Source: Gekko japonicus (Eukaryota). From it: a stretch of DNA of 64,000 nucleotides. The notes below the pieces were generated by a model. The model did not search any database, was not told the DNA's origin, and saw only the letters and a program-made list of their open reading frames with translations. The stretch covers positions 531,764 through 595,763 of the forward strand of contig NW_015169798.1 in the NCBI RefSeq assembly GCF_001447785.1. The letters run 5' to 3'. The position numbers were made by a program, and so were the translations under genes. Shown in pieces: positions 1-64,000 of this stretch; position 1 is the stretch's first letter, and each line of letters starts with the position of its first letter.

Positions 1-1431
1 CTGTGAGGCTTTTGCGAGCTTCTTTGCAGATAAAGTCTTGGCGCTTCGCCATGTCCTCCCTGCCACAATTGAGCCAGTGAGTGAACTCGAGGCCCCTTGC
101 ACGTCTTCGGTACCGGGTTTAGAGTGTTTCAATCCACTCAGTCTGGACAAAGTTGACAGATTGCTTGTATCTGTATGCCCAACCACATGTGACCTTGATC
201 CATGCCCCTCCTGGCTCATTAAAGCGGGACACGAGGCACACTACGGGAGATTATCAACAAGTCCCTCTTGGAGGGGCAGTTCCCGAGTGCGCTCAAGAAG
301 GCGATAGTCCACCCTCTCTTTAAAAAAACCATCTCTGAACCCAGCTGAATTGGCTAACTATCGGCCGGTGTCCAATTTGCCCTATTTGGGCAAACTTATT
401 GAGAGGGTGGTGGCACTACAGCTACAGAGCTTTCTGGAGGACGCTTCAGTCTTAGATCCCTTCCAGTCCAGTTTTCGCCCTGGTCATGGGACTGAGACGG
501 CTTTGGTCGCCCTGACTGACAATCTCCGACGGCATCTGGATTGAGGAGGTGTGGCAGCACTGTTGTTGTTAGATCTGTAGGCCGCGTTTGATACGGTCGA
601 TCATCAGCTGCTGACCCACCGCCTCGCCGACGTGGGGATTCAGGGGCTTGCCCTTCAATGGTTTGCCTGTTTCCTACAAGATCGGGGACAAAGGGTGGCT
701 GTTGGGGACCGGCGATCCCATAGGTACCCCCTTGATTGCGGGGTGCCTCAAGGCGCTGTGTTGTCCCCGATGCTATTTAACAAATATATGCGCCCCCTTG
801 CCCAGATTGCCCAGAGTTATGGGCTTGGGTGCCATCAGTATGCAGATGACACCCAGCTCTATCTGATGCTGGGTGGCCGGTCGGACTCGAGTCCCGATGA
901 CCTTCATCAGGGATTGGAGGCCGTGGCTGGTTGGCTCTGGCTGAGCCGATTGAAACTAAACCTGGCGAACACAGAGGTCCTGGGCCTGAGTCGGACTGGT
1001 GTGGGGCTAGGGCTCCCTCTCCTGACCTTCGACGGGGTGCCTTTGGTACCAGCGTCTGGGGTTAGGAGCTTGGGGGTGCTCCTGGACTCCACATTGACAA
1101 TGGAGGCCCAGGTGGCCTAGGAGGGACCATATTCAGCCTGTGTTGAAAGCGCTGCACTGGCTGCCGATAGCGTACCGGATCCGCTTCAAAGTGCTGGTTA
1201 TTACCTATAAAGCCCTATATGGCCAGGGGCCAGCCTACCTGAGGGACCGCCTTGCCCCACATGTTCCCCCAAGAGCACTACGGTCGGGGCCCCAAAATTT
1301 ATTGGTCATCCCGGGCCCTAAGGATGCCAAACTAACTGTGACCAGGGCCAGGGCTTTTTCGGTGGCGGCTCTTACCTGCTGGAACGAGCTCCCGGGGGAG
1401 ATCCAGGCCCTGCGGGACCTTGTGCAGTTCC
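1..1431 (+). mobile_element. L2-clade LINE, RT-coding fragment (decayed, internally deleted near 1118, 3'-truncated)
   Basis: RT motifs NYRPVSNLPYLGK, GVPQGAVLSP, YADDTQLY and the L2-type C-terminal LHWLPI..RIRFK; stops and frameshifts present. Confidence 0.9.
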
Positions 1432-1433
1432 CA

Positions 1434-4166
1434 CACATTGAAAATACATAGTTACCACATCCTGGAACATCCACAGTCCAGGATAGTCAAAGGGATTTTG
1501 AATGGAAATCCCATTTTTGCACACCCATGTGCTCCAAGTCACAAAGCAGGTCTTTGTTTTCCAAGAGACAGCATTTCAAGTGCAATAAAACAGACAATGA
1601 CAGGGGAGAGAGCAAGAGCAAGAGAGCTCACTCCCATAGGGATCAAACAATTATACCCCAATTCCAGTCACAAATTAGACGTGGCCATCAGCCAATTGCG
1701 AGTGGGCATGGGTGTGCCCAATTGTTGGTTGCCATGGTTGCTAACATCAGATTTCTGGGATTGGCTGGAAGTTTGGAGACCCTGCCTGCAGTCAGCTGAC
1801 CCAAACTCCAGCTATTTCATTGTGGTACATGACTGGTCACAAGTGGGCCAGAGTGTGGAGCCATGAGGTCTGGCTTTTGGCATGAAAGTGTGAAAGAATG
1901 TGGGTTTATGGCATGGCTATTGAGGCCATGTTGCCTCACCATTTGGCTTGCAACAGGAAACAAGACACAGCATGTTATCAATAGACATCACAGGAGAAGG
2001 CATGGGAATATAGAAGCAATATTTCTATACAGCATCTCACTTCTGTGACCACATAATAAGTTAGGGTTCAATCATATGAGGGACACACCGAAGTAACAGT
2101 AAATGTAATAGTTTAGGGCCAAACAAACACAGTGTTTTCCAAGCTTCCGTGACTGCTCTCTGGGTCCTACCGCCTGCAGCACCTCCCTCCAAGCCAGCAG
2201 GGATCCTTTGGAAACTCCCATTCTGTATGTTCCTATAAGGATGTGTCTCCAAATTACAATAGTCACTACAGGTGCTGGAAAGGTAATGAGGCCCTATCAC
2301 AGAAACTGTCCAGTGCAGTGGTGGTGGGTACAGAATAGGCAGCAACGGGGGCTTGCCCTGACCCAATGGGAGTAATCAGCATAACACTACCCACCCAAAG
2401 TGAGTCCTGCTGATCCTCTAGAAGCAGAACTTACATAGGTCTATTATAATATTTTTAGTGTCTATTTTACTTTTCTTAATATTTGGAAGCCACACAGCAT
2501 CAACAAACATTTGATTAATCATTTGAACAATGTCAAGGTTTCTCTCTCCCTCCACTCCAACACACACACACACTAATTACTGGGAAAAGTAGAGAAACAA
2601 GTAAAATTCAAACATTGGGGGGAGGGGGGGGACAAAGAACTACGTACTGACAAGTCTCTATGGGAGTTAAAAGTGGAGAATGGCCTTGGGCTGAATTCAG
2701 GAGGGAGAAGCATTCCCTCATGCATCCCCCCCCCCGTCAGTTTTTTTTTGGGGGGGTAAGGAAGGGAGGGAATCCTCCTAAGTCAGCATTCTTGGGGGAA
2801 GCTGGCAAGGTAAGATCTGGGGGGGAAGAAATGAGGGGAGGCAGCAAAATAAAAATAGAGATGAAGAGGTGGGAGAGCTGAAGGGGTTCATTGATACCAA
2901 GTCCAGGTCAGGGTGGACATGGATGGGAGACAGCCCCAGCCAAGCTCCAGGACACTTACTCCAGAGGAAGCATGCAGAGGGTGGCAGTCCCAGGAGAGGA
3001 AGATGTGGAGGAGGCACCAGTCCTCTCGTGGAGGTCACTGCCCTTACCCTTGGGAGGGAAGGACACAAGGGAGGCCTTGCCGAGAGTGGCCCCCAACCAG
3101 GCTGCAAATGTCAGAAAGGGAGAAGGGGAGTCAGGTCGAAAGGGGGAGCTTTTGGAGGATGGAAGAGAGGAGGGAGGGCAGAGGAGGTGGTGGCACAACG
3201 GCTTCGCATCAGGAATTCTCATGTCTTTTTTAAAAAGTCTTTGATGGGGATTCTGGGGTCTGTTTGGCATGTGGCTAGCCAAAGAGCAACGTGGGAGTGT
3301 GCACCTTTTAAAAAAAATGTTTTAAAAAGAATTTAAAAAGCATTTTCAGAATAAAATTTTGTGGGGCTGTGCCTTTAAGGAAGGGGCCCCACCGTAGCTA
3401 CGGACCAACTCTGCATTGTACCCCACTGAGGTTCATGTCTTCCCCAGGCTCCATCCCCAAATCTCCAGAAGTTTCCTAACCTCAGACTGACAACTGTACC
3501 CCCTCACTCCCCATCAGTGGTTAAGGGGGACCTGGCAACCCTAAGTAATACCAGGAGCCATAGCGAGAGAGAAATCGTCACAAGATTCTAATTGCTTTTG
3601 CCAGAGAAAGAAGAGAAAGGACAGTTAAATCAAAACTCAGTCTTCAAGAAGAAAACAAGTTTTCACTTTGTATTATTCTAACAACAATGTGAAAGACAAG
3701 AAACTAAGATGACAGAAGTTTATTAGAGATGACAGCTGCTAGAAGCATTGCAGTAGATAAATGCAGTGTGATGAGAGATAATAAAAAGAGGTAAAAATAG
3801 ACAGAATCTGGGTCATACTGGGATTCTAGTAGCAGTCCAGGGATGCAGCGGGTCTGCTTTCTGCTAGTGAGACTCTCTCTTTCTCCCCCCCCCCTTGTTT
3901 GCCAGTCTATGTATGTAAAATACCATTATCATTTTCAGAAGCCCATTTAGTTATTTTCTTTGCTTCCAACTTGCACTTAGGGTGCATCCAAAAGCCAGAT
4001 GATTCCCATAGCTGGAAAGGAGCTCCAGCACTGAACATCCAACCACTGCTTTGCCTGGTCATGTATATGTCAATGCCCCCTCTGGATGCCAGTAGAGGAT
4101 GTGAGCCTCTTTATGATTCTGGGTATTCTGCTGTAAAAAATAATAGGCTAGGAAAATGGGTACCCT
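1434..4166 (+). pseudogene. Probable Fc receptor-like (FCRL/FcgR-type IgSF) pseudogene remnant
   Basis: 1434-1545 reads HIENT*LPHPGT-(Y)HSPG, like the Ig E-F strands of FcR D2. About 2130-2399 reads DCSLGPTACSTSLQ...KDVSPNYNSHYRCWKGNEALSQKLSSAVVV and ends at a phase-1 GTGAGT donor. 3981-4166 is an AG/GT-bounded segment with Tyr motifs HVYVNAP and EPLYDSGYSAVK. Confidence 0.45.
3415..3543. mobile_element. hAT-type MITE fragment (TAGGGTTGCCA family)
   Basis: Ends in TGGCAACCCTA; internal sequence shared with the other copies. Confidence 0.65.
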
Positions 4167-4309
4167 GTAAGCAACACCTGCTGTCATTCAACCTGATAAT
4201 ATGCTAAATGTTCATAGGCCATTTTGGGGAGGTTGCAGACTAAGAGGTATTATCCTGTGTTCCCTCATGAAGAAAAGACAGGCCAATCCAGAGAACTCTG
4301 GTCACAAAT

Positions 4310-4587
4310 AAGAAAGAGGAGGAGATTGGATTTATACCCTGCCCTTCACTTGGAGACTCAGAGTGGCTTACAAACTCTTTTACCTCCCCCTCCCCACAAC
4401 AGACACCCTGTGAGGTAGGTGGGGCTGAGAGAGCTTTTTCCAGAACTGCTCTTTCAAGAATAGCTCTGACAGAACTATGGCTTGCCCAAGGTCATCCAGC
4501 AGCTGCATGTGGAGGAGTGGGGAATCAAACCCGGTTCCCCAAGATTAGAGTCCAGGCCCTTAACCACTACACCTAATTGGCTCTCTC
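4310..4587 (-). mobile_element. tRNA-derived CORE SINE (Squam3-like)
   Basis: Minus strand: A box TAGGTGTAGTGG, B box GGTTTGATTCCC, CORE-like CTCTCAGCCCCACCTACCTCACAGG, L2-like tail and (CTT)n end. Confidence 0.8.
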
Positions 4588-5029
4588 TATAAGGCCTTAT
4601 ATAGGTCCCTTCTGCATTTGCCTGCCACTCCGGATTTTCTCAGTGTTCGAATTGAGGCAATTTAAGTCCTCGGCAAAACAGCATCCAAATAACCTGGGGC
4701 AACAGCAGGCTGAAACTGGGCTGACCACTGAAGGGAGGTAATGTAATGCAAAATGGGGGAAAAAACTGGAATAAAAAGGAGATTGAAGTCGATTTTAGTG
4801 CAGAATGGGGGGGGGGACAGGAAGGTTGAATTCAATTTTAGTGCAAAAGTGCTTGGAGGACATCGCAATGAACATGGATTAAAAGGAGAGTACCGAAAGT
4901 AAAGCAAGGGGTCCAATTTAAAGAGCAAAAGGGAAATATGGACAGGAGGTGATGGATCTCTCGTCCCCTCCACACCCCTATAGCTTAATTTCTCACGGTC
5001 TCGTATTCTCAGATACTGAGAGAGAGTTC

Positions 5030-5526
5030 AGCTGTATGGTGATTTTGCCCTGTTCCCTCACTTATATACCGGATTTTCCCTTTGTTCTTTCTTTTTCTGC
5101 TGAGCAGCACCTATATCTATTTTCTTCTAATTTGTTGGTCTATGGCTGTCCCACCCTGTCATGTTATTATATATTTTGATACTGGCCCAGCCCAGGGATT
5201 TGAGAGATGAGACAAAATCACCTCCTAATATTCTACTCCTATAATGGCACATGAAAGGCTTTTGAAAGTTCAGAAATAAAATTTTCACTGGGCAGGGATT
5301 ACTTCTCTTGACTAGAAGCTCTGTCCCTTTTCAGCTTGAATAGGGATCTTCTGTGATCCTCTCATTCCTCTTACCTTCTTCCCAGTCCTCAGTCAGTACT
5401 AAACTGTTATTCATCTGGCAGTTCCCAACTGTCAGTTCTTACCTGACGCTCCCCACAGATTTGAGCAGCTTGTCAATCAAGGGTTCTCAGACATTTTAAG
5501 GCATTAACCCTTGACAGTCCATCACA
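5030..5526. repeat. Dispersed diverged duplicate, copy 1 (paralog at 18222-19053)
   Basis: Collinear similarity visible by eye, e.g. TTCACTGGGCAGGGATTACTTCTCTTGACTAGAAGC in both copies. Confidence 0.85.
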
Positions 5527-6038
5527 AGTTGAAAGACAAGTTCTGGGGGGCAGCCTGTGGAGAGGGTTCTGTACTCATCACTGAGACCCAAGGTAGATTT
5601 CACAATGTAAACCAATGCAATCAGTAAGATTAGACATCTAATAAGCAATGTGATAGAACTTGAAATCTGAAAAAAGCTAAGTATTAAATATGATGTTAAG
5701 AAATGCATAAAATGGTATTACATAGGTAGAAAGTAAGGCAGTGAGAGCAAAATAATACATAGAGCAACAAATAATACATATTATACACAGTACTACAGTT
5801 CACAATCCAGTTCCCTTTATTAAGCACCTTCCTGAATTATGTAGTTCCAGTGATTTTAATGGGCTGGAAAGTTCCTAGATACATGGCCAGCAGCAGCACT
5901 ACCCATGACTCCTTCCCTGCTCTTGTAATGTTTACATCCAGGTACCACATGGGCTGGGCCAGGATCATTTAAACAGTACTTTAGTTCCAAATTATCACAC
6001 AACCAGGACAGAGGGCAATTATGAGGTGGTAAGGCAGG

Positions 6039-6604
6039 GGTGACTGCAGCCATGAAATTAAAAGACGCCTGCTCCTTGGGAGGAAAGCAATGGCAAACCT
6101 AGACAATGTAATAAAAAGTAGAGATATCACCCTGCCAACAAAAGTCCGTATGGTCAAAGCAATGGTATTCCCAGTAGTAATGTATGTCTGCAAGAGTTGG
6201 ACTATAAGAAAGGCCGAGTGCCAAAGAATAGATGCTTTCAAATTATGGTGCTGGAGAAGACTCTTGAGCGTACCCTGGACTTCAAGAAGATCAAATCAGT
6301 CAATCCTAAAAGAAATCAACCCTGACTGTTCCCTGGAAGGTCAGATACTGAAGCTGAATCTTAAATACTTTGGCCACCAAATGAGAAGGGAGCACTCACT
6401 GGAGAAGACCCTGATGCTGGGAAAGACTGAAGGTCAAAGAAGAAGGGGACGGCAAAGGATGAGATGGTTAGACAGTGTTAACGATGCAACGAACATGAAA
6501 TTAAGCAAACTCCGAAGCACTACGGAAGACAGGAGGACCTGGCGTGATGTTGTCCATGGAGTCACAAAGAGTTGGACTCGACTGTGCGACTGAACAGCAA
6601 CAAC
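6039..6604 (+). mobile_element. RTE-BovB LINE, 5'-truncated
   Basis: ORF KSRDITLPTKVRMVKAMVFPVVMY...GRQRMRWLD; (CAA)n tail; TSD AAGGCAGG at 6031-6038 and 6605-6612. Confidence 0.95.
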
Positions 6605-6764
6605 AAGGCAGGAGTGGGCTGATATTTTGACTTGTGGGCCACATATGGAACTTTGTCCATTTTTTAGGGCTCCAGGTTAGATGCTGCTTCCCACAGTGGC
6701 AGATTGCTGACTTTGGAAACATGAAGGGCTAGGCCTGTTGTCTAGCTCAGACCTCTTACCTGAG

Positions 6765-7112
6765 ACATAAGAAGAGTCCTGCTGGATCAGACCAGTGGAC
6801 CATCTAGTCCAGCATCCTGTCTCTGAACATGAAGTTTCCGTTTAGTACCCATGGCTAGTAGCCAGTGATTGGCATATCCTCCATTAATCTATCTAATCCC
6901 CTTTTAAAGCTGTCTGTGCCTGTGGCCATCACTGCATCCTGTGGCAGTGAATTCCATATTTTAATCACTCATGTAAATAAGTATTTCCTTTTGTCTGTGC
7001 TGAACCTACTGTCCGTCAGCTTCACTAGATGCCCTTGAGTTCTAGTATTTTGGGAGAAGGAGAAAAAACTTCTCTTTGTCAACTCTCTCCACCTCATGCA
7101 TACTTTTTATAA
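6765..7112 (-). mobile_element. CR1 LINE 3' fragment
   Basis: CR1 3' end seen on the plus strand as ACATAAGAAGAG...CTGGATCAGACC...CCATCTAGTCCAG. Confidence 0.75.
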
Positions 7113-7865
7113 ACAGTTCTTTCCTTCCTCTTTCTTCCGTCAGCACTGCTCCATTGATGAAAGGAAGGGCAATTTCGCTCACTTCCCCCTCTTCAGTGCA
7201 GCCCACCAATTTGTGTATCTATTATTCCTACTGATGCGCCTGAAAAAAATGTTCAGCCGCTTGAAGGCCAGATAAAAAACTTCCGCGGCTGGATTTGCTC
7301 CTCCCCCCAGTTAATGTTCTGTCCATCTTTGTGTTAAGAAACCATGACATGGGCCTTTTTTGTGTTTTCTGGTCCTAAATGTTCTTGGAGTGGTTTGAGA
7401 AAAAGCCATGAGGTAATGACTTCTATGCCAATACCACAACCTTAGTTGTGACAACCTTTTGCTGGATTATGTTTAGGAAAAATGGATATATATTCACGCA
7501 GAAATCAGTAGATATTGTTCATGTATTTAAAAGAAAAGGCCTTAGCAATGCAAGACTCTAGGGCAATATTATCTTTGCAGTGAAAGAAAGCCACTTTTTA
7601 AAACCAGTACCAGTATTTGGGTTCAGAAAAATAAATCATTTCAGGTCTTACAAAAAGATGCATCAGCTAGGATTGCTTGTTTTACCATGCTGAAAAGTGG
7701 GGGACTTGTACCTGTGGAGTGAGCATTTGGTTCACATTGGACCCTGGCTACAAGCACCATGAGAGGAAGCCTTCACACTTCAAAAGGAACAAAAAGGCTG
7801 TGAGAAAAGAGAGCTGTTTCACTACCCCTTCACACCATTCAACAACACTGCCAATAAACAAGATA

Positions 7866-8215
7866 TAAAGGTAAAGGTTCCCTTGCTCGAAAGCCAGTCG
7901 AATCCGACTCTAGGGTTGCGGTGCTCATCTCCGTTTCCAAGCTGAAGAGCCAGCGCTGTCCGAAGACTTTTCCGTGGTCATGTGGCCAGCATGACTAAAC
8001 ACCAAGGCGCATGGAACGCTGCTACCTTCCCACTGAAGCAGTACCTATTTATCTACTTGCAATTTCTTGCTTTCGAACTGCTAGGTTGGCAGGAGCTGGA
8101 ACTATAGATGGGAGCTCACTCCATCATGCGGCACACTCGGGTCTCGCACTGCTGAACTACCGACCTTCCACAGCCTTCAGTTCAACGTCTTAACCACTTG
8201 AGCCACCGCAGCTCC
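7866..8215 (-). mobile_element. Sauria SINE, full length
   Basis: tRNA head, core CTGCCAACCTAGCAGTTCGAAAGCA...AATAGGTAC, BovB-like tail and (ACCTTT)n end. Confidence 0.93.
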
Positions 8216-8713
8216 TTTAAAGGCCACTTATTTACTGGTTACCATAACAATGGAAAATGTTCCATAGTCACAGACTGGAACACAAAAGGAATATCGCTTA
8301 AGAACTAGCATTTTATTAACAGCTGCCTATGTCCCTGAGGGTCCTGCTTGTTGCTCTGAGCACCATATATTCAAACTAACCAAAAATAATACAGGTGAAT
8401 ACAGAAACCCTTTGTGGGTTTCTTGAGTCAGAAAAAGGTGGATAACCCCTGTCCAAGGAATGCACAGTTTCTTCTAGAAACCAGAAGTAGAACTGGAAAA
8501 GGCATGAGAGAAAACTTTGGTGCAAAACAGTATTTGATGGTGTTGCTTGTTTACTTAAAAAATATGGAGAAAATAAAAGGGCCACACATTGCAAAAAGAT
8601 AAAAAATAAGCCCAAGGCCATGCTAGTAAATTGAAAATATATTTTATTACTCAGCTAAAAAGTCCCTACATGTTTTGCCAACAGGCTTCTTTAGGGGAAT
8701 CGGTTAGTCTTGT

Positions 8714-8912
8714 TAGGGTTGCCAGGTCTCCCCTTGCAACCAGCAGGAGATGGGGAGGTAGGGTTGCCAACTCCAGGTTGGGAAACTCCTAGAAATCTGG
8801 AGGTGGAGCCTCCAAGGCAACCATTTTCTCCAGGGGAACTGATCTCTGTAGTCTGGAGATGAACTGTAATTCTAGGGGATCCCCAGTTCCCCTCAGGAGG
8901 GTGGCATCCCTA
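8714..8912. mobile_element. hAT-type MITE (TAGGGTTGCCA family)
   Basis: Termini TAGGGTTGCCA...TGGCATCCCTA. Confidence 0.8.
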
Positions 8913-8948
8913 ACTTGTACTCTTGCTGAAGCAACATTGAAAGACTTA

Positions 8949-9230
8949 GGCTGATTTCACACTAGAGCTGCCTCGATGTTGCGCTGCCATTTGCCCCGAT
9001 ACTATTGGTTAATTTTACACCCGAAGCTGTGGGGCTGCATTTTGACTCGCGGCTTCGCCTGATTTCCCCCGCAGTTTCGTGATCCTGTTTTTTGAGGATC
9101 ACAAAACTGCGGAGGAAATCGGGCAAAGCCGTGGGTCAAATGCAGCCCCGCGGCTTCGGGTGTGAAATTGACCAATAGTATCAGGCAAACGGCGGCGCAA
9201 CATCGAGGCAGCTCTAGTGCGAAATCAGCC
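8949..9230. mobile_element. PIF/Harbinger-type palindromic MITE
   Basis: The whole 282-bp element is a near-perfect inverted repeat GGCTGATTTC...GAAATCAGCC, flanked by TTA and TAA. Confidence 0.85.
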
Positions 9231-9521
9231 TAACAGTCTACTGAAGAAGCCTGTTGGTGAAATGCATAGGAAATTTTTAGCTGAGTAATAAAAAATATTT
9301 TAACTTTACTTGCACCATTGGCCTTGGCCTAATTTTTAATCTTCTTAAAAATCACTTTTAAAAAAGAAAAGAAGGCAAAGCCACAAATAAACTGGGTTGA
9401 TGTGCATGCTACTATGATAATTTATTTTAAAGTGTAACGTTAAAAGAAAACTAGAAGCTAAGTAATGATGCAGCATGTACCTTCTACATCAGAATTTTAA
9501 AAAAGCTATCGATTTTTAATA

Positions 9522-10023
9522 CCCTAGAGAGCACTACGGTCGGGGTCTCAAAATCGGTTGACCCTCCCTGGCCCGAGGAAGGCCAAGCTAGCCATCACCA
9601 GGGCCGGAGCCTTTTCAGTGGCGGCCCCTACCTGGTGGAACGAGCTCCCTACGGGACCTTTTGCAGTTCTGCAGGGCCTGTAAGACGGAGCTCTTCCACT
9701 AGGCATTTAAGTAGGGGCCGCCACTGCCGTTGTTACAGGCTCCTACGGTAGGCCGTTACAGCAGGACTGACCCGTGGTGTTAACATCAAACTGATTATGA
9801 GCAGGGACAGAGTGGAACATCTGGACAGTCGAAATTTACTTCTGTAATGTACCGTCTAGATTAATTTAATCAGCCGCCAGCACTTTGTATTTTAATGTTT
9901 TATTGTTTGATCTAATATTGTGTATTTTAATGTATTTATGTTTTTATGGAAGCCGCCCTGAGCCCACTTTCGGGGAGGGCGGGGTATAAGTTTAATAAAT
10001 AAATAAATAAATAAATAAATAAA
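9522..10023 (+). mobile_element. L2 LINE 3' end
   Basis: Homologous to 1270-1430; tail AAGCCGCCCTGAG...GGGCGGGGTATA followed by (AAAT)n. Confidence 0.88.
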
Positions 10024-10034
10024 TTCCCACCACA

Positions 10035-10898
10035 CAGGGCCGGCCCATCATTGACAAAATGTAGGCAGTTGCCTATGGGTACCAGCTTGACCAGGGCGCA
10101 CTCTGGCCTGCCTGCCACCCCGCCTTTCCCTCCCACAAAATCTAACCAAGCGAGAGCTAGGCGCAAACGTCAAGCTGCTATTCCTACGGTGCAGTGGCGG
10201 GTCTTCCAGCGAGGAAGTTGGCAGCTGAGGAGGGTTGTGAGGAAAGAGCGCAGGGCCATGTGGGGGCACACAAAGTCCACAGGGGCTGTCCTCAGAGGCT
10301 CATCAGGGCTGGGAAAGGAGAGACCCCCGCAGGGCGCACCTCCCCGGACCAGCCGGGTCAGTTTCGATCCCAATTCTGGTCAATCTCCTCCTTTGGCTGA
10401 GCCGCACAGCCCAGCAACATTAGTCAGTTTCACTAATCTTTAAAAGCCTCCCATTTTGCCCTCGTCCTGACATGGGAAATGGGGACAGAAGTTTGGGATG
10501 GGTTGAGGTCTCAGGGTCTGTTTCAGGCCTCTGGGGATGTGGGGAGGGGAGGCGCGCACGTGGGAACATTCCTGCGGGGTGGAGGAAAGGGGCCTGGTGG
10601 CCTGCTGGGCCACACATCATGCGCGGCTGCCTCTCCCTTCCCAGCAGCCACCCCGGGCGGGCGGAACTTGCTCTGACCGCGCTCCTACTCCGGAGCCGTC
10701 ATTCAAGTGGCCCCATCCCGCAGTTCCAGCCAGGTGGGACTGCAGCAGGAGCGCCCCTGCCCCCGCCTTTGCCATGCCCCTGAAACCAGACCGCTGGCGC
10801 TCACTGAGGGGGTGGGGGTGCCAGAAAATTGGTGGGCGCCCGTGGGGCGCCAGAAGGGGGAGGCGCCTAATGTGCAAAAAAACCTAGGGCCAGCCCTG
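10035..10898. mobile_element. Non-autonomous hAT DNA transposon
   Basis: TIR CAGGGCCGGCCC / GGGCCAGCCCTG; 8-bp TSD CCACCACA / CAACCACA. Confidence 0.8.
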
Positions 10899-10947
10899 CA
10901 ACCACATCAACTCAATTTGTATAGCCAGACAAGTGGCATGAGCCTAC

Positions 10948-11155
10948 CAGGGTTGCCAATTCCAGGTGAGGAAGTTTCTGGAGACTTGGGGGTGGAGCCT
11001 TGGGAGAGTGGGTTTTAGGAGGGACCTCAGTGGGGTGTAGTGACATAAAGTCCACCGTCCAAAGCAGTAATTTTCTCCAGGGGAACTGATTTCTGTAGTC
11101 TGGTAGTTGTAATTCCAGGAGATCTCTGGAACCCACATGGAAGCTGGCAACCCCA
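10948..11155. mobile_element. hAT-type MITE (TAGGGTTGCCA family)
   Basis: Termini CAGGGTTGCCA...TGGCAACCCCA. Confidence 0.8.
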
Positions 11156-12558
11156 CCCTACACTAATATTTTCCCTGACCATGGCAGGGTCACTGAAGCT
11201 ATCTCTTCAATGAAAAGAAAGAAGGCCATGAACAACAGTGTTAGATAGCATATTTTTCTTAGCAGGTGGATTTCATAATAAAAACCTGAACCAGAACTTA
11301 TGAAGATAAGGTTTTTAAAAATGAGTTCTTTTAATCCGCTCATCCCCCATTAATGGTTGGTGTTACGCTTGTATTTAGACTTAGTCTGGATCTGGCCAAG
11401 TAGTTGTCTTCACATTTTGTTCTGTTGTACAAACTTGCTAAAATTAGTGCCAGACTGTTATGTACCATCCTCATTTCCATCCAACAGAAAATGGGATAAA
11501 ATTGTGTCTGGTATAAGTGGCAATCCACAATCATCATACAATCTGAAATGATAAAATATCTTTAGGGTCTCTCTTTCATAAATGAACTCAGTTTGAGGAT
11601 GTGCAAACAAAGACACACCAAAAGCTTTAGAAGTGTAATTTTCCCCCCATGAGCAGTGATACCTCAAGTGTGATAGGACTGAAAAACTGAATGACTTCCA
11701 CTAGCATGAATGAAGGTATTATGGAGAGTGAACCTCTCCTATTTGGTTTTGTTTTTAAAAGACCAAATTCTGGTACAGGCAGTTCTTCCTAAGAAAATGA
11801 AAGTGGTTTTATTGCATCATAGAGGTCTGGGCCATTTTGTCCCCAGATCTACCATCACTAAGCATTTTGATCAGTGTTTTTCCAATACATGATAAAAATT
11901 TCCTCGTCTGATCTTAGGCTTTCAGTGTGCAGTCAGACGTGCATTTTAATCTGCTGTTGCCCTCTAATTGATCCAGAGAATTTTGGAACACAGAACACTG
12001 ATCAGACTCACCCCTTTAAGCACTCTTCAAAGCCCTTTTACCCCATTATTGAGTGATCAGATGCATATCATACTGGGCAAATAAATGTTGCCATCGGCCC
12101 TTTTTAAAAATAGTTTCTCCATTGAGCATGCCCACAAGGGCTGCTATGCCTCCTGGGATATGTAGTTCATGGAGCTGCCAGCCATTTTTTAAAAAGTTTG
12201 TCCTCCAGGCATGTGCACAAGTGCTGATCAGCCTGCTGGGGCATGTAGTCCAGTTTGAAACCAGCTCAGCCCAGAGGGACTGGACTTTCACAAGTATCAA
12301 ATAAACATGGAGTAAAGGGGGGGGAATGGTACACAGACGTCTGGGGCATGACAGACAGATGTTGCTGTGTGAGTGTGCATTTTAAATCTGCAAGGGAACA
12401 GCAACTGCAATGGATTAAACTGCATGTCTGATCACAGCCTCAGTCTCTGCATCTCATTGCTTTTTCTTGTCAGAATACCATTGTTTCACAAAAGAATATT
12501 CCTTTATCTCAGGAAAGGATAATGCAGCCAATAGCCGCCGCCCCCGAGCCAAAACCTA

Positions 12559-12760
12559 GAGAGCCAGTGTGGTGAAGTAGTAAATCCCCACTCATGCCTG
12601 AGAAACTTGCTGGGTGACTTTGGCCCAGTTACACACTCTCAGCCTAACCTACCTCACAGAGTTGTTGTGAGGATAAAATGGAAGAGAGGAGAATGATATA
12701 AGCCATTTTGGGTCCCCATTGGGGTGAAAGGTGAGATATAAATAAAGTAAATGAATAAAT
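12559..12760 (+). mobile_element. CORE/MIR-like SINE (Squam3-like), internally deleted
   Basis: GAGAGCCAGTGTGGTG head, CTGGGTGACTTTGG...CCTACCTCACAG core, AAAT tail. Confidence 0.75.
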
Positions 12761-14087
12761 ATTCCAAACCATAGCAGACCATTCCTGTCCTTAGCTTTCA
12801 TAGTGATATCACTTAAAATCAGATAATTCTACAGGCTGCATAACTTGTGACCTATCCTACAGCCTGGCAGGTATATGACAGCCCTCCTCTTCTTTGCAAT
12901 CCCAAGCAGGTAGCAAAATCAGGACACACACTGAACCCCTGGTTGGCTGAATTTGGCTTGAGAGATCACAAGTATGAAAGCCAGCTGTACGACCTTATGT
13001 TCTTCTGTGGGCTCTTCAGCCTTATGTCCTAAGGAGGGCGATGATCACTGGCTGCTATTTGAAGCAGTTAATTATTCCATATTTTCAGGCTGTTCTAATG
13101 TGGTACTGTTCCCAATACAGAATTATTTAGGATCTGAGAAAACCATAGTGTTGGGGTAAGCAACCATTTCGCTCAGGCCAGATCACCTGAACCCAGGTCG
13201 TAGTCTGACACTGCAACTATTACACCACACTGGCAATAATTGCTAATTCCTCAGAAAATAATTTTAAACAGAAATTAACATGAATACAGTTGTCAGCACA
13301 CCCGACGCCTTGAATTATTTACATGGCATGAACCTGAATGTGTATTTTCAGGATTTTAAATGAGTAATGAACCCATTCTTTAGTAACTATTGCAAATGTG
13401 TCTCATTTGTGCATCTTTCTAACGTGAGGCCCTGGAACCATTTTATTTGTGTTATGGAACAAATATAACACAATAGTACACCTGCTGATATCACTACTGA
13501 GTGCATTTCATGATTTATAAAGTGGATTTGGAATTCTCAGCCCTTGATATTGTCACTTGTGTGCGTGTCCCCCCCCCCCCCGTCCTGAATCTATTGCCCC
13601 TGCTAAATCAATGGAAGAACTAAAAACTATGCTATGAAGGGTTTTGATTTTTTGTTTTTGGTATTATTTAAGTCTAGATAATTTAAGTAGCCTGTACTAA
13701 TAAATTAGTTTTTAATTAAATAAGGTAACTAAGGTACTAATCTTAAACTGGTCTACTCAGAATGAAGCCTTGTTTTATTCAGTGGGGCTTACTCCCAGGA
13801 AAGTGTTCTTTGGATTGCTGCCTAAGAGTCTAATGGCTATTTATGAAAATTACAGCGTCACCATCTATGATATAAACTGCACAAACACGTAGTCTGCTCA
13901 GCACATTAATACCTTTGGCTGGGTGACGTTGATAGTGAACCCATAAAAAATATGAACTATCAGTATTCCTCTGACTCTCCCCAGAGTCCAATCCTGTATA
14001 CGCTATGCATATACTTGTGAATAAGTCTCTGTGAACTGACTAGGATTTACTTTGGGGTAAACATGCGCAGGATTGTTTTGTAAGAAT

Positions 14088-14262
14088 ATAACTGGTGTCC
14101 AGTAGCCCTTTAAAAACTAACAGACTTTATTCCAGCATAAACTTTGAAGAGTCAGAGCTAACTTCATTGGATGCATGTATTTGCCTAATATTGTGCACTT
14201 CCTGCATCTGATGAAGTGATCTCTAACTTGCAAAAGTTTATCCAGAAAAAATTCTTAAAGCA
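14088..14262. mobile_element. Penelope (Poseidon-type) inverted pseudo-LTR remnant with decayed hammerhead core
   Basis: Inverted halves ...ACTTCATTGGATGCA and TGCATCTGATGAAGTG...; CTGATGA core present, GAAA degenerate. Confidence 0.65.
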
Positions 14263-14623
14263 CAGCTTTGCAGAAATAACCAGATCATGAAGCGATAGGT
14301 GATTGGTAGTGCTGCAGTCTTCTGCCATTACTCCAGTCCAAACCCATTGGTTTCAGTGGGCTTAGGGAGTCTGCATAGGATTGCAGTCTTGGGCTGGAAT
14401 TCTGCATAACATACACTTGCTAGGAAGTAAGACCTATTATTGAGTTCAATATGACATATCTGAGTAAGCATACTTAGAACTGCACTGAACATATCCCTTT
14501 CTCCTCTCAAGTCCCACCATAGTTTGTAGTCTGTTCTGATTCCCCCAAAAAAACTTTATGCCAATACAAAAAAATACCAATAATGATAATAGCCATGTAT
14601 ATGGAAAAGAGAATGGATAATTT

Positions 14624-15117
14624 TCATGGTGATTTGACACAACAGACCTCTTCATGTTGTGGAGGGCACCTGCCAGAAATATGAAACTGGAAAAAAATAG
14701 TTTGCTATCTATCCATTATAGTCCTATTCCTGCAACTAAATCAATACATTCCTGAAAAATAAACAGATGTAACTCTTTCTACTTTCTTTTCACCAAACAA
14801 AAAAAATAGGAAATCATATCCAACCAAATTTTTATGTTCTGTATTTTGAGTTGTAAAAGTATGCAGCATCTAATATTTAAATGAAATTAAAAAGAGAAAA
14901 GAAGATCACTTAGCAGATCATTGTTATAACTGCTATATTCAATAACGTTAAACTAAATTAACTGTGACGCTAGAGAGTCACATGAGTTAACTCACCTGCC
15001 TTTCTTATAGACTTCATGTATTTCTTTTCCTTGCCAGTGAGCTTTGCATTCTGTGGACAAGAGCCATCCCCAAAACAGCAAGAAAATGCTAAAGTGCATT
15101 TTATGGACAGTCAACAT
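14624..15117 (-). other. Candidate two-exon small ORF or exon pair (15117-14996 and 14669-14624)
   Basis: Strong donor CAG|GTGAGT and acceptor TTTCTGGCAG; spliced peptide MLTVHKMHFSIFLLFWGWLLSTECKAHWQGKEIHEVYKKGRCPPQHEEVCCVKSP. Confidence 0.25.
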
Positions 15118-15258
15118 GATATCCTCGGTCTTATGTCCAGAAATAGTCCACAAAAGAAGAAGAAAAGAAAAATAAATATCCTTTTGTTTGGCTTTTTAAG
15201 ACATTATCAGTGTGTTCTTTAGGAAGGATGTTTACTCATATGAAAAAACATCCCACAG

Positions 15259-15334
15259 TATTTAATCTGGACAGTGGGGAAAGCAATTTCCACTAAACCT
15301 ATAAATCCCTCGACGTCAGATGGCAGGGATTTCC
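15259..15334. promoter_or_regulatory. Cluster of kB-like, CRE-like and TATA-like motifs
   Basis: GGGGAAAGCAATTTCC, TATAAAT, CGACGTCA, GGGATTTCC and minus-strand ATTAAATA within 76 bp. Confidence 0.3.
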
Positions 15335-16244
15335 GAACAGTGCAGAATTCATGAATCTGTACAGAACAATTATTCTCTCTCTCTTTCTCCCACCCCCACT
15401 TTTCTTTTCTTTTTTGCTTCCAACAGCTATTGTATAGATTGGTTTAAAATGAAGTGTTCCAGGTATTTTGAAAAACACTATTTATATCATTCCATCTAGA
15501 AAAGCAGGGATAGTGTGGCTGTCGAGAGGTTGTCTGGGGTAGCTCCTTAATCAGTGAGAAAGAATATGGTGAGCACCTGTTAAAATGCCTTTATATACCA
15601 ATACTAATTTTAGCAAACAGCCACGTCTTGGAACCTCCATCTTATTCTCATGGTTTCAGTCTTTGAATGAAATACAATATTTTCATCCCCTACGCCACCC
15701 CCTGTAGCATTTGACGCTTGCTGTTTATGAGGATGCCATTGTTGTGTTTCAGGGAACATACAAGGCTTGTGGCATATATGTCATTGTTGTCTGTATGCCA
15801 GGCTGCTTGGATGGATGCGGACCCTGAGGAAAATATCCAATTAAGGAGGCAAAGATGTGCACAAAGTCAACTGAGTATCCTTTCCTGAACTGGATATTTA
15901 TAAGCCATCATAGCTCTTCATTGTTCTCATCTCAGCAAAGTAGACTAGTGGGAAATGCCACAGGCAAAGAGAGCAACAAAAGGCTTTAGAGGGCTTAATA
16001 TTGCCAGCATTTGGCAAATTGTGAAATGGTTATAGATGATAATGAAACAGAAATAGTGGCTGCTAGAATTACTGTCAGCTTTAGGTTTACTGTTTCCCCC
16101 CCAATGAATCACATCAGTTTTTATTAGTATGTACTTATAGTCATTTTTATGTAGACCCAGATAGCTCTGTCACTGGAATCTTTCCACTGCTGTTTTTCAT
16201 TTCCTCAGCTTCTTTTGCCCTATCAGTATAAATGTGGAAAAGAT

Positions 16245-16600
16245 TATTATTATTATTTATTGTATGGCAGAGTTACACATAGGAAGCATCTAACAAGTAG
16301 ATACAACAGTTATGCAGACAGATTGGACAATCCCTCTAAATACTAATACCTAAATTTTCAATCCATTCAATCGCAGCTGGGGAGGATACAAAGAGCTCCA
16401 TCACATCTCCCTGGAAAGCATGATGCTCACATTCCTGTGACAAATGGAAAATAGTTTGGTGGGCTGCACCACAATTGCATTCAGGTCCTAGTATTTTGCC
16501 CCATTTAAACAACACGTCTGCACACCTGCCAAAGCCTGTCCGTATTCTATTAGCCATCTTCCATACTTTACATGGCAAGTCAAATCCTGCAGGCCTCTTG
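16245..16600 (-). mobile_element. Vingi (Ingi-like) LINE 3' end
   Basis: C-terminus PAGFDLP..VWK.ANRIRTGFGRC...KWG...CNCG...QT..H...C; tail CCATACAATAAATAATAATAA. Confidence 0.85.
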
Positions 16601-16651
16601 TTGGTGTTGTAGCAGATCCACCCCAAGTTGTACCACATAATTTTTGGACTT

Positions 16652-16998
16652 ACTGGAATGAGCTCCCAAGTGAGATCAGGGCCCTGCAGGACCTTCAGCA
16701 GTTTCGCAGGGCCATGAAAATGGAGCTTTTCAGGCAGGCGTTCCAGTAGGAGTGGCACCAATTGACAGAGCCTGTGCCGATCTGCCAGTTGAAGCTATTT
16801 AAAGTGGTTGCACTGTGGAATGTGTTTAGATGCACTTTATTATATCATGCCGCCAATGGTACATTAATGTTTTTTTAATTGATTATGTGTTTTATATTGA
16901 AATGTATATTGTTTTAGTGGTTTTATGTAAGCCGCCCTGAGCCACTATGGTGGGGAGGGCGGGGTATAAGTTAAAAAACAAACAAACAAATAAATAAA
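16652..16998 (+). mobile_element. L2 LINE 3' end
   Basis: TGGAATGAGCTCCC...; tail TGTAAGCCGCCCTGAG...GGGTATAAG with AAAC/AAAT repeats. Confidence 0.85.
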
Positions 16999-17149
16999 TG
17001 CTGTTTTGCATGTGTATTTTCACTGCTACATTGATAAGATGGTGTTTATAGCTAAAGGTCCTGTCCAGGGTAATCCCAAGGCACTTAGATGTATGGTTGT
17101 GTGTAAATTGGATGCCATTAAGGTAGACAGTCAGTTCATGGTTGGCAGT

Positions 17150-17520
17150 TAAATCCCCTTCCCTTCCCTCTGGGGCTTGTGCTGCCTCTCTAGCATGACT
17201 CCCCAGTGAAGGAAAGGTATTTAAACTTTAAACACCTTCCCTTCACTGGGGAGTTGTGCCACAGAGGCGGCACGAACCTGAGAGGAAAGGGAAGGTATTT
17301 AAAGTTAAAATACCTCCCTGTTACTTGCTGAGTCATGCTGCAGTGTGGTGCAGCAAGTGAAATTCTCCATTATACCCTATGGGGATGGTTCTCGAATATT
17401 GACCGAAATACCAGTGAAATACCAATACTGGTATTCGGGTATATTCGGGAATATGGATATTCGGGTCCAAGAGACCCGAATCCGAAATAATTGTTTTTGT
17501 GGGTTTTTTGCACACCCCTA
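17150..17520. mobile_element. hAT-type non-autonomous element end with internal palindrome
   Basis: Terminus TTGCACACCCCTA, TATTCGG subterminal repeats, about 160-bp inverted repeat at 17150-17310. Confidence 0.6.
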
Positions 17521-17597
17521 CCACACAACATCTAACTGGCTATCAATATAAATCCCAGTACTTAACCTGTTTACAGTTCTGTGAGAAGGAAGGTGGT

Positions 17598-17775
17598 GTG
17601 GTATAGCCTGATCTCATCAGATCTCGGAAGCTAACCAGAGTTGGTATTTGGAGGGGAGACCCACCAAGGAAGGCTCTGCAGAAGAAGGCAGTGGCAGACT
17701 ACCTCTGCTTCTCACTTGCTTTGAAGGCCCCTGCTGCAGTGGCTATAAATTGGTTGTGACTTGATAGCACTTACG
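17598..17775 (+). mobile_element. 5S rRNA-derived SINE with RTE-type tail
   Basis: 5S-like GATCTC...GATCTCGGAAGCTAA...GGGAGACC head, ACCTCTG body, GTTGTGACTTGATAGCAC tail; second copy at 60255. Confidence 0.75.
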
Positions 17776-17995
17776 TATGTTTGTGCACTGCAGAACTGTC
17801 CATTTATACTATAACCCATATTTTCAGTACTCCCTCTTCTTGACTTGAGAGGGACTGGAATATCCAATGGCATGCAAATCTTACTATGGCTGCAGCTAAT
17901 AAGTTTAGTTCCAGAACTTGGCAAGAAACATTTCACAACATCATTTAAGATATGGCTCTCTTACTTCCACACTAGCACCCATAATTTCATGAACT

Positions 17996-18215
17996 AGGAT
18001 TGCCAGCTCCAGGTTTGGAAAATACCTGGACATTTTGTGGGTAGAGCCTGAGGAGGGAGGGTTTGGAGAGGGGAGGGACTTGACTTCAATGGAGAGTAAT
18101 GCCATAGATTCCACCTCCCAATGCAGCCATTTTCTCCAGGGGAACTATTTTCTGTTATCTGGATACCAATTGTAATCCCAGGAAATATCCAGCCCCCAAC
18201 TGGAGGTTGGTGACT
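17996..18215. mobile_element. hAT-type MITE (TAGGGTTGCCA family)
   Basis: Start TAGGATTGCCA and family-typical internal sequence. Confidence 0.75.
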
Positions 18216-18221
18216 CTGTCA

Positions 18222-19053
18222 TGATATGGCAATCTCACCCTCTTCCCTCCCTTACACACAGGATTTTCCCTTTGGTTTTTTTTCCTTTTCTTTCATGCTT
18301 GCTGAGCACACTCTACATGTATTTTCTTCTTATTTGTTGGTCTATGGCTGTCCCTTCCTGTCATGCTATTATATATTTTGATGCTGGTCCAGCCCACAGA
18401 CTTGAGGGAAGAGACAAAATCACCTACTAATATTCTTCTCCTGTAATGGCACATGAGAGGCTTTTGAAAGTTCAAAAATAAACAAAATATTTTATTTATC
18501 TTGGAGGGGGAAAGGTCAGGTGCAATCAGGGATAAGATGTTTGAGATGAACCAATAATAAAAACTGAAGTAACTTTGTAATCACACTAAATTCAGTTAAT
18601 ATGTTGCCAACAAGTAAGTGGTTTTGCTTTTCAATGAGGTCATTGAAACTTTGAGGAGAGATGCTTTCTTTTCAGTTTCTGCTTTAATTCACAAGCACAG
18701 GTTTCTGAGTTTCACTGACACTTCATGTTTACAAGGCAGTAATGTACAACAAAGTTCCACAAATCCTTCTCTCTACACAGACCAGAGATCACTCCTCTTT
18801 TTCACTGGGCAGGGATTACTTCTCTTGACTAGAAGCCGTGTTCCTTTTCAGCTTGAATGGGGATCTTCCATGATCTTCTCACTCCTCTTCCCTCCTTCTA
18901 AGTCCTCAGTCAATGCTAAATTGTATCTTCTTCAACTGTCAGTTCCCAACTGTCATTTCTTAACTGACACTCTCCACAGAATTCCATTTAAACATCCTGT
19001 CACTCAAGGGTTCTCAGAGTTTGTGCGGCATTAACCCTTGATATTCCATCACA
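18222..19053. repeat. Dispersed diverged duplicate, copy 2 (about 320 bp longer)
   Basis: Collinear with 5030-5526 except for an extra segment at about 18482-18798. Confidence 0.85.
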
Positions 19054-20059
19054 CATGAACACACCTTAGTACTCAAGGCAAGGAAATCCTTTTTTTTTTC
19101 AAGCCACCAAGTTTTCTGCCTTCTTTAGAACCATCTTTTCCTGTACAATTTTTACTTCCCCTTTCATATACTGGAGAGTATACACTGGAGATCAAGATGC
19201 AATTTTTTGTTTAGACTACACAAGATGTAATTGAAGACTTCCCGAGTACTGTAATCAGGATAGTAGCCATATTCTTTGTTGTCTTAAATGGACAAAAATC
19301 ACAAGGGAAACCTTCAGTTTAGTTCACACTGTAAGTAATAAGAGTATCATCAATTAATTAAACTATATGATATTTCCTACACATTTTCCTAATTTTATAT
19401 TAAAGTAAACATTTAAGTAACTCAACACAATAAACATCTGGTAGTTCAGTTGATCGTTTGGTCATCTCTAAATTGTAATTGCTGCCAGATTACTGAACTA
19501 AATGGGTAAGAATCTGATTACTAACATCACTTTTGTCAATCTTGCCAGCTGGCTCTGGATTAGTCCCTTTGCTGAGTGTCTAGGTACCATTTCCACTTCT
19601 GATGAGCTTTCCGTCTTAGGTGCTTTTATGCATGTTCAGTTTATTTCTGATTTTCTTGGCAGTAAATCCACAAGCATTGGAATCAATTTGGGCAGGGTTC
19701 TTCTGTATGTCTGCCCTCCCTCTGCATTTTCACAGTTGTGGAGTCAGTTTATTTTCTTCCGCATGTGCTTTAAATAATCAGGATTTTCAAGGGAGGGTGC
19801 AGTCATTATTGATGGTATCCCAGCACCCCCCCTTTATTTTTTTTCACATGCTTGTATCAATATATCAGTATCATTTTTAAAGGCATTTAAATATTGATAT
19901 AACATACGGCTGTAATGATAGGTCATATGTAACCCGAGAGAAAGTCACGAAAAAGTATAACATCCAAGAAGCCAAAGAAGCCATGAACAAATTACTAATG
20001 CTGTTTCAACTATACTCAATAAGTTTCAAATTTGAATAATCCATGCATAAAATTGGCTT

Positions 20060-20330
20060 TTAAAAATTCACATGATCATATTACTGTCTGAATCCAAAGG
20101 TATGCCGATACATACTGGAAGAGTCCCAAAAGAAAATAACTTCTCACAATTTCTGTGAACAATATTCTTTAGACAATATGAGTATCATTTTCAAAAAATT
20201 ATATTCCATCAGCCATTCAATAGAAAAATCAATGGTCCCAGCGATGGGGAGTCAGCTTGGAATACCCGTTTCACTCCTAGTTTCCTCAAGGTCAGGACTC
20301 CAACTACAATATTACAATGTTATAATCAAT
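20060..20330 (-). mobile_element. Solo Penelope (Neptune-type) pseudo-LTR with hammerhead motif
   Basis: Reverse complement of 33030-33295; GGAGTC...TTGAGGA-AACT-AGG-AGT-GAAAC...GACTCC. Confidence 0.7.
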
Positions 20331-20387
20331 ACAACCATATACATCACAATACATTTTAAAAGTTGCTTACAATATCATACTTACTAT

Positions 20388-20593
20388 CAATGCTCCCTCT
20401 AAGCTGGGGAGTCTTGTGAGCGAAAATTCTACTTGGTGAGCTACTGGCATTACAGTAGTGAGCGAGCCATTTGGCCGCTGCATAAATTAGTGTGCTCTGG
20501 AGCCCTCCTTCCTGAGCGAAGACAAAAATGTGTGAGCCGGAGGCTAAGAAACTGTGAGCTAGCTCACACTAACTCAGCTTAGAGGGAACACTG
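20388..20593. mobile_element. 206-bp hAT MITE
   Basis: TIR CAATGCTCCCTCTAAGCTG / CAGCTTAGAGGGAACACTG; perfect 8-bp TSD CTTACTAT. Confidence 0.92.
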
Positions 20594-20980
20594 CTTACTA
20601 TACAACTATTCCAATACAAATACAAAATTCCAAGAAATTCTCTCATCATTCGGCATTCACCTTCAGGTTTTGTGGCTAACATTACAAATATTGATACATT
20701 TTTAAAAAGTCAATGTAAATTAATGACTAATACCTGTCATTTCTATTGCAGTATTCCCTGTCTTCTTAAAGCTACATGTCTAATAAAACCTACTAGAATG
20801 ATTTTAAACATTCACATGTGATAACTATATAAACAATTATGTACACAATTATAATACTTCCTAAGCTTCACAAAAAACATGAATAATCCAATGCTAAATT
20901 CAGACCATGGGGTGTGACCGTGTTAAGTCTGAACATCCAAAGTGCTTCCTCTCTAAGTAAATTTTTGTGTGTTTCATCAT

Positions 20981-23424
20981 TTTTAAAAAGATTACTGCTT
21001 ATTTTTTATTATTTAATCTTTATATTGTGACAATATTTACCAATCTTTCCCCCCCAAAACAATTTTTATTCTTTTTCAAAAGGAATACAGAATTCAACAT
21101 TATAATACACAAATGTAGGTTGCTTCACTTAGAGGGGAAAAAAAGAATACTATAAAATTTCTATCATATAACAATTTACATTCTTTTGGAATACAGAATA
21201 CAGAGTGATAAATTTATAACTTGTCAACTGTAAATCATTATTTTATATCTAGCTTTATTGATGCTTTCCCAATTAAAGTTCTCAAAGGTTATTTTTTCTA
21301 TCATGGGGAACCATTTTCCTAAGGGATTATATATTGCGCATTCATTCTGGTCATTTGAGTTATATATAGATATCATTTCAAGCATAAAAAACTCCCATAT
21401 CTTGTGAAACCAAAATTCTATGCTAGGAGAATTATTGTCTTTCCAGCATTTGGCTATAGTAACCTTGGCAGCTGTTATTAATATGTTGATCAATTGTTTT
21501 CTAGTTTTAGATATTATCAACTGGCCAGAGATTTAAAAGCAACAATTTTGGATCTAGTAGGATCAAATAACCGGTAAGTGTCTGAATCTGCAGTATATTT
21601 TTTTTTTCCAGAACTCTGAAATGTGTTTACATGACCACCAGTTATGGAAATAGTTGGCCTTAACTCCGCAAAGTTTCCAGCAAAGAGGAGACACCTGTGT
21701 GCTTATATGTGAGAGTTTTGCTGGTGTCAAGTACCATCTAAGCATTACCTTCGTTGATGCTTCCTGTATTTCTACTGCCTTAGAAATACTAGCTTGTGAT
21801 TTCCAAATGGTTTCCCATTGAGCTTCACTCAGAACACATTGGAGGTCAGAGTGCCACGCCGTTTGATATTTCATCAGTTTAGGCCATATACCTTGGAGAT
21901 TAGGCCTTTTTTATTGCAACCTTTATGTAAAAGTTTCTCTAAACCAGTAAGAGAAGATGACATTGCCTGCTTAAAGCCTGTTGATTCGATGGCTTACTTG
22001 TAGGTATTCATGCCATTGTATTTTAACTTTGTATTTGTCTTCTATTTCAGATTTCCGAAGGATGGAGCTTTTGTGAATTATATCCACTATTCTGGTGATG
22101 TTCGCCATTTTCCAGGTAAGAAATGTATTTTTGCCTTGTGCTGGTTTGAACCATTGTTGTCTTGTAAAGGTACTTAGTAAAGAGTGAGGAGTAGTCAATT
22201 TTGCTTTATTTTGATACCATATTTTGAGCATAGCCTTTGTAAATGGATTGGACATGATCTTGCCTTTGTAAAAGTTGCACTTGTCCCACATCATTTCTCT
22301 TATTGTTTTGGTATTGGAAGTTGCTTCTTCAATCCAACTCCAGTCTAAGGAATCTATGTCATGGTATTGACGTATTAATGTAGCTATAGTTGTTGCTTTG
22401 TAGTAGAGATACAAATCTGATACCGCCATACCTCCTTTTCTTTAGTTCTAGTGAGAGTGCTGTGTGATGTTCTTGGAGATTTAAACTTCCAAATAAACGT
22501 ATTAATGTCTCTTTGCCATTTCTTTATTTGTTGTTTTGTAATAAAAATAGGAAGGGCTCGAAAGCAATACAAATATTTTGGTAAAATATAAGCTCTTACA
22601 ACATTAATTCTATCAGACCAATTAAATTCTATCGCCCTATTTCATTGCTCAATTTAGATTATAAAATTTTTACTTCAGTCATTGCGGCAAGACTAAAGTT
22701 CATTATATGCAACTATGTTAAGTTCATAAAGACCAGATGGCTTTTATAACGACTAGGGACATTTCAGACAACATCTGCACAACACTAAATATCATTCATT
22801 ATGGAAGAAAACAAAAAGGTATTGACTCTCTACTTCTGGCTATTGACATTGAAAAAGCCTTCGATTCTCTAGAAATTAAATATTTAGATGGCCTCTTAAA
22901 CCACATGTGTTTTGGACCAACCTTTTGGAAATCACTGCAAGCAATTTATGCTGAACCAAAAGCAAAGCTTTTAATTAATGGGACAGCTTCAAATGATATC
23001 ATTCTCAATAGATGTACATGACAGGGATGCCCTCTATCACCAATATTATTCACATTGGCAATGGAACCCCTTGCTTGGGTGATATGACAGAATTCAGAAA
23101 TAGAGGGCATTTCCATCAACAAAAAAGAATTCAAGATCAGCCTGTTCGCAGATGACATTATCTTATATTTGTCAAACCCTAAATCGTCACTCTCAGCGCT
23201 GCAAGAAACCTAAACACCTTTGGAAATATATCAGGCTTAAAGGTAAATAATCAAAAATCTACTGTATACTCTATAAAAGTAGAGGAGAAAACAAAAAAAT
23301 GAGATCAAACGTACTTACACCTACCAATGGATCCGGGATCATCTTACTTATCTTGGAATTAAAATTCCATTAGATCTGTCCAACTTGATACATACTAACT
23401 ACATGGATTTACACAAATACGTTC
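20981..23424 (-). mobile_element. L1 LINE, 5'-truncated with 5' inversion (20981 to ~22705 minus, ~22705-23424 plus)
   Basis: Minus part: WYLTP..L, CWKLCG, H.WWSC. Plus part: DIEKAFD, QGCPLSP, FADD. Probable TSD TGTGTTTCAT(C/T)AT. Confidence 0.88.
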
Positions 23425-23788
23425 TGTGTTTCATTATAAGATCCTGTTGCCACATCTATATATCTAATTCTCAGACTTTTCCCCCCATGTGCGGATACTT
23501 ATTTCCACCAACAGAGGGCTCACTCTCCCCCAACAGCGCTTTCAACAGACTCAAGGGCCTTTCTGGGTATGCAGAAAAATCTAAAAAGTTTTTTAAAAAC
23601 CCTCAGGGAAGGTTGAATTTTCCCCAAAACCTTTTGAAATGGCCTCAGCAGGGATCTACTCCAGGCATCAACGGTGAGAGATTAGAACGTTGGGGGGGGG
23701 AGAGAGAAGGGCCTCTAGCTGGTTCTGTCAGTAAAAGGGAGGGGGAAGGGCCTTTGTGGGAAGGAGGGAGCCTTGGGGCCAGGCCTGA

Positions 23789-24225
23789 CAAGGGTTGCCA
23801 GTGCCAGGCTGGGGAATTCCTAGAGGTTTGTGGTAGACTCTCAGGAGGGCTGGGTTTGGGGAAGGGAGAGGCCTCAGCTAGGTAAAATGCCACAGAGTCC
23901 ACCTTCCAAAGCAGCCATTTTCTCCATGGAGAGAGATCCCTGCTGTCTAGAGTTCACTCTTCAGGACCCACTTGGAAGTTGGCAACCTAAGGCCTGGCAG
24001 CAGTCTAGGGTTGCCAGGTCCCCCCTGGGCACCAGCAGGGGATGGGGGGAGGTTGCCAGATCCAGGCTGGGAAACTCCTTGAGATTCGAGGGTAGACCCT
24101 TGGGAGGACAGGGACCTCAGTGAGGTACAATGCCATACAGTCCACTCTCTAAATCTCTGTAGTCTGGAGATGAGCACTAATTCCAGGGGATCCCCAGATC
24201 CCACCAGGAAGCTGGCATCCCCAGG
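23789..24225. mobile_element. Two adjacent hAT MITEs (TAGGGTTGCCA family)
   Basis: First copy flanked by AGGCCTGA / AGGCCTGG; second starts TAGGGTTGCCA at 24006. Confidence 0.78.
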
Positions 24226-24244
24226 TGTCAGCTCTGCTGCCATA

Positions 24245-27200
24245 AGGGTTGGGACTCTTATTACGCCATAAGGACTTTTTAAACTCCAAGGGAATTTTCC
24301 CTATCTGTGTTTTTAGGGATTTGTTATTATCTCAACTGCTCCCCAAGCTCTCATCCTGCAAGAGCCCTTGCCATGACAAGCCTCCCTCTGATGTCTTGGA
24401 TACTACTCGGAAGGACAATATCAAATGTTGTTAACACTGTTGATAGCTCTAACAATTTAATAACATGGTCTGACTCCTTTAAAAGATCCCCTATTTTAGA
24501 CAACAGTCTCTTAGAGTCTGAAATCTTAGAATCATTCAAGACCTTACCCTTGTCTGAACAAAGATCAATTACAGATAGATTGAACTTAGTGAGATCTAGA
24601 CTTCTAGATAGTGCTGCAAGTCCTTTAGATACATGCAATCAAATTGATTCTTTAAGCCAGGGACCTGATGCAGAAATAGTCCCTACCAACCCTTTGGCTC
24701 CCCAAAACCCCAAAGAATGTTTTATAGAAGCTGTTGTGCATCATGCACCTTCTAGCCCTACTTTCATTTCTGTAAGTGAGGAAGTTGGGGAAGTTGAGGG
24801 ACTAGATTCTGCAGCCCCAATCCAGCTGCCTTCCTGTCAGCCTACTGACAACTTGAGAAATGGCTGTGTTAGATCAGCTTATTGAAATAGATTGACTACC
24901 TGAATGCTCCTCATCCCCATCTCTATCCCCACTTATAAGGTTTGTTTCTTGGAACAAAGCGGGTTGGAAGAACAAGGAAAAAGATTGTGAATTCATTAAA
25001 TTCCTCAGGACTTTTGATATAGTTCTCTTACAAGAAACTTGGGCTACTACTCAATTATACCTGGAGGGATATAATTCATATTCCCTCTTAGCTTTAAGGA
25101 CTAGTAATAGAGGCCGCCCCCAATTAGGACTAACTATTTTTGTTTCCTCTACTTTAAATTTAAAAATGTCTTATCTCCAAGAATGTTACCCTATCGCCCA
25201 AACCATTCTCCTTAATCATGGAAATGTTGCTCTAATTATTGTAAATATCCCGCCTTCTTCAGATAAGGTTGTTATGCTTGTTCATTGGAGCCGTTTGTCC
25301 ACTTTCTTAGAACATATAGAACATCAGTACCAATTGACTGAAACAATCATTGCGGGTGATTTTAATGCCAGAGTTGGCAATGATATGTCTCTTCTTAAAA
25401 ACCTGGACCTCGACCAGGACTTTGTTCTTCCATTACTTTCCCCTTTCCCAAGATATTCTAAGGATAATATCTGCAATTTAGCTGGTTTAAGATTAACACA
25501 AGTTTGTATACAGTTCCATAAGTTCTGGTTAAATGGCCTGACAAAACTTGGCAGCTCAGGTGAATTTACTTTTATTTCCTCATTGGGATGCAGTGTTATT
25601 GATTATATTTTGGTCTCCCCTTCCTTTAGGTCACTCATTTCTGACTTTGAGATAGGCACACTGATCATTAGCGATCATTTGCCTCTGATGCTTAGTTTCA
25701 ATCTTGATGTGGTGCTTAAATCAACCTCACATCAAGAAATAGACTGTATGCCCAGAGTTTCTTGATCCCCTGAGTTAAGCCAAAGAATCTTTCAATTACT
25801 TCAATCTAAGCCCAGTCTTGACCTTAGATTTGCATTAACAAATTCTTCTGATCATCTGGAGGCAATTCGTTATTATGAACATTTAATATCGTTTATCATA
25901 AACTCACTGCACCAGAAGTCTGAAGTGATGAATACCAACTATGTAAAGTATATGCCCAAACTTCAGTGGTTTGATAAAGAGTGCAGGAAATTAAAAATTT
26001 ACCTTCGTACAATTTATCGGAACTTTCGTAACTCCTTGGATACTCAGCTTCCTGTGGAGTACCGAATCCTTAAGCATCAGTTATTCCAACTTTGTTGTTG
26101 TTGTTCAGTCGCGCAGTCGAGTCTGACTCTTTGCAACCCCATGGACCAGATCACGCCAGGCCTTCCTGTCTTCCGCTGTCCTCTGAAGTTGGCTCAATTT
26201 CATGTTCGTTGCATCTATGACACTGTCTAACCATCTCATCCTTTGCTGTCCCCGTCTTCTTTGACCTTCAATCTTTCCCAGCAACTAATTCCAACTAATT
26301 AATATTAAAAGGCAGGTTTTTATTAACAAACAATGGGAAAAACTTCTTTTTGCCATTTCCACCTTTAATTGACCAGTTAAAGATAGGTAAGGCTCCAGGG
26401 CCAGATGGAATTATTCCAGAAATCCTGAAAGCTGACCCAGACTGGTGGGCCTCCCCCTTGGCCTCCCTTTTTACAATGATAAATAAAATGAATCAGATGC
26501 CTGTGGCCTGGTCCAATGCCATTATTGTTCCCATCTATAAGAAGGGACCACAACATAACCCTTCCAACTATAGGCCAATAAGTTTGCTTTCTGTAATAGG
26601 GAAATTATATGCCAAATTCTTACAACTAAAGCTCCTTAACTGGACCTCATCTTCTAAGATCCTTGGTCCTGAGCAAATAGGGTTCAGCCAGGGGGAAATC
26701 ACCTCTTGATCATTGTATTCTCCTCTCTCACTTGATAAATAAATATACAAAAAGAAGAAAGGCTAAGCTTTATGCTGCCTGTCTGGACTTTAAAGGGGCC
26801 TTAGACTCTGTTTTGAGGAACTTACTCTGGAGGAAACTTGATCATTTGCTTCCTGATAAGAGATTACTATTCCTTATCAGGAAATTGTATACGGCTACAT
26901 CTTGTCAGATTAGATGCCCTCCCTCTGGAAGACTTACACCAATGATTAATATAAATAAAGGGGTTAAGCAGGGCTGTATTTTGGCCCCTTCCCTTTTCAA
27001 TATTTTTAAAAATGACTTTGCCCCTTTTCTGTCTTCAGTTGATGGACACAACCCTAGACTTGGCTCTGCACATATATCTTTACTGCTGTACGTTGATGAT
27101 GCAGTCCTTTTGTCATCGACTCGTTTGGGGTTAAAGCATTTACTTGATTGCTGCTATGAATATTGTGCTGCAAACTACCTGGAGTTAAATTATGAGAAGT

Positions 27201-28381
27201 CCAAAGTAGTGGTCTTTTCCAACTCCTGGAAGTTTCATGACTGGAAAATCAATGGTCATTCCTTGGAACAGGTCAAGGTCTTTAAATATCTTGGTATTCA
27301 TTTTCAATATAACGCCTCTTGGGTATGTCACCGAAAAACAGCAATTAATACAGCCAAAGTAAATGCGGCAGCAATTTCCAAATTTTATTTTTCAGGAAGA
27401 GGTAACCAGTATATACCTGCTGCTTTAAAAGCCTTGAATGCTAAAATAGGGGCCCAGTTATTATATGGAGTGCCTATTTGGATCAATTCAACTGGAAATC
27501 TCATAGAACAGCCTCAGTCCTATTTCCTGAGGAAAATCTTTGGGGTGCCAATGTGTGCCCCCTATACAGCTTTATGCCTGGAATGTGGCCAGAACATGTT
27601 GATAACTAAAGCATGGCTAATTACAATTAAGTATTGGCTTCGCCTTCTTTTCAATCCGGACCCTTCTACACATATCAGCTTCTACTGGAATCCAATGACT
27701 CTAACTGGATTACCTATATAGAATCCAAAATTAAATCCCTGGATATCACCTTAGATTCCTTACTCCTTACTTCCGAATCTGAGGCTTTTTCAATTATAAG
27801 AGCCAATCTACTTTGTTCTGAGCTACATTCACTGTATAATGCTGCTAATAAAACCTGTTCACCCCTGTATTTTGGAATATCTCCTAAAGTCGGCCAACCT
27901 GCCTCTTACCTGTACCAACTTCACACCCCCAAACTCCGTAGAGCCCTCTCTTTGGCGAGATTCAATGTATTACCTTCGGCCTTATTAACTGGCCGCTTTC
28001 AGAGTGTGCCCTTTTCTGACAGATGTTGTCCATGCACAAATGATTATATCGAAACGGTTTCCCATGTCTTGTTGCAGTGCCCCTTCTACCATGCACTACG
28101 ACTGAAATTTCTAAATTTTATTTTGGCTCAATTAGAAGAATATCCTGATCGCTTAAAGATTCTTATTCTTCTTGATAATCCAAACCTTGAGATAACAGAA
28201 ATAGTTGCTAAATTTCTTTTTGGTGCCATTTCTATTCGCCCTTTATTTAATTGATGGGTATACTTATTTGGTAATTCCTTGTTTCTGTATTTTGCAAGTA
28301 TTATTCTATGCTGTGGTTGTTGTTGGTGGTGTGTTGTTGTTTTTTTATATGTGTTTGCAAGGGTTACATGCCAATAAAGGT
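24245..28381 (+). mobile_element. RTE-X clade LINE, near-complete ORF2 (decayed) plus upstream ORF remnant
   Basis: APE motifs VSWN, LQETW, GDFNAR, IDY, SDH; RT motifs GKAPGPDG, GVKQGC, YVDD; C-terminal CPC...ETVSHVLLQC; ends CCAATAAAGG; internal deletion near 26350. Confidence 0.85.
26092..26283 (-). mobile_element. BovB 3' fragment nested in RTE-X
   Basis: (CAA)n tail, BovB 3' sequence, TSD ATTCCAACT. Confidence 0.92.
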
Positions 28382-29153
28382 AACTAGACTGGGAACATCC
28401 AATAAATCCTTGGGTTGTGGCATGGCTGGCAGAGCCACTGGGACCACGGGTAGCAGAACCGGGGGGAGGTGGCAGGGGCGCTGGCAGCAGTGGTGGAATC
28501 AGGGGAGAAGAGGCAGTGGCGGAGGAGGAGGCGGAGGCGGCCGACGGACTGGCGGTCCAAGGGGGAATTACCGGGGGGGCATTAGGTGGCCAGTTGGGTC
28601 TTCACTACCTGGGCCACCATCCCAGGTTAGATCTGGAGCAGTTGCCCCATGTCCCGCATTATTTTGCGGCAGTCCAGTTCCAGGCCACCCAGCCTCCCAT
28701 CTACGTTCCTTCCCGGGCTTAACAAAGATCTCGATGGGAACGTGATGGGTATGCTTGGGGTCACCCCGAAGCTCCCCGAGCTCAGACAGGGGTCATACAC
28801 ACTGTCCCAACTCTGACTCCCCAGCAACGACCAAGTAGTCTGCGTGGAGCCCCCCAAATGGCAGCCCCAATCCCGATCCTTGCGGCGGTAGGTTACTCCC
28901 TTCCCCAAATATACTGGGATAAACAACACCGCTGGCCGAGGGGTGGCTCCTCCATCAGTAGACACTCGTCACTGGCACTCCCATACCCGTAGTCATCGGG
29001 GGGAGGACGGGTACCGTCGTTGTGGGTACCGTCGTGGGCACCATAGTGGGTACTGTGGTAGGTACCGTGGTAGGCACCCCAGTACCACCGGAACCACTCA
29101 TTTCGGTTAGGAGAGACTTGGGCCGATGGACAAAAAGGGATTCCTGACATTTC
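28382..29153 (-). mobile_element. LTR retrotransposon (probably Gypsy) internal 5' region, decayed gag N-terminus
   Basis: Directly downstream of the minus-strand LTR; MSGSGGTGVPTTVPTT... then a Pro-rich tract; CpG-rich. Confidence 0.55.
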
Positions 29154-29592
29154 TGTCAGGGTCATCAGCAAGCAGGTCCAAACACACTCTTCTGAAAAGG
29201 CTATGTTTTATTGGAATACTGGTCTGTTGCCAAGTGGTACAGGTACATTGTCAGGAATAACGATTAGTGCAAGGGGCTCCATACATATACTCTGATACTG
29301 CATCTAGCTAAGCAAATGAAATCCAAGTGCGGGGGCAGGAATTCTCCCGGTGGGATATTACAACATGAACGGGAGACTCACCCCAATCCCTTGAGAGCAG
29401 AAATATTCACACCCATAGTGGAATCCAAGTCCTCCCTCCCTTCCCTGATAACGCTGTCTGGCTGAACCAGTTTGCACGGGGGGGAAAGCGCCTCCCTTAT
29501 GTTACCCACGGTAGCTAAGCAAAGCAAGCATGTGCAGCTGCGCAAAAGTCAGGGACGAAAGAAAACAAAGAAAGCATGGCAGCTAGCTGACA
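29154..29592 (-). mobile_element. LTR (5' LTR of the element above)
   Basis: TGTCAG...CTGACA termini; minus-strand AATAAAA near the 3' end. Confidence 0.7.
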
Positions 29593-29718
29593 GGTCCCCA
29601 CTGTGGAGGAAAACTGTAACTGTCCTAGGTAGAGGTTGTGGAGGAGGGGGGTAGAGACAGAAAGCTAAAGACAGATAAAGGCAGATAAAGTTAGGTTGGC
29701 TGCTGGGTGGGAAAGAAA

Positions 29719-30083
29719 TAGGGTTGCCAACTCCAGGTTAGGAAATTCTTGGACATTTGAGGGGTGGAGCCTGGGGAGGGTGGGGTTTGAGGAGGGGAGG
29801 AACTTCAGACTGGTATAATGCCATAGACTCCACCCTCCAAACCAGCCATTTCCTCAATGAGAACTACCATTGCCAGCCTCCAGGTGAGTGCTGGAGATTA
29901 CCCAGAATTACAACTGTTGTCCAGGTGACAGAGATCAGTTCCCCTGGATAAAATGACTGCTTTGGAGGGTTGAGTCTATGGCATTATACCCTGCTGAGGC
30001 TGCTTCCCTCCCCAAGCCTCACTATCCCAAGGCTCCACCCCCAAATCTCCAGGAATTTCCCAACCTGGAGCTAGCAGCCCTAA
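29719..30083. mobile_element. hAT MITE (TAGGGTTGCCA family), head-to-head form
   Basis: TAGGGTTGCCA...TAGCAGCCCTA with two inverted half-units. Confidence 0.78.
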
Positions 30084-30820
30084 GGTGAATTGATCTCTGT
30101 AGCTGGGGGAACTGTTGTGATTCCCAGAGTGCTGCCACTGCTGCTGTGAGGGTAGAGGAAGCAGGTGGTGCTGTGTGGGGTGGGGTGGGGGAGGATGGGG
30201 GCATAAAGAGAGAGTGATGGGGGCAGAAAGAGTGATGAGGCAGAAAAACAAAGAGAATGGTGACAGGTCAGAAAGAGAGAGGAAGTAACATGTATGGAGG
30301 TGAGATAGAGAGTAAGAAAAGGGGGGACAGAAGGGACAAAGAGTGTGAGACAGGTAGGGGGAGAGGGGAGGAAGCAAAGGTGTGAGGAATGGGATGACCA
30401 TTTCGCAAGTTTCTTGCGGGTCTCCACTTGTATTTGTATAATACAAAATATTTAAAGCTGTCAAAATTGTGCCCTTTTTCAATACAGTGATATATAAGAA
30501 ATGCTTCCATAATTTTAGTTTGAACTCTACTCTGATGTTGCAAAATTCTAGTTCTTACAGGGTGAGTAGCGTTTCCAATATACATCAAGCCACAATAGCA
30601 GACTAGAGCATACACCACATTCTTTCTCCCACAAGTGGAGAAAAACCACAAATAAATCAGTGAACCCCCTGTTTGGGTGTGAATTCATTAATTTCCAATG
30701 CTTGAGGGCAGATCAAACATCTATCACATCTATGATGTGCCCGTTAATTCCTCCTCTGCTCTACCTGTGGAATTCATTTCAGAATGCACCAATAGATCTT
30801 TGATGTTCCTAGTTCTTCTG

Positions 30821-31944
30821 AAGCCTATATAGGGTAATTCTTCACACCCGGGAACATCACTTATTAAGGGCCAATGTCGAATTAGAATTCTGTGTATTTT
30901 ATTAGATGGTGGTGTATAATCTAAACTACATGTAATCCCCTCCTACCCAGCGGTTCGAAAGCAACTTAATTGCAAGTAGATAAATGGGTACCCACCCTTA
31001 GTGGGGTGGGGGGCACCCTGCCTGGCGTGGTGGTTGCGACGGCGGCGGCAGCGAGGCATCGGTTCCGGTGCGGATGATGTGGCGTGGCAATGCGGCAGCG
31101 ATGGCGAGCGGGCGTGGCCGGAGGAGCGATCCCTGGCGTCCGAAGAGACGAAGACATCAGAGTGGCTGTCGCCAAGAAAGGGCGCGCGAGAACGCCGAGC
31201 GCTGGCCCAGCGAAGCCAGAAGGGACGTTGCTGAGGCCGGAAGAAGGCGGAGCCGCATGCTGCAAGAGAGACAGTTCCACCGAGTGCCATGAAGAGCACC
31301 CTGCCAGAGACCGCCGACAAGAACCCGAAGGAACAACACCAACCACCACCATAGGGGTGCCGGGTAGGTTGCCCCACCCCACAAGCCTATATAGGGTAAT
31401 TCTTCACACCCGGGAACATCACTTATTAAGGGCCAATGTCGAATTAGAATTCTGTGTATTTTATTAGATGGTGGTGTATAATCTAAACTACATGTAATCC
31501 CCTCCTACCCAGCGGTTCGAAAGCAACTTAATTGCAAGTAGATAAATGGGTACCCACCCTTAGTGGGGTGGGGGGCACCCTGCCTGGCGTGGTGGTTGCG
31601 ACGGCGGCGGCAGCGAGGCATCGGTTCCGGTGCGGATGATGTGGCGTGGCAATGCGGCAGCGATGGCGAGCGGGCGTGGCCGGAGGAGCGATCCCTGGCG
31701 TCCGAAGAGACGAAGACATCAGAGTGGCTGTCGCCAAGAAAGGGCGCGCGAGAACGCCGAGCGCTGGCCCAGCGAAGCCAGAAGGGACGTTGCTGAGGCC
31801 GGAAGAAGGCGGAGCCGCATGCTGCAAGAGAGACAGTTCCACCGAGTGCCATGAAGAGCACCCTGCCAGAGACCGCCGACAAGAACCCGAAGGAACAACA
31901 CCAACCACCACCATAGGGGTGCCGGGTAGGTTGCCCCACCCCAC
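30821..31944. repeat. Tandem duplication, 2 x 562 bp
   Basis: 30821-31382 and 31383-31944 appear identical; duplicated ORF translations match at a 562-bp offset. Confidence 0.97.
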
Positions 31945-32033
31945 ACAGAACATGTGGCCCTAGTTAGGAGATAGAAATGGTGATTAGCACCGACTTGTAA
32001 GCCGCTCAGAGACCCCTAGATAGGGGTTCGAGC
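31505..32033 (+). mobile_element. Composite SINE copy A (Sauria core, GC-rich insert, L2 tail), head missing; partial duplicate at 30943-31382
   Basis: Sauria core CCCAGCGGTTCGAAAGCA...AATTGCAAGTAGATAAATGGGTACC; GAAATGGTGATTAGCACCG; L2 tail TGTAAGCCGCTCAGAG. Confidence 0.8.
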
Positions 32034-32799
32034 TCTTTTACTCTGAGCAAGAGGCTCTTTAGGTCCTCTTCACTTTCTGCCGTTAGAGTGGTATCGTCTG
32101 CATATCTGAGGTTGTTGATCTTTTCCCCAGCAATCTTAATTCCCTCTTGTGATTCATCTAGGCCAGCATTTCGCATGATATACACTGCATATATATTAAA
32201 TAAGCAAGGCGACAATATACATCCTTGTCGTACTCCTTTTCCTATGCTAAACCAATCAGTTGTTCCATATCCGGTTCTAACTGTCGCTTCTTGGCCCTTA
32301 TACAGGTTTCTCAAGAGACATGTGAGGTGGTCTGGTACTCCCATCTCTTTAAGGACCTGCCATAGTTTGTTGTGATCCACACAGTCAAAAGCTTTAGCAT
32401 AGTCAATGAAGCAGAAGTAGATGTTTTTCTGGTACTCTCTTGCTTTCTCCATAATCCAGCGAATGTTGGCAATTTGATCTCTCGTTCCTCTACCTCTTCG
32501 AAACCCAGCTTGTACTTCTGGCAGTTCTCGATCCATGTACTGTTGAAGCCTAGCTTGCAGGATCTTGAGAATGACCTTGCTAGCGTGTGATATGAGTGCA
32601 ATTGTGCGATAGTTTGAACATTCCTTGGCATTGCCCTTCTTTGGGATTGGAATGTATACTGACCTTTTCCAATCCTGTGGCCACTGTTGCGTTTTCCAAT
32701 TTTGCTGGCAAATTGCGTGCAGCACTTTAACAGCATCATCTTCTAAGACTTTGAATAGCTCAGCTGGAATACCATCACCTCCACTAGCTTTGTTGTTGG
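32032..32799 (-). mobile_element. BovB internal RT fragment (both ends missing)
   Basis: ORF WPQDWKRSVYIPIPKKG...GVRQGCILSP...LRYADD. Confidence 0.95.
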
Positions 32800-33029
32800 T
32801 CTAGTCTTTGCCTGACCTATAAATAATTCTTCCCTATTAGTCCTATCTGCTCTTTTCTTGGCCTTCTGTATCACCTCTTCTGGATAACCCCTACTTTTAA
32901 GCATATCTGCCATATCTCTGCTGTCTTTCAAACAATCTTCTTAAACTGAGAAATTGGCCATAGGGCAGATTTTTACGGAGGTGGGCTGGGTGGAGCTTCC
33001 TGCACTTCTGATGTTATAATATATGGTTG

Positions 33030-33295
33030 TATTTATTTTAACATTATAATATTGTAGTCAGAGTCCCGACCTTGAGGAAACTAGGAGTGAAACAGATGTT
33101 CCAAGTTGACTCCCTGTCACTGGGACCATTGGTTTTTCTACTGTATATAAATTTTTGGAAATGATACTCAAATTGTCTGAAGAATATTGTTCACTGAAAT
33201 GGTGAGAAGTTGTTTTCTTTTGGGACTTTTCCAGTATGTATCAGCATACCTAAGGCTTTGGATTGGGACAGTAATAATAGGTCAAGCAAATTTTC
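33030..33295 (+). mobile_element. Inverted pseudo-LTR at the 5'-truncated end of the Neptune element, with hammerhead motif at 33061-33112
   Basis: Abuts the Penelope ORF in opposite orientation; GAGTC..TTGAGGA-AACT-AGG-AGT-GAAAC..GTT-GACTC. Confidence 0.72.
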
Positions 33296-33376
33296 TGAAT
33301 TCCCATCTTTGATAAAATAAGTAAGTTTTGCAGAGATATGCCTTTTCCCTTATATTTGCATGAGGGGTGGTGTCTT

Positions 33377-33551
33377 GTTGTTGTTCAGTCGCACAGACGA
33401 GTCCGACTCTTCGCGACCCCATGGACAAGATCTCGCCAGGCCCTCCTGTTTTCCGCCGTCCTCTGAAGTTTGCTCAATTTCATGTTCGTTGCATCTATGA
33501 CACTGTCTAACCATCTCATCCTTTGCCGTCCCCATCTTCTTTGACCTTCAA
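33377..33551 (-). mobile_element. BovB 3' fragment
   Basis: (CAA)n tail; TSD GGTGGTGTCTT. Confidence 0.93.
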
Positions 33552-34060
33552 GGTGGTGTCTTACCTTTTTAAAAAAATGAAAGCTGGAAATTCAGCAGTA
33601 TGGCAATGGGTGAGTGATTTAAAAAATAAAAAATGAAACCACCCATCTTCAGGGTGGGGGGTGGAGAGGGAATGGTTTGATGATGATGACAGTCTGATCA
33701 CCAAAAAGTGTACTGGAGGTGCATGGGAGTAGTTAGGACAAAGAAAACTAACAGAAACGTTATGCATGAGGAAAAAGGTGACTCAGAAGTGGATTCCAGA
33801 AAAAAAAATGGGGTGAGAGTGATCTCAAACGAAATGGGAAAAACCCTGGAGAAATTTACAACAAAAAAGGAAAACTAAAGGCACAAACATATGTATGGAG
33901 CCTGGGGGATGAACCGAAGCAGTATGGGGCCAGAACCAATTTTTAAAATGTGGAAAATCCTAGGAATAGGTAGTATAAACCATATAACATTTGTTGCAGT
34001 CTAACAAAATAACCTTTTCCAATGTTTTGTCCTTATTATTTCTTCTTGTAACCATATGTT

Positions 34061-35467
34061 TAGATATTTTTCTGGTACTCTCTTGCTTTTTCCATAATCC
34101 AGCGAATGTTGGCAATTTGATCTCTAGTTCCTCTACCTCTTCGAAACCCAGCTTGTACTTCTGGAAGTTCTCTATCCACGTACTGTTGAAGCCTAGCTTG
34201 TAGGATCTTGAGCATGACCTTGCTAGCGTGTGATATGAGTGCAATTGTGCGATAGTTTGAACATTCCTTGGCATTGCCCTTCTTTGGGATTGGAATGTAT
34301 ACTGACCTTTTCCATTCCTGTGGCCACTGTTGCGTTTTCCAAATTTGCTGGCAAATGGAGTGCAGCACTTTAACTTCTGCTTCATTGACTATGCAAAAGC
34401 CTTTGACTGTGTGGATCACAACAAACTATGGCAGGTCCTTAAAGAGATGGGAGTACCAGACCACCTCACATGTCTCTTGAGAAACCTGTATAAGGGCCAA
34501 GAAGCGACAGTTAGAACCGGATATGGAACAACTGATTGGTTCAGCATAGGAAAAGGAGTACGACAAGGATGTATATTGTCACCTTGCTTATTTAATATAT
34601 ATGCAGAGTACATCATGCGAAATGCTGGCCTGGATGAATCACAAGCGGGAATTAAGATTGCTGGGGAAAAGATCAACAACCTCAGATATGCAGATGATAC
34701 CACTCTAATGGCTGAAAGTGAAGAGGACCTAAAGAGCCTCTTGCTCAGTGTAAAAGAGGAGAGGACAAAAGTGGGCTTGAAGCTCAACATCAAAAAAACT
34801 AAGATCATGGCATCCGGCCCCATCACTCCTTGGCGAATAGAAGGGGAAGTCGTGGAAGTAGTGACAGACTTCACGTTCCTGGGATCCCAGATCACCGCAG
34901 ACTGTGACTGCAGCCATAAAATTAAAAGACGCCTGCTCCTTGGGAGGAAAGCGATGGCGAACCTAAACAGCATGATAAAAAGTAGAGACATCACCCTGCC
35001 AACAAAAGTCCGCATGGTCAAAGCAATGGTATTCCCAGTAGTCATGTATGGCTGCGAGAGTTGGACTATAAGGAAGGCCGAGCGCCGAAGAATAGATTCT
35101 TTTGAACTATGGTGCTGGAGAAGACTCTTGAGAGTCCCTTGGACTGCAAAAAGATCAAATCAGTCAATCCTAAAAGAAATCAACCCTGACTGTTCCCTGG
35201 AAGGCCAGATAATGAAACTGAAGCTCAAATACTTTGGCCACCAAATGAGAAGGGAGCACTCCCTGGAGAAAACCCTGATGCTGGGAAAGATTGAAGGTCA
35301 AAGAAGACGGGGACGGCAAAGGATGAGATGGTTAGACAGTGTCATCGATGCAACGAACATGAAATTGAGCCAACTTCAGAGGACGGCGGAAGACAGGAGG
35401 GCCTGGCGGGAGATGATCCATGGGGTCGCGAAGAGTCGGACTCGACTGTGCGACTGAACAACAACAA
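34061..35467 (+). mobile_element. BovB with 5' inversion (34061-34373 inverted)
   Basis: Uninterrupted RT and C-terminal ORF to 35457; (CAA)n tail; TSD AACCATATGTT at 34050-34060 and 35468-35478. Confidence 0.95.
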
Positions 35468-36712
35468 AACCATATGTTAATGATTTTACATTATATAAAC
35501 CCTGAGTGGCTACAACAGATGATAACTCCTTTCTTTCTTGACTGGATCATTTATTCTATCAGCTGTGTTCAGTGACACTTCTCAGCCATGCACTGAATGC
35601 TGCTTCTTGACCCACCATACTATCATTGCTTAGTACTATTCCTATTGCTGATGCTAACTGGATTTTTAACTTGGGTTTACAAGCAAGATTCAAGTCCAGC
35701 AGCACCTCACCTGGGTTTCAATAGCTCTTAAAAGGAAGGGGGAAATGGAATTTCTGGGCTCCTGTTATTTGCCATCATTACTTTACTGTTTTAGTTTTTG
35801 TGCTGGAAGCTTTTACAAGGTAATCGACTGGAAGTTGTAGGGTAGAAACATTTGAATGAATAGGTGGGAGGGAGGAATAAAAGTTCTGTTTTGTTGCAAC
35901 AAGCAAGAGAACCTTGTAAGATGAATACGAAGGGAGCTCTCAAGCCTGGGAGTTCCAGGATCCAATGCTAGGGAGTGGAAGCAATGACATTACTGTATTT
36001 CACCCAAAGCACCCAGGTGCCTAAGGTCAATGTTGTGTTGCTTTGTGCTAGGAATGGAAGAAATAATTACTACAGTGAAGCTGGTTCAGACTGTCAAGCC
36101 AATATGCTGCAGCCTCCTGAACAAGCTGCAAGTGACAGAGAAGCTCTGATGTAAGCTCTCCTAAGAAGGAATTAGGTTATTTGAATCACATAATCTTAAA
36201 GGCATGCCCTGCTGTGGGCCTGAAATATTTCTCCCTGTTCATTGTATAACAATTGCAACAGAAGGCAAAAGTTCCATGCAAGAAGTCTCCTATATGAATG
36301 ACAATACAGAGAATACTCCTTCTACTTGAACATCCAGTCCAGTCCTTTAATGCTCATCCCTAAACCAGGAACTTTCCATATGGTTCTATCTCCCTTCTCT
36401 GAACACTACATGTTAATTTATCAACCTTATCATGGACCAGGCTTTACATAACTATTATTTTACCATGTGGTGGGGGTGGGAACAATAATAATTTTAGCTG
36501 GATCAGTTAATTTTATACTAATTCTATATGTTCCTTTACCCAGGTTTTTCAAAGACCTTAGGATTCAGCAGTAATATTATTTCCCTGTTATATATTTACA
36601 TACTTCTAATAAATCTTAATTGTTAAGTAGAACCATGAAATGTTGAAAAACTACATTGCTCCCTGCAAGGTGACATGCATCAGAATACTTCTCAAGTGGA
36701 AAGCATCTAGTA

Positions 36713-37150
36713 CAGGGGAACTTATTTGTTATGAGGGCTGGATCTGACATAAATGAGACCTTGTTGGGCCAGGCCATGTGTGTCATAAAATGTAATGCCA
36801 GGTAGCAGAGATATAACTTTTATAAGGGACACAAACACAGTTAAAGATTTTTAAAACTTTAAATAAAACATGCTTAAAACACTAGCACTCTTGCAATATT
36901 TTGTTTATTTAACAGTCTCTAATAACTGACACCTCTTGCTCAGAATTATTGCATCAATGTCTGTAGCTGTAGCAATCTTGAGTATGCTGTTCAAGTGTGT
37001 ATCTGTAAGCTACAAACCTATTTTTGATTTATTGACATTCATTACAGAAATCTCATGCTCAGTGTTCAGAGCCTAGGACCCAGGGAAAAACATGAAATGG
37101 CTGGGCATCATGAGCTTTTGTACATAAATTGCTTCATGTGCTGGTCAAGA
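36713..37150 (-). mobile_element. hAT-Charlie-type transposon 3' end with transposase C-terminal remnant
   Basis: Homologous to 43852-44259; the minus strand encodes a MSIN...LTD.HLNSILKIAT-like remnant. Confidence 0.75.
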
Positions 37151-37242
37151 ACATGAGAATGCATCCTGACACAGACTGAGGGCTATGTGTTTGTCTTCCC
37201 AGGAGAAATAACCACAACTCCTATGAGGCAGTGCAAAAACAG

Positions 37243-37390
37243 AGAGACAGCAATGTATAGTGGTCAGTATCAGCCTACTATCTGGGAAGTCTAGGTTCAA
37301 AACCCCCAGTCTACAAAGGAAATGTGCTGGGTGAACTTGGTCTGGACACACACTCTCAGCCTAATCCACCTCACTGGCTTGTTGTTATTC
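37243..37390 (+). mobile_element. CORE/MIR-like SINE
   Basis: A and B box head and CTGGGTGAACTTGG...CTCTCAGCCTAA core. Confidence 0.7.
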
Positions 37391-37954
37391 CTCATCTAAA
37401 TATTTCACATTGCTTGCCTACTGAGAAAGACTGGATCATGATGGCATGAATACAGTGAAAAAGAGGAACGGAACCCAGCAGCATCCAGGAGAACCTTGGC
37501 ATAATGAGCCCAACAGCACACACACTGTAGCAAGACACACAAAAACTCATACCTTGAATAAAACTTTGTTGGTCTTAAAGGTGCTTTGTATTTCTCCCAT
37601 GCAACTGAGGCAGCTGAGCAAAGCAAGGCAGGAGAAAGGGGAGGAGCCCCAGCCAATGGAGGGGAAGAAAATGGTTGAAGAAATTTAAAAAGATTATGAC
37701 CACCCTACCACTGAAAGTTAAAGCTCAGCCAATGGCATCTTTTTAAAATGCCTTCACTGGATACCAGAAACTGATCAATCTTGTTTTGCCTGTGGCCTTA
37801 GCTCCTGGGCTATAATATTATAGACAAAAGTTTTCAAATCAGAAACAATCAGAACTAGAGGGCCTTAAAATGATGGCTACAATGACAGCTGTCCTGAAAG
37901 AAAATACAGTTCATGTGGGACTCCTCATTTCCTCTTCAAGACAGAGCCACTGAA

Positions 37955-38301
37955 GACCCTTCTCAGTAGGGTAAACAGGACTGTGGGGACTCTCTAGAAT
38001 CATGACAATGGTGACTTCAGAACCAATAATGGCTGCCTCAGGACCTGGTAAAATACAGTAGGAGCTGAAGGTGAGGCTTTGATCAGTGAACAGATCTGGA
38101 CAGAGTCTGGATTGTTGCTCCAATGCTGGATGGAAGACTGATGAAGGATTAATTATGTACTGTAGCATGGAGGACTGTGTTCTTAGAGGAGATTAGTACC
38201 TAGTTAAATGAACTGCTCTGTTTCTAAACAAGGTGATGTTGGTAGGTCTCCTGATGTACTTGCTGCTGTGCAGGTGGAAATGCCAAGAGATGAAGAGATT
38301 T
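37955..38301 (-). pseudogene. Possible decayed Ser/Thr-rich stalk exon and transmembrane exon of a type I membrane protein
   Basis: 102-bp AG/GT-bounded phase 1-1 exon (38301-38200) ISSSLGISTCTAASTSGDLPTSP with one stop; next exon GPEAAIIGSEVTIVMIL-(frameshift)-VPTVLFTLLRR. Confidence 0.3.
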
Positions 38302-39509
38302 CTGTGGAGAAAACATTATTTCAGCAGAGAGGCATTTTGGGGTGTCTCTCTGCTGACAACTGCAGGTAATGGAGAAAGTACAGCCCATAGGAGTTGATTT
38401 CTCATCATCTGTTGTGGTTTCTATAACAGAAGATTCACCCAGTAACAATTCATGAGACAAGGAGAATATTTCTACCAGTCTTATTGTCCTCAGTGTCCCT
38501 TAGTCATACAGCTCATATTTTGGGCAATGCCTGGCATATATTAGGAAACTCAAGTCATTTTAAAATAAACAATGATTAAAAGGGAAAGAAACATTGCACT
38601 GTGATCTGGTAGACAAAGCAACGATTACCACATCTGTGGGAAATTAAATATCAAAACGTCTCCCAGATCTCCTTAAATCAGAACAAAAATCAAACACCGT
38701 CAGAATATAGTTCATGTTCATCTAAACCTATGTGAATCCCTAAATGGATGGGGTAAAGAAAGAGAATATGCTAGCCAGAGTGCTCCCAGGAAGCATTAAT
38801 CTGAAATGCTTCTCTAACTGGCCATAGGCCAACATGAGGTAAATCTACTAGACGCTGCTCAGATCTGCTCTGCTTAGAACAGGTCCCAATCAAGATATGA
38901 ATGTTTGCATGTTAAATGTTTACATCATTACTCTTGTGCTGGTGCTGTCCTCTATATTGTTTTTTTGATATCGTGGTCTTTATTCAGCAAGCAAATTTTC
39001 AGAAGAAGGCACTTCTGCACACTTAAAATGAACAATTTCCCCCCTCACCTGCCTCCCTTCTTGATTCTTTCTTATTCCTATATCATCACCCCACATCTGT
39101 TATACATTTCTCCTCACAATTTTTCTTAGTCTTTCTATCACCAGTGTGCTGTTTTAAGTTTCATGATAACTGTATTCTGATTTTTGACCCTCACCCAGTC
39201 CCTCTGTTTATGCTAGCTCAGCCCTCCTTTCCTCCTTCTATAATAATCCCATCCTTTTTATAGTATCTTTCCACGAATCTGCACTTTCCACACCCTGAAT
39301 CACCCCATTCTTCTCTTTCCGTCCCTTATTTTGATCCCCTTATGAAACCTCTCCTCTACAGGCTCTTCTTTCTCCCACGCAATTCTAGTGGCTTTCTTTT
39401 TCATACCACCCACCACTTTTACTTCACTTGGGCTATGGGGAAATAGCTAGTTAGTCAACACATGCCATGATTCCCAGCCTATGGAGTTCTGAAATCACCT
39501 CCTGGAGTC

Positions 39510-39722
39510 GGATGGCTAGCCTCCAGGTGGGGCCTGAAGGTCTCCTGGATTGAGATCTCCAGGCAACAGAGATCAGTTCCCCTGGAGAAAATGGCTGCTT
39601 TGGCAGGTGGACTCTATGGCATTATACCTTTACTGAGGTCTCACTCGTTCCCAGACTCCTCCATCACCAGGCTCCCTCCCCCAAATCTTCTGGTATTTCC
39701 CTACCCAGAGTGGACAACCCTA
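39510..39722. mobile_element. hAT MITE (TAGGGTTGCCA family)
   Basis: Family internal sequence; ends GGACAACCCTA. Confidence 0.72.
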
Positions 39723-40763
39723 TCCTGGAAAAGTCTGGCATGTGGTTGGGATCACATTGTCTTTTTATTTGTCCTTGCATTGTTGGAGATGTGTTGAAGG
39801 CAAGCATGCTCAGTGTTGTGTATGAAGCCTAATGCTGATTTCACAGTGCTCTCAAGTCTGAGATTTGGGGATTTCCCCCCCCCCCTTGCAGGTATATTCT
39901 TCCTTGAACATATTTTTCTTCTCAGGTTTATGGATTGTTTCAAGCCCTAAACTGCCTTCAACCTCATAAAGATTTCTACTCATTCATAAATGGCAAGGTT
40001 AATGTTACGACATTTATACGATTATACGCCGTTGACCTGAGTGGCTGTCATAGAATATTATAGAACATTCTGCTGTATGGAAGATTACATAGTGAAACCT
40101 GACAACTAGTGCTGCTTGTATGAGGAAAGTGAAAGGACTGTTCAGCTACATGACTTAGGCTCGCTTTTTCTCTTGAAACAAGAAACATTCTGCCTTTATT
40201 TTTATTCTGATGAGTCTTAATGAACTTATTAGTGAAAGAAGGATGGGGGGGGATATCATAAGTGAAATCCTGACAATACATCTTGGATATCTGTATGAAC
40301 TTTGTCTCTTCTCTGTTCTTATAAATATTCTGTCACCTCAAGCTCAGAACATATGAGGAGCAGTTGCATAACACAATTTTCAATAGAATTTATGATGCAT
40401 GCTCTTAGTGGGAAAGAAGGCAAGAATGGCTGAAGGAAGGTTGATGGATAAGGCAGTGAGTTGAGAAGGTGCCTGGAGAAGCAATAAAGGAGAAAGTCTA
40501 GGGAATAAGGAGCAAGGAGGTTCAGGGCAGGCCCATAGCTACAGTGGGGCATTTGGGGGCCTGCCCCCTTAATTAAAAGCCCCGCCCCACAAATAGCCAT
40601 ACCAGAAACCATACTTTTGCGGAGAGACACACACACACCGCTGCCTGCTGCTGGCAGTGGTCAGGGTGCCCTCAGGATTCCCTCTCCCTCCCACTGTGGA
40701 ATTTGGGAGAGGCATCATTGGACCCAGGAAAAGACAGCTCAGAGGGCATTTAACTGCCTTTTG

Positions 40764-43719
40764 CAAGCAGACTATCTACAAGAACAAGTGGGACTAGAAA
40801 TCGGGGGGAAAGATCAAATATTTGAGAATAAATTTAACTCATAAATGTAGCTCTCTAATGGAAAATACTTACACAGAACTTATTAAAGAAGTAAATAAAG
40901 TCCTTCAAAATTGGAATGTTCTCCAATTATCTTTAATGGGAAGAATGGCCACCATCAAAATGAATATATTGCCGAAATTGCTATTCCTCTTTCAGATGAT
41001 ACCAGTAATCCAAAATTTAAATTATTTCAAAGAGCTTGATAAAATTACGACTTGATTCATTTGGCAGGGAAGAAAGCCAAGGATTAAACTTAAAATTCAT
41101 TTCACATGCTAGCAAGGTCATACTCAAGATCCTACAAGCTAGGCTTCAGCAGTATGTGGATAGATAACTGCAAGAAGTTCAAGCTGGGTTTCGAAGAGGG
41201 AGAGGAAATAGAGATCAAATTGCAAACATTTGCTGGATTATGGAGAAAGCAAGGGAGTACCAGAAAAAGATCTACTTCGGCTTCATTGACTACGCTAAAG
41301 CCTTTGATTGTGTGGATCACAACAAACTATGGCAAGTCATTAAAGAGATTGGAGTACCGGACCACCTCACATGTCTCCTGAGAAACCTGTATAAGGGTCA
41401 AAAAGTGACAGTGAGAACAGGATATGGAACAACTGATTGGTTTAGCATAGGAAAAGGAGTACAACAAGGATGTATATTGTCCCCTTGCTTATTTAATTTA
41501 TATGCAGAGTACATCATGTGAAATGCCAGCCTGGATGATTCAGAAGCCAAAATTAAGATTGCTAGGAAAAACATCAACAACCTCAGATATGCAGACGATA
41601 CCACTCTAATGGCAGAAAGTGAAGAGGACCTAAAGAGCCTCAAAGAGGAGAGCGCAAAGGTTGGCTTGAAACTCAACATCAAAAAAACTAAGATCATGTC
41701 ATCCGGCCCCATTACTCCTTGGCAAATAGAAGGGGAAGTTGTGGAAGCAGTGACAGACTTCATGTTCCTGGGATCCAAGATCACTGCAGATGGTGATTGC
41801 AGCCATGAAATTAAAAGACGCCTGCTCCTTGGGAGGAAAGAGATGGCAAACTTTGACAGCATAATAAAAACTAGAGACATCACCCTGCCAACAAAAGTCC
41901 GCATGGTCAAAGCAATGGTATTCCCAGTAGTAATGTATGGCTGCAAAAGTTGGACTATAAGGAAGGCCAAGCACCGAAGAATTGTGGTGCTGGAGAAGAC
42001 TCTTGAGAGTCCCCTGGACTTCAAGAAGATCAAATCAGTCAATCCTAAAGGAAATCAACCCTGACTGTTCCCTGGAAGGCCAGATACTGAAGCTGAAGCT
42101 TAAATACTTTGCCCACCAAATGAGAAGGGAGCACTCATTGGAGAAGACCCTGATGGTGGGAAAGACTGAAGGTCAAAGAAGAAGGGGGCGGCAAAGGATG
42201 AGATGGTTAGACAGTGTTATCAAGGCAACGAACATGAAATTAAGCAAACTCTGGAGCACAATGGAAGACAGGAGAGCCTGGCGTGATGTGGTCCATGGGC
42301 TCATGAAGAGTTGGACTCGACTATGCGACTGAACAACAACAACAACAAACTTAAAATATTACAAGACGCCAAGAATAGAGGGGGATTTGCTCTGCCAGAG
42401 TGGTCATTGTATTATAAGGCATCAGCTCTAGCCTGGATTAAAGATTGGATAACACTTGAAAATGATAGACTTCTAAAACTAGAAGGTCATGATCTGCTTC
42501 TGGGCTGGCATGCATTCACCTGGTATGAGAAAGCTAACACCCACAAATATTTTAAACAGCGCTGGCTTAGGGCCGCCTCATTAAAAATTTGGGAATAAAT
42601 TCGAAATCATTTCTATATGAAGATACCAAGATGGGTGGCTCCTCTATAAGCCTTTACAAATCCAAATATATATCAAAAGCAAATCTCAGGAAGGTATCAG
42701 GACTTACTAGATAACAAACAAGATCTCAAAAAAGGTTCAAAACTATAATTGGTGGCAAAACGTACAAATTGAATCTAGATACAATAAAGATAAGCCAGTA
42801 GGTTTTTATGCTAGATTTCTAGAAATAGATAAGATTTTGATGTATATAAACCAGAAATTTACTTCTAGAAGATAAAATGCAAGATGAAGTTGTTAAAAGT
42901 GCGATCACAGAATGGGCCCAAAAATTGGGACATAATGTTAATTTAGAACAATGGTCACAGATTTGGAAAAAAAGCATAAAAATGGCTAGAGCAATCTCTC
43001 ATAAAGAAAATATTTATAAAATGTTCCACAGGTGGTATATTACCCTGGATATTCTCTCCAAAATGGACTCTAACTGTTCAAACCTCTGCTGGAAATGCCA
43101 GATTAAAACAGGATCTTTTTATCACATGTGGTGGAAATGTGAGAAAGTAAAGGTATATTGGGCTAGAATACACGAAATAATTCAAAAAAGTTTAGGAATT
43201 TATATTCCTTTCACCCCAAAACTGTTTATGTTAAGCATACTACCGGAACAATGTCAAAAAAATGATTTACATTGTCTATTACATATTATAATTGCAGCAA
43301 GAATCCTGCTCGCAAAATACTGGAGGAAAACAGAAATACCATCCCGATTTGAAGTCATCAGTAAAATATTGGAAGCTGCAGAAATTGACAAGTTGACTTT
43401 TTATTTGAAAACCCGAACAGAAGGACAATGTACAAGAGCGTGGTCAAGATTTTATATATGGATTGGAAATCAGGAAAAGATAAACGGATAAATTACATAT
43501 ATATAAATATTTAAAATTTGAGGGAATACAATAAATTTTCTTTTTCTTGGTTCTGTAAAAAAGAAACGAAAAGAGATTGTAATGGTCTAATAGTCTCTAA
43601 TACAAAAATGTATTTAAGGGTCAATTGGATAGAGGTAACCTCTCCCTGTACATATTTTGTTATGTTTGTACAATTGTATGTTTTTTTCCCTCAACCCATT
43701 TTCTGTTTATAAAATAAAA
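40764..43719 (+). mobile_element. L1 LINE 3' half
   Basis: LSLMGRMATIKMNILPK, GGFALPEW, CWKC...H.WW.C; A-rich tail; 23-bp TSD AGAGGGCATTTAA(C/G)TGCCTTTTG. Confidence 0.92.
41097..42346 (+). mobile_element. BovB, 5'-truncated, nested in L1
   Basis: BovB RT ORF fragments; (CAA)n tail; TSD AAACTTAAAAT splitting the L1 motif KPRIKLKILQ. Confidence 0.95.
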
Positions 43720-43851
43720 AGAGGGCATTTAAGTGCCTTTTGAGTTCCCTTCCACAGGGCAAGAAAGCTTAGAAGAGCCCACAAGAGTGGCACCTTCAAT
43801 ACATCTCCAACAATCCCCCTTTCTGCTAGCCCAGGCCTGCTGTATACCGGA

Positions 43852-44259
43852 GAGGGGTGTCAAACATGTGGCCCAGGGGCCAGATCAGGCCCCTGGAGGG
43901 CTTCTATCAGGCCCACAGTGGAACTGGCTGTCTTCTGCTTCTTCTTCCACGTCTGCAGCTTACAGATACACACCTGAACAGCATACTCAAGATTGCAACA
44001 GCACAGACATTTTGATGTAATAATTCAGAGCAAGAGGAGTCAGTTTATCAGATACTGATAAATAAACAAAATATTGCAAGAGTGCTGTTTTAAGCATGTT
44101 TTTATTTTAAGTAAAAAAAAAACCCTTTGCGTTTGTGTCCTTTATAAAGTTTATATCTCCACTACCTGGCATTACATTTTATGACACACATGGCCCAGGC
44201 CAACAAAGTCTCATTTATGTCAGATCTGGCCCTCATAACAAATGAGTTCGACACCCCTG
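43852..44259. mobile_element. hAT-Charlie non-autonomous element
   Basis: TIR AGGGGTGTCAAAC / GTTCGACACCCCTG; GGCCC subterminal repeats. Confidence 0.85.
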
Positions 44260-44599
44260 ACCTAGGTCATGGTGAGTCTTTCAAAATCATTCCTATGAGC
44301 CTTTGGGAAACATGCAAATCCATTTATCTTGAAGGGCTAGAAACAGGCTCAGACCCTCCCCCTTTAAAGACAGGCATTCAGACAGTAATTTGACTGCCCC
44401 CTTAAAATTTAAAATGCCCCCCCCAAAAAAAACCAAAAGAAATCCTGGCTACGATCCTAGTTCAGTGTGAAAAAATGGAGACTGGAGGAGGGAGGTAGAA
44501 CAGACAGGGGACAAGCAGAGTAAAATAATGTACTGGAGGGCACAGAGGCAGGAGGCAAGGAAAGGCCAAGGCTTTGCCTGATGTTGCATCTTAGCATTG

Positions 44600-44720
44600 C
44601 TTTTGAGAAGTTTACTGCCTCTGGTTATGAAGGTTCCCTGCAGTCATCTTGGCTAGTAGTCCTAGATGGACATATTTTCCATTAATCTGTCTAATCCCCC
44701 TTTAGAACCATCATCCTCCG
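44600..44720 (-). mobile_element. Old CR1 fragment
   Basis: Similar to 6825-6930 (GGCTAGTAG...TCCATTAATCT.TCTAATCCCC). Confidence 0.55.
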
Positions 44721-45539
44721 CTATTTATATTCACGTCCGATCTTCTAACTCTGGGGGCCAGAGCTATATACAAGGTAGAAAGTATCCCACCATAATAATA
44801 TTATTAAAGAAAAAGTCTGAATAGTGCTTGATAGTTATTTTAAAGAAAAATTACTGCTATTTGTGAACGTACACAATCCTGATCTATATTGACATTAAGC
44901 TGTCTTTTCATGTCCCTTACTGTGGTGGAAAAAGTTACATAACGTCACAGGCACTGGCATATTGGCATATTTGTGATGTGTTTAAAGTAAGGAATCCCTA
45001 GGTCCTGATCCTGGGGAAATTTTAGCTCATATGCTTTAAACACTTCATTTGTGTATTTAGATCTGGATCTTTCCATGTAGGCAGCAAAAGATCTCTGGAT
45101 CTTTGCATAAATTTCCACCTTCTCCATCTGGTTGTTGTTGTTATTTTAAAGTCTCAGGATTCTGAAAACCTGTTCAAGGTTATTTCAAACATTGCTATAA
45201 CACACTGCAAATTAAAAGGCCATTTTGGAGTGAAAGGAAAAAATGATGATTTATTTCCCCCTGGTGGAGAAAGCTTAAAACTGCAAATTCTTTCCCCAAA
45301 TTTCTTTAAAATATTCTAATGATAGGAAGATGCAAAAATTAGTCCGAATACATTATGTTTGTACACACATATTTCCTTCCTTTCTGTCTCCTGTTGCTTT
45401 TCAAGAAAGGAGTGAGGATAGAGAAATAATGCATCCAGAAGACAGGGCCTCCAAGGGGGGGGGGACTTGGGGGGGACAAAATTCCTAGGGCCCAAGTTAG
45501 TTCGAGGGCCCCTGAAGCCAGCATCATGCTGCATTCAGA

Positions 45540-46470
45540 TTCTAATGCAGTTCTTTTTTCTTTTTTTTGGGCCCCCCAGAGGGGATTTTTTAATTTGCTT
45601 TTCTATAAAACTGCAACAGAAATTGGGAAGGGAAAAATCTACATCTAAAGGAGAAAGTAAAAAGAACCTGACTAAAAACCCAAGTGTGGGAGTTTTACAA
45701 TGCTTAAAACATAGTTATTACACTTATTCATATACTTTCAAACATGAAGAGTGCCCGCCAATCATCACTTCTGTTGACAAAACCAGCTTATCAGACTAGG
45801 CAGAAAGTAATTCCAAAACTAGAACACACATGGACACAGCCCATAAGAAAAATTGGCATCTCCTTTTACGCTTTGCTCCCCCCCTATAGGCAAAATCTTT
45901 AAAGCCAATGTTCCCTCAGTAAGAACATTTCAACAATTTATCTTCTTCCATCTTAGATGTATCTTCTTTTTCTTGTTCTTCCTCCAATTAGCTTTTAGCT
46001 TTTATAAGTTCGGATCTGTCCATTCATGATATAAACCAAATTCCTTTTTCCAGGGACATCTTCTCTTCCTTAAATGTCTTGCAACAAAAGAGACCTTCCT
46101 TTTGTTGCATTAAAAACACATTCATTGAAGAATCCAACCTTTCTCTTAGCAAACCGATCTTATGAAGTTGGGGTAGTGAGCCCTTTACTCCAAAAAACCG
46201 CTTTTCGATCCGTTTGCCAATCCAACCACAAATGAACTAAACTTTAGAATCTCTAACCATTCATAAGTCTCTATGATCAAAGTGCACACCAAATACTGTC
46301 CCTTTAAAAATATAGCCCCAACTCCAAACAGCCCCATTGCCAGAGCGATGCGTAGCGTCATGTCCTGGCGACTGTGGTGCAACGTGTCTTGCTGTCCCCG
46401 CGGCAGGGATTCTGCAAAGACATGTGATCCCCCACCGCAATTTGGCAAGATTTGGGAGCCCTAAATCAAC
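45540..46470 (-). mobile_element. Possible decayed L1 5'UTR and ORF1
   Basis: CpG-containing 5' part followed by A-rich, Glu/Lys-rich minus-strand reading; no intact ORF. Confidence 0.3.
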
Positions 46471-46747
46471 CCCTTGTTAATATTATTAACAGAAGTGGGA
46501 GGGGGAGTTAATATTTTCCCATAATCTATTAAAGTAGTAAAAGGATGCTCCCACACACACACATGGTCATATAATGTTAATTTGAGTTAGTGGTTACACA
46601 TGTGGAACAGAAGTTAGAATTCCCCCTTAATTAGTTTTAATTACATTTAAACAATGTTCAGGCAGGGGGTTGTTGTTGTATTGGTGGGACAACTAACATC
46701 CTTTGTAAATGCTACTTTGCTACTGTAGACTTAAGCTTCAGGTTACA

Positions 46748-46944
46748 TGGGGTTGCCAGCCTCCAGGTGGGGCCTGGAGATCTTCTGCTTTTACAACTGA
46801 TCTCCAGCTGACAGAGATCAGCTCCCTGGAGAAAATGGCTGCTTTGAAGGGTGGACTCTATGGCATTGTACCATGCTGAAGCCCCTCCCCACCCTCTTCC
46901 CCCAAAGTCTCCAGGTATTTTCCAACCCAGACCTGGCAACCCTA
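46748..46944. mobile_element. hAT MITE (TAGGGTTGCCA family)
   Basis: TGGGGTTGCCA...TGGCAACCCTA with perfect 8-bp TSD AGGTTACA. Confidence 0.9.
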
Positions 46945-47099
46945 AGGTTACATGACAAATGACATATTTTTTTTAGAAAATATGCCAACAAAATCAGCCC
47001 CATACAGCACATTACATAATCAGTTTACCCCTGCTTTTTTGCTAGGTATACAAGGGTAAACTTAAATAGATTTCTTACTGATTTACTTACTAAAAAATA

Positions 47100-47150
47100 T
47101 TGTGATATGAAGTTTTTGTGAACTAGAGTCCACTTCATCAGATGTAAGAA
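47100..47150 (-). mobile_element. Penelope pseudo-LTR hammerhead remnant
   Basis: Minus strand CTGATGAAGTGGACTCTAGTTCAC(A)AAA with stem II GTGGAC / GTTCAC. Confidence 0.55.
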
Positions 47151-47244
47151 GTGTGTCCTATATTGGTGAGTACAAATATAAAATATGTGTGTACAAATAT
47201 AAAACTACAAAAGTAGACACATGGTCTGCATCAGGGTTGTGCGG

Positions 47245-50200
47245 GGGTGGAATCTTTGTCTAGGGGCCAATGGTGGCTCTTGGCAGCCCTGCCAAAAGAG
47301 TACTCTGGACTGTGAGAGATGAGATCACTGGTTGGTCAGACCATGCGTGGACCGAATGCATGATTTCGCAGGCAGACCAAACAAAATCACAGAGACAGTG
47401 GGCTTTAAACACGTTTTTATTGGAAAATCCAGAACTTAGGAAAGGAATAGAACAAGACATTAAGTTATACTTCCAAAAAAAAAATGAAACAAATGAGGTT
47501 TCCCCGACCACATGTTGGGATGCTCTGAAGCCCGTATTGCGGGGTACACTCATTTCTAAGGCTTCTTTCCTAAAAAGACAAAGGCAACAGGCAGAAACAG
47601 CCCTTCTGGAAAAAAATTAATCTTTAGTGCAAAAACACAAAGAAACTGGCTCTAAGCAGGTTCTAAAACAGCTGACACTAGAAAGAAAAGCCCTCAGCAT
47701 GCTGGAAATATCTAAAATTAAAAAACACCTAATTTTTACAAAGCAAAAGTATTGGGTAAAGTGGCCTAGGTCACTGAATCTTTTAGCACACAAGGTTAAA
47801 GAACTTAAAACGTCCAAGCAAATTAAGGCCTTAAAAACTACAAAAGGAGACGTAGTCACAAAAAACACAGATATATTAGAGGTTTTGGAGGAATACTATA
47901 AAGGGCTATATAAATCAACACCTGTGAGTACTGATATACTCTGTGAGACTATGGTTGGGTTCCCTATACATACCAAATTAGAAGATACTCATAGGCTGGT
48001 CATGGAAGAACCTGTAACAGAGAAAGAAATTTAAGACACCATAAAATTACTGAAGAACAAAAAAGCCCCAGGACCGGATGGCTTCCCATCTGAGTTTTAC
48101 AAAGTATTTGCGACACAGCTCTCTGAACCACTAATGAAAACATTCAATCACGTTTTATACACAGGTACTATCCCCACATCTTGGAAACAGGCGACCACAG
48201 TAGTCATACCTAAGAAGGGAGGTGATTTGACAAGTCCTAAGTCATACAGACCTATTTTGTTATTGAACCAAGACATGAAAATATTCACATAAATTTTGGC
48301 CAAGAGAATGAACACCTTTATTTCACAATATATACATACCGACCAGGTAGGCTTTATACCTCATAGAGACCTTGCGGATAACACCATGAAAACGTTAAAT
48401 CTCCTCAAGCACAGCACTGAACTTAAAAAAACCATGGCCCTTCTCTCTTTAGACATAGAGAAGGCCTTTGATATGGTGGAGTTCTTGTATCTCTTTAAGG
48501 TACTCAAAAACATGTGTTTTGGCCCCAAATTAATACAAGCTATAGAAGATCTGTACATTAATCCAACCACCAATATTAAGTCCAATGCGTCACTATCAGC
48601 CAGGATAAACCTTAAAAGAGGCACAAGACAAGGGTGCCCGTTGTCACCATTATTGTTCGCCACTAGCACACGCCATTAGGATGAACCATCGAATTGAAGC
48701 TATCAAAATCAGGAATACGGAATATAAAATTTCAGTGTTTGGAGACGATATGTTGATTTATGTTACTAATCCTTTGCAGTCAATACTTACGTTACTGCGC
48801 ATGTTAACATCATTTGGAGAGGTATCAGGGTTGCGCATTAATCATTCCCAATCAGAAATACTCCCAATTCATATTCCTGAAATGGTTCAATCCCTTCTCA
48901 AACCGCAGTTTCAATTTAGTTGGGTCTCTGATTGCTTAACCTATTTGGGAATAAAAATCCCATTAGACTTGTCTAAACTAATGCATCACAACCACAACAC
49001 AGTGTACAAGGAAATTCACAATACTTTCTCCAAATGGGGAAAACTAAACCTAACCTGGCTTGACAAATTTAATTTGATAAAATTGTTTCTTTTACCAAAG
49101 TTCTTATTTCTGTTTAGAACCATCCCCATTGCTATCCCAATGTCTTTTAAAAAATGGCAAGATTCTCTATTGAAATTTTTGTGGGGGGGATGCAAAGCTA
49201 CGATCGGATTCCACATTCTGAGGAAACCTCGATCCCAAGGGGGATTCAGATTTCCTGACTTAACAACATACCACCCTAGGCTCAAGAAAGAGCGGTGGCG
49301 CAGACGGTAGAGAGTCTGCATTAACAACTATGAACAGCCATTGTGGCTGTTCGAGAACCCACCGCGGCCGGGGTGAGCACCTGGTCCCAGTCCCAGCTTC
49401 TGCCCACCCAGCGGGCCGAAAGCAGTTAACAACTACGCGAGTAGGCTAATGGGTACCTACCCTTAGAAGGGTAGGGGCACCCTCCCCTGATGAGGAGTGT
49501 GGAGATGGCACAGATGACGGTAGAATCATCGGCGGCAATGGTGGTGGCGGAGCATCTGGCAGCGGAGGCGAAGGGCGATGCAGCGGCTGCAGCACCGACA
49601 GAGCGATCCCTGGCGGCGAGCAGACCATTGTGCGACCAACGGCGACGGAGGCGAGAGACTAGGAGGCGCCTGATGATGCGCAACGCTGGGCGAGGCGGAG
49701 CCTGACTGGATGGAGCCTGAGCCAGGAAACAAGCGTGAAAGTCGGGCGCCTGCGCAGTCCTGCCAATCAACAGTCGCCGGGAGGAATGCCAAGAGAGATC
49801 GCCGGGAAGAAACAGCCACGCCGGAGTAACAACGAGGCCCTCCAACTAGGGTGCCGGTAGGCTTCCCCACCCCTATCATGTGTGGCCCAAGTTAGGGACG
49901 AAGGGTTACTAGAACCATTACAGATGTAAACCGCCCAGAGACCCCTAGGGGTTAGGGCGGTATAGCAAGTGGAAAGTTAAAATTAAAAAAAATTTAAAAA
50001 TTTTTTAAAAATAAAGCAACTCTCCTGGCAAATATCATTAAAATATAACGCTCAACATCTCAGCCTGACTGGATCAAATTATGCTCTGATCTTATCCATC
50101 CACACTTGATAGGCCACATGCTTTGGGATAAGAAAATTAATCCTGCAGCTACTAAATCACTTAATGAGTTCCTGACGCCTATGGTCAACTTATGGAAAAC

Positions 50201-51200
50201 AGAAAATTTTACTTACTTGAGGTGTCGAGGTACTCCACTTCTACAAATCAAACATGGTTTGCGGAGATGTGCGATCCCACCCTTCTCAAAATGTGGAAAG
50301 CAGCAGGGCTTTCAGGCTTTTGTGACATTGCGTCTAAAAAGGGTCTGTTTCAGAAAAACGAAATTGAGAAAGCTTTAGGGAAAACAATACCATGGTTTCT
50401 ATATCTGAAATTGCAACATGCTACAAGTCAAATCAAACTTGCATCCATACTGTCTCAACCACACACAGAATTAGAAATGATATTGAAATTATACGACTCA
50501 CATAATACAGGCTTAATCTCAGCCACTTACCAGCTCTTACTAAAAGACAGAAATCCAAAACCGATGTCGTATCAATTATCATGGCAAAAAGACTGCACAG
50601 CCACCCTGGATGATGATGTTTGGTCCATGATTTGGAACCCAGATAGGAGATTCCCCTGCTCAATACCACTGGAGCTGCAGCAGTTCAAAATATTAACGAG
50701 GTGGTATCTCTCCCCTCAAAGAATCTCTCACATGAGCTCGAGGCACTCACCATTATGCTGGAAGGAATGTCAGCAGATTGGCACCTTCGCACACTGCTGG
50801 TGGCAGTGTGAGAAGATCCAGAGCTTTTGGAAAGAGGTACAGAGGTTAGTTAAACACATTATCAACATAGACATGCCAATATGCCCAGAAAGGCTTTTTC
50901 TAGACTACTGGCCACCAAATATAGAAAATCATGTACACAAAAATACCTTGGATGTGATGGTCTATGCTGCCAGGACCTCCATTGCTACATGTTGGAAGGA
51001 CACAAAGCCGCCCGGAACACTGATTTGGTACAAGAAGTCATGGGATCAATTCTTGATGGAGTGTGTTATCTGCAAACTGAACAACGCCGCTCTTCGGTCG
51101 ATCTCTACTAAATTCATGGAAAAGTGTGTTGAGAGATGAAACTGATATTTGCTTGATGGATTTATATTTGCTGCCAGATACTACATGGACTGTACACACA
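47245..51200 (+). mobile_element. L1 LINE ORF2 (endonuclease end, RT, Cys-rich domain), decayed; 3' boundary uncertain
   Basis: WSDHA, KAPGPDG, DIEKAFD, GTRQGCPLSP, FGDD, CWKEC...HCWWQC. Confidence 0.92.
49275..50012 (+). mobile_element. Composite SINE copy B, apparently full length, inserted in L1 ORF2
   Basis: A box GTGGCGCAGACGG, B box GTTCGAGAACC, Sauria core, GC-rich insert, L2 tail TGTAAACCGCCCAGAG...GGGCGGTATA, A-rich end. Confidence 0.85.
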
Positions 51201-52110
51201 TACACCTTAGGCTCAAGAAAGCTGTTCAAATCACCTGTTGTGACAAGATACACATAGATGGTGACTTGCTTTAAGCCTTACATGAGTTTTCTAATACACA
51301 GCCACTAGCCTGAGGGGAAGAAGCACATCGCCATTGTTGCCAGCCAAACAACAAATCAGGAGAAGTAATCCCCCATTGATGAACTGTTGAAAGACACGTA
51401 TACACATCTCTGCTTAACATCTGAAAGAGCATTTCCTGTTAGTTGAGTCTTTGATTACCTGGGAAAGGCAAGTTTCATCTACACATCAAGAAGATTCCTT
51501 GACGCCAAGCTTTCACACTCACCTAGATGCTTTCTCTTGAGTTAGAGTCTAGAGTTTCAATATTGGCCAAACCCTTTAGGTACCCACCCCTCACTACACG
51601 CACCAATGAGATTAGTGAAGGGACAGACTTACAGGTAGGTGGATCCAGAGGATGGCTCAGTTGCCACCCACCCAAAGATTCACCTATAAAAGCTAAGGAC
51701 CATGTGCTTGGTCTTTGCTAGCCGCATTTTCCCCCACCACCCCTATCTGCTTTCTAATCCTCTCATGCTCAGCTTACTATACCCAAATCCTTTGTGTTTG
51801 CTTGATCTTTTGGTCTGCAGTCAAAAGGTCCACACTTGCTGGCTGGTTCTAGCAGTCTGATTTAGAAACATCCCTAGGTTCTATTTTCCTGACCCTTTAT
51901 TCTTCATTGCAACAGACAAGGCTTCAGGACAGATAAGTATAAACCATTACCTACCCACCTGCTAAGTAAAAGGGACTATTTTTGATTCTGTATTTCTGAG
52001 GAACTTGCTTGAATGTGTGTATGTGTCAGCATTGTGTGTATGTGATTTATATTCTTAAATAAAAGACAGATTATTTTGAATCTACCAGCCTCGACTCTTT
52101 CACTGGGAAA

Positions 52111-52608
52111 ACCCTTGGAGTGGATTGGACCTTGGTATAGCTGGCAGGAACCCATATAAAATTTGCCCACTGCTGTACATAAAGCAGTTCGGCTAACAAG
52201 TGGAATCCCATTCTGGACTTTCTCACTAAAAAAGAATTTGTTCCCACATTTTGGTCTCAGTAACATGAATGGTTGTAAATACTGAGCTTCTCTATAGGTT
52301 TCATATACTCATTAGGAGTATAACAAAGATTAGCCTGGCCAGCCACAAGTTTTGGCTAGGATGTCTAAGATACACGGAACTCTGAAACACCAAGTTATTA
52401 CATACTCACAAGATTGATGTTTGGTTACTCTGATTTCTATTGCACATAGTTTGCAGATGTTGAATCTTTGTACATGTTTTACACCTTTACATGATAAGTT
52501 AGCATACTGTTTATGTTCGATGTTCTGTATTTAATGTCAAATTATAAGGTTACTTGATTATACTTTGTGAAAAATTCAATAAAATATTAATAAAATAAGA
52601 AAAAAAGA
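52111..52608 (+). mobile_element. L1 3' end fragment
   Basis: KWNPILDFL-like ORF2 end, AT-rich UTR, AATAAA with A tail, TSD TCACTGGGAAA. Confidence 0.75.
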
Positions 52609-52961
52609 TCACTGGGAAAGTGGGCAATCACAAACAGTGTCATAGAAACTAGGGAAGCAATTATATTCATGGACAGCAGCTATAAAACAAGGAAAGGAAG
52701 GGTTTAAAACAGAAGGAAGTCATTGGTAGGAGGCAGTAAATAGGATGAAGAGAGTTGGTAGGCAAGGGCAGGAAAAATGTGTTTGGGACAGAAAGTGACC
52801 GGCCATGGGGACATGGAGACTCTAGAGCCCTGGTGTGGTTGGACAGTATGGTCTGGATGGAGCCCAGATTACCAGAATCCTGTGCATGATGCCTTGAATG
52901 GAAAAAGGATGGCATATAAATGTAATACATAAGAATCTGAACTGGTTCCCTGTCTCTCCTC

Positions 52962-54805
52962 CTGGGACTTGGCTACAATGACCCATGCAATGGTCACTTT
53001 CAGGCTGGATTACTGTAACTCGCTCTATGTGGGGCTGCCCTTGAATCTGAGCCGGAAATTGCAGCTAGTGCAAAATGCGGTGGCATGCCTGTTGACTGCG
53101 ATGTCTGTGCAGGCGCACATTCAGCCGGTGCTGTGCCAATTGCACTGACTGCCATTTGAGTACTGGATCTGGTTCAAGGTTTTGGTATTAACCTTTAAAA
53201 CCCTATGCAGCCAGGGACCAACATACCTTTGGCACCGTCTCTCCTCATATGTGCCCTGGAGAGCTTTGCGCTTTGCAGATTAATACCTGCTGGTAGTCCC
53301 CAGCACGAAAGATGTCCACCTAGCCTCAGCTAGGGCTGGGTGGAACATGTTCCCACCTGAGATCAGGACCCTGCGGGATCTATCACAATTCCACAGGGCC
53401 CGTAAAACAGAGCTGTTCCGCCAGGCCTTTGGTTGAGGCAGCGGATGTCCAACCATCTCGGCCTCCCTTGCTCATACCGCCCTATTTAATGGCCCTGTGA
53501 TGCTAAACAGCTCTGCACAGCATCTTCCAGTGGATTGGATGCCTTATTGAACATCTAGCCAGCACCCACATGTTGTGAGAAAAATAAAATAGTGGGTTCA
53601 GAAAATTTAAAACCCATTTATACAGTTAATTTTATAAAGAAATCATAGTGTTCTTTCCCTCCTCTATTTCTGTAACTTTCCAAACAGCTAGCAGTACATG
53701 ACTCCCAACATGATTTTTGCTAGGCCTTTGTCTCAAGAGATATCTTTCCTCCGTCTTACACATGAACTAACATCTGCATTACATTGTTCATGAACCTAAA
53801 GAATTTGGAAACATTTAGACCTAAAGAATTTGGAAACATTTAAGAATAAAAGATTGGTATGCACCTGCCATTAAGTCAAGGAAGCCAGGATATTTGCAAT
53901 ACTAAGGCTTGCCTACATGCAGAAACCCACATCTCACCTCCAGCCATCAGACAGTGCCTGAATGTCTGCCCTGAGCCAAGCAAACAAAGAACATCCTAAA
54001 ATCGTAACATTCTTGTCTTTGTCATTAGAGATTTGAATGCTATCTTGCATTGTTTTGCAAAGGAGCATCAGGATGCCCCATTGCCTCTGGAATGTGTGAA
54101 CATCTCCTGGGCCCTGATGACCCACCACTAACAGGGCAATTAGATTAATTGATGCAGTTTATGATTTCGATGGCTCTATTGAAATGTATGGAACCAATAT
54201 GGTATAAAAGGAGAGAAGAGGCTTCATTTCGGGACTGACTCTCAGAGATCCAGAGACGAAGGATTTGCCTTTCGTGATCTCTCTGGGCCAGTCCAGAAGG
54301 CTTCTGCTGCATGGGGGAATTCTTTGTTCTATATATATTCACTGACTGTCTTTTTTTTTAGGAAAGTAAGTATTCTGTTTTGTATTTCTTGTTTGCCTTT
54401 TGTATTTCTTGTTTTGTCTTTAGCAATAAACTATGTTATTGTTCAGATAACCTTGTGTTGCATTCCAGCATTCTACCCGCCTTGGTAAGGGGCACTCACA
54501 GAGACCATCACGAACCTAAAGGGGGTGGGAACAGGTGCAGGTAATACTTTATACAGGGTTAGTTTACACTGTCCAGTGCTACAGTTAAAATTCATACCAC
54601 ACCACACAAGAGGCACTCTGGACTACCGTGAACCAGCCCGCCATCTTATTTGGAATTGGTTTTAAACTGGATTTAAATTGTATATTTTAAGATTATTTTT
54701 ACTATGAAATGACCTGTTGTGACCCACCCTGTGCCTGCTAGCGGGGGAGGGTAATAAATCAGATAGATAGACGGACAGACAGACAGACGGATGGACGGAT
54801 ATAGA
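52962..54805 (+). mobile_element. L2 LINE 3' part interrupted by a solo LTR
   Basis: RLDYCNSLY.GLP...LQLVQNA motif; tail resumes after 54606 and ends in (AGAT/AGAC)n. Confidence 0.85.
53571..54601 (+). mobile_element. Solo LTR, 1031 bp
   Basis: TG...CA termini, 5-bp TSD CCACA, TATAAAA at about 54203, AATAAA at about 54425, 25-bp tandem repeat at 53794-53842. Confidence 0.75.
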
Positions 54806-55126
54806 CACCCCCCCAAACATATAAAGTTACCACCTCTCACCCACCCTTGATGTAAATCTGCTGCACCATAGATAACTGAGTCACTCTACTTCTTATAAAC
54901 AGGGAAGCGCACAGTTTTTTATATTTGATTTGTTCTTCACTTCATGTTTTACAAAGAATTCATGCATGGGGAATGTAGCACATTAGATAAAAGAACTGAT
55001 GTCTGTGTCTTGTGCATATGCCTTTATTACTTGTGCGGCAGTCATTTGAGCAAGGGTGGAAGGGGAAGGATACATTCGGGAAAGCTGCTTTGTTTGTATG
55101 TTTTTGAAGATGCTGGTATCAGTAAG

Positions 55127-55332
55127 CAATGTTCCCTCTAAGCTGTGGAATCTTGTGAGCAAAAATTCTACTTTGTGAGCTACTGGCATTAAAGTTGTGA
55201 GCAAGCACTTTGGGTACTGCATAAATTAGTTTGCTCTGGAGCCATCCTTCCTGAGCTGGGACAAAAATGTGTGAGCCGGAGGCTAAAAAATTGTGAGCTA
55301 GCTCACACTAACTCAGCTTAGAGGGAACACTG
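55127..55332. mobile_element. 206-bp hAT MITE (same family as 20388)
   Basis: TIRs and perfect 8-bp TSD TCAGTAAG. Confidence 0.92.
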
Positions 55333-56904
55333 TCAGTAAGTAATCGTTTCTTCTTTTGATGGGCAAGCTGTTCCAGGACACATATAGACACCTATCCCCA
55401 TATTTCCATATACCAGAGAGCCAGCTCATGAGAAGCCGCTTTCACACTATATTAAGAGGTTTCTGGCTTGCTGCGGGTTGTGCCCTTTTTGTCAGCAGCA
55501 GAAACTTACATGCTTTGAGTCTTTGAATTTCCAAAGCAATTAGAACACTGCATGTAATATTCTTTATGATGCCAGCCTGCATCATTCTTACGAAATCTCA
55601 AAAAATGATTCTAAGAAAGTGTTAAGATTGATAAGGAACCTAAATAGTTGTCTTTTTACCATTCTTTTCTCAATTGAAAGCATCGTGGAAAGCAACCCTA
55701 AACAGGTCTGCACAGAATCCTACTCAGATCTATTCAGTGGGGCTGACTCCAGGGAAATGCTCTTAGGATTACACGGCTTGTCTTTCAATCCAAGCCTATC
55801 TTTCTAAATCTGTGGAGGAGTGTATACTATCCCATATGCTCATTAGTAATGGCTCCGTATTTCCAAGAAGCCCACTCTACTTTTCTAGACTGGCCTATCC
55901 TTACTTGCTTTTTCTATCATGAGTGTTTCTCCCATATTAATGTCCAGACTTTGTGCAGGCTTCTGTTTCTCAGCATCTGCCAGATGTGTCTTCTGCTGAA
56001 ATGCTGTCCTCTTGCCCGCTTCCCTTTTTCATAGTAGGTAGCGGGAAGTGACCTCATGGGCCCACCCTTGGATCCTTTTGAAGAAGCGGCTCCGGCTCTT
56101 CTGCTGCTTGCGCAAAGGTGGCTCCGCTTGTGAGAAGTCAGGAACTGCTCCAGCTGGTGCCACAGCCCTGCCTTCTGCTGAGCCATCCTGTTGTGGTAGT
56201 TATGGCTCTTGAAAGGTTAGTTTCTCAGAGGCAGCCACCCACAAGGAACTCTCAGTCTTCACCTGTATGTGGCTGGTCCCTGCTTGTTCCTTTCCTTTTG
56301 TTTCAGCTAATCATTAGTAACTATGGTTTTGTTCTCCAATACCTCTCAATTTGGCCAAGTCAGCAAAATAATTTGCATTTTTTTTCTCTTGGAATAATTG
56401 GGAGGTTTTGCATACAGAAGTAAATGTTCTGCCTCTGTTAGCTGCCTCATTGATTACTCCCAAAGCTCTATGAAAAAGAACAATTTGCTTTGCCATTTTA
56501 CAGCCTACGTACAATTTACAAGCCAAATGTTAATCTCCCTTAATTATGAATGGTTTGGTTTAGGTTGACTGAACTGTAACTTTAGATATGAACAGATATT
56601 TTAGGGGGATTTTTTCCCCTCTGAAACAAAGCCGGATTTAGAGGTTTGCTGTGAGTAGTTGATTGCACCCTTGATCCACAGCCAAAAGCATTACATTACA
56701 TAAAGAGTTTTGTCTTCATTAGGAATTAATCTTTACTAACCAACTGCCAGATTGTAATGACAGTTTATTAACATGCAGCCCTCTCTGAATGTGGCACATC
56801 TAATTGAAATATTGCATTTGGTACAGAATATTGAAACACACACCTACACATATTAAAATCCAGATTTCCATCTGTGATGCCAGTGAATGCACCATTACTG
56901 GAAT

Positions 56905-56953
56905 GTGCATTTGTTAGATCCAATGGGGTGCATTTGTTAGATCCAATGGGGTG
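56905..56953. repeat. 23-bp tandem duplication
   Basis: GTGCATTTGTTAGATCCAATGGG x2. Confidence 0.9.
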
Positions 56954-57091
56954 TTTCTGCAAACAGAAGGATTTCCATCTGTAGAGCACCATTTCCCTCC
57001 TGTCCAGAAAGTAATATAAAGGCAATGAATTTGACCTCCACAACAGCTAACTCTCCAACTAGGAACATAGAGGACAACTCTAAAGGCCCTC

Positions 57092-57364
57092 TGTTATGTC
57101 TGCTGACCACCACTAGGGGTCAGTGTATAAACCTGAGCTTGATTACATACAAACAATAGGGACTAGGATCCTAGTCCCTCCACTCGGGACCCAATAGGAC
57201 CGTGGCGGGAGATTTGAACCCACCAACAGGACCTAGGGTGTGTCCCCCAGGTGTGTATATAGTTGGCCATCTGGCCAGTATTCTGTGTCTTTGTTGTGTA
57301 CAAGTAAACCATGCTGATCACTGCATCCATCTCTGTGGTTTCTACATGCGTCTAACCCACTACA
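57092..57364 (+). mobile_element. Short solo LTR (273 bp)
   Basis: TG...CA termini, TATATA, AGTAAA signal, flanks CCTC / CTTC. Confidence 0.6.
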
Positions 57365-57519
57365 CTTCACCCTCAGAGACAATATTTCAGCTGATTATTG
57401 GTGACTGATTGTGTGTACTCATATGAACCAGAACCTTTGGCCTCAGGGAGGCTAGTATAAAAATGGGTGTATCTTTCATGATTCGAAAGGAGACAGGAAA
57501 AAATTCTGAAAGAAGACTG

Positions 57520-60250
57520 AAAGAAGAAGATTGTCAGGGAATTTGGGAGGGTGGCATAATAAGCTTTTTGATCCTGATTTTCTTAAAGCCTTAAGTCACT
57601 TTGATATTTTGTTTTTGCAGGAGACTTGGGCTCAGAACCCCACTTCCCTAACCTTCCAAAGACACACCCAAAGGGGAGGGGCCGTGGAGGATTGGCTATA
57701 TTAGTTACTGTGGACCTAAAAGCAGAAATTCAAGTTTTGGAAACTATATGTTCAAATTACATTCAGACACTATTAATCAAGGGTCTGTATACAGATCCTC
57801 TCCTATGCATTAATGTTTATCTATCACCAAAGAGTTCCAAAGCCAATGACAAAGGAAAGCTGTGGGATCAACTTTTCAAAACACCAGAAGACTTAGTGTA
57901 CCAGTAAAGGTAAAGGTTCCCTTGCTCGAAAGCCAGTCGAGTCCGACTTTAGGGTTGCAGTGCTCATCTTCGTTTCAAAGCCGAAGAGCCAGCACTGTCT
58001 GAAGACGTTTCCGTGGTCATGTGGCCGGCATGACTAAACACCAAGGCGCGCGGAACGCTGTTACCTTCCCACTGAAGTGGTACCTATATATCTACTTGAA
58101 ATTTCTTGCTTTCGAACTGCTAGGTTGGCAGGAGCTGGAACTAGAGACGGGAGCTCACTCCGTCATGCGGCAACTCGGGTCTCGAACTGCTTAACTACTG
58201 ACCTTCCACAGCCTGCAGTTCAGCGTCTTATCCCCATTCTAATATGATCCTTGGGGGTGATTTTAATGCTAGGATTGGGTCAAAAAATGTTGAGGCTTGT
58301 GCAGATGTTTATACTGAAATGGCTGAACAAGCCTCTCTTTTAGATTGCCACTCAGTAGACCCTGTAATTAGTAAATCAGGCTTAAAATTCTTAGATATAC
58401 TCTCCGCGTCCAACCTTTATGCAAGCTTTACTTCAATCAGATGCAAAAATTATCCAACAATATGAAGAGATTGTCCAGACTATTAAGCCACTCCTTATTA
58501 AGGATAGACCCTTTAAAACCCAGCCCATTAATAAGTGGTATGATTCAGAATGCAGAAATTAAAAAATTAACTAAATAAATGAGATAAACTAGGCAAAGCA
58601 AGGAGGCACACCAGCTTCAGCAATTAAATACTCTTAGATCACAATATAAGAGCATACTTACAAAGAAAAAAAATGATCATGCCAAACACCTATGGAATGA
58701 ATTGGCCCAAGCTACCTCCGAAAGGAAAGAAATCTGGTTTGGGGAGTTAGTTACACCCAATCTGGGAAAACCACCACAAATTTTGGATGCGCAGATAAGT
58801 AGAAATGTCTGGTTTGAGCACTTCACTAAAGTTTATGAAGCCACCACTCTCACATTGAAGCCAGTTGGAATAGAGCAAAGAGCTGCTCTTACAGAAATGG
58901 AACTGTTACCAGAATGGCATTCAGTGACGGAGCCTGAAGTTGAAACTTTTATTTCAACTTTAGCCTCTGTAAAATCTCCTGGGGAGGATTTAATACCTCC
59001 TGATTTAATAAAAACCTGTCCTAGGTGGTGGATCCCGATATTGGTCAAATTGTTTAATCAGATAAATAACTCGGGTCTATTTCCAACAGGCTGGAAAACC
59101 AGTATAGTAGTTCCTATTTATAAAAAGGGAGCTAGGACAAACCCACAACACTGTCATCCCATAGGTCTCCTTGACACAGCTTCTAAACTTTATGGGAAAT
59201 ACCTCTTGCAAAAGTTAGAAGAGTGGATCCTTGATAATAACATCATATATCCTCAGCAAGCAGGATTCAGAAAAGGACAGGGAACAATAAACCATTGTTA
59301 TACTTTATATCATTTGGCTAACTCAGCAATGTCTGGCCCCACCAAAGCCTTGTATGCGGTATTTGTAGACTTAGCAACAGGCTTTGACTTGATCAATAGG
59401 GATCGGCTTTGGGATAAACTGGAGAAGACAGACATAGACAAGAGACTGTTGTTTTTAATTCATGAGTTATACTCAGATACATCTACAAGCATCAGAGTAG
59501 GCATCTCAGGCTCTTTGACTAGTGAAATATCCACAAGAAAAGGGGTAAAGCAAGGCTGTGTGTTAGCCCCTGCACTTTTCAATTTATACATAAATGACAT
59601 CATACCCAAGCTAAATGGCCCCAAATTTGTTTCACCTACGATAGGCCAGCAGAAAACATCAATACTGCTTTATGCAGATGATATGGTTTTATTCTCCCTA
59701 ACTAGGAATGGTTTAAAGAGACTTCTGGACAAACTAGGAGAATATTGTGATGAAGAGAATCTTACCATCAACTGCTCAAAAACTAAAGTAGTGGTCTTTT
59801 AAATAAGACCTAAAAGACATTCTTGGAACATACAAGGTATCCCTATAGAACAATGCAAGATCTATAAATATTTGAGATTGATTTTTAGTGAAACGCTGAA
59901 CTGGAATGCGCACGTAGCCTCTATTAAAGTATCAGCAACTAAGACAACAGGAGTAATACTGAGATTCTACCGAACCAAGGGGGGCTGTCTTGTAGATCCA
60001 GCCCTCAAGCTTTTTAACAGTAAAGTTATCTCCCATATATTGTGTAGAGTAGAACTTTGGAACTTGATACCCCCTCAATCAGGGCTTGAGCCCATTTACC
60101 TGTCCTGAAATTACGGAAGAAATACCATTTGTTATCAAGTGAATAATTTAGCAAACTTAGTTATTGTTCCTTATTAAGTAAGGATAAAATCCGCTCTGTA
60201 TTTTTTAATAACATCATTTCTCAATACACTGTACCAGATGACTTACTGAG
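57520..60250 (+). mobile_element. RTE-X clade LINE ORF2, decayed
   Basis: LQETW, GRGRGGL, GGDFNARIG, GVKQGCVLAP, LLYADD. Confidence 0.85.
57905..58230 (-). mobile_element. Sauria SINE nested in RTE-X
   Basis: Close match to 7866-8215, lacking the first ~25 nt. Confidence 0.93.
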
Positions 60251-60254
60251 ACCC

Positions 60255-60443
60255 TCAGGGAATATTCATCAGATATCAGAAGCTAATCATGACTGGTTCT
60301 GGTTAGCACTTGGATGGGAGACCGCCAAGGTAGTCCAGGGTCACTATACAGAGGTAGGCAATGGCATACCACCTCTGAATGTTCCTTGCCTTGAAAACCC
60401 TATGGGGTTGCCATAGGTACAGTTTGACAGCACTTTCCACCAC
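60255..60443 (+). mobile_element. 5S rRNA-derived SINE
   Basis: 5S internal promoter GAAGCTAA...GGTTAGCACTTGGATGGGAGACCGCC and RTE-like tail. Confidence 0.78.
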
Positions 60444-62648
60444 CAATGTTGCCTCCGCAGGACCTTGTATCTGCCAGCTTAGTTGAGTCACCCATGACAT
60501 GCACAAAATGAGAGGTACAAGACTATTATTAAGAAACATCATGAACTATTGGGTAGGGCAGCAGCTCCCATTTTTGGCCCAGAGTTTGAAAGGAGAAAGC
60601 CAGTGAATGGTTCCAGTGAATAACAGTTGGGATTGTTCAGCAATTCTCTCAATCTCATATCCTGATGCTAAAAGCTTGTACATTCTTATGTGTCACTGAA
60701 TTGGTCCTAATAAAAGGTATTACATAGTTTGTGTTTGTGGTTTTGGGGTTTAACCTTCAGACCAACACAACTGTAAACAATTTTTTACTATCAGTAAGGG
60801 ATGCTAATTTTAGTATGATCCTTGAAGGTGTATAATCTCAGGTGTACAATCTCAGTACATGAGATTGAGATTTCCCCCAAACCCTTTTTACTGGTAGTAA
60901 GCCAGAGAAAACATGGCCCAGATTCTCCTATGGTAGATTTAGCAGCTACTCTTGATTCGAGAATGGATATAAAATAAAAAGATTCTAATACGGTTGTCTT
61001 TTTGTCTGGTGTTTGAAAAATCATCCATATGCAAACTTCCTAAGAGCAAAGGAGCAAAACAGGTACATTTTACTATGGTGGTATGTGGACATAGGACATG
61101 ATATTGGCAGTTACCTGTTTATTCTACCATCACCTTTTTCTGTGTTAGCTTATCTGGAAAAGATTGAATTCTGTTAGTATTGAGTCTGATCTGTTAGAGG
61201 GGATTATAGTTGAGTAGTTACACATCTTGGTTTTAAAAGTAACTCGCAGTCTTCTAAATCTGTGTTAGTTCTTTGGCTTAGGAAATCTAAGACTGAGACA
61301 AACTATAACTGAAGTAGGCTGTCTGCTTTGCTCTGTCTCTTTCCTTCTTTTGTTCCAAGCATCTTGCATGACTATCTGAACAAAAGTTTGTTTCATTGTA
61401 CTTTGTACAGTACTTTTTTGTACTTTGTAGAGTTTCAGCTAGGAAACATGAAGGGAGGCAGCTTACTACCTGACCAAGAACTAGACTGTTGGCACAGTAC
61501 TGAGAAGGGGAAGTTGCTTCATGATTTACAAAAGAATTGACCTGTGAAAATTCAGGTTATCTTCAAACTAAAAGGTCATGTGCACAGAACACTGTACATG
61601 CAACACAAATACATTGAAGTGTACTTCCACTGAGATTCCCTGCTGCATTGACATACATCTGTCTCAAGCAGAACAATTCTGGACCTGGTAAATCTATGTA
61701 CTGAGAGTGGATTATTTTCCATCACATCTCTGAGACCCTGGAAAGATCAACACCTAACTATTTAAATAAGTTTGATGATTGCTGGGATTATATTGACAGA
61801 TGTACTGCAATTATGATTTTCCAGACACTACTAAACCTTAGAGTTTTAATGTTTGATTGGTGTTACCCAAATAAAATGTGAGTAGTTCTGAGCGAAGCTT
61901 ACTACCACAAGTTGAAAGTGTTAGAAAAAAAAAAGATGAGACTTTTTCTTACTTTCTTATTCTTACAATCCTTCTGTAAAGCAGGTAATATTTCTCCTCA
62001 TTTGACAGATGGGGGAAGAGGCGAGAGTAAGTTGGTCCAAGCAACCAAGAGAATCCACGGAAAGGTAAAATTTGAGTTCAGATCACTCACAACCAGAGAA
62101 GAGTTGATTGATAAAATGCTGGGCAAAATAACTGCAAATGCATTGGACTGGTCTTGTGCTTTATTTGTATCCACTACTGAGTCAGTAATTGGAATCAGAG
62201 ACAGTAAATACATTCTCAAACAAGAGCATGCCTGTTTTCAAGATAATCATAGATATATCTAAGCCCACCCCACTGCCTGTTCCCAGCACGCATCATTCCA
62301 TCTGCTAGAAACACTTACTGATGTTTTATGGTTTCAAAACCTGATTATATACATGCATGTGTGCATATTATGCAAGCTAAGGCTAGTCTTTTCAGAACAA
62401 AGTTCATTATAAAGCATTTGAGAGCTAATGTCTGTAGAACAGCATCTGAAGAACTGCCTCCTGCCACTAGGTGAATTGGGGGGAGCATCAATAAAAATAA
62501 ATAGCAAGATGAAGGCAAAGTATTTATTTACAGAGCGGAAGATATTGTCCTGTATGTACATCATTTACTTACAGTAATTTTGAATTATTTTTTTGCTGGA
62601 GATGCACCAAAGGTGACTATGGCCCCGTTACCGCCACAATCTCCAAAC

Positions 62649-62865
62649 AGGGTTGCCAACTCCAGGTTGGGAAGCTCCTGGAGATTTGGGGATGGATCCT
62701 AAGGAGAGCAGGGTCTGGGGAGGGGAGGGATCTTAGCAGGCTATCATGCCACAGAGTCCACCCTCCAAAGCAGCCATTTGCTCCAGAGGGCCTGATCTCT
62801 GTCATCTGGAGATCAGTTGTAATTCTGGGAGACCTCCAGACCCCACCTGGAGGTTAGCAACCCCA
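62649..62865. mobile_element. hAT MITE (TAGGGTTGCCA family)
   Basis: Termini CAGGGTTGCCA...TAGCAACCCCA. Confidence 0.8.
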
Positions 62866-63059
62866 TCCCATAATTGTTTGTGAAGATGAAACCAGCTTGT
62901 CTGCTGGCTCTTTATACTTGGTGTTAAATTAATAATTAGCTGTGGACAACTTTGCTTAGTTAAATGAGATGTCGTTCACTATAAAAATAACACCCTGTAT
63001 ATAGACAGGCCTTGCAGACAAGAATGAGAAACACTTCACCAGATTTACATTATTCAAAC

Positions 63060-63165
63060 AAGCCTTACAAAATACCTGAGAGGTAGGCTAGTTCATCACC
63101 CCCATTTTATAGATGGGGGAAACTGAGGCACAGAAGAGGTTCAGTGATGTGCCCATGGGTACATA
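63060..63165 (-). mobile_element. MIR-like CORE SINE remnant
   Basis: CCCCATTTTATAGATGGGGGAAACTGAGGCACAGA core. Confidence 0.75.
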
Positions 63166-64000
63166 CAAATCACCCGGCCCTCCTCTCCTTCCCTTCAGTC
63201 AAAAAAGATTTTGGTGACTCATCTATAGAACTGAATTTCTACCTGTGGACTGTCCTGCTGTATAAAATCCAACATGCAGACAAAAGAGGAGAAAACAATC
63301 ATATCCAGTGCCTATGGCTGGGGGAACAGCAGTCTTGCACCACTATTGTCAGTTCTAACAACATCATCCATCTCCCAAGGAGGGCAGTAGAATAATGTGA
63401 CGTATATAAAGATCTCTGCACTGGAGTCTTTATATATTACAAAGTAAATATTAAATCAGCTATAAAGCTATTTTTTCTGCTAAAGGCCTAACTAACCCTT
63501 ATACATAAATGCATGCAATGCAACCCCATTGGCCTTTTTATTATAAAGAACAGTTTCTTTGAGAGGGAGCACTTTGGAATGGAGAAGCTGTTAGGATGGG
63601 GAAAGCTCTTGTCTGTCTACTCCTTTTTCATTATAAATGCCCCTCCCAACGGCTTCTCTTCCCTGCTTCTGATACTTTTTATTTATATGGAATTTGCCAT
63701 AGCTCTTTTCCTTCGAAAAAGCACACAGCTCTCTCCTCAGCACCAGAGTTAGTATACGGATGTATACATGGGGAAGAGGATTGATGGCTTTGAAAAACAA
63801 TCCCTCTGTCTCTTTTCTTAAAAGACCATCAGCTCAATCCGGTGGTGGTGGGGAATGCTCAGGGAGCAGACCAACTATTACATCAATGTAACTTGGAGTT
63901 ATGCCAGCAGATTCCCTTGCCCTGCTGGCATAGTCTGGTGGAACAGTGCCACCCTGGCAGCCCTACTCTCCTCATTGCTGCTGGATGTCCAACCATCAGC

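Follow-up and report, generated by a model that had tools for sequence, protein, structure and literature searches.

The window analysed here, 64,000 nt of Gekko japonicus contig NW_015169798.1, contains a decayed L1-type ORF2 (47300-51140, plus strand, with RVT_1 matches; we give it the L1 label from its motifs) that is interrupted by a composite repeat element, copy B, at 49290-50012. The ORF2 frame continues across the empty site, and the element is bounded by a 4-nt target-site duplication, AAAG, at 49287-49290 and 50013-50016 (plus strand). The 12 nt immediately 5' of the duplication (49275-49286, plus strand) lie outside the element; the 5' junction (49257-49290) recurs 1.9 kb downstream at 51188-51221 (30/35 identical, E 0.004), and these 12 nt may be templated filler from there, introduced during repair of the insertion. 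Directly past the L1, 51500-52060 is an LTR-like segment, judged by eye.

All segments of copy B read on the plus strand. A Sauria-like tRNA-type head (49291-49402) comes first, in which a box search found a Pol III A box (49296-49307) and B box (49349-49358), each with at most one mismatch and spaced as in the Sauria SINE copy at 7866; the boxes that had been claimed for this copy are thus both present, with the proviso that its B box has one base more than the Sauria box. The core (49403-49483) follows, its 3' end forming the 5' arm of a stem that brackets the insert. The insert itself (49484-49847, 364 nt) is GC/CpG-rich and T-poor, and is succeeded by a 77-nt post-insert segment (49848-49924), consisting of the 3' arm of the bracketing stem and a spacer, then by an L2-type 3' stem-loop of 42 nt (49925-49966) and a degenerate A-rich tail (49967-50012). 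The earliest point at which Pol III could terminate is the six-T run at 50001-50006 in this tail. Without the tail, copy B measures ~680 nt.

A second copy, A (31500-32033, plus strand), is headless: it starts within the core (31504-31581) and continues through a 334-nt insert (31582-31915), the post-insert segment (31916-31995) and the stem-loop (31996-32033). Its tail ends at 32033, where a minus-strand BovB-type (RTE) ORF fragment (32033-32731) abuts and truncates it, and for this reason the closing GGGCGGTATA of the tail is present in copy B only. The BovB label of the local LINE is our assumption, made from the 3' end it has in common with Sauria. Missed in the earlier account of copy A was a tandem duplication, 30821-31945, in which 30821-31383 (plus strand) equals 31383-31945 at 563/563 positions; the exact duplicate comprises 117 nt of flank plus the core and insert of copy A and amounts to a third, partial copy at ~30938-31383. 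The duplication is either a recent event or an assembly artefact. An HMM built from A and B found, below E 0.5 in the window, only A, B, the tandem duplicate and two Sauria copies.

These two copies are canonical Sauria (Squam1) SINEs, for which Piskurek 2006 is said to be the reference, and both lie on the minus strand: 7866-8215, with ACCTTT repeats at its end, and 57905-58235, slightly 5'-short and 92% identical to the first. Sauria SINEs are ~350-360 nt long (PMC13295347, PMC10058329) and are characterized by a Bov-B-shared 3' end and ACCTTT repeats (PMC13295347). Sequence like the Sauria core also occurs, unlabelled, in Podarcis flanks (supplement of PMC13295347, in part).

We compared segments by local alignment score against 300 dinucleotide shuffles. 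Between A and B, the core (79 vs 18.5±3.5 shuffled), the insert (82 vs 40.8±6.5) and the post-insert segment plus tail (89 vs 19.8) all scored higher than any shuffle (0/300 each). The core of B matched the Sauria copy at 7866 (43 vs 15.8 shuffled, 0/300); the match of the head was weaker (29 vs 18.3 shuffled, 1/300, 57% of columns identical), and head and core together reached E 5.8e-15 in nhmmer. For copy A, 76% of columns in the core are identical to the local Sauria. The sequence-only reading had described two clearly diverged composite copies sharing a core alignable to the Sauria SINEs at 7866 and 57905, which these scores bear out; the Sauria head that it claimed for the composite was recovered in B and is missing from A. 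With head identity of only 57%, the split from Sauria must be old.

Global identity between A and B differs by segment, being 0.73 per column in the core, 0.58 in the insert, 0.66 in the post-insert segment and 0.79 in the tail. The insert value exceeds that of 200 shuffles (0.52±0.015, maximum 0.57), so that the inserts are homologous yet far more diverged than their flanks. They share an exact 15-mer, at 49601-49615 in B, where the longest in 100 shuffles was 12. Judged from these alignments, the A and B inserts have one common origin.

Copies elsewhere in the genome were sought in sequencing runs. Words of copy B occur in 16 of the 24 runs listed (one species label, 6 studies), only 1 of which contains half or more; 4 of the 24 were aligned to 49050-50250 at 80% likeness, with the tail repeat skipped in the alignment. 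Two DNA runs, from one study and with the same species label, yielded 1246 and 1250 contig records, the majority with 80-95% similarity to it. In thousands, the contig depth sums to 0.2-1.4 over the L1 flanks, 54-154 over 49337-49500, 1.5-9 over the insert, 12-16 over the post-insert segment and 291-336 in the tail bin. Summed depth is not copy number, and ratios to the median depth of 8 listed contigs per run give an order of magnitude only: ~1400-2300 for head plus core, ~30-190 for the B-like insert, ~200-300 for the post-insert segment and ~5000-6000 for the tail, the core and tail values possibly including other Sauria, L2 or Squam3 copies.

Among the 24 pieces listed (2585 further pieces exist), one joins core to insert (49424-49541) and two join insert to tail (49785-49963 and 49785-49967); 4 of the 6 joints listed connect core, shared motif or post-insert segment inside one contig. 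Three listed pieces, from two runs, begin at 49290/49291, one of them at 49290 after 87 unlike letters, and we accordingly place the 5' end of the element there and not at 49275, where it had been put before. In two further listed pieces, head/core or post-insert/tail runs into 154 and 229 letters unlike those of B, as would be the case for other insert types. None of the records listed covers the element from end to end, so that only B shows all three parts in order within a single molecule; no empty-site joint was among the joints listed. The loose-end rows at 49357 (24 reads, 11 contigs) suggest that many copies do not have the extra B-box base of B. Copies A and B thus belong to a real multi-copy family with a fixed 5' end and bridging joints, which supports the existence of further copies of the composite. 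One might object that there is no family, just two local accidents that stacked unrelated fragments, in a window that is dense in nested repeats and in which copy A has been both duplicated and truncated. We regard this as scarcely credible, given that A and B are colinear across four segments and that both the joints and the 5' end recur in contigs from other loci. Pattern scans for core and tail gave 0 matches in viral contigs and metagenome contigs.

Depth drops ~50-fold at the start of the B insert, which supports distinct subfamilies. The earlier proposal was that these are distinct and young, and the second half of it was overstated. Of the 10 majority variants listed within the B insert (176 further rows exist), 6 restore a CpG, indicating that copy B decayed from a CpG-richer subfamily; having lost CpGs relative to its own subfamily, copy B is not very young. 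The head, moreover, is 57% identical to Sauria against 92% between the two Sauria copies.

The inserts of A and B have a GC content of 0.63-0.66 and a CpG o/e of 0.97-1.05, against 0.30 for the window. The GC- and CpG-rich composition reported earlier for the middle is thereby upheld, at measured lengths of 334 and 364 nt instead of 336-366. Retained CpG is nevertheless no special mark of the composite, since the Sauria copies, with o/e of 0.72 and 0.87, are nearly as CpG-rich. Internal repeats of the insert are scattered and only 8-10 nt long. In this the element differs from SVA, the hominoid composite non-autonomous retroposon that is Pol II-made and L1-mobilised: both are composites with a GC-rich variable middle, but that of SVA is an array of tandem repeats.

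The insert had also been interpreted as captured cargo, and neither the window nor Rfam offered a source; because the A and B inserts share an origin, divergence after a single event fits as well. The Rfam scan of the window gave 5 matches with E<=1, none on the element, and focused scans gave E 1.2-7.8, with scores well short of the gathering thresholds; these scans thus point to no ncRNA, rRNA or ribozyme of a known kind as the source. ARAGORN found 0 tRNA genes. Several other origins were tried and set aside. No reading frame is conserved between the A and B inserts, and the best tblastx piece joins differing frames; matches to the Sauria 3' half were not above shuffles (38/300 and 22/300); and, the A/B motif aside, no match elsewhere in the window fell below E 0.78. 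Taken on its own, the insert is no more stably folded than its shuffles (24/60 and 8/60 as low).

The CpG-island-like composition of the insert does raise the question of whether the element could be a Pol II-made non-autonomous L2 derivative, with a CpG-island L2 5' UTR or a host promoter as its insert and the Sauria head as a passenger. At ~680 nt, copy B exceeds in length all 175 SINE families of SINEBase 2013, which span 75-662 nt (PMC3531059), and the window has no L2 5' end for comparison. Such an origin seems quite improbable to us, because the copies start at the Pol III head, the depth of the head is about that of the core and far above that of the insert, and many copies apparently have a B box without the extra base. 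Furthermore, the makers of ORF-less bipartite LINEs named in the available part of Kojima 2018 are only RTE, Ingi, Vingi and R2 (PMC5786205). As for the core being an RTE 5' UTR domain, four short motifs found no match in the part of the supplement of that paper at hand.

The tail links the family to L2-type LINEs instead of BovB. Two L2-type LINE 3' ends on the plus strand served as references, 9947-10022, which has the stem-loop and TAAA repeats, and 16926-17000. The B tail matched each of them better than any shuffle (0/300 each), as did the A tail one L2-type LINE end (0/300); compared with the BovB 3' end, shuffles scored as high in 263/300 cases for A and 299/300 for B, that is, there is no match. 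A block of 15-17 nt from the local BovB 3' end does recur in the Sauria copies (2/300 and 1/300 shuffles as high). Replacement of the BovB end by an L2-type tail, as first suggested from the letters, is hence found in both copies, with the exception of the closing GGGCGGTATA, which the cut tail of A lacks. Both reference ends come after ORF2 C-terminal frames like the one behind the RT at 1-1450, and the sequence upstream of the 9947 end is 80% like 1272-1393, located after the RT domain. The RT frame itself (581-1117) matches Pfam RVT_1 (E 3.7e-16), and of the 120 homologues listed, at 45-65% identity, nearly all are from Podarcis, Anolis, Varanus and other squamates. The homologue list gives no clade, and L2 is the name we presume for this LINE on the basis of RT motifs.

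The tail, with identities of 70-71% to the L2 ends over ~45 nt and 64% to a Squam3-like SINE, may have come from L2 or from Squam3, a SINE with an L2 tail. Squam3-like CORE SINEs (a label we assume) occur at 4316-4590 (minus strand, with an L2-type tail and CCT repeats), 12583-12743 and 37236-37379. The presence of the same tail type at 4316-4590 allows a Sauria and Squam3 chimera, still L2-mobilised, that took its 3' part from Squam3, and the post-insert segment does bear a weak likeness to the 3' half of the Squam3-like head (7-11/300 simple shuffles as high, 7 to 179/1000 dinucleotide shuffles in three schemes). We consider such a chimera unlikely: this signal is unstable between scoring schemes, the B tail is nearer to the L2 ends than to the Squam3-like tail, and the sequence ahead of the tail in A agrees at 15/19 nt with the part of the Sauria 3' body that directly precedes the block shared with BovB, a scheme-dependent match (8/2000 shuffles as high in one scoring scheme, 38-361/2000 in others) that is absent in B. 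Derivation of the post-insert segment from the L2 3' UTR was also tried and was not above shuffles.

Target-site duplications in the window are 8-11 nt for BovB (5/5), 4 nt for copy B and 0-5 nt for the L2-type and Squam3-like copies; the family is represented here by B as its single case, the ends of A being damaged. The contrast between BovB and copy B is weakened by the Sauria copies, whose duplications are 6 nt and none and which are thus without a long duplication either. Given the A-rich end tract of B, its A-rich duplication and the presence of L1 in the genome, mobilisation by L1 via the A-rich tail, with the L2-like stem-loop a relic, must also be weighed. A 4-nt duplication is, however, short by L1 standards, and no other segment is conserved as well between A and B as the stem-loop (79% of columns), which is what continued recognition would predict; we hold L1 mobilisation to be very unlikely. 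Separately, the BovB copy at 34061-35470 has an inverted 5' piece (34061-34374) within its 11-nt target duplication, like twin priming.

RNA folding gave the same tail stem-loop in B and in both LINE ends. The stem-loop of A, whose letters are not those of BovB, differs by one C-G to U-A change (pair probability 0.99); in the predicted structure this compensatory change, one pair in one copy, is only suggestive. Automatic alignments, which placed A out of register, showed no significant covariation in the tail stem-loop. The segments flanking the insert pair strongly in A (-68.6 kcal/mol vs -41.4±4.9, 0/1000 shuffles) and weakly in B (72/1000), with crossed A/B pairs at 4/1000 and 3/1000; in both copies they pair better than any sliding insert window (47 and 55 windows), these segments having been selected after the fold was seen. 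The whole elements fold better than shuffles (z -3.2 with 20 shuffles, -2.5 with 100).

The sense strand is free of TTT over 681 nt of B (49290-49970) and 534 nt of A. In part this follows from a T content of only 14%; the absence in both copies nonetheless suits putative Pol III transcription. From one raw RNA run, apparently unstranded, we aligned ~3% of the reads, obtaining 623 reads. Both mate directions were equal, there were no start or end piles, and RNA depth tracked DNA depth at a ratio not above that of the L1 flank. Passive inclusion in longer transcripts would account for this pattern, which is compatible with either the presence or the absence of Pol III products. RNA loose ends ahead of the tail (159 and 120 reads) resemble, by eye, the A sequence ahead of its tail and not the AT-rich L2 3' UTR, with an agreement of only 0.48-0.53.

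We read the family as a SINE derived from Sauria that has an L2-type tail and a hypervariable GC-rich insert, and think it probable that it works through L2. An ancestor from the Sauria (Squam1) lineage would have retained its tRNA-type head and core and acquired a long GC-rich segment inside a stem; an L2-clade LINE would have supplied a ~42-nt stem-loop in place of its BovB-shared 3' end, with a template switch in reverse transcription as the probable route. Pol III, starting from the internal A and B boxes, would produce full-length copies by reading through the T-poor insert and stopping at a T run in or past the tail. L2 ORF2p would then bind the stem-loop and insert the copy by target-primed reverse transcription; after L2 insertion, target duplications would be short or absent and many copies would be truncated at the 5' end. 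Divergence of the insert, which had a single origin, would have far outpaced that of its flanks and led to several subfamilies.

A bolder version goes beyond this. It proposes that an exceptionally long, as yet undescribed SINE lineage crossed from RTE (BovB) to L2 while its BovB-dependent relative remained in the genome, and that the stem-bracketed middle is a cassette, a ~350-nt CpG-rich payload that turns over fast between subfamilies, for example under host silencing pressure, with its flanks held by base pairing. We offer it tentatively and think it rather doubtful as a whole; if true, it would make the family a natural test of SINE partner change and of the source of SINE bodies.

Several known systems resemble the family in part. 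Sauria/Squam1 shares with copy B the tRNA-type head containing A and B boxes, a homologous core and a squamate host; it differs in its BovB-shared 3' block, its ACCTTT repeats and its ~350 nt, against the ~680 nt, insert and L2-type stem-loop of B. Against the Squam3-like copy of the window, the head of B scored no better than shuffles (287/300 as high). The head of SINE2-1_ACar may be Sauria-like. Squam3 (PMC7983390) and Anolis SINE 2 (PMC3747384) are squamate SINEs with an L2-derived 3' end as in B, the latter being compared by its description; Squam3 is 218-271 nt long, with a Ther1-type head, a CORE remnant and rare target duplications (PMC7983390). Recorded squamate SINE/LINE pairs are Sauria/Bov-B, Anolis SINE 2/LINE 2 and SINE2-1_Acar/Vingi-2 (PMC3747384). 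SINE2-1_ACar and SINE2-1B_ACar are, like B, squamate tRNA-headed SINEs with a partner other than BovB (Vingi-2), but the middle and 3' parts of SINE2-1_ACar are Vingi-derived (PMC3747384, PMC5786205).

The principle of SINE tail exchange is already known, having been documented by Kojima 2018 (PMC5786205), and exchange has been attributed to template switching (PMC4824008, PMC4758252). In ERE4B, IdioSINE2, MetaSINEs and Ther-2/Mar-1, as in B, the head and body were kept while the LINE-derived 3' end was exchanged, giving a new partner (PMC5786205, PMC4824008, PMC3531059, PMC2000970), which for Mar1 is RTE (PMC2000970). Replacement of the RT-recognised sequence can revive a SINE (PMC7983390). 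The available parts of the four tail-exchange papers (PMC5786205, PMC4824008, PMC3531059, PMC2000970) contain neither a Sauria-derived case nor a long hypervariable GC-rich insert, and such a composite is likewise absent from those of PMC10702118, PMC10058329, PMC10670947, PMC3899998 and PMC13700897. We also looked at SINE-1_Pmo as a precedent and discarded it, since '5S-Sauria' in Repbase denotes a 5S-type head and not the Sauria SINE. We found no description of a Sauria-derived L2-tailed SINE in literature searches that covered few subscription papers; there is a sizeable chance, short of even, that Dfam or Repbase already contains it under an unnamed or species-level entry. Under the SINEBase rule, a SINE counts as a new family when its LINE-derived region differs or when it has a long insertion (PMC3531059).

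Most cases of tail exchange have been deduced from families so old that their parents have since disappeared. This one genome contains the Sauria SINE with its BovB tail and BovB itself as well as L2-type LINEs and the re-tailed derivative, with two copies of each within 64 kb, so that the switch can be dated and tested directly. The fast-diverging insert is relevant to the open question of where SINE bodies originate. Repeat annotation would probably report such copies as separate fragments of Sauria, of L2 and of unclassified sequence.

The window has further features. An older dispersed repeat with inverted ends, possibly a MITE, recurs in both orientations at 60-85% identity (8741-8915, 10930-11158, 18055-18221, 23785-24226, 29701-30123, 39543-39722, 46747-46944 and 62630-62868). 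Long hairpins at 9042-9139, 14129-14248 and 17178-17274 have weak matches to miRNA models, far below Rfam gathering scores, and are probably small inverted-repeat elements. Long open frames of 150-400 codons lie on the plus strand at 23283-28745 and 58588-60108.
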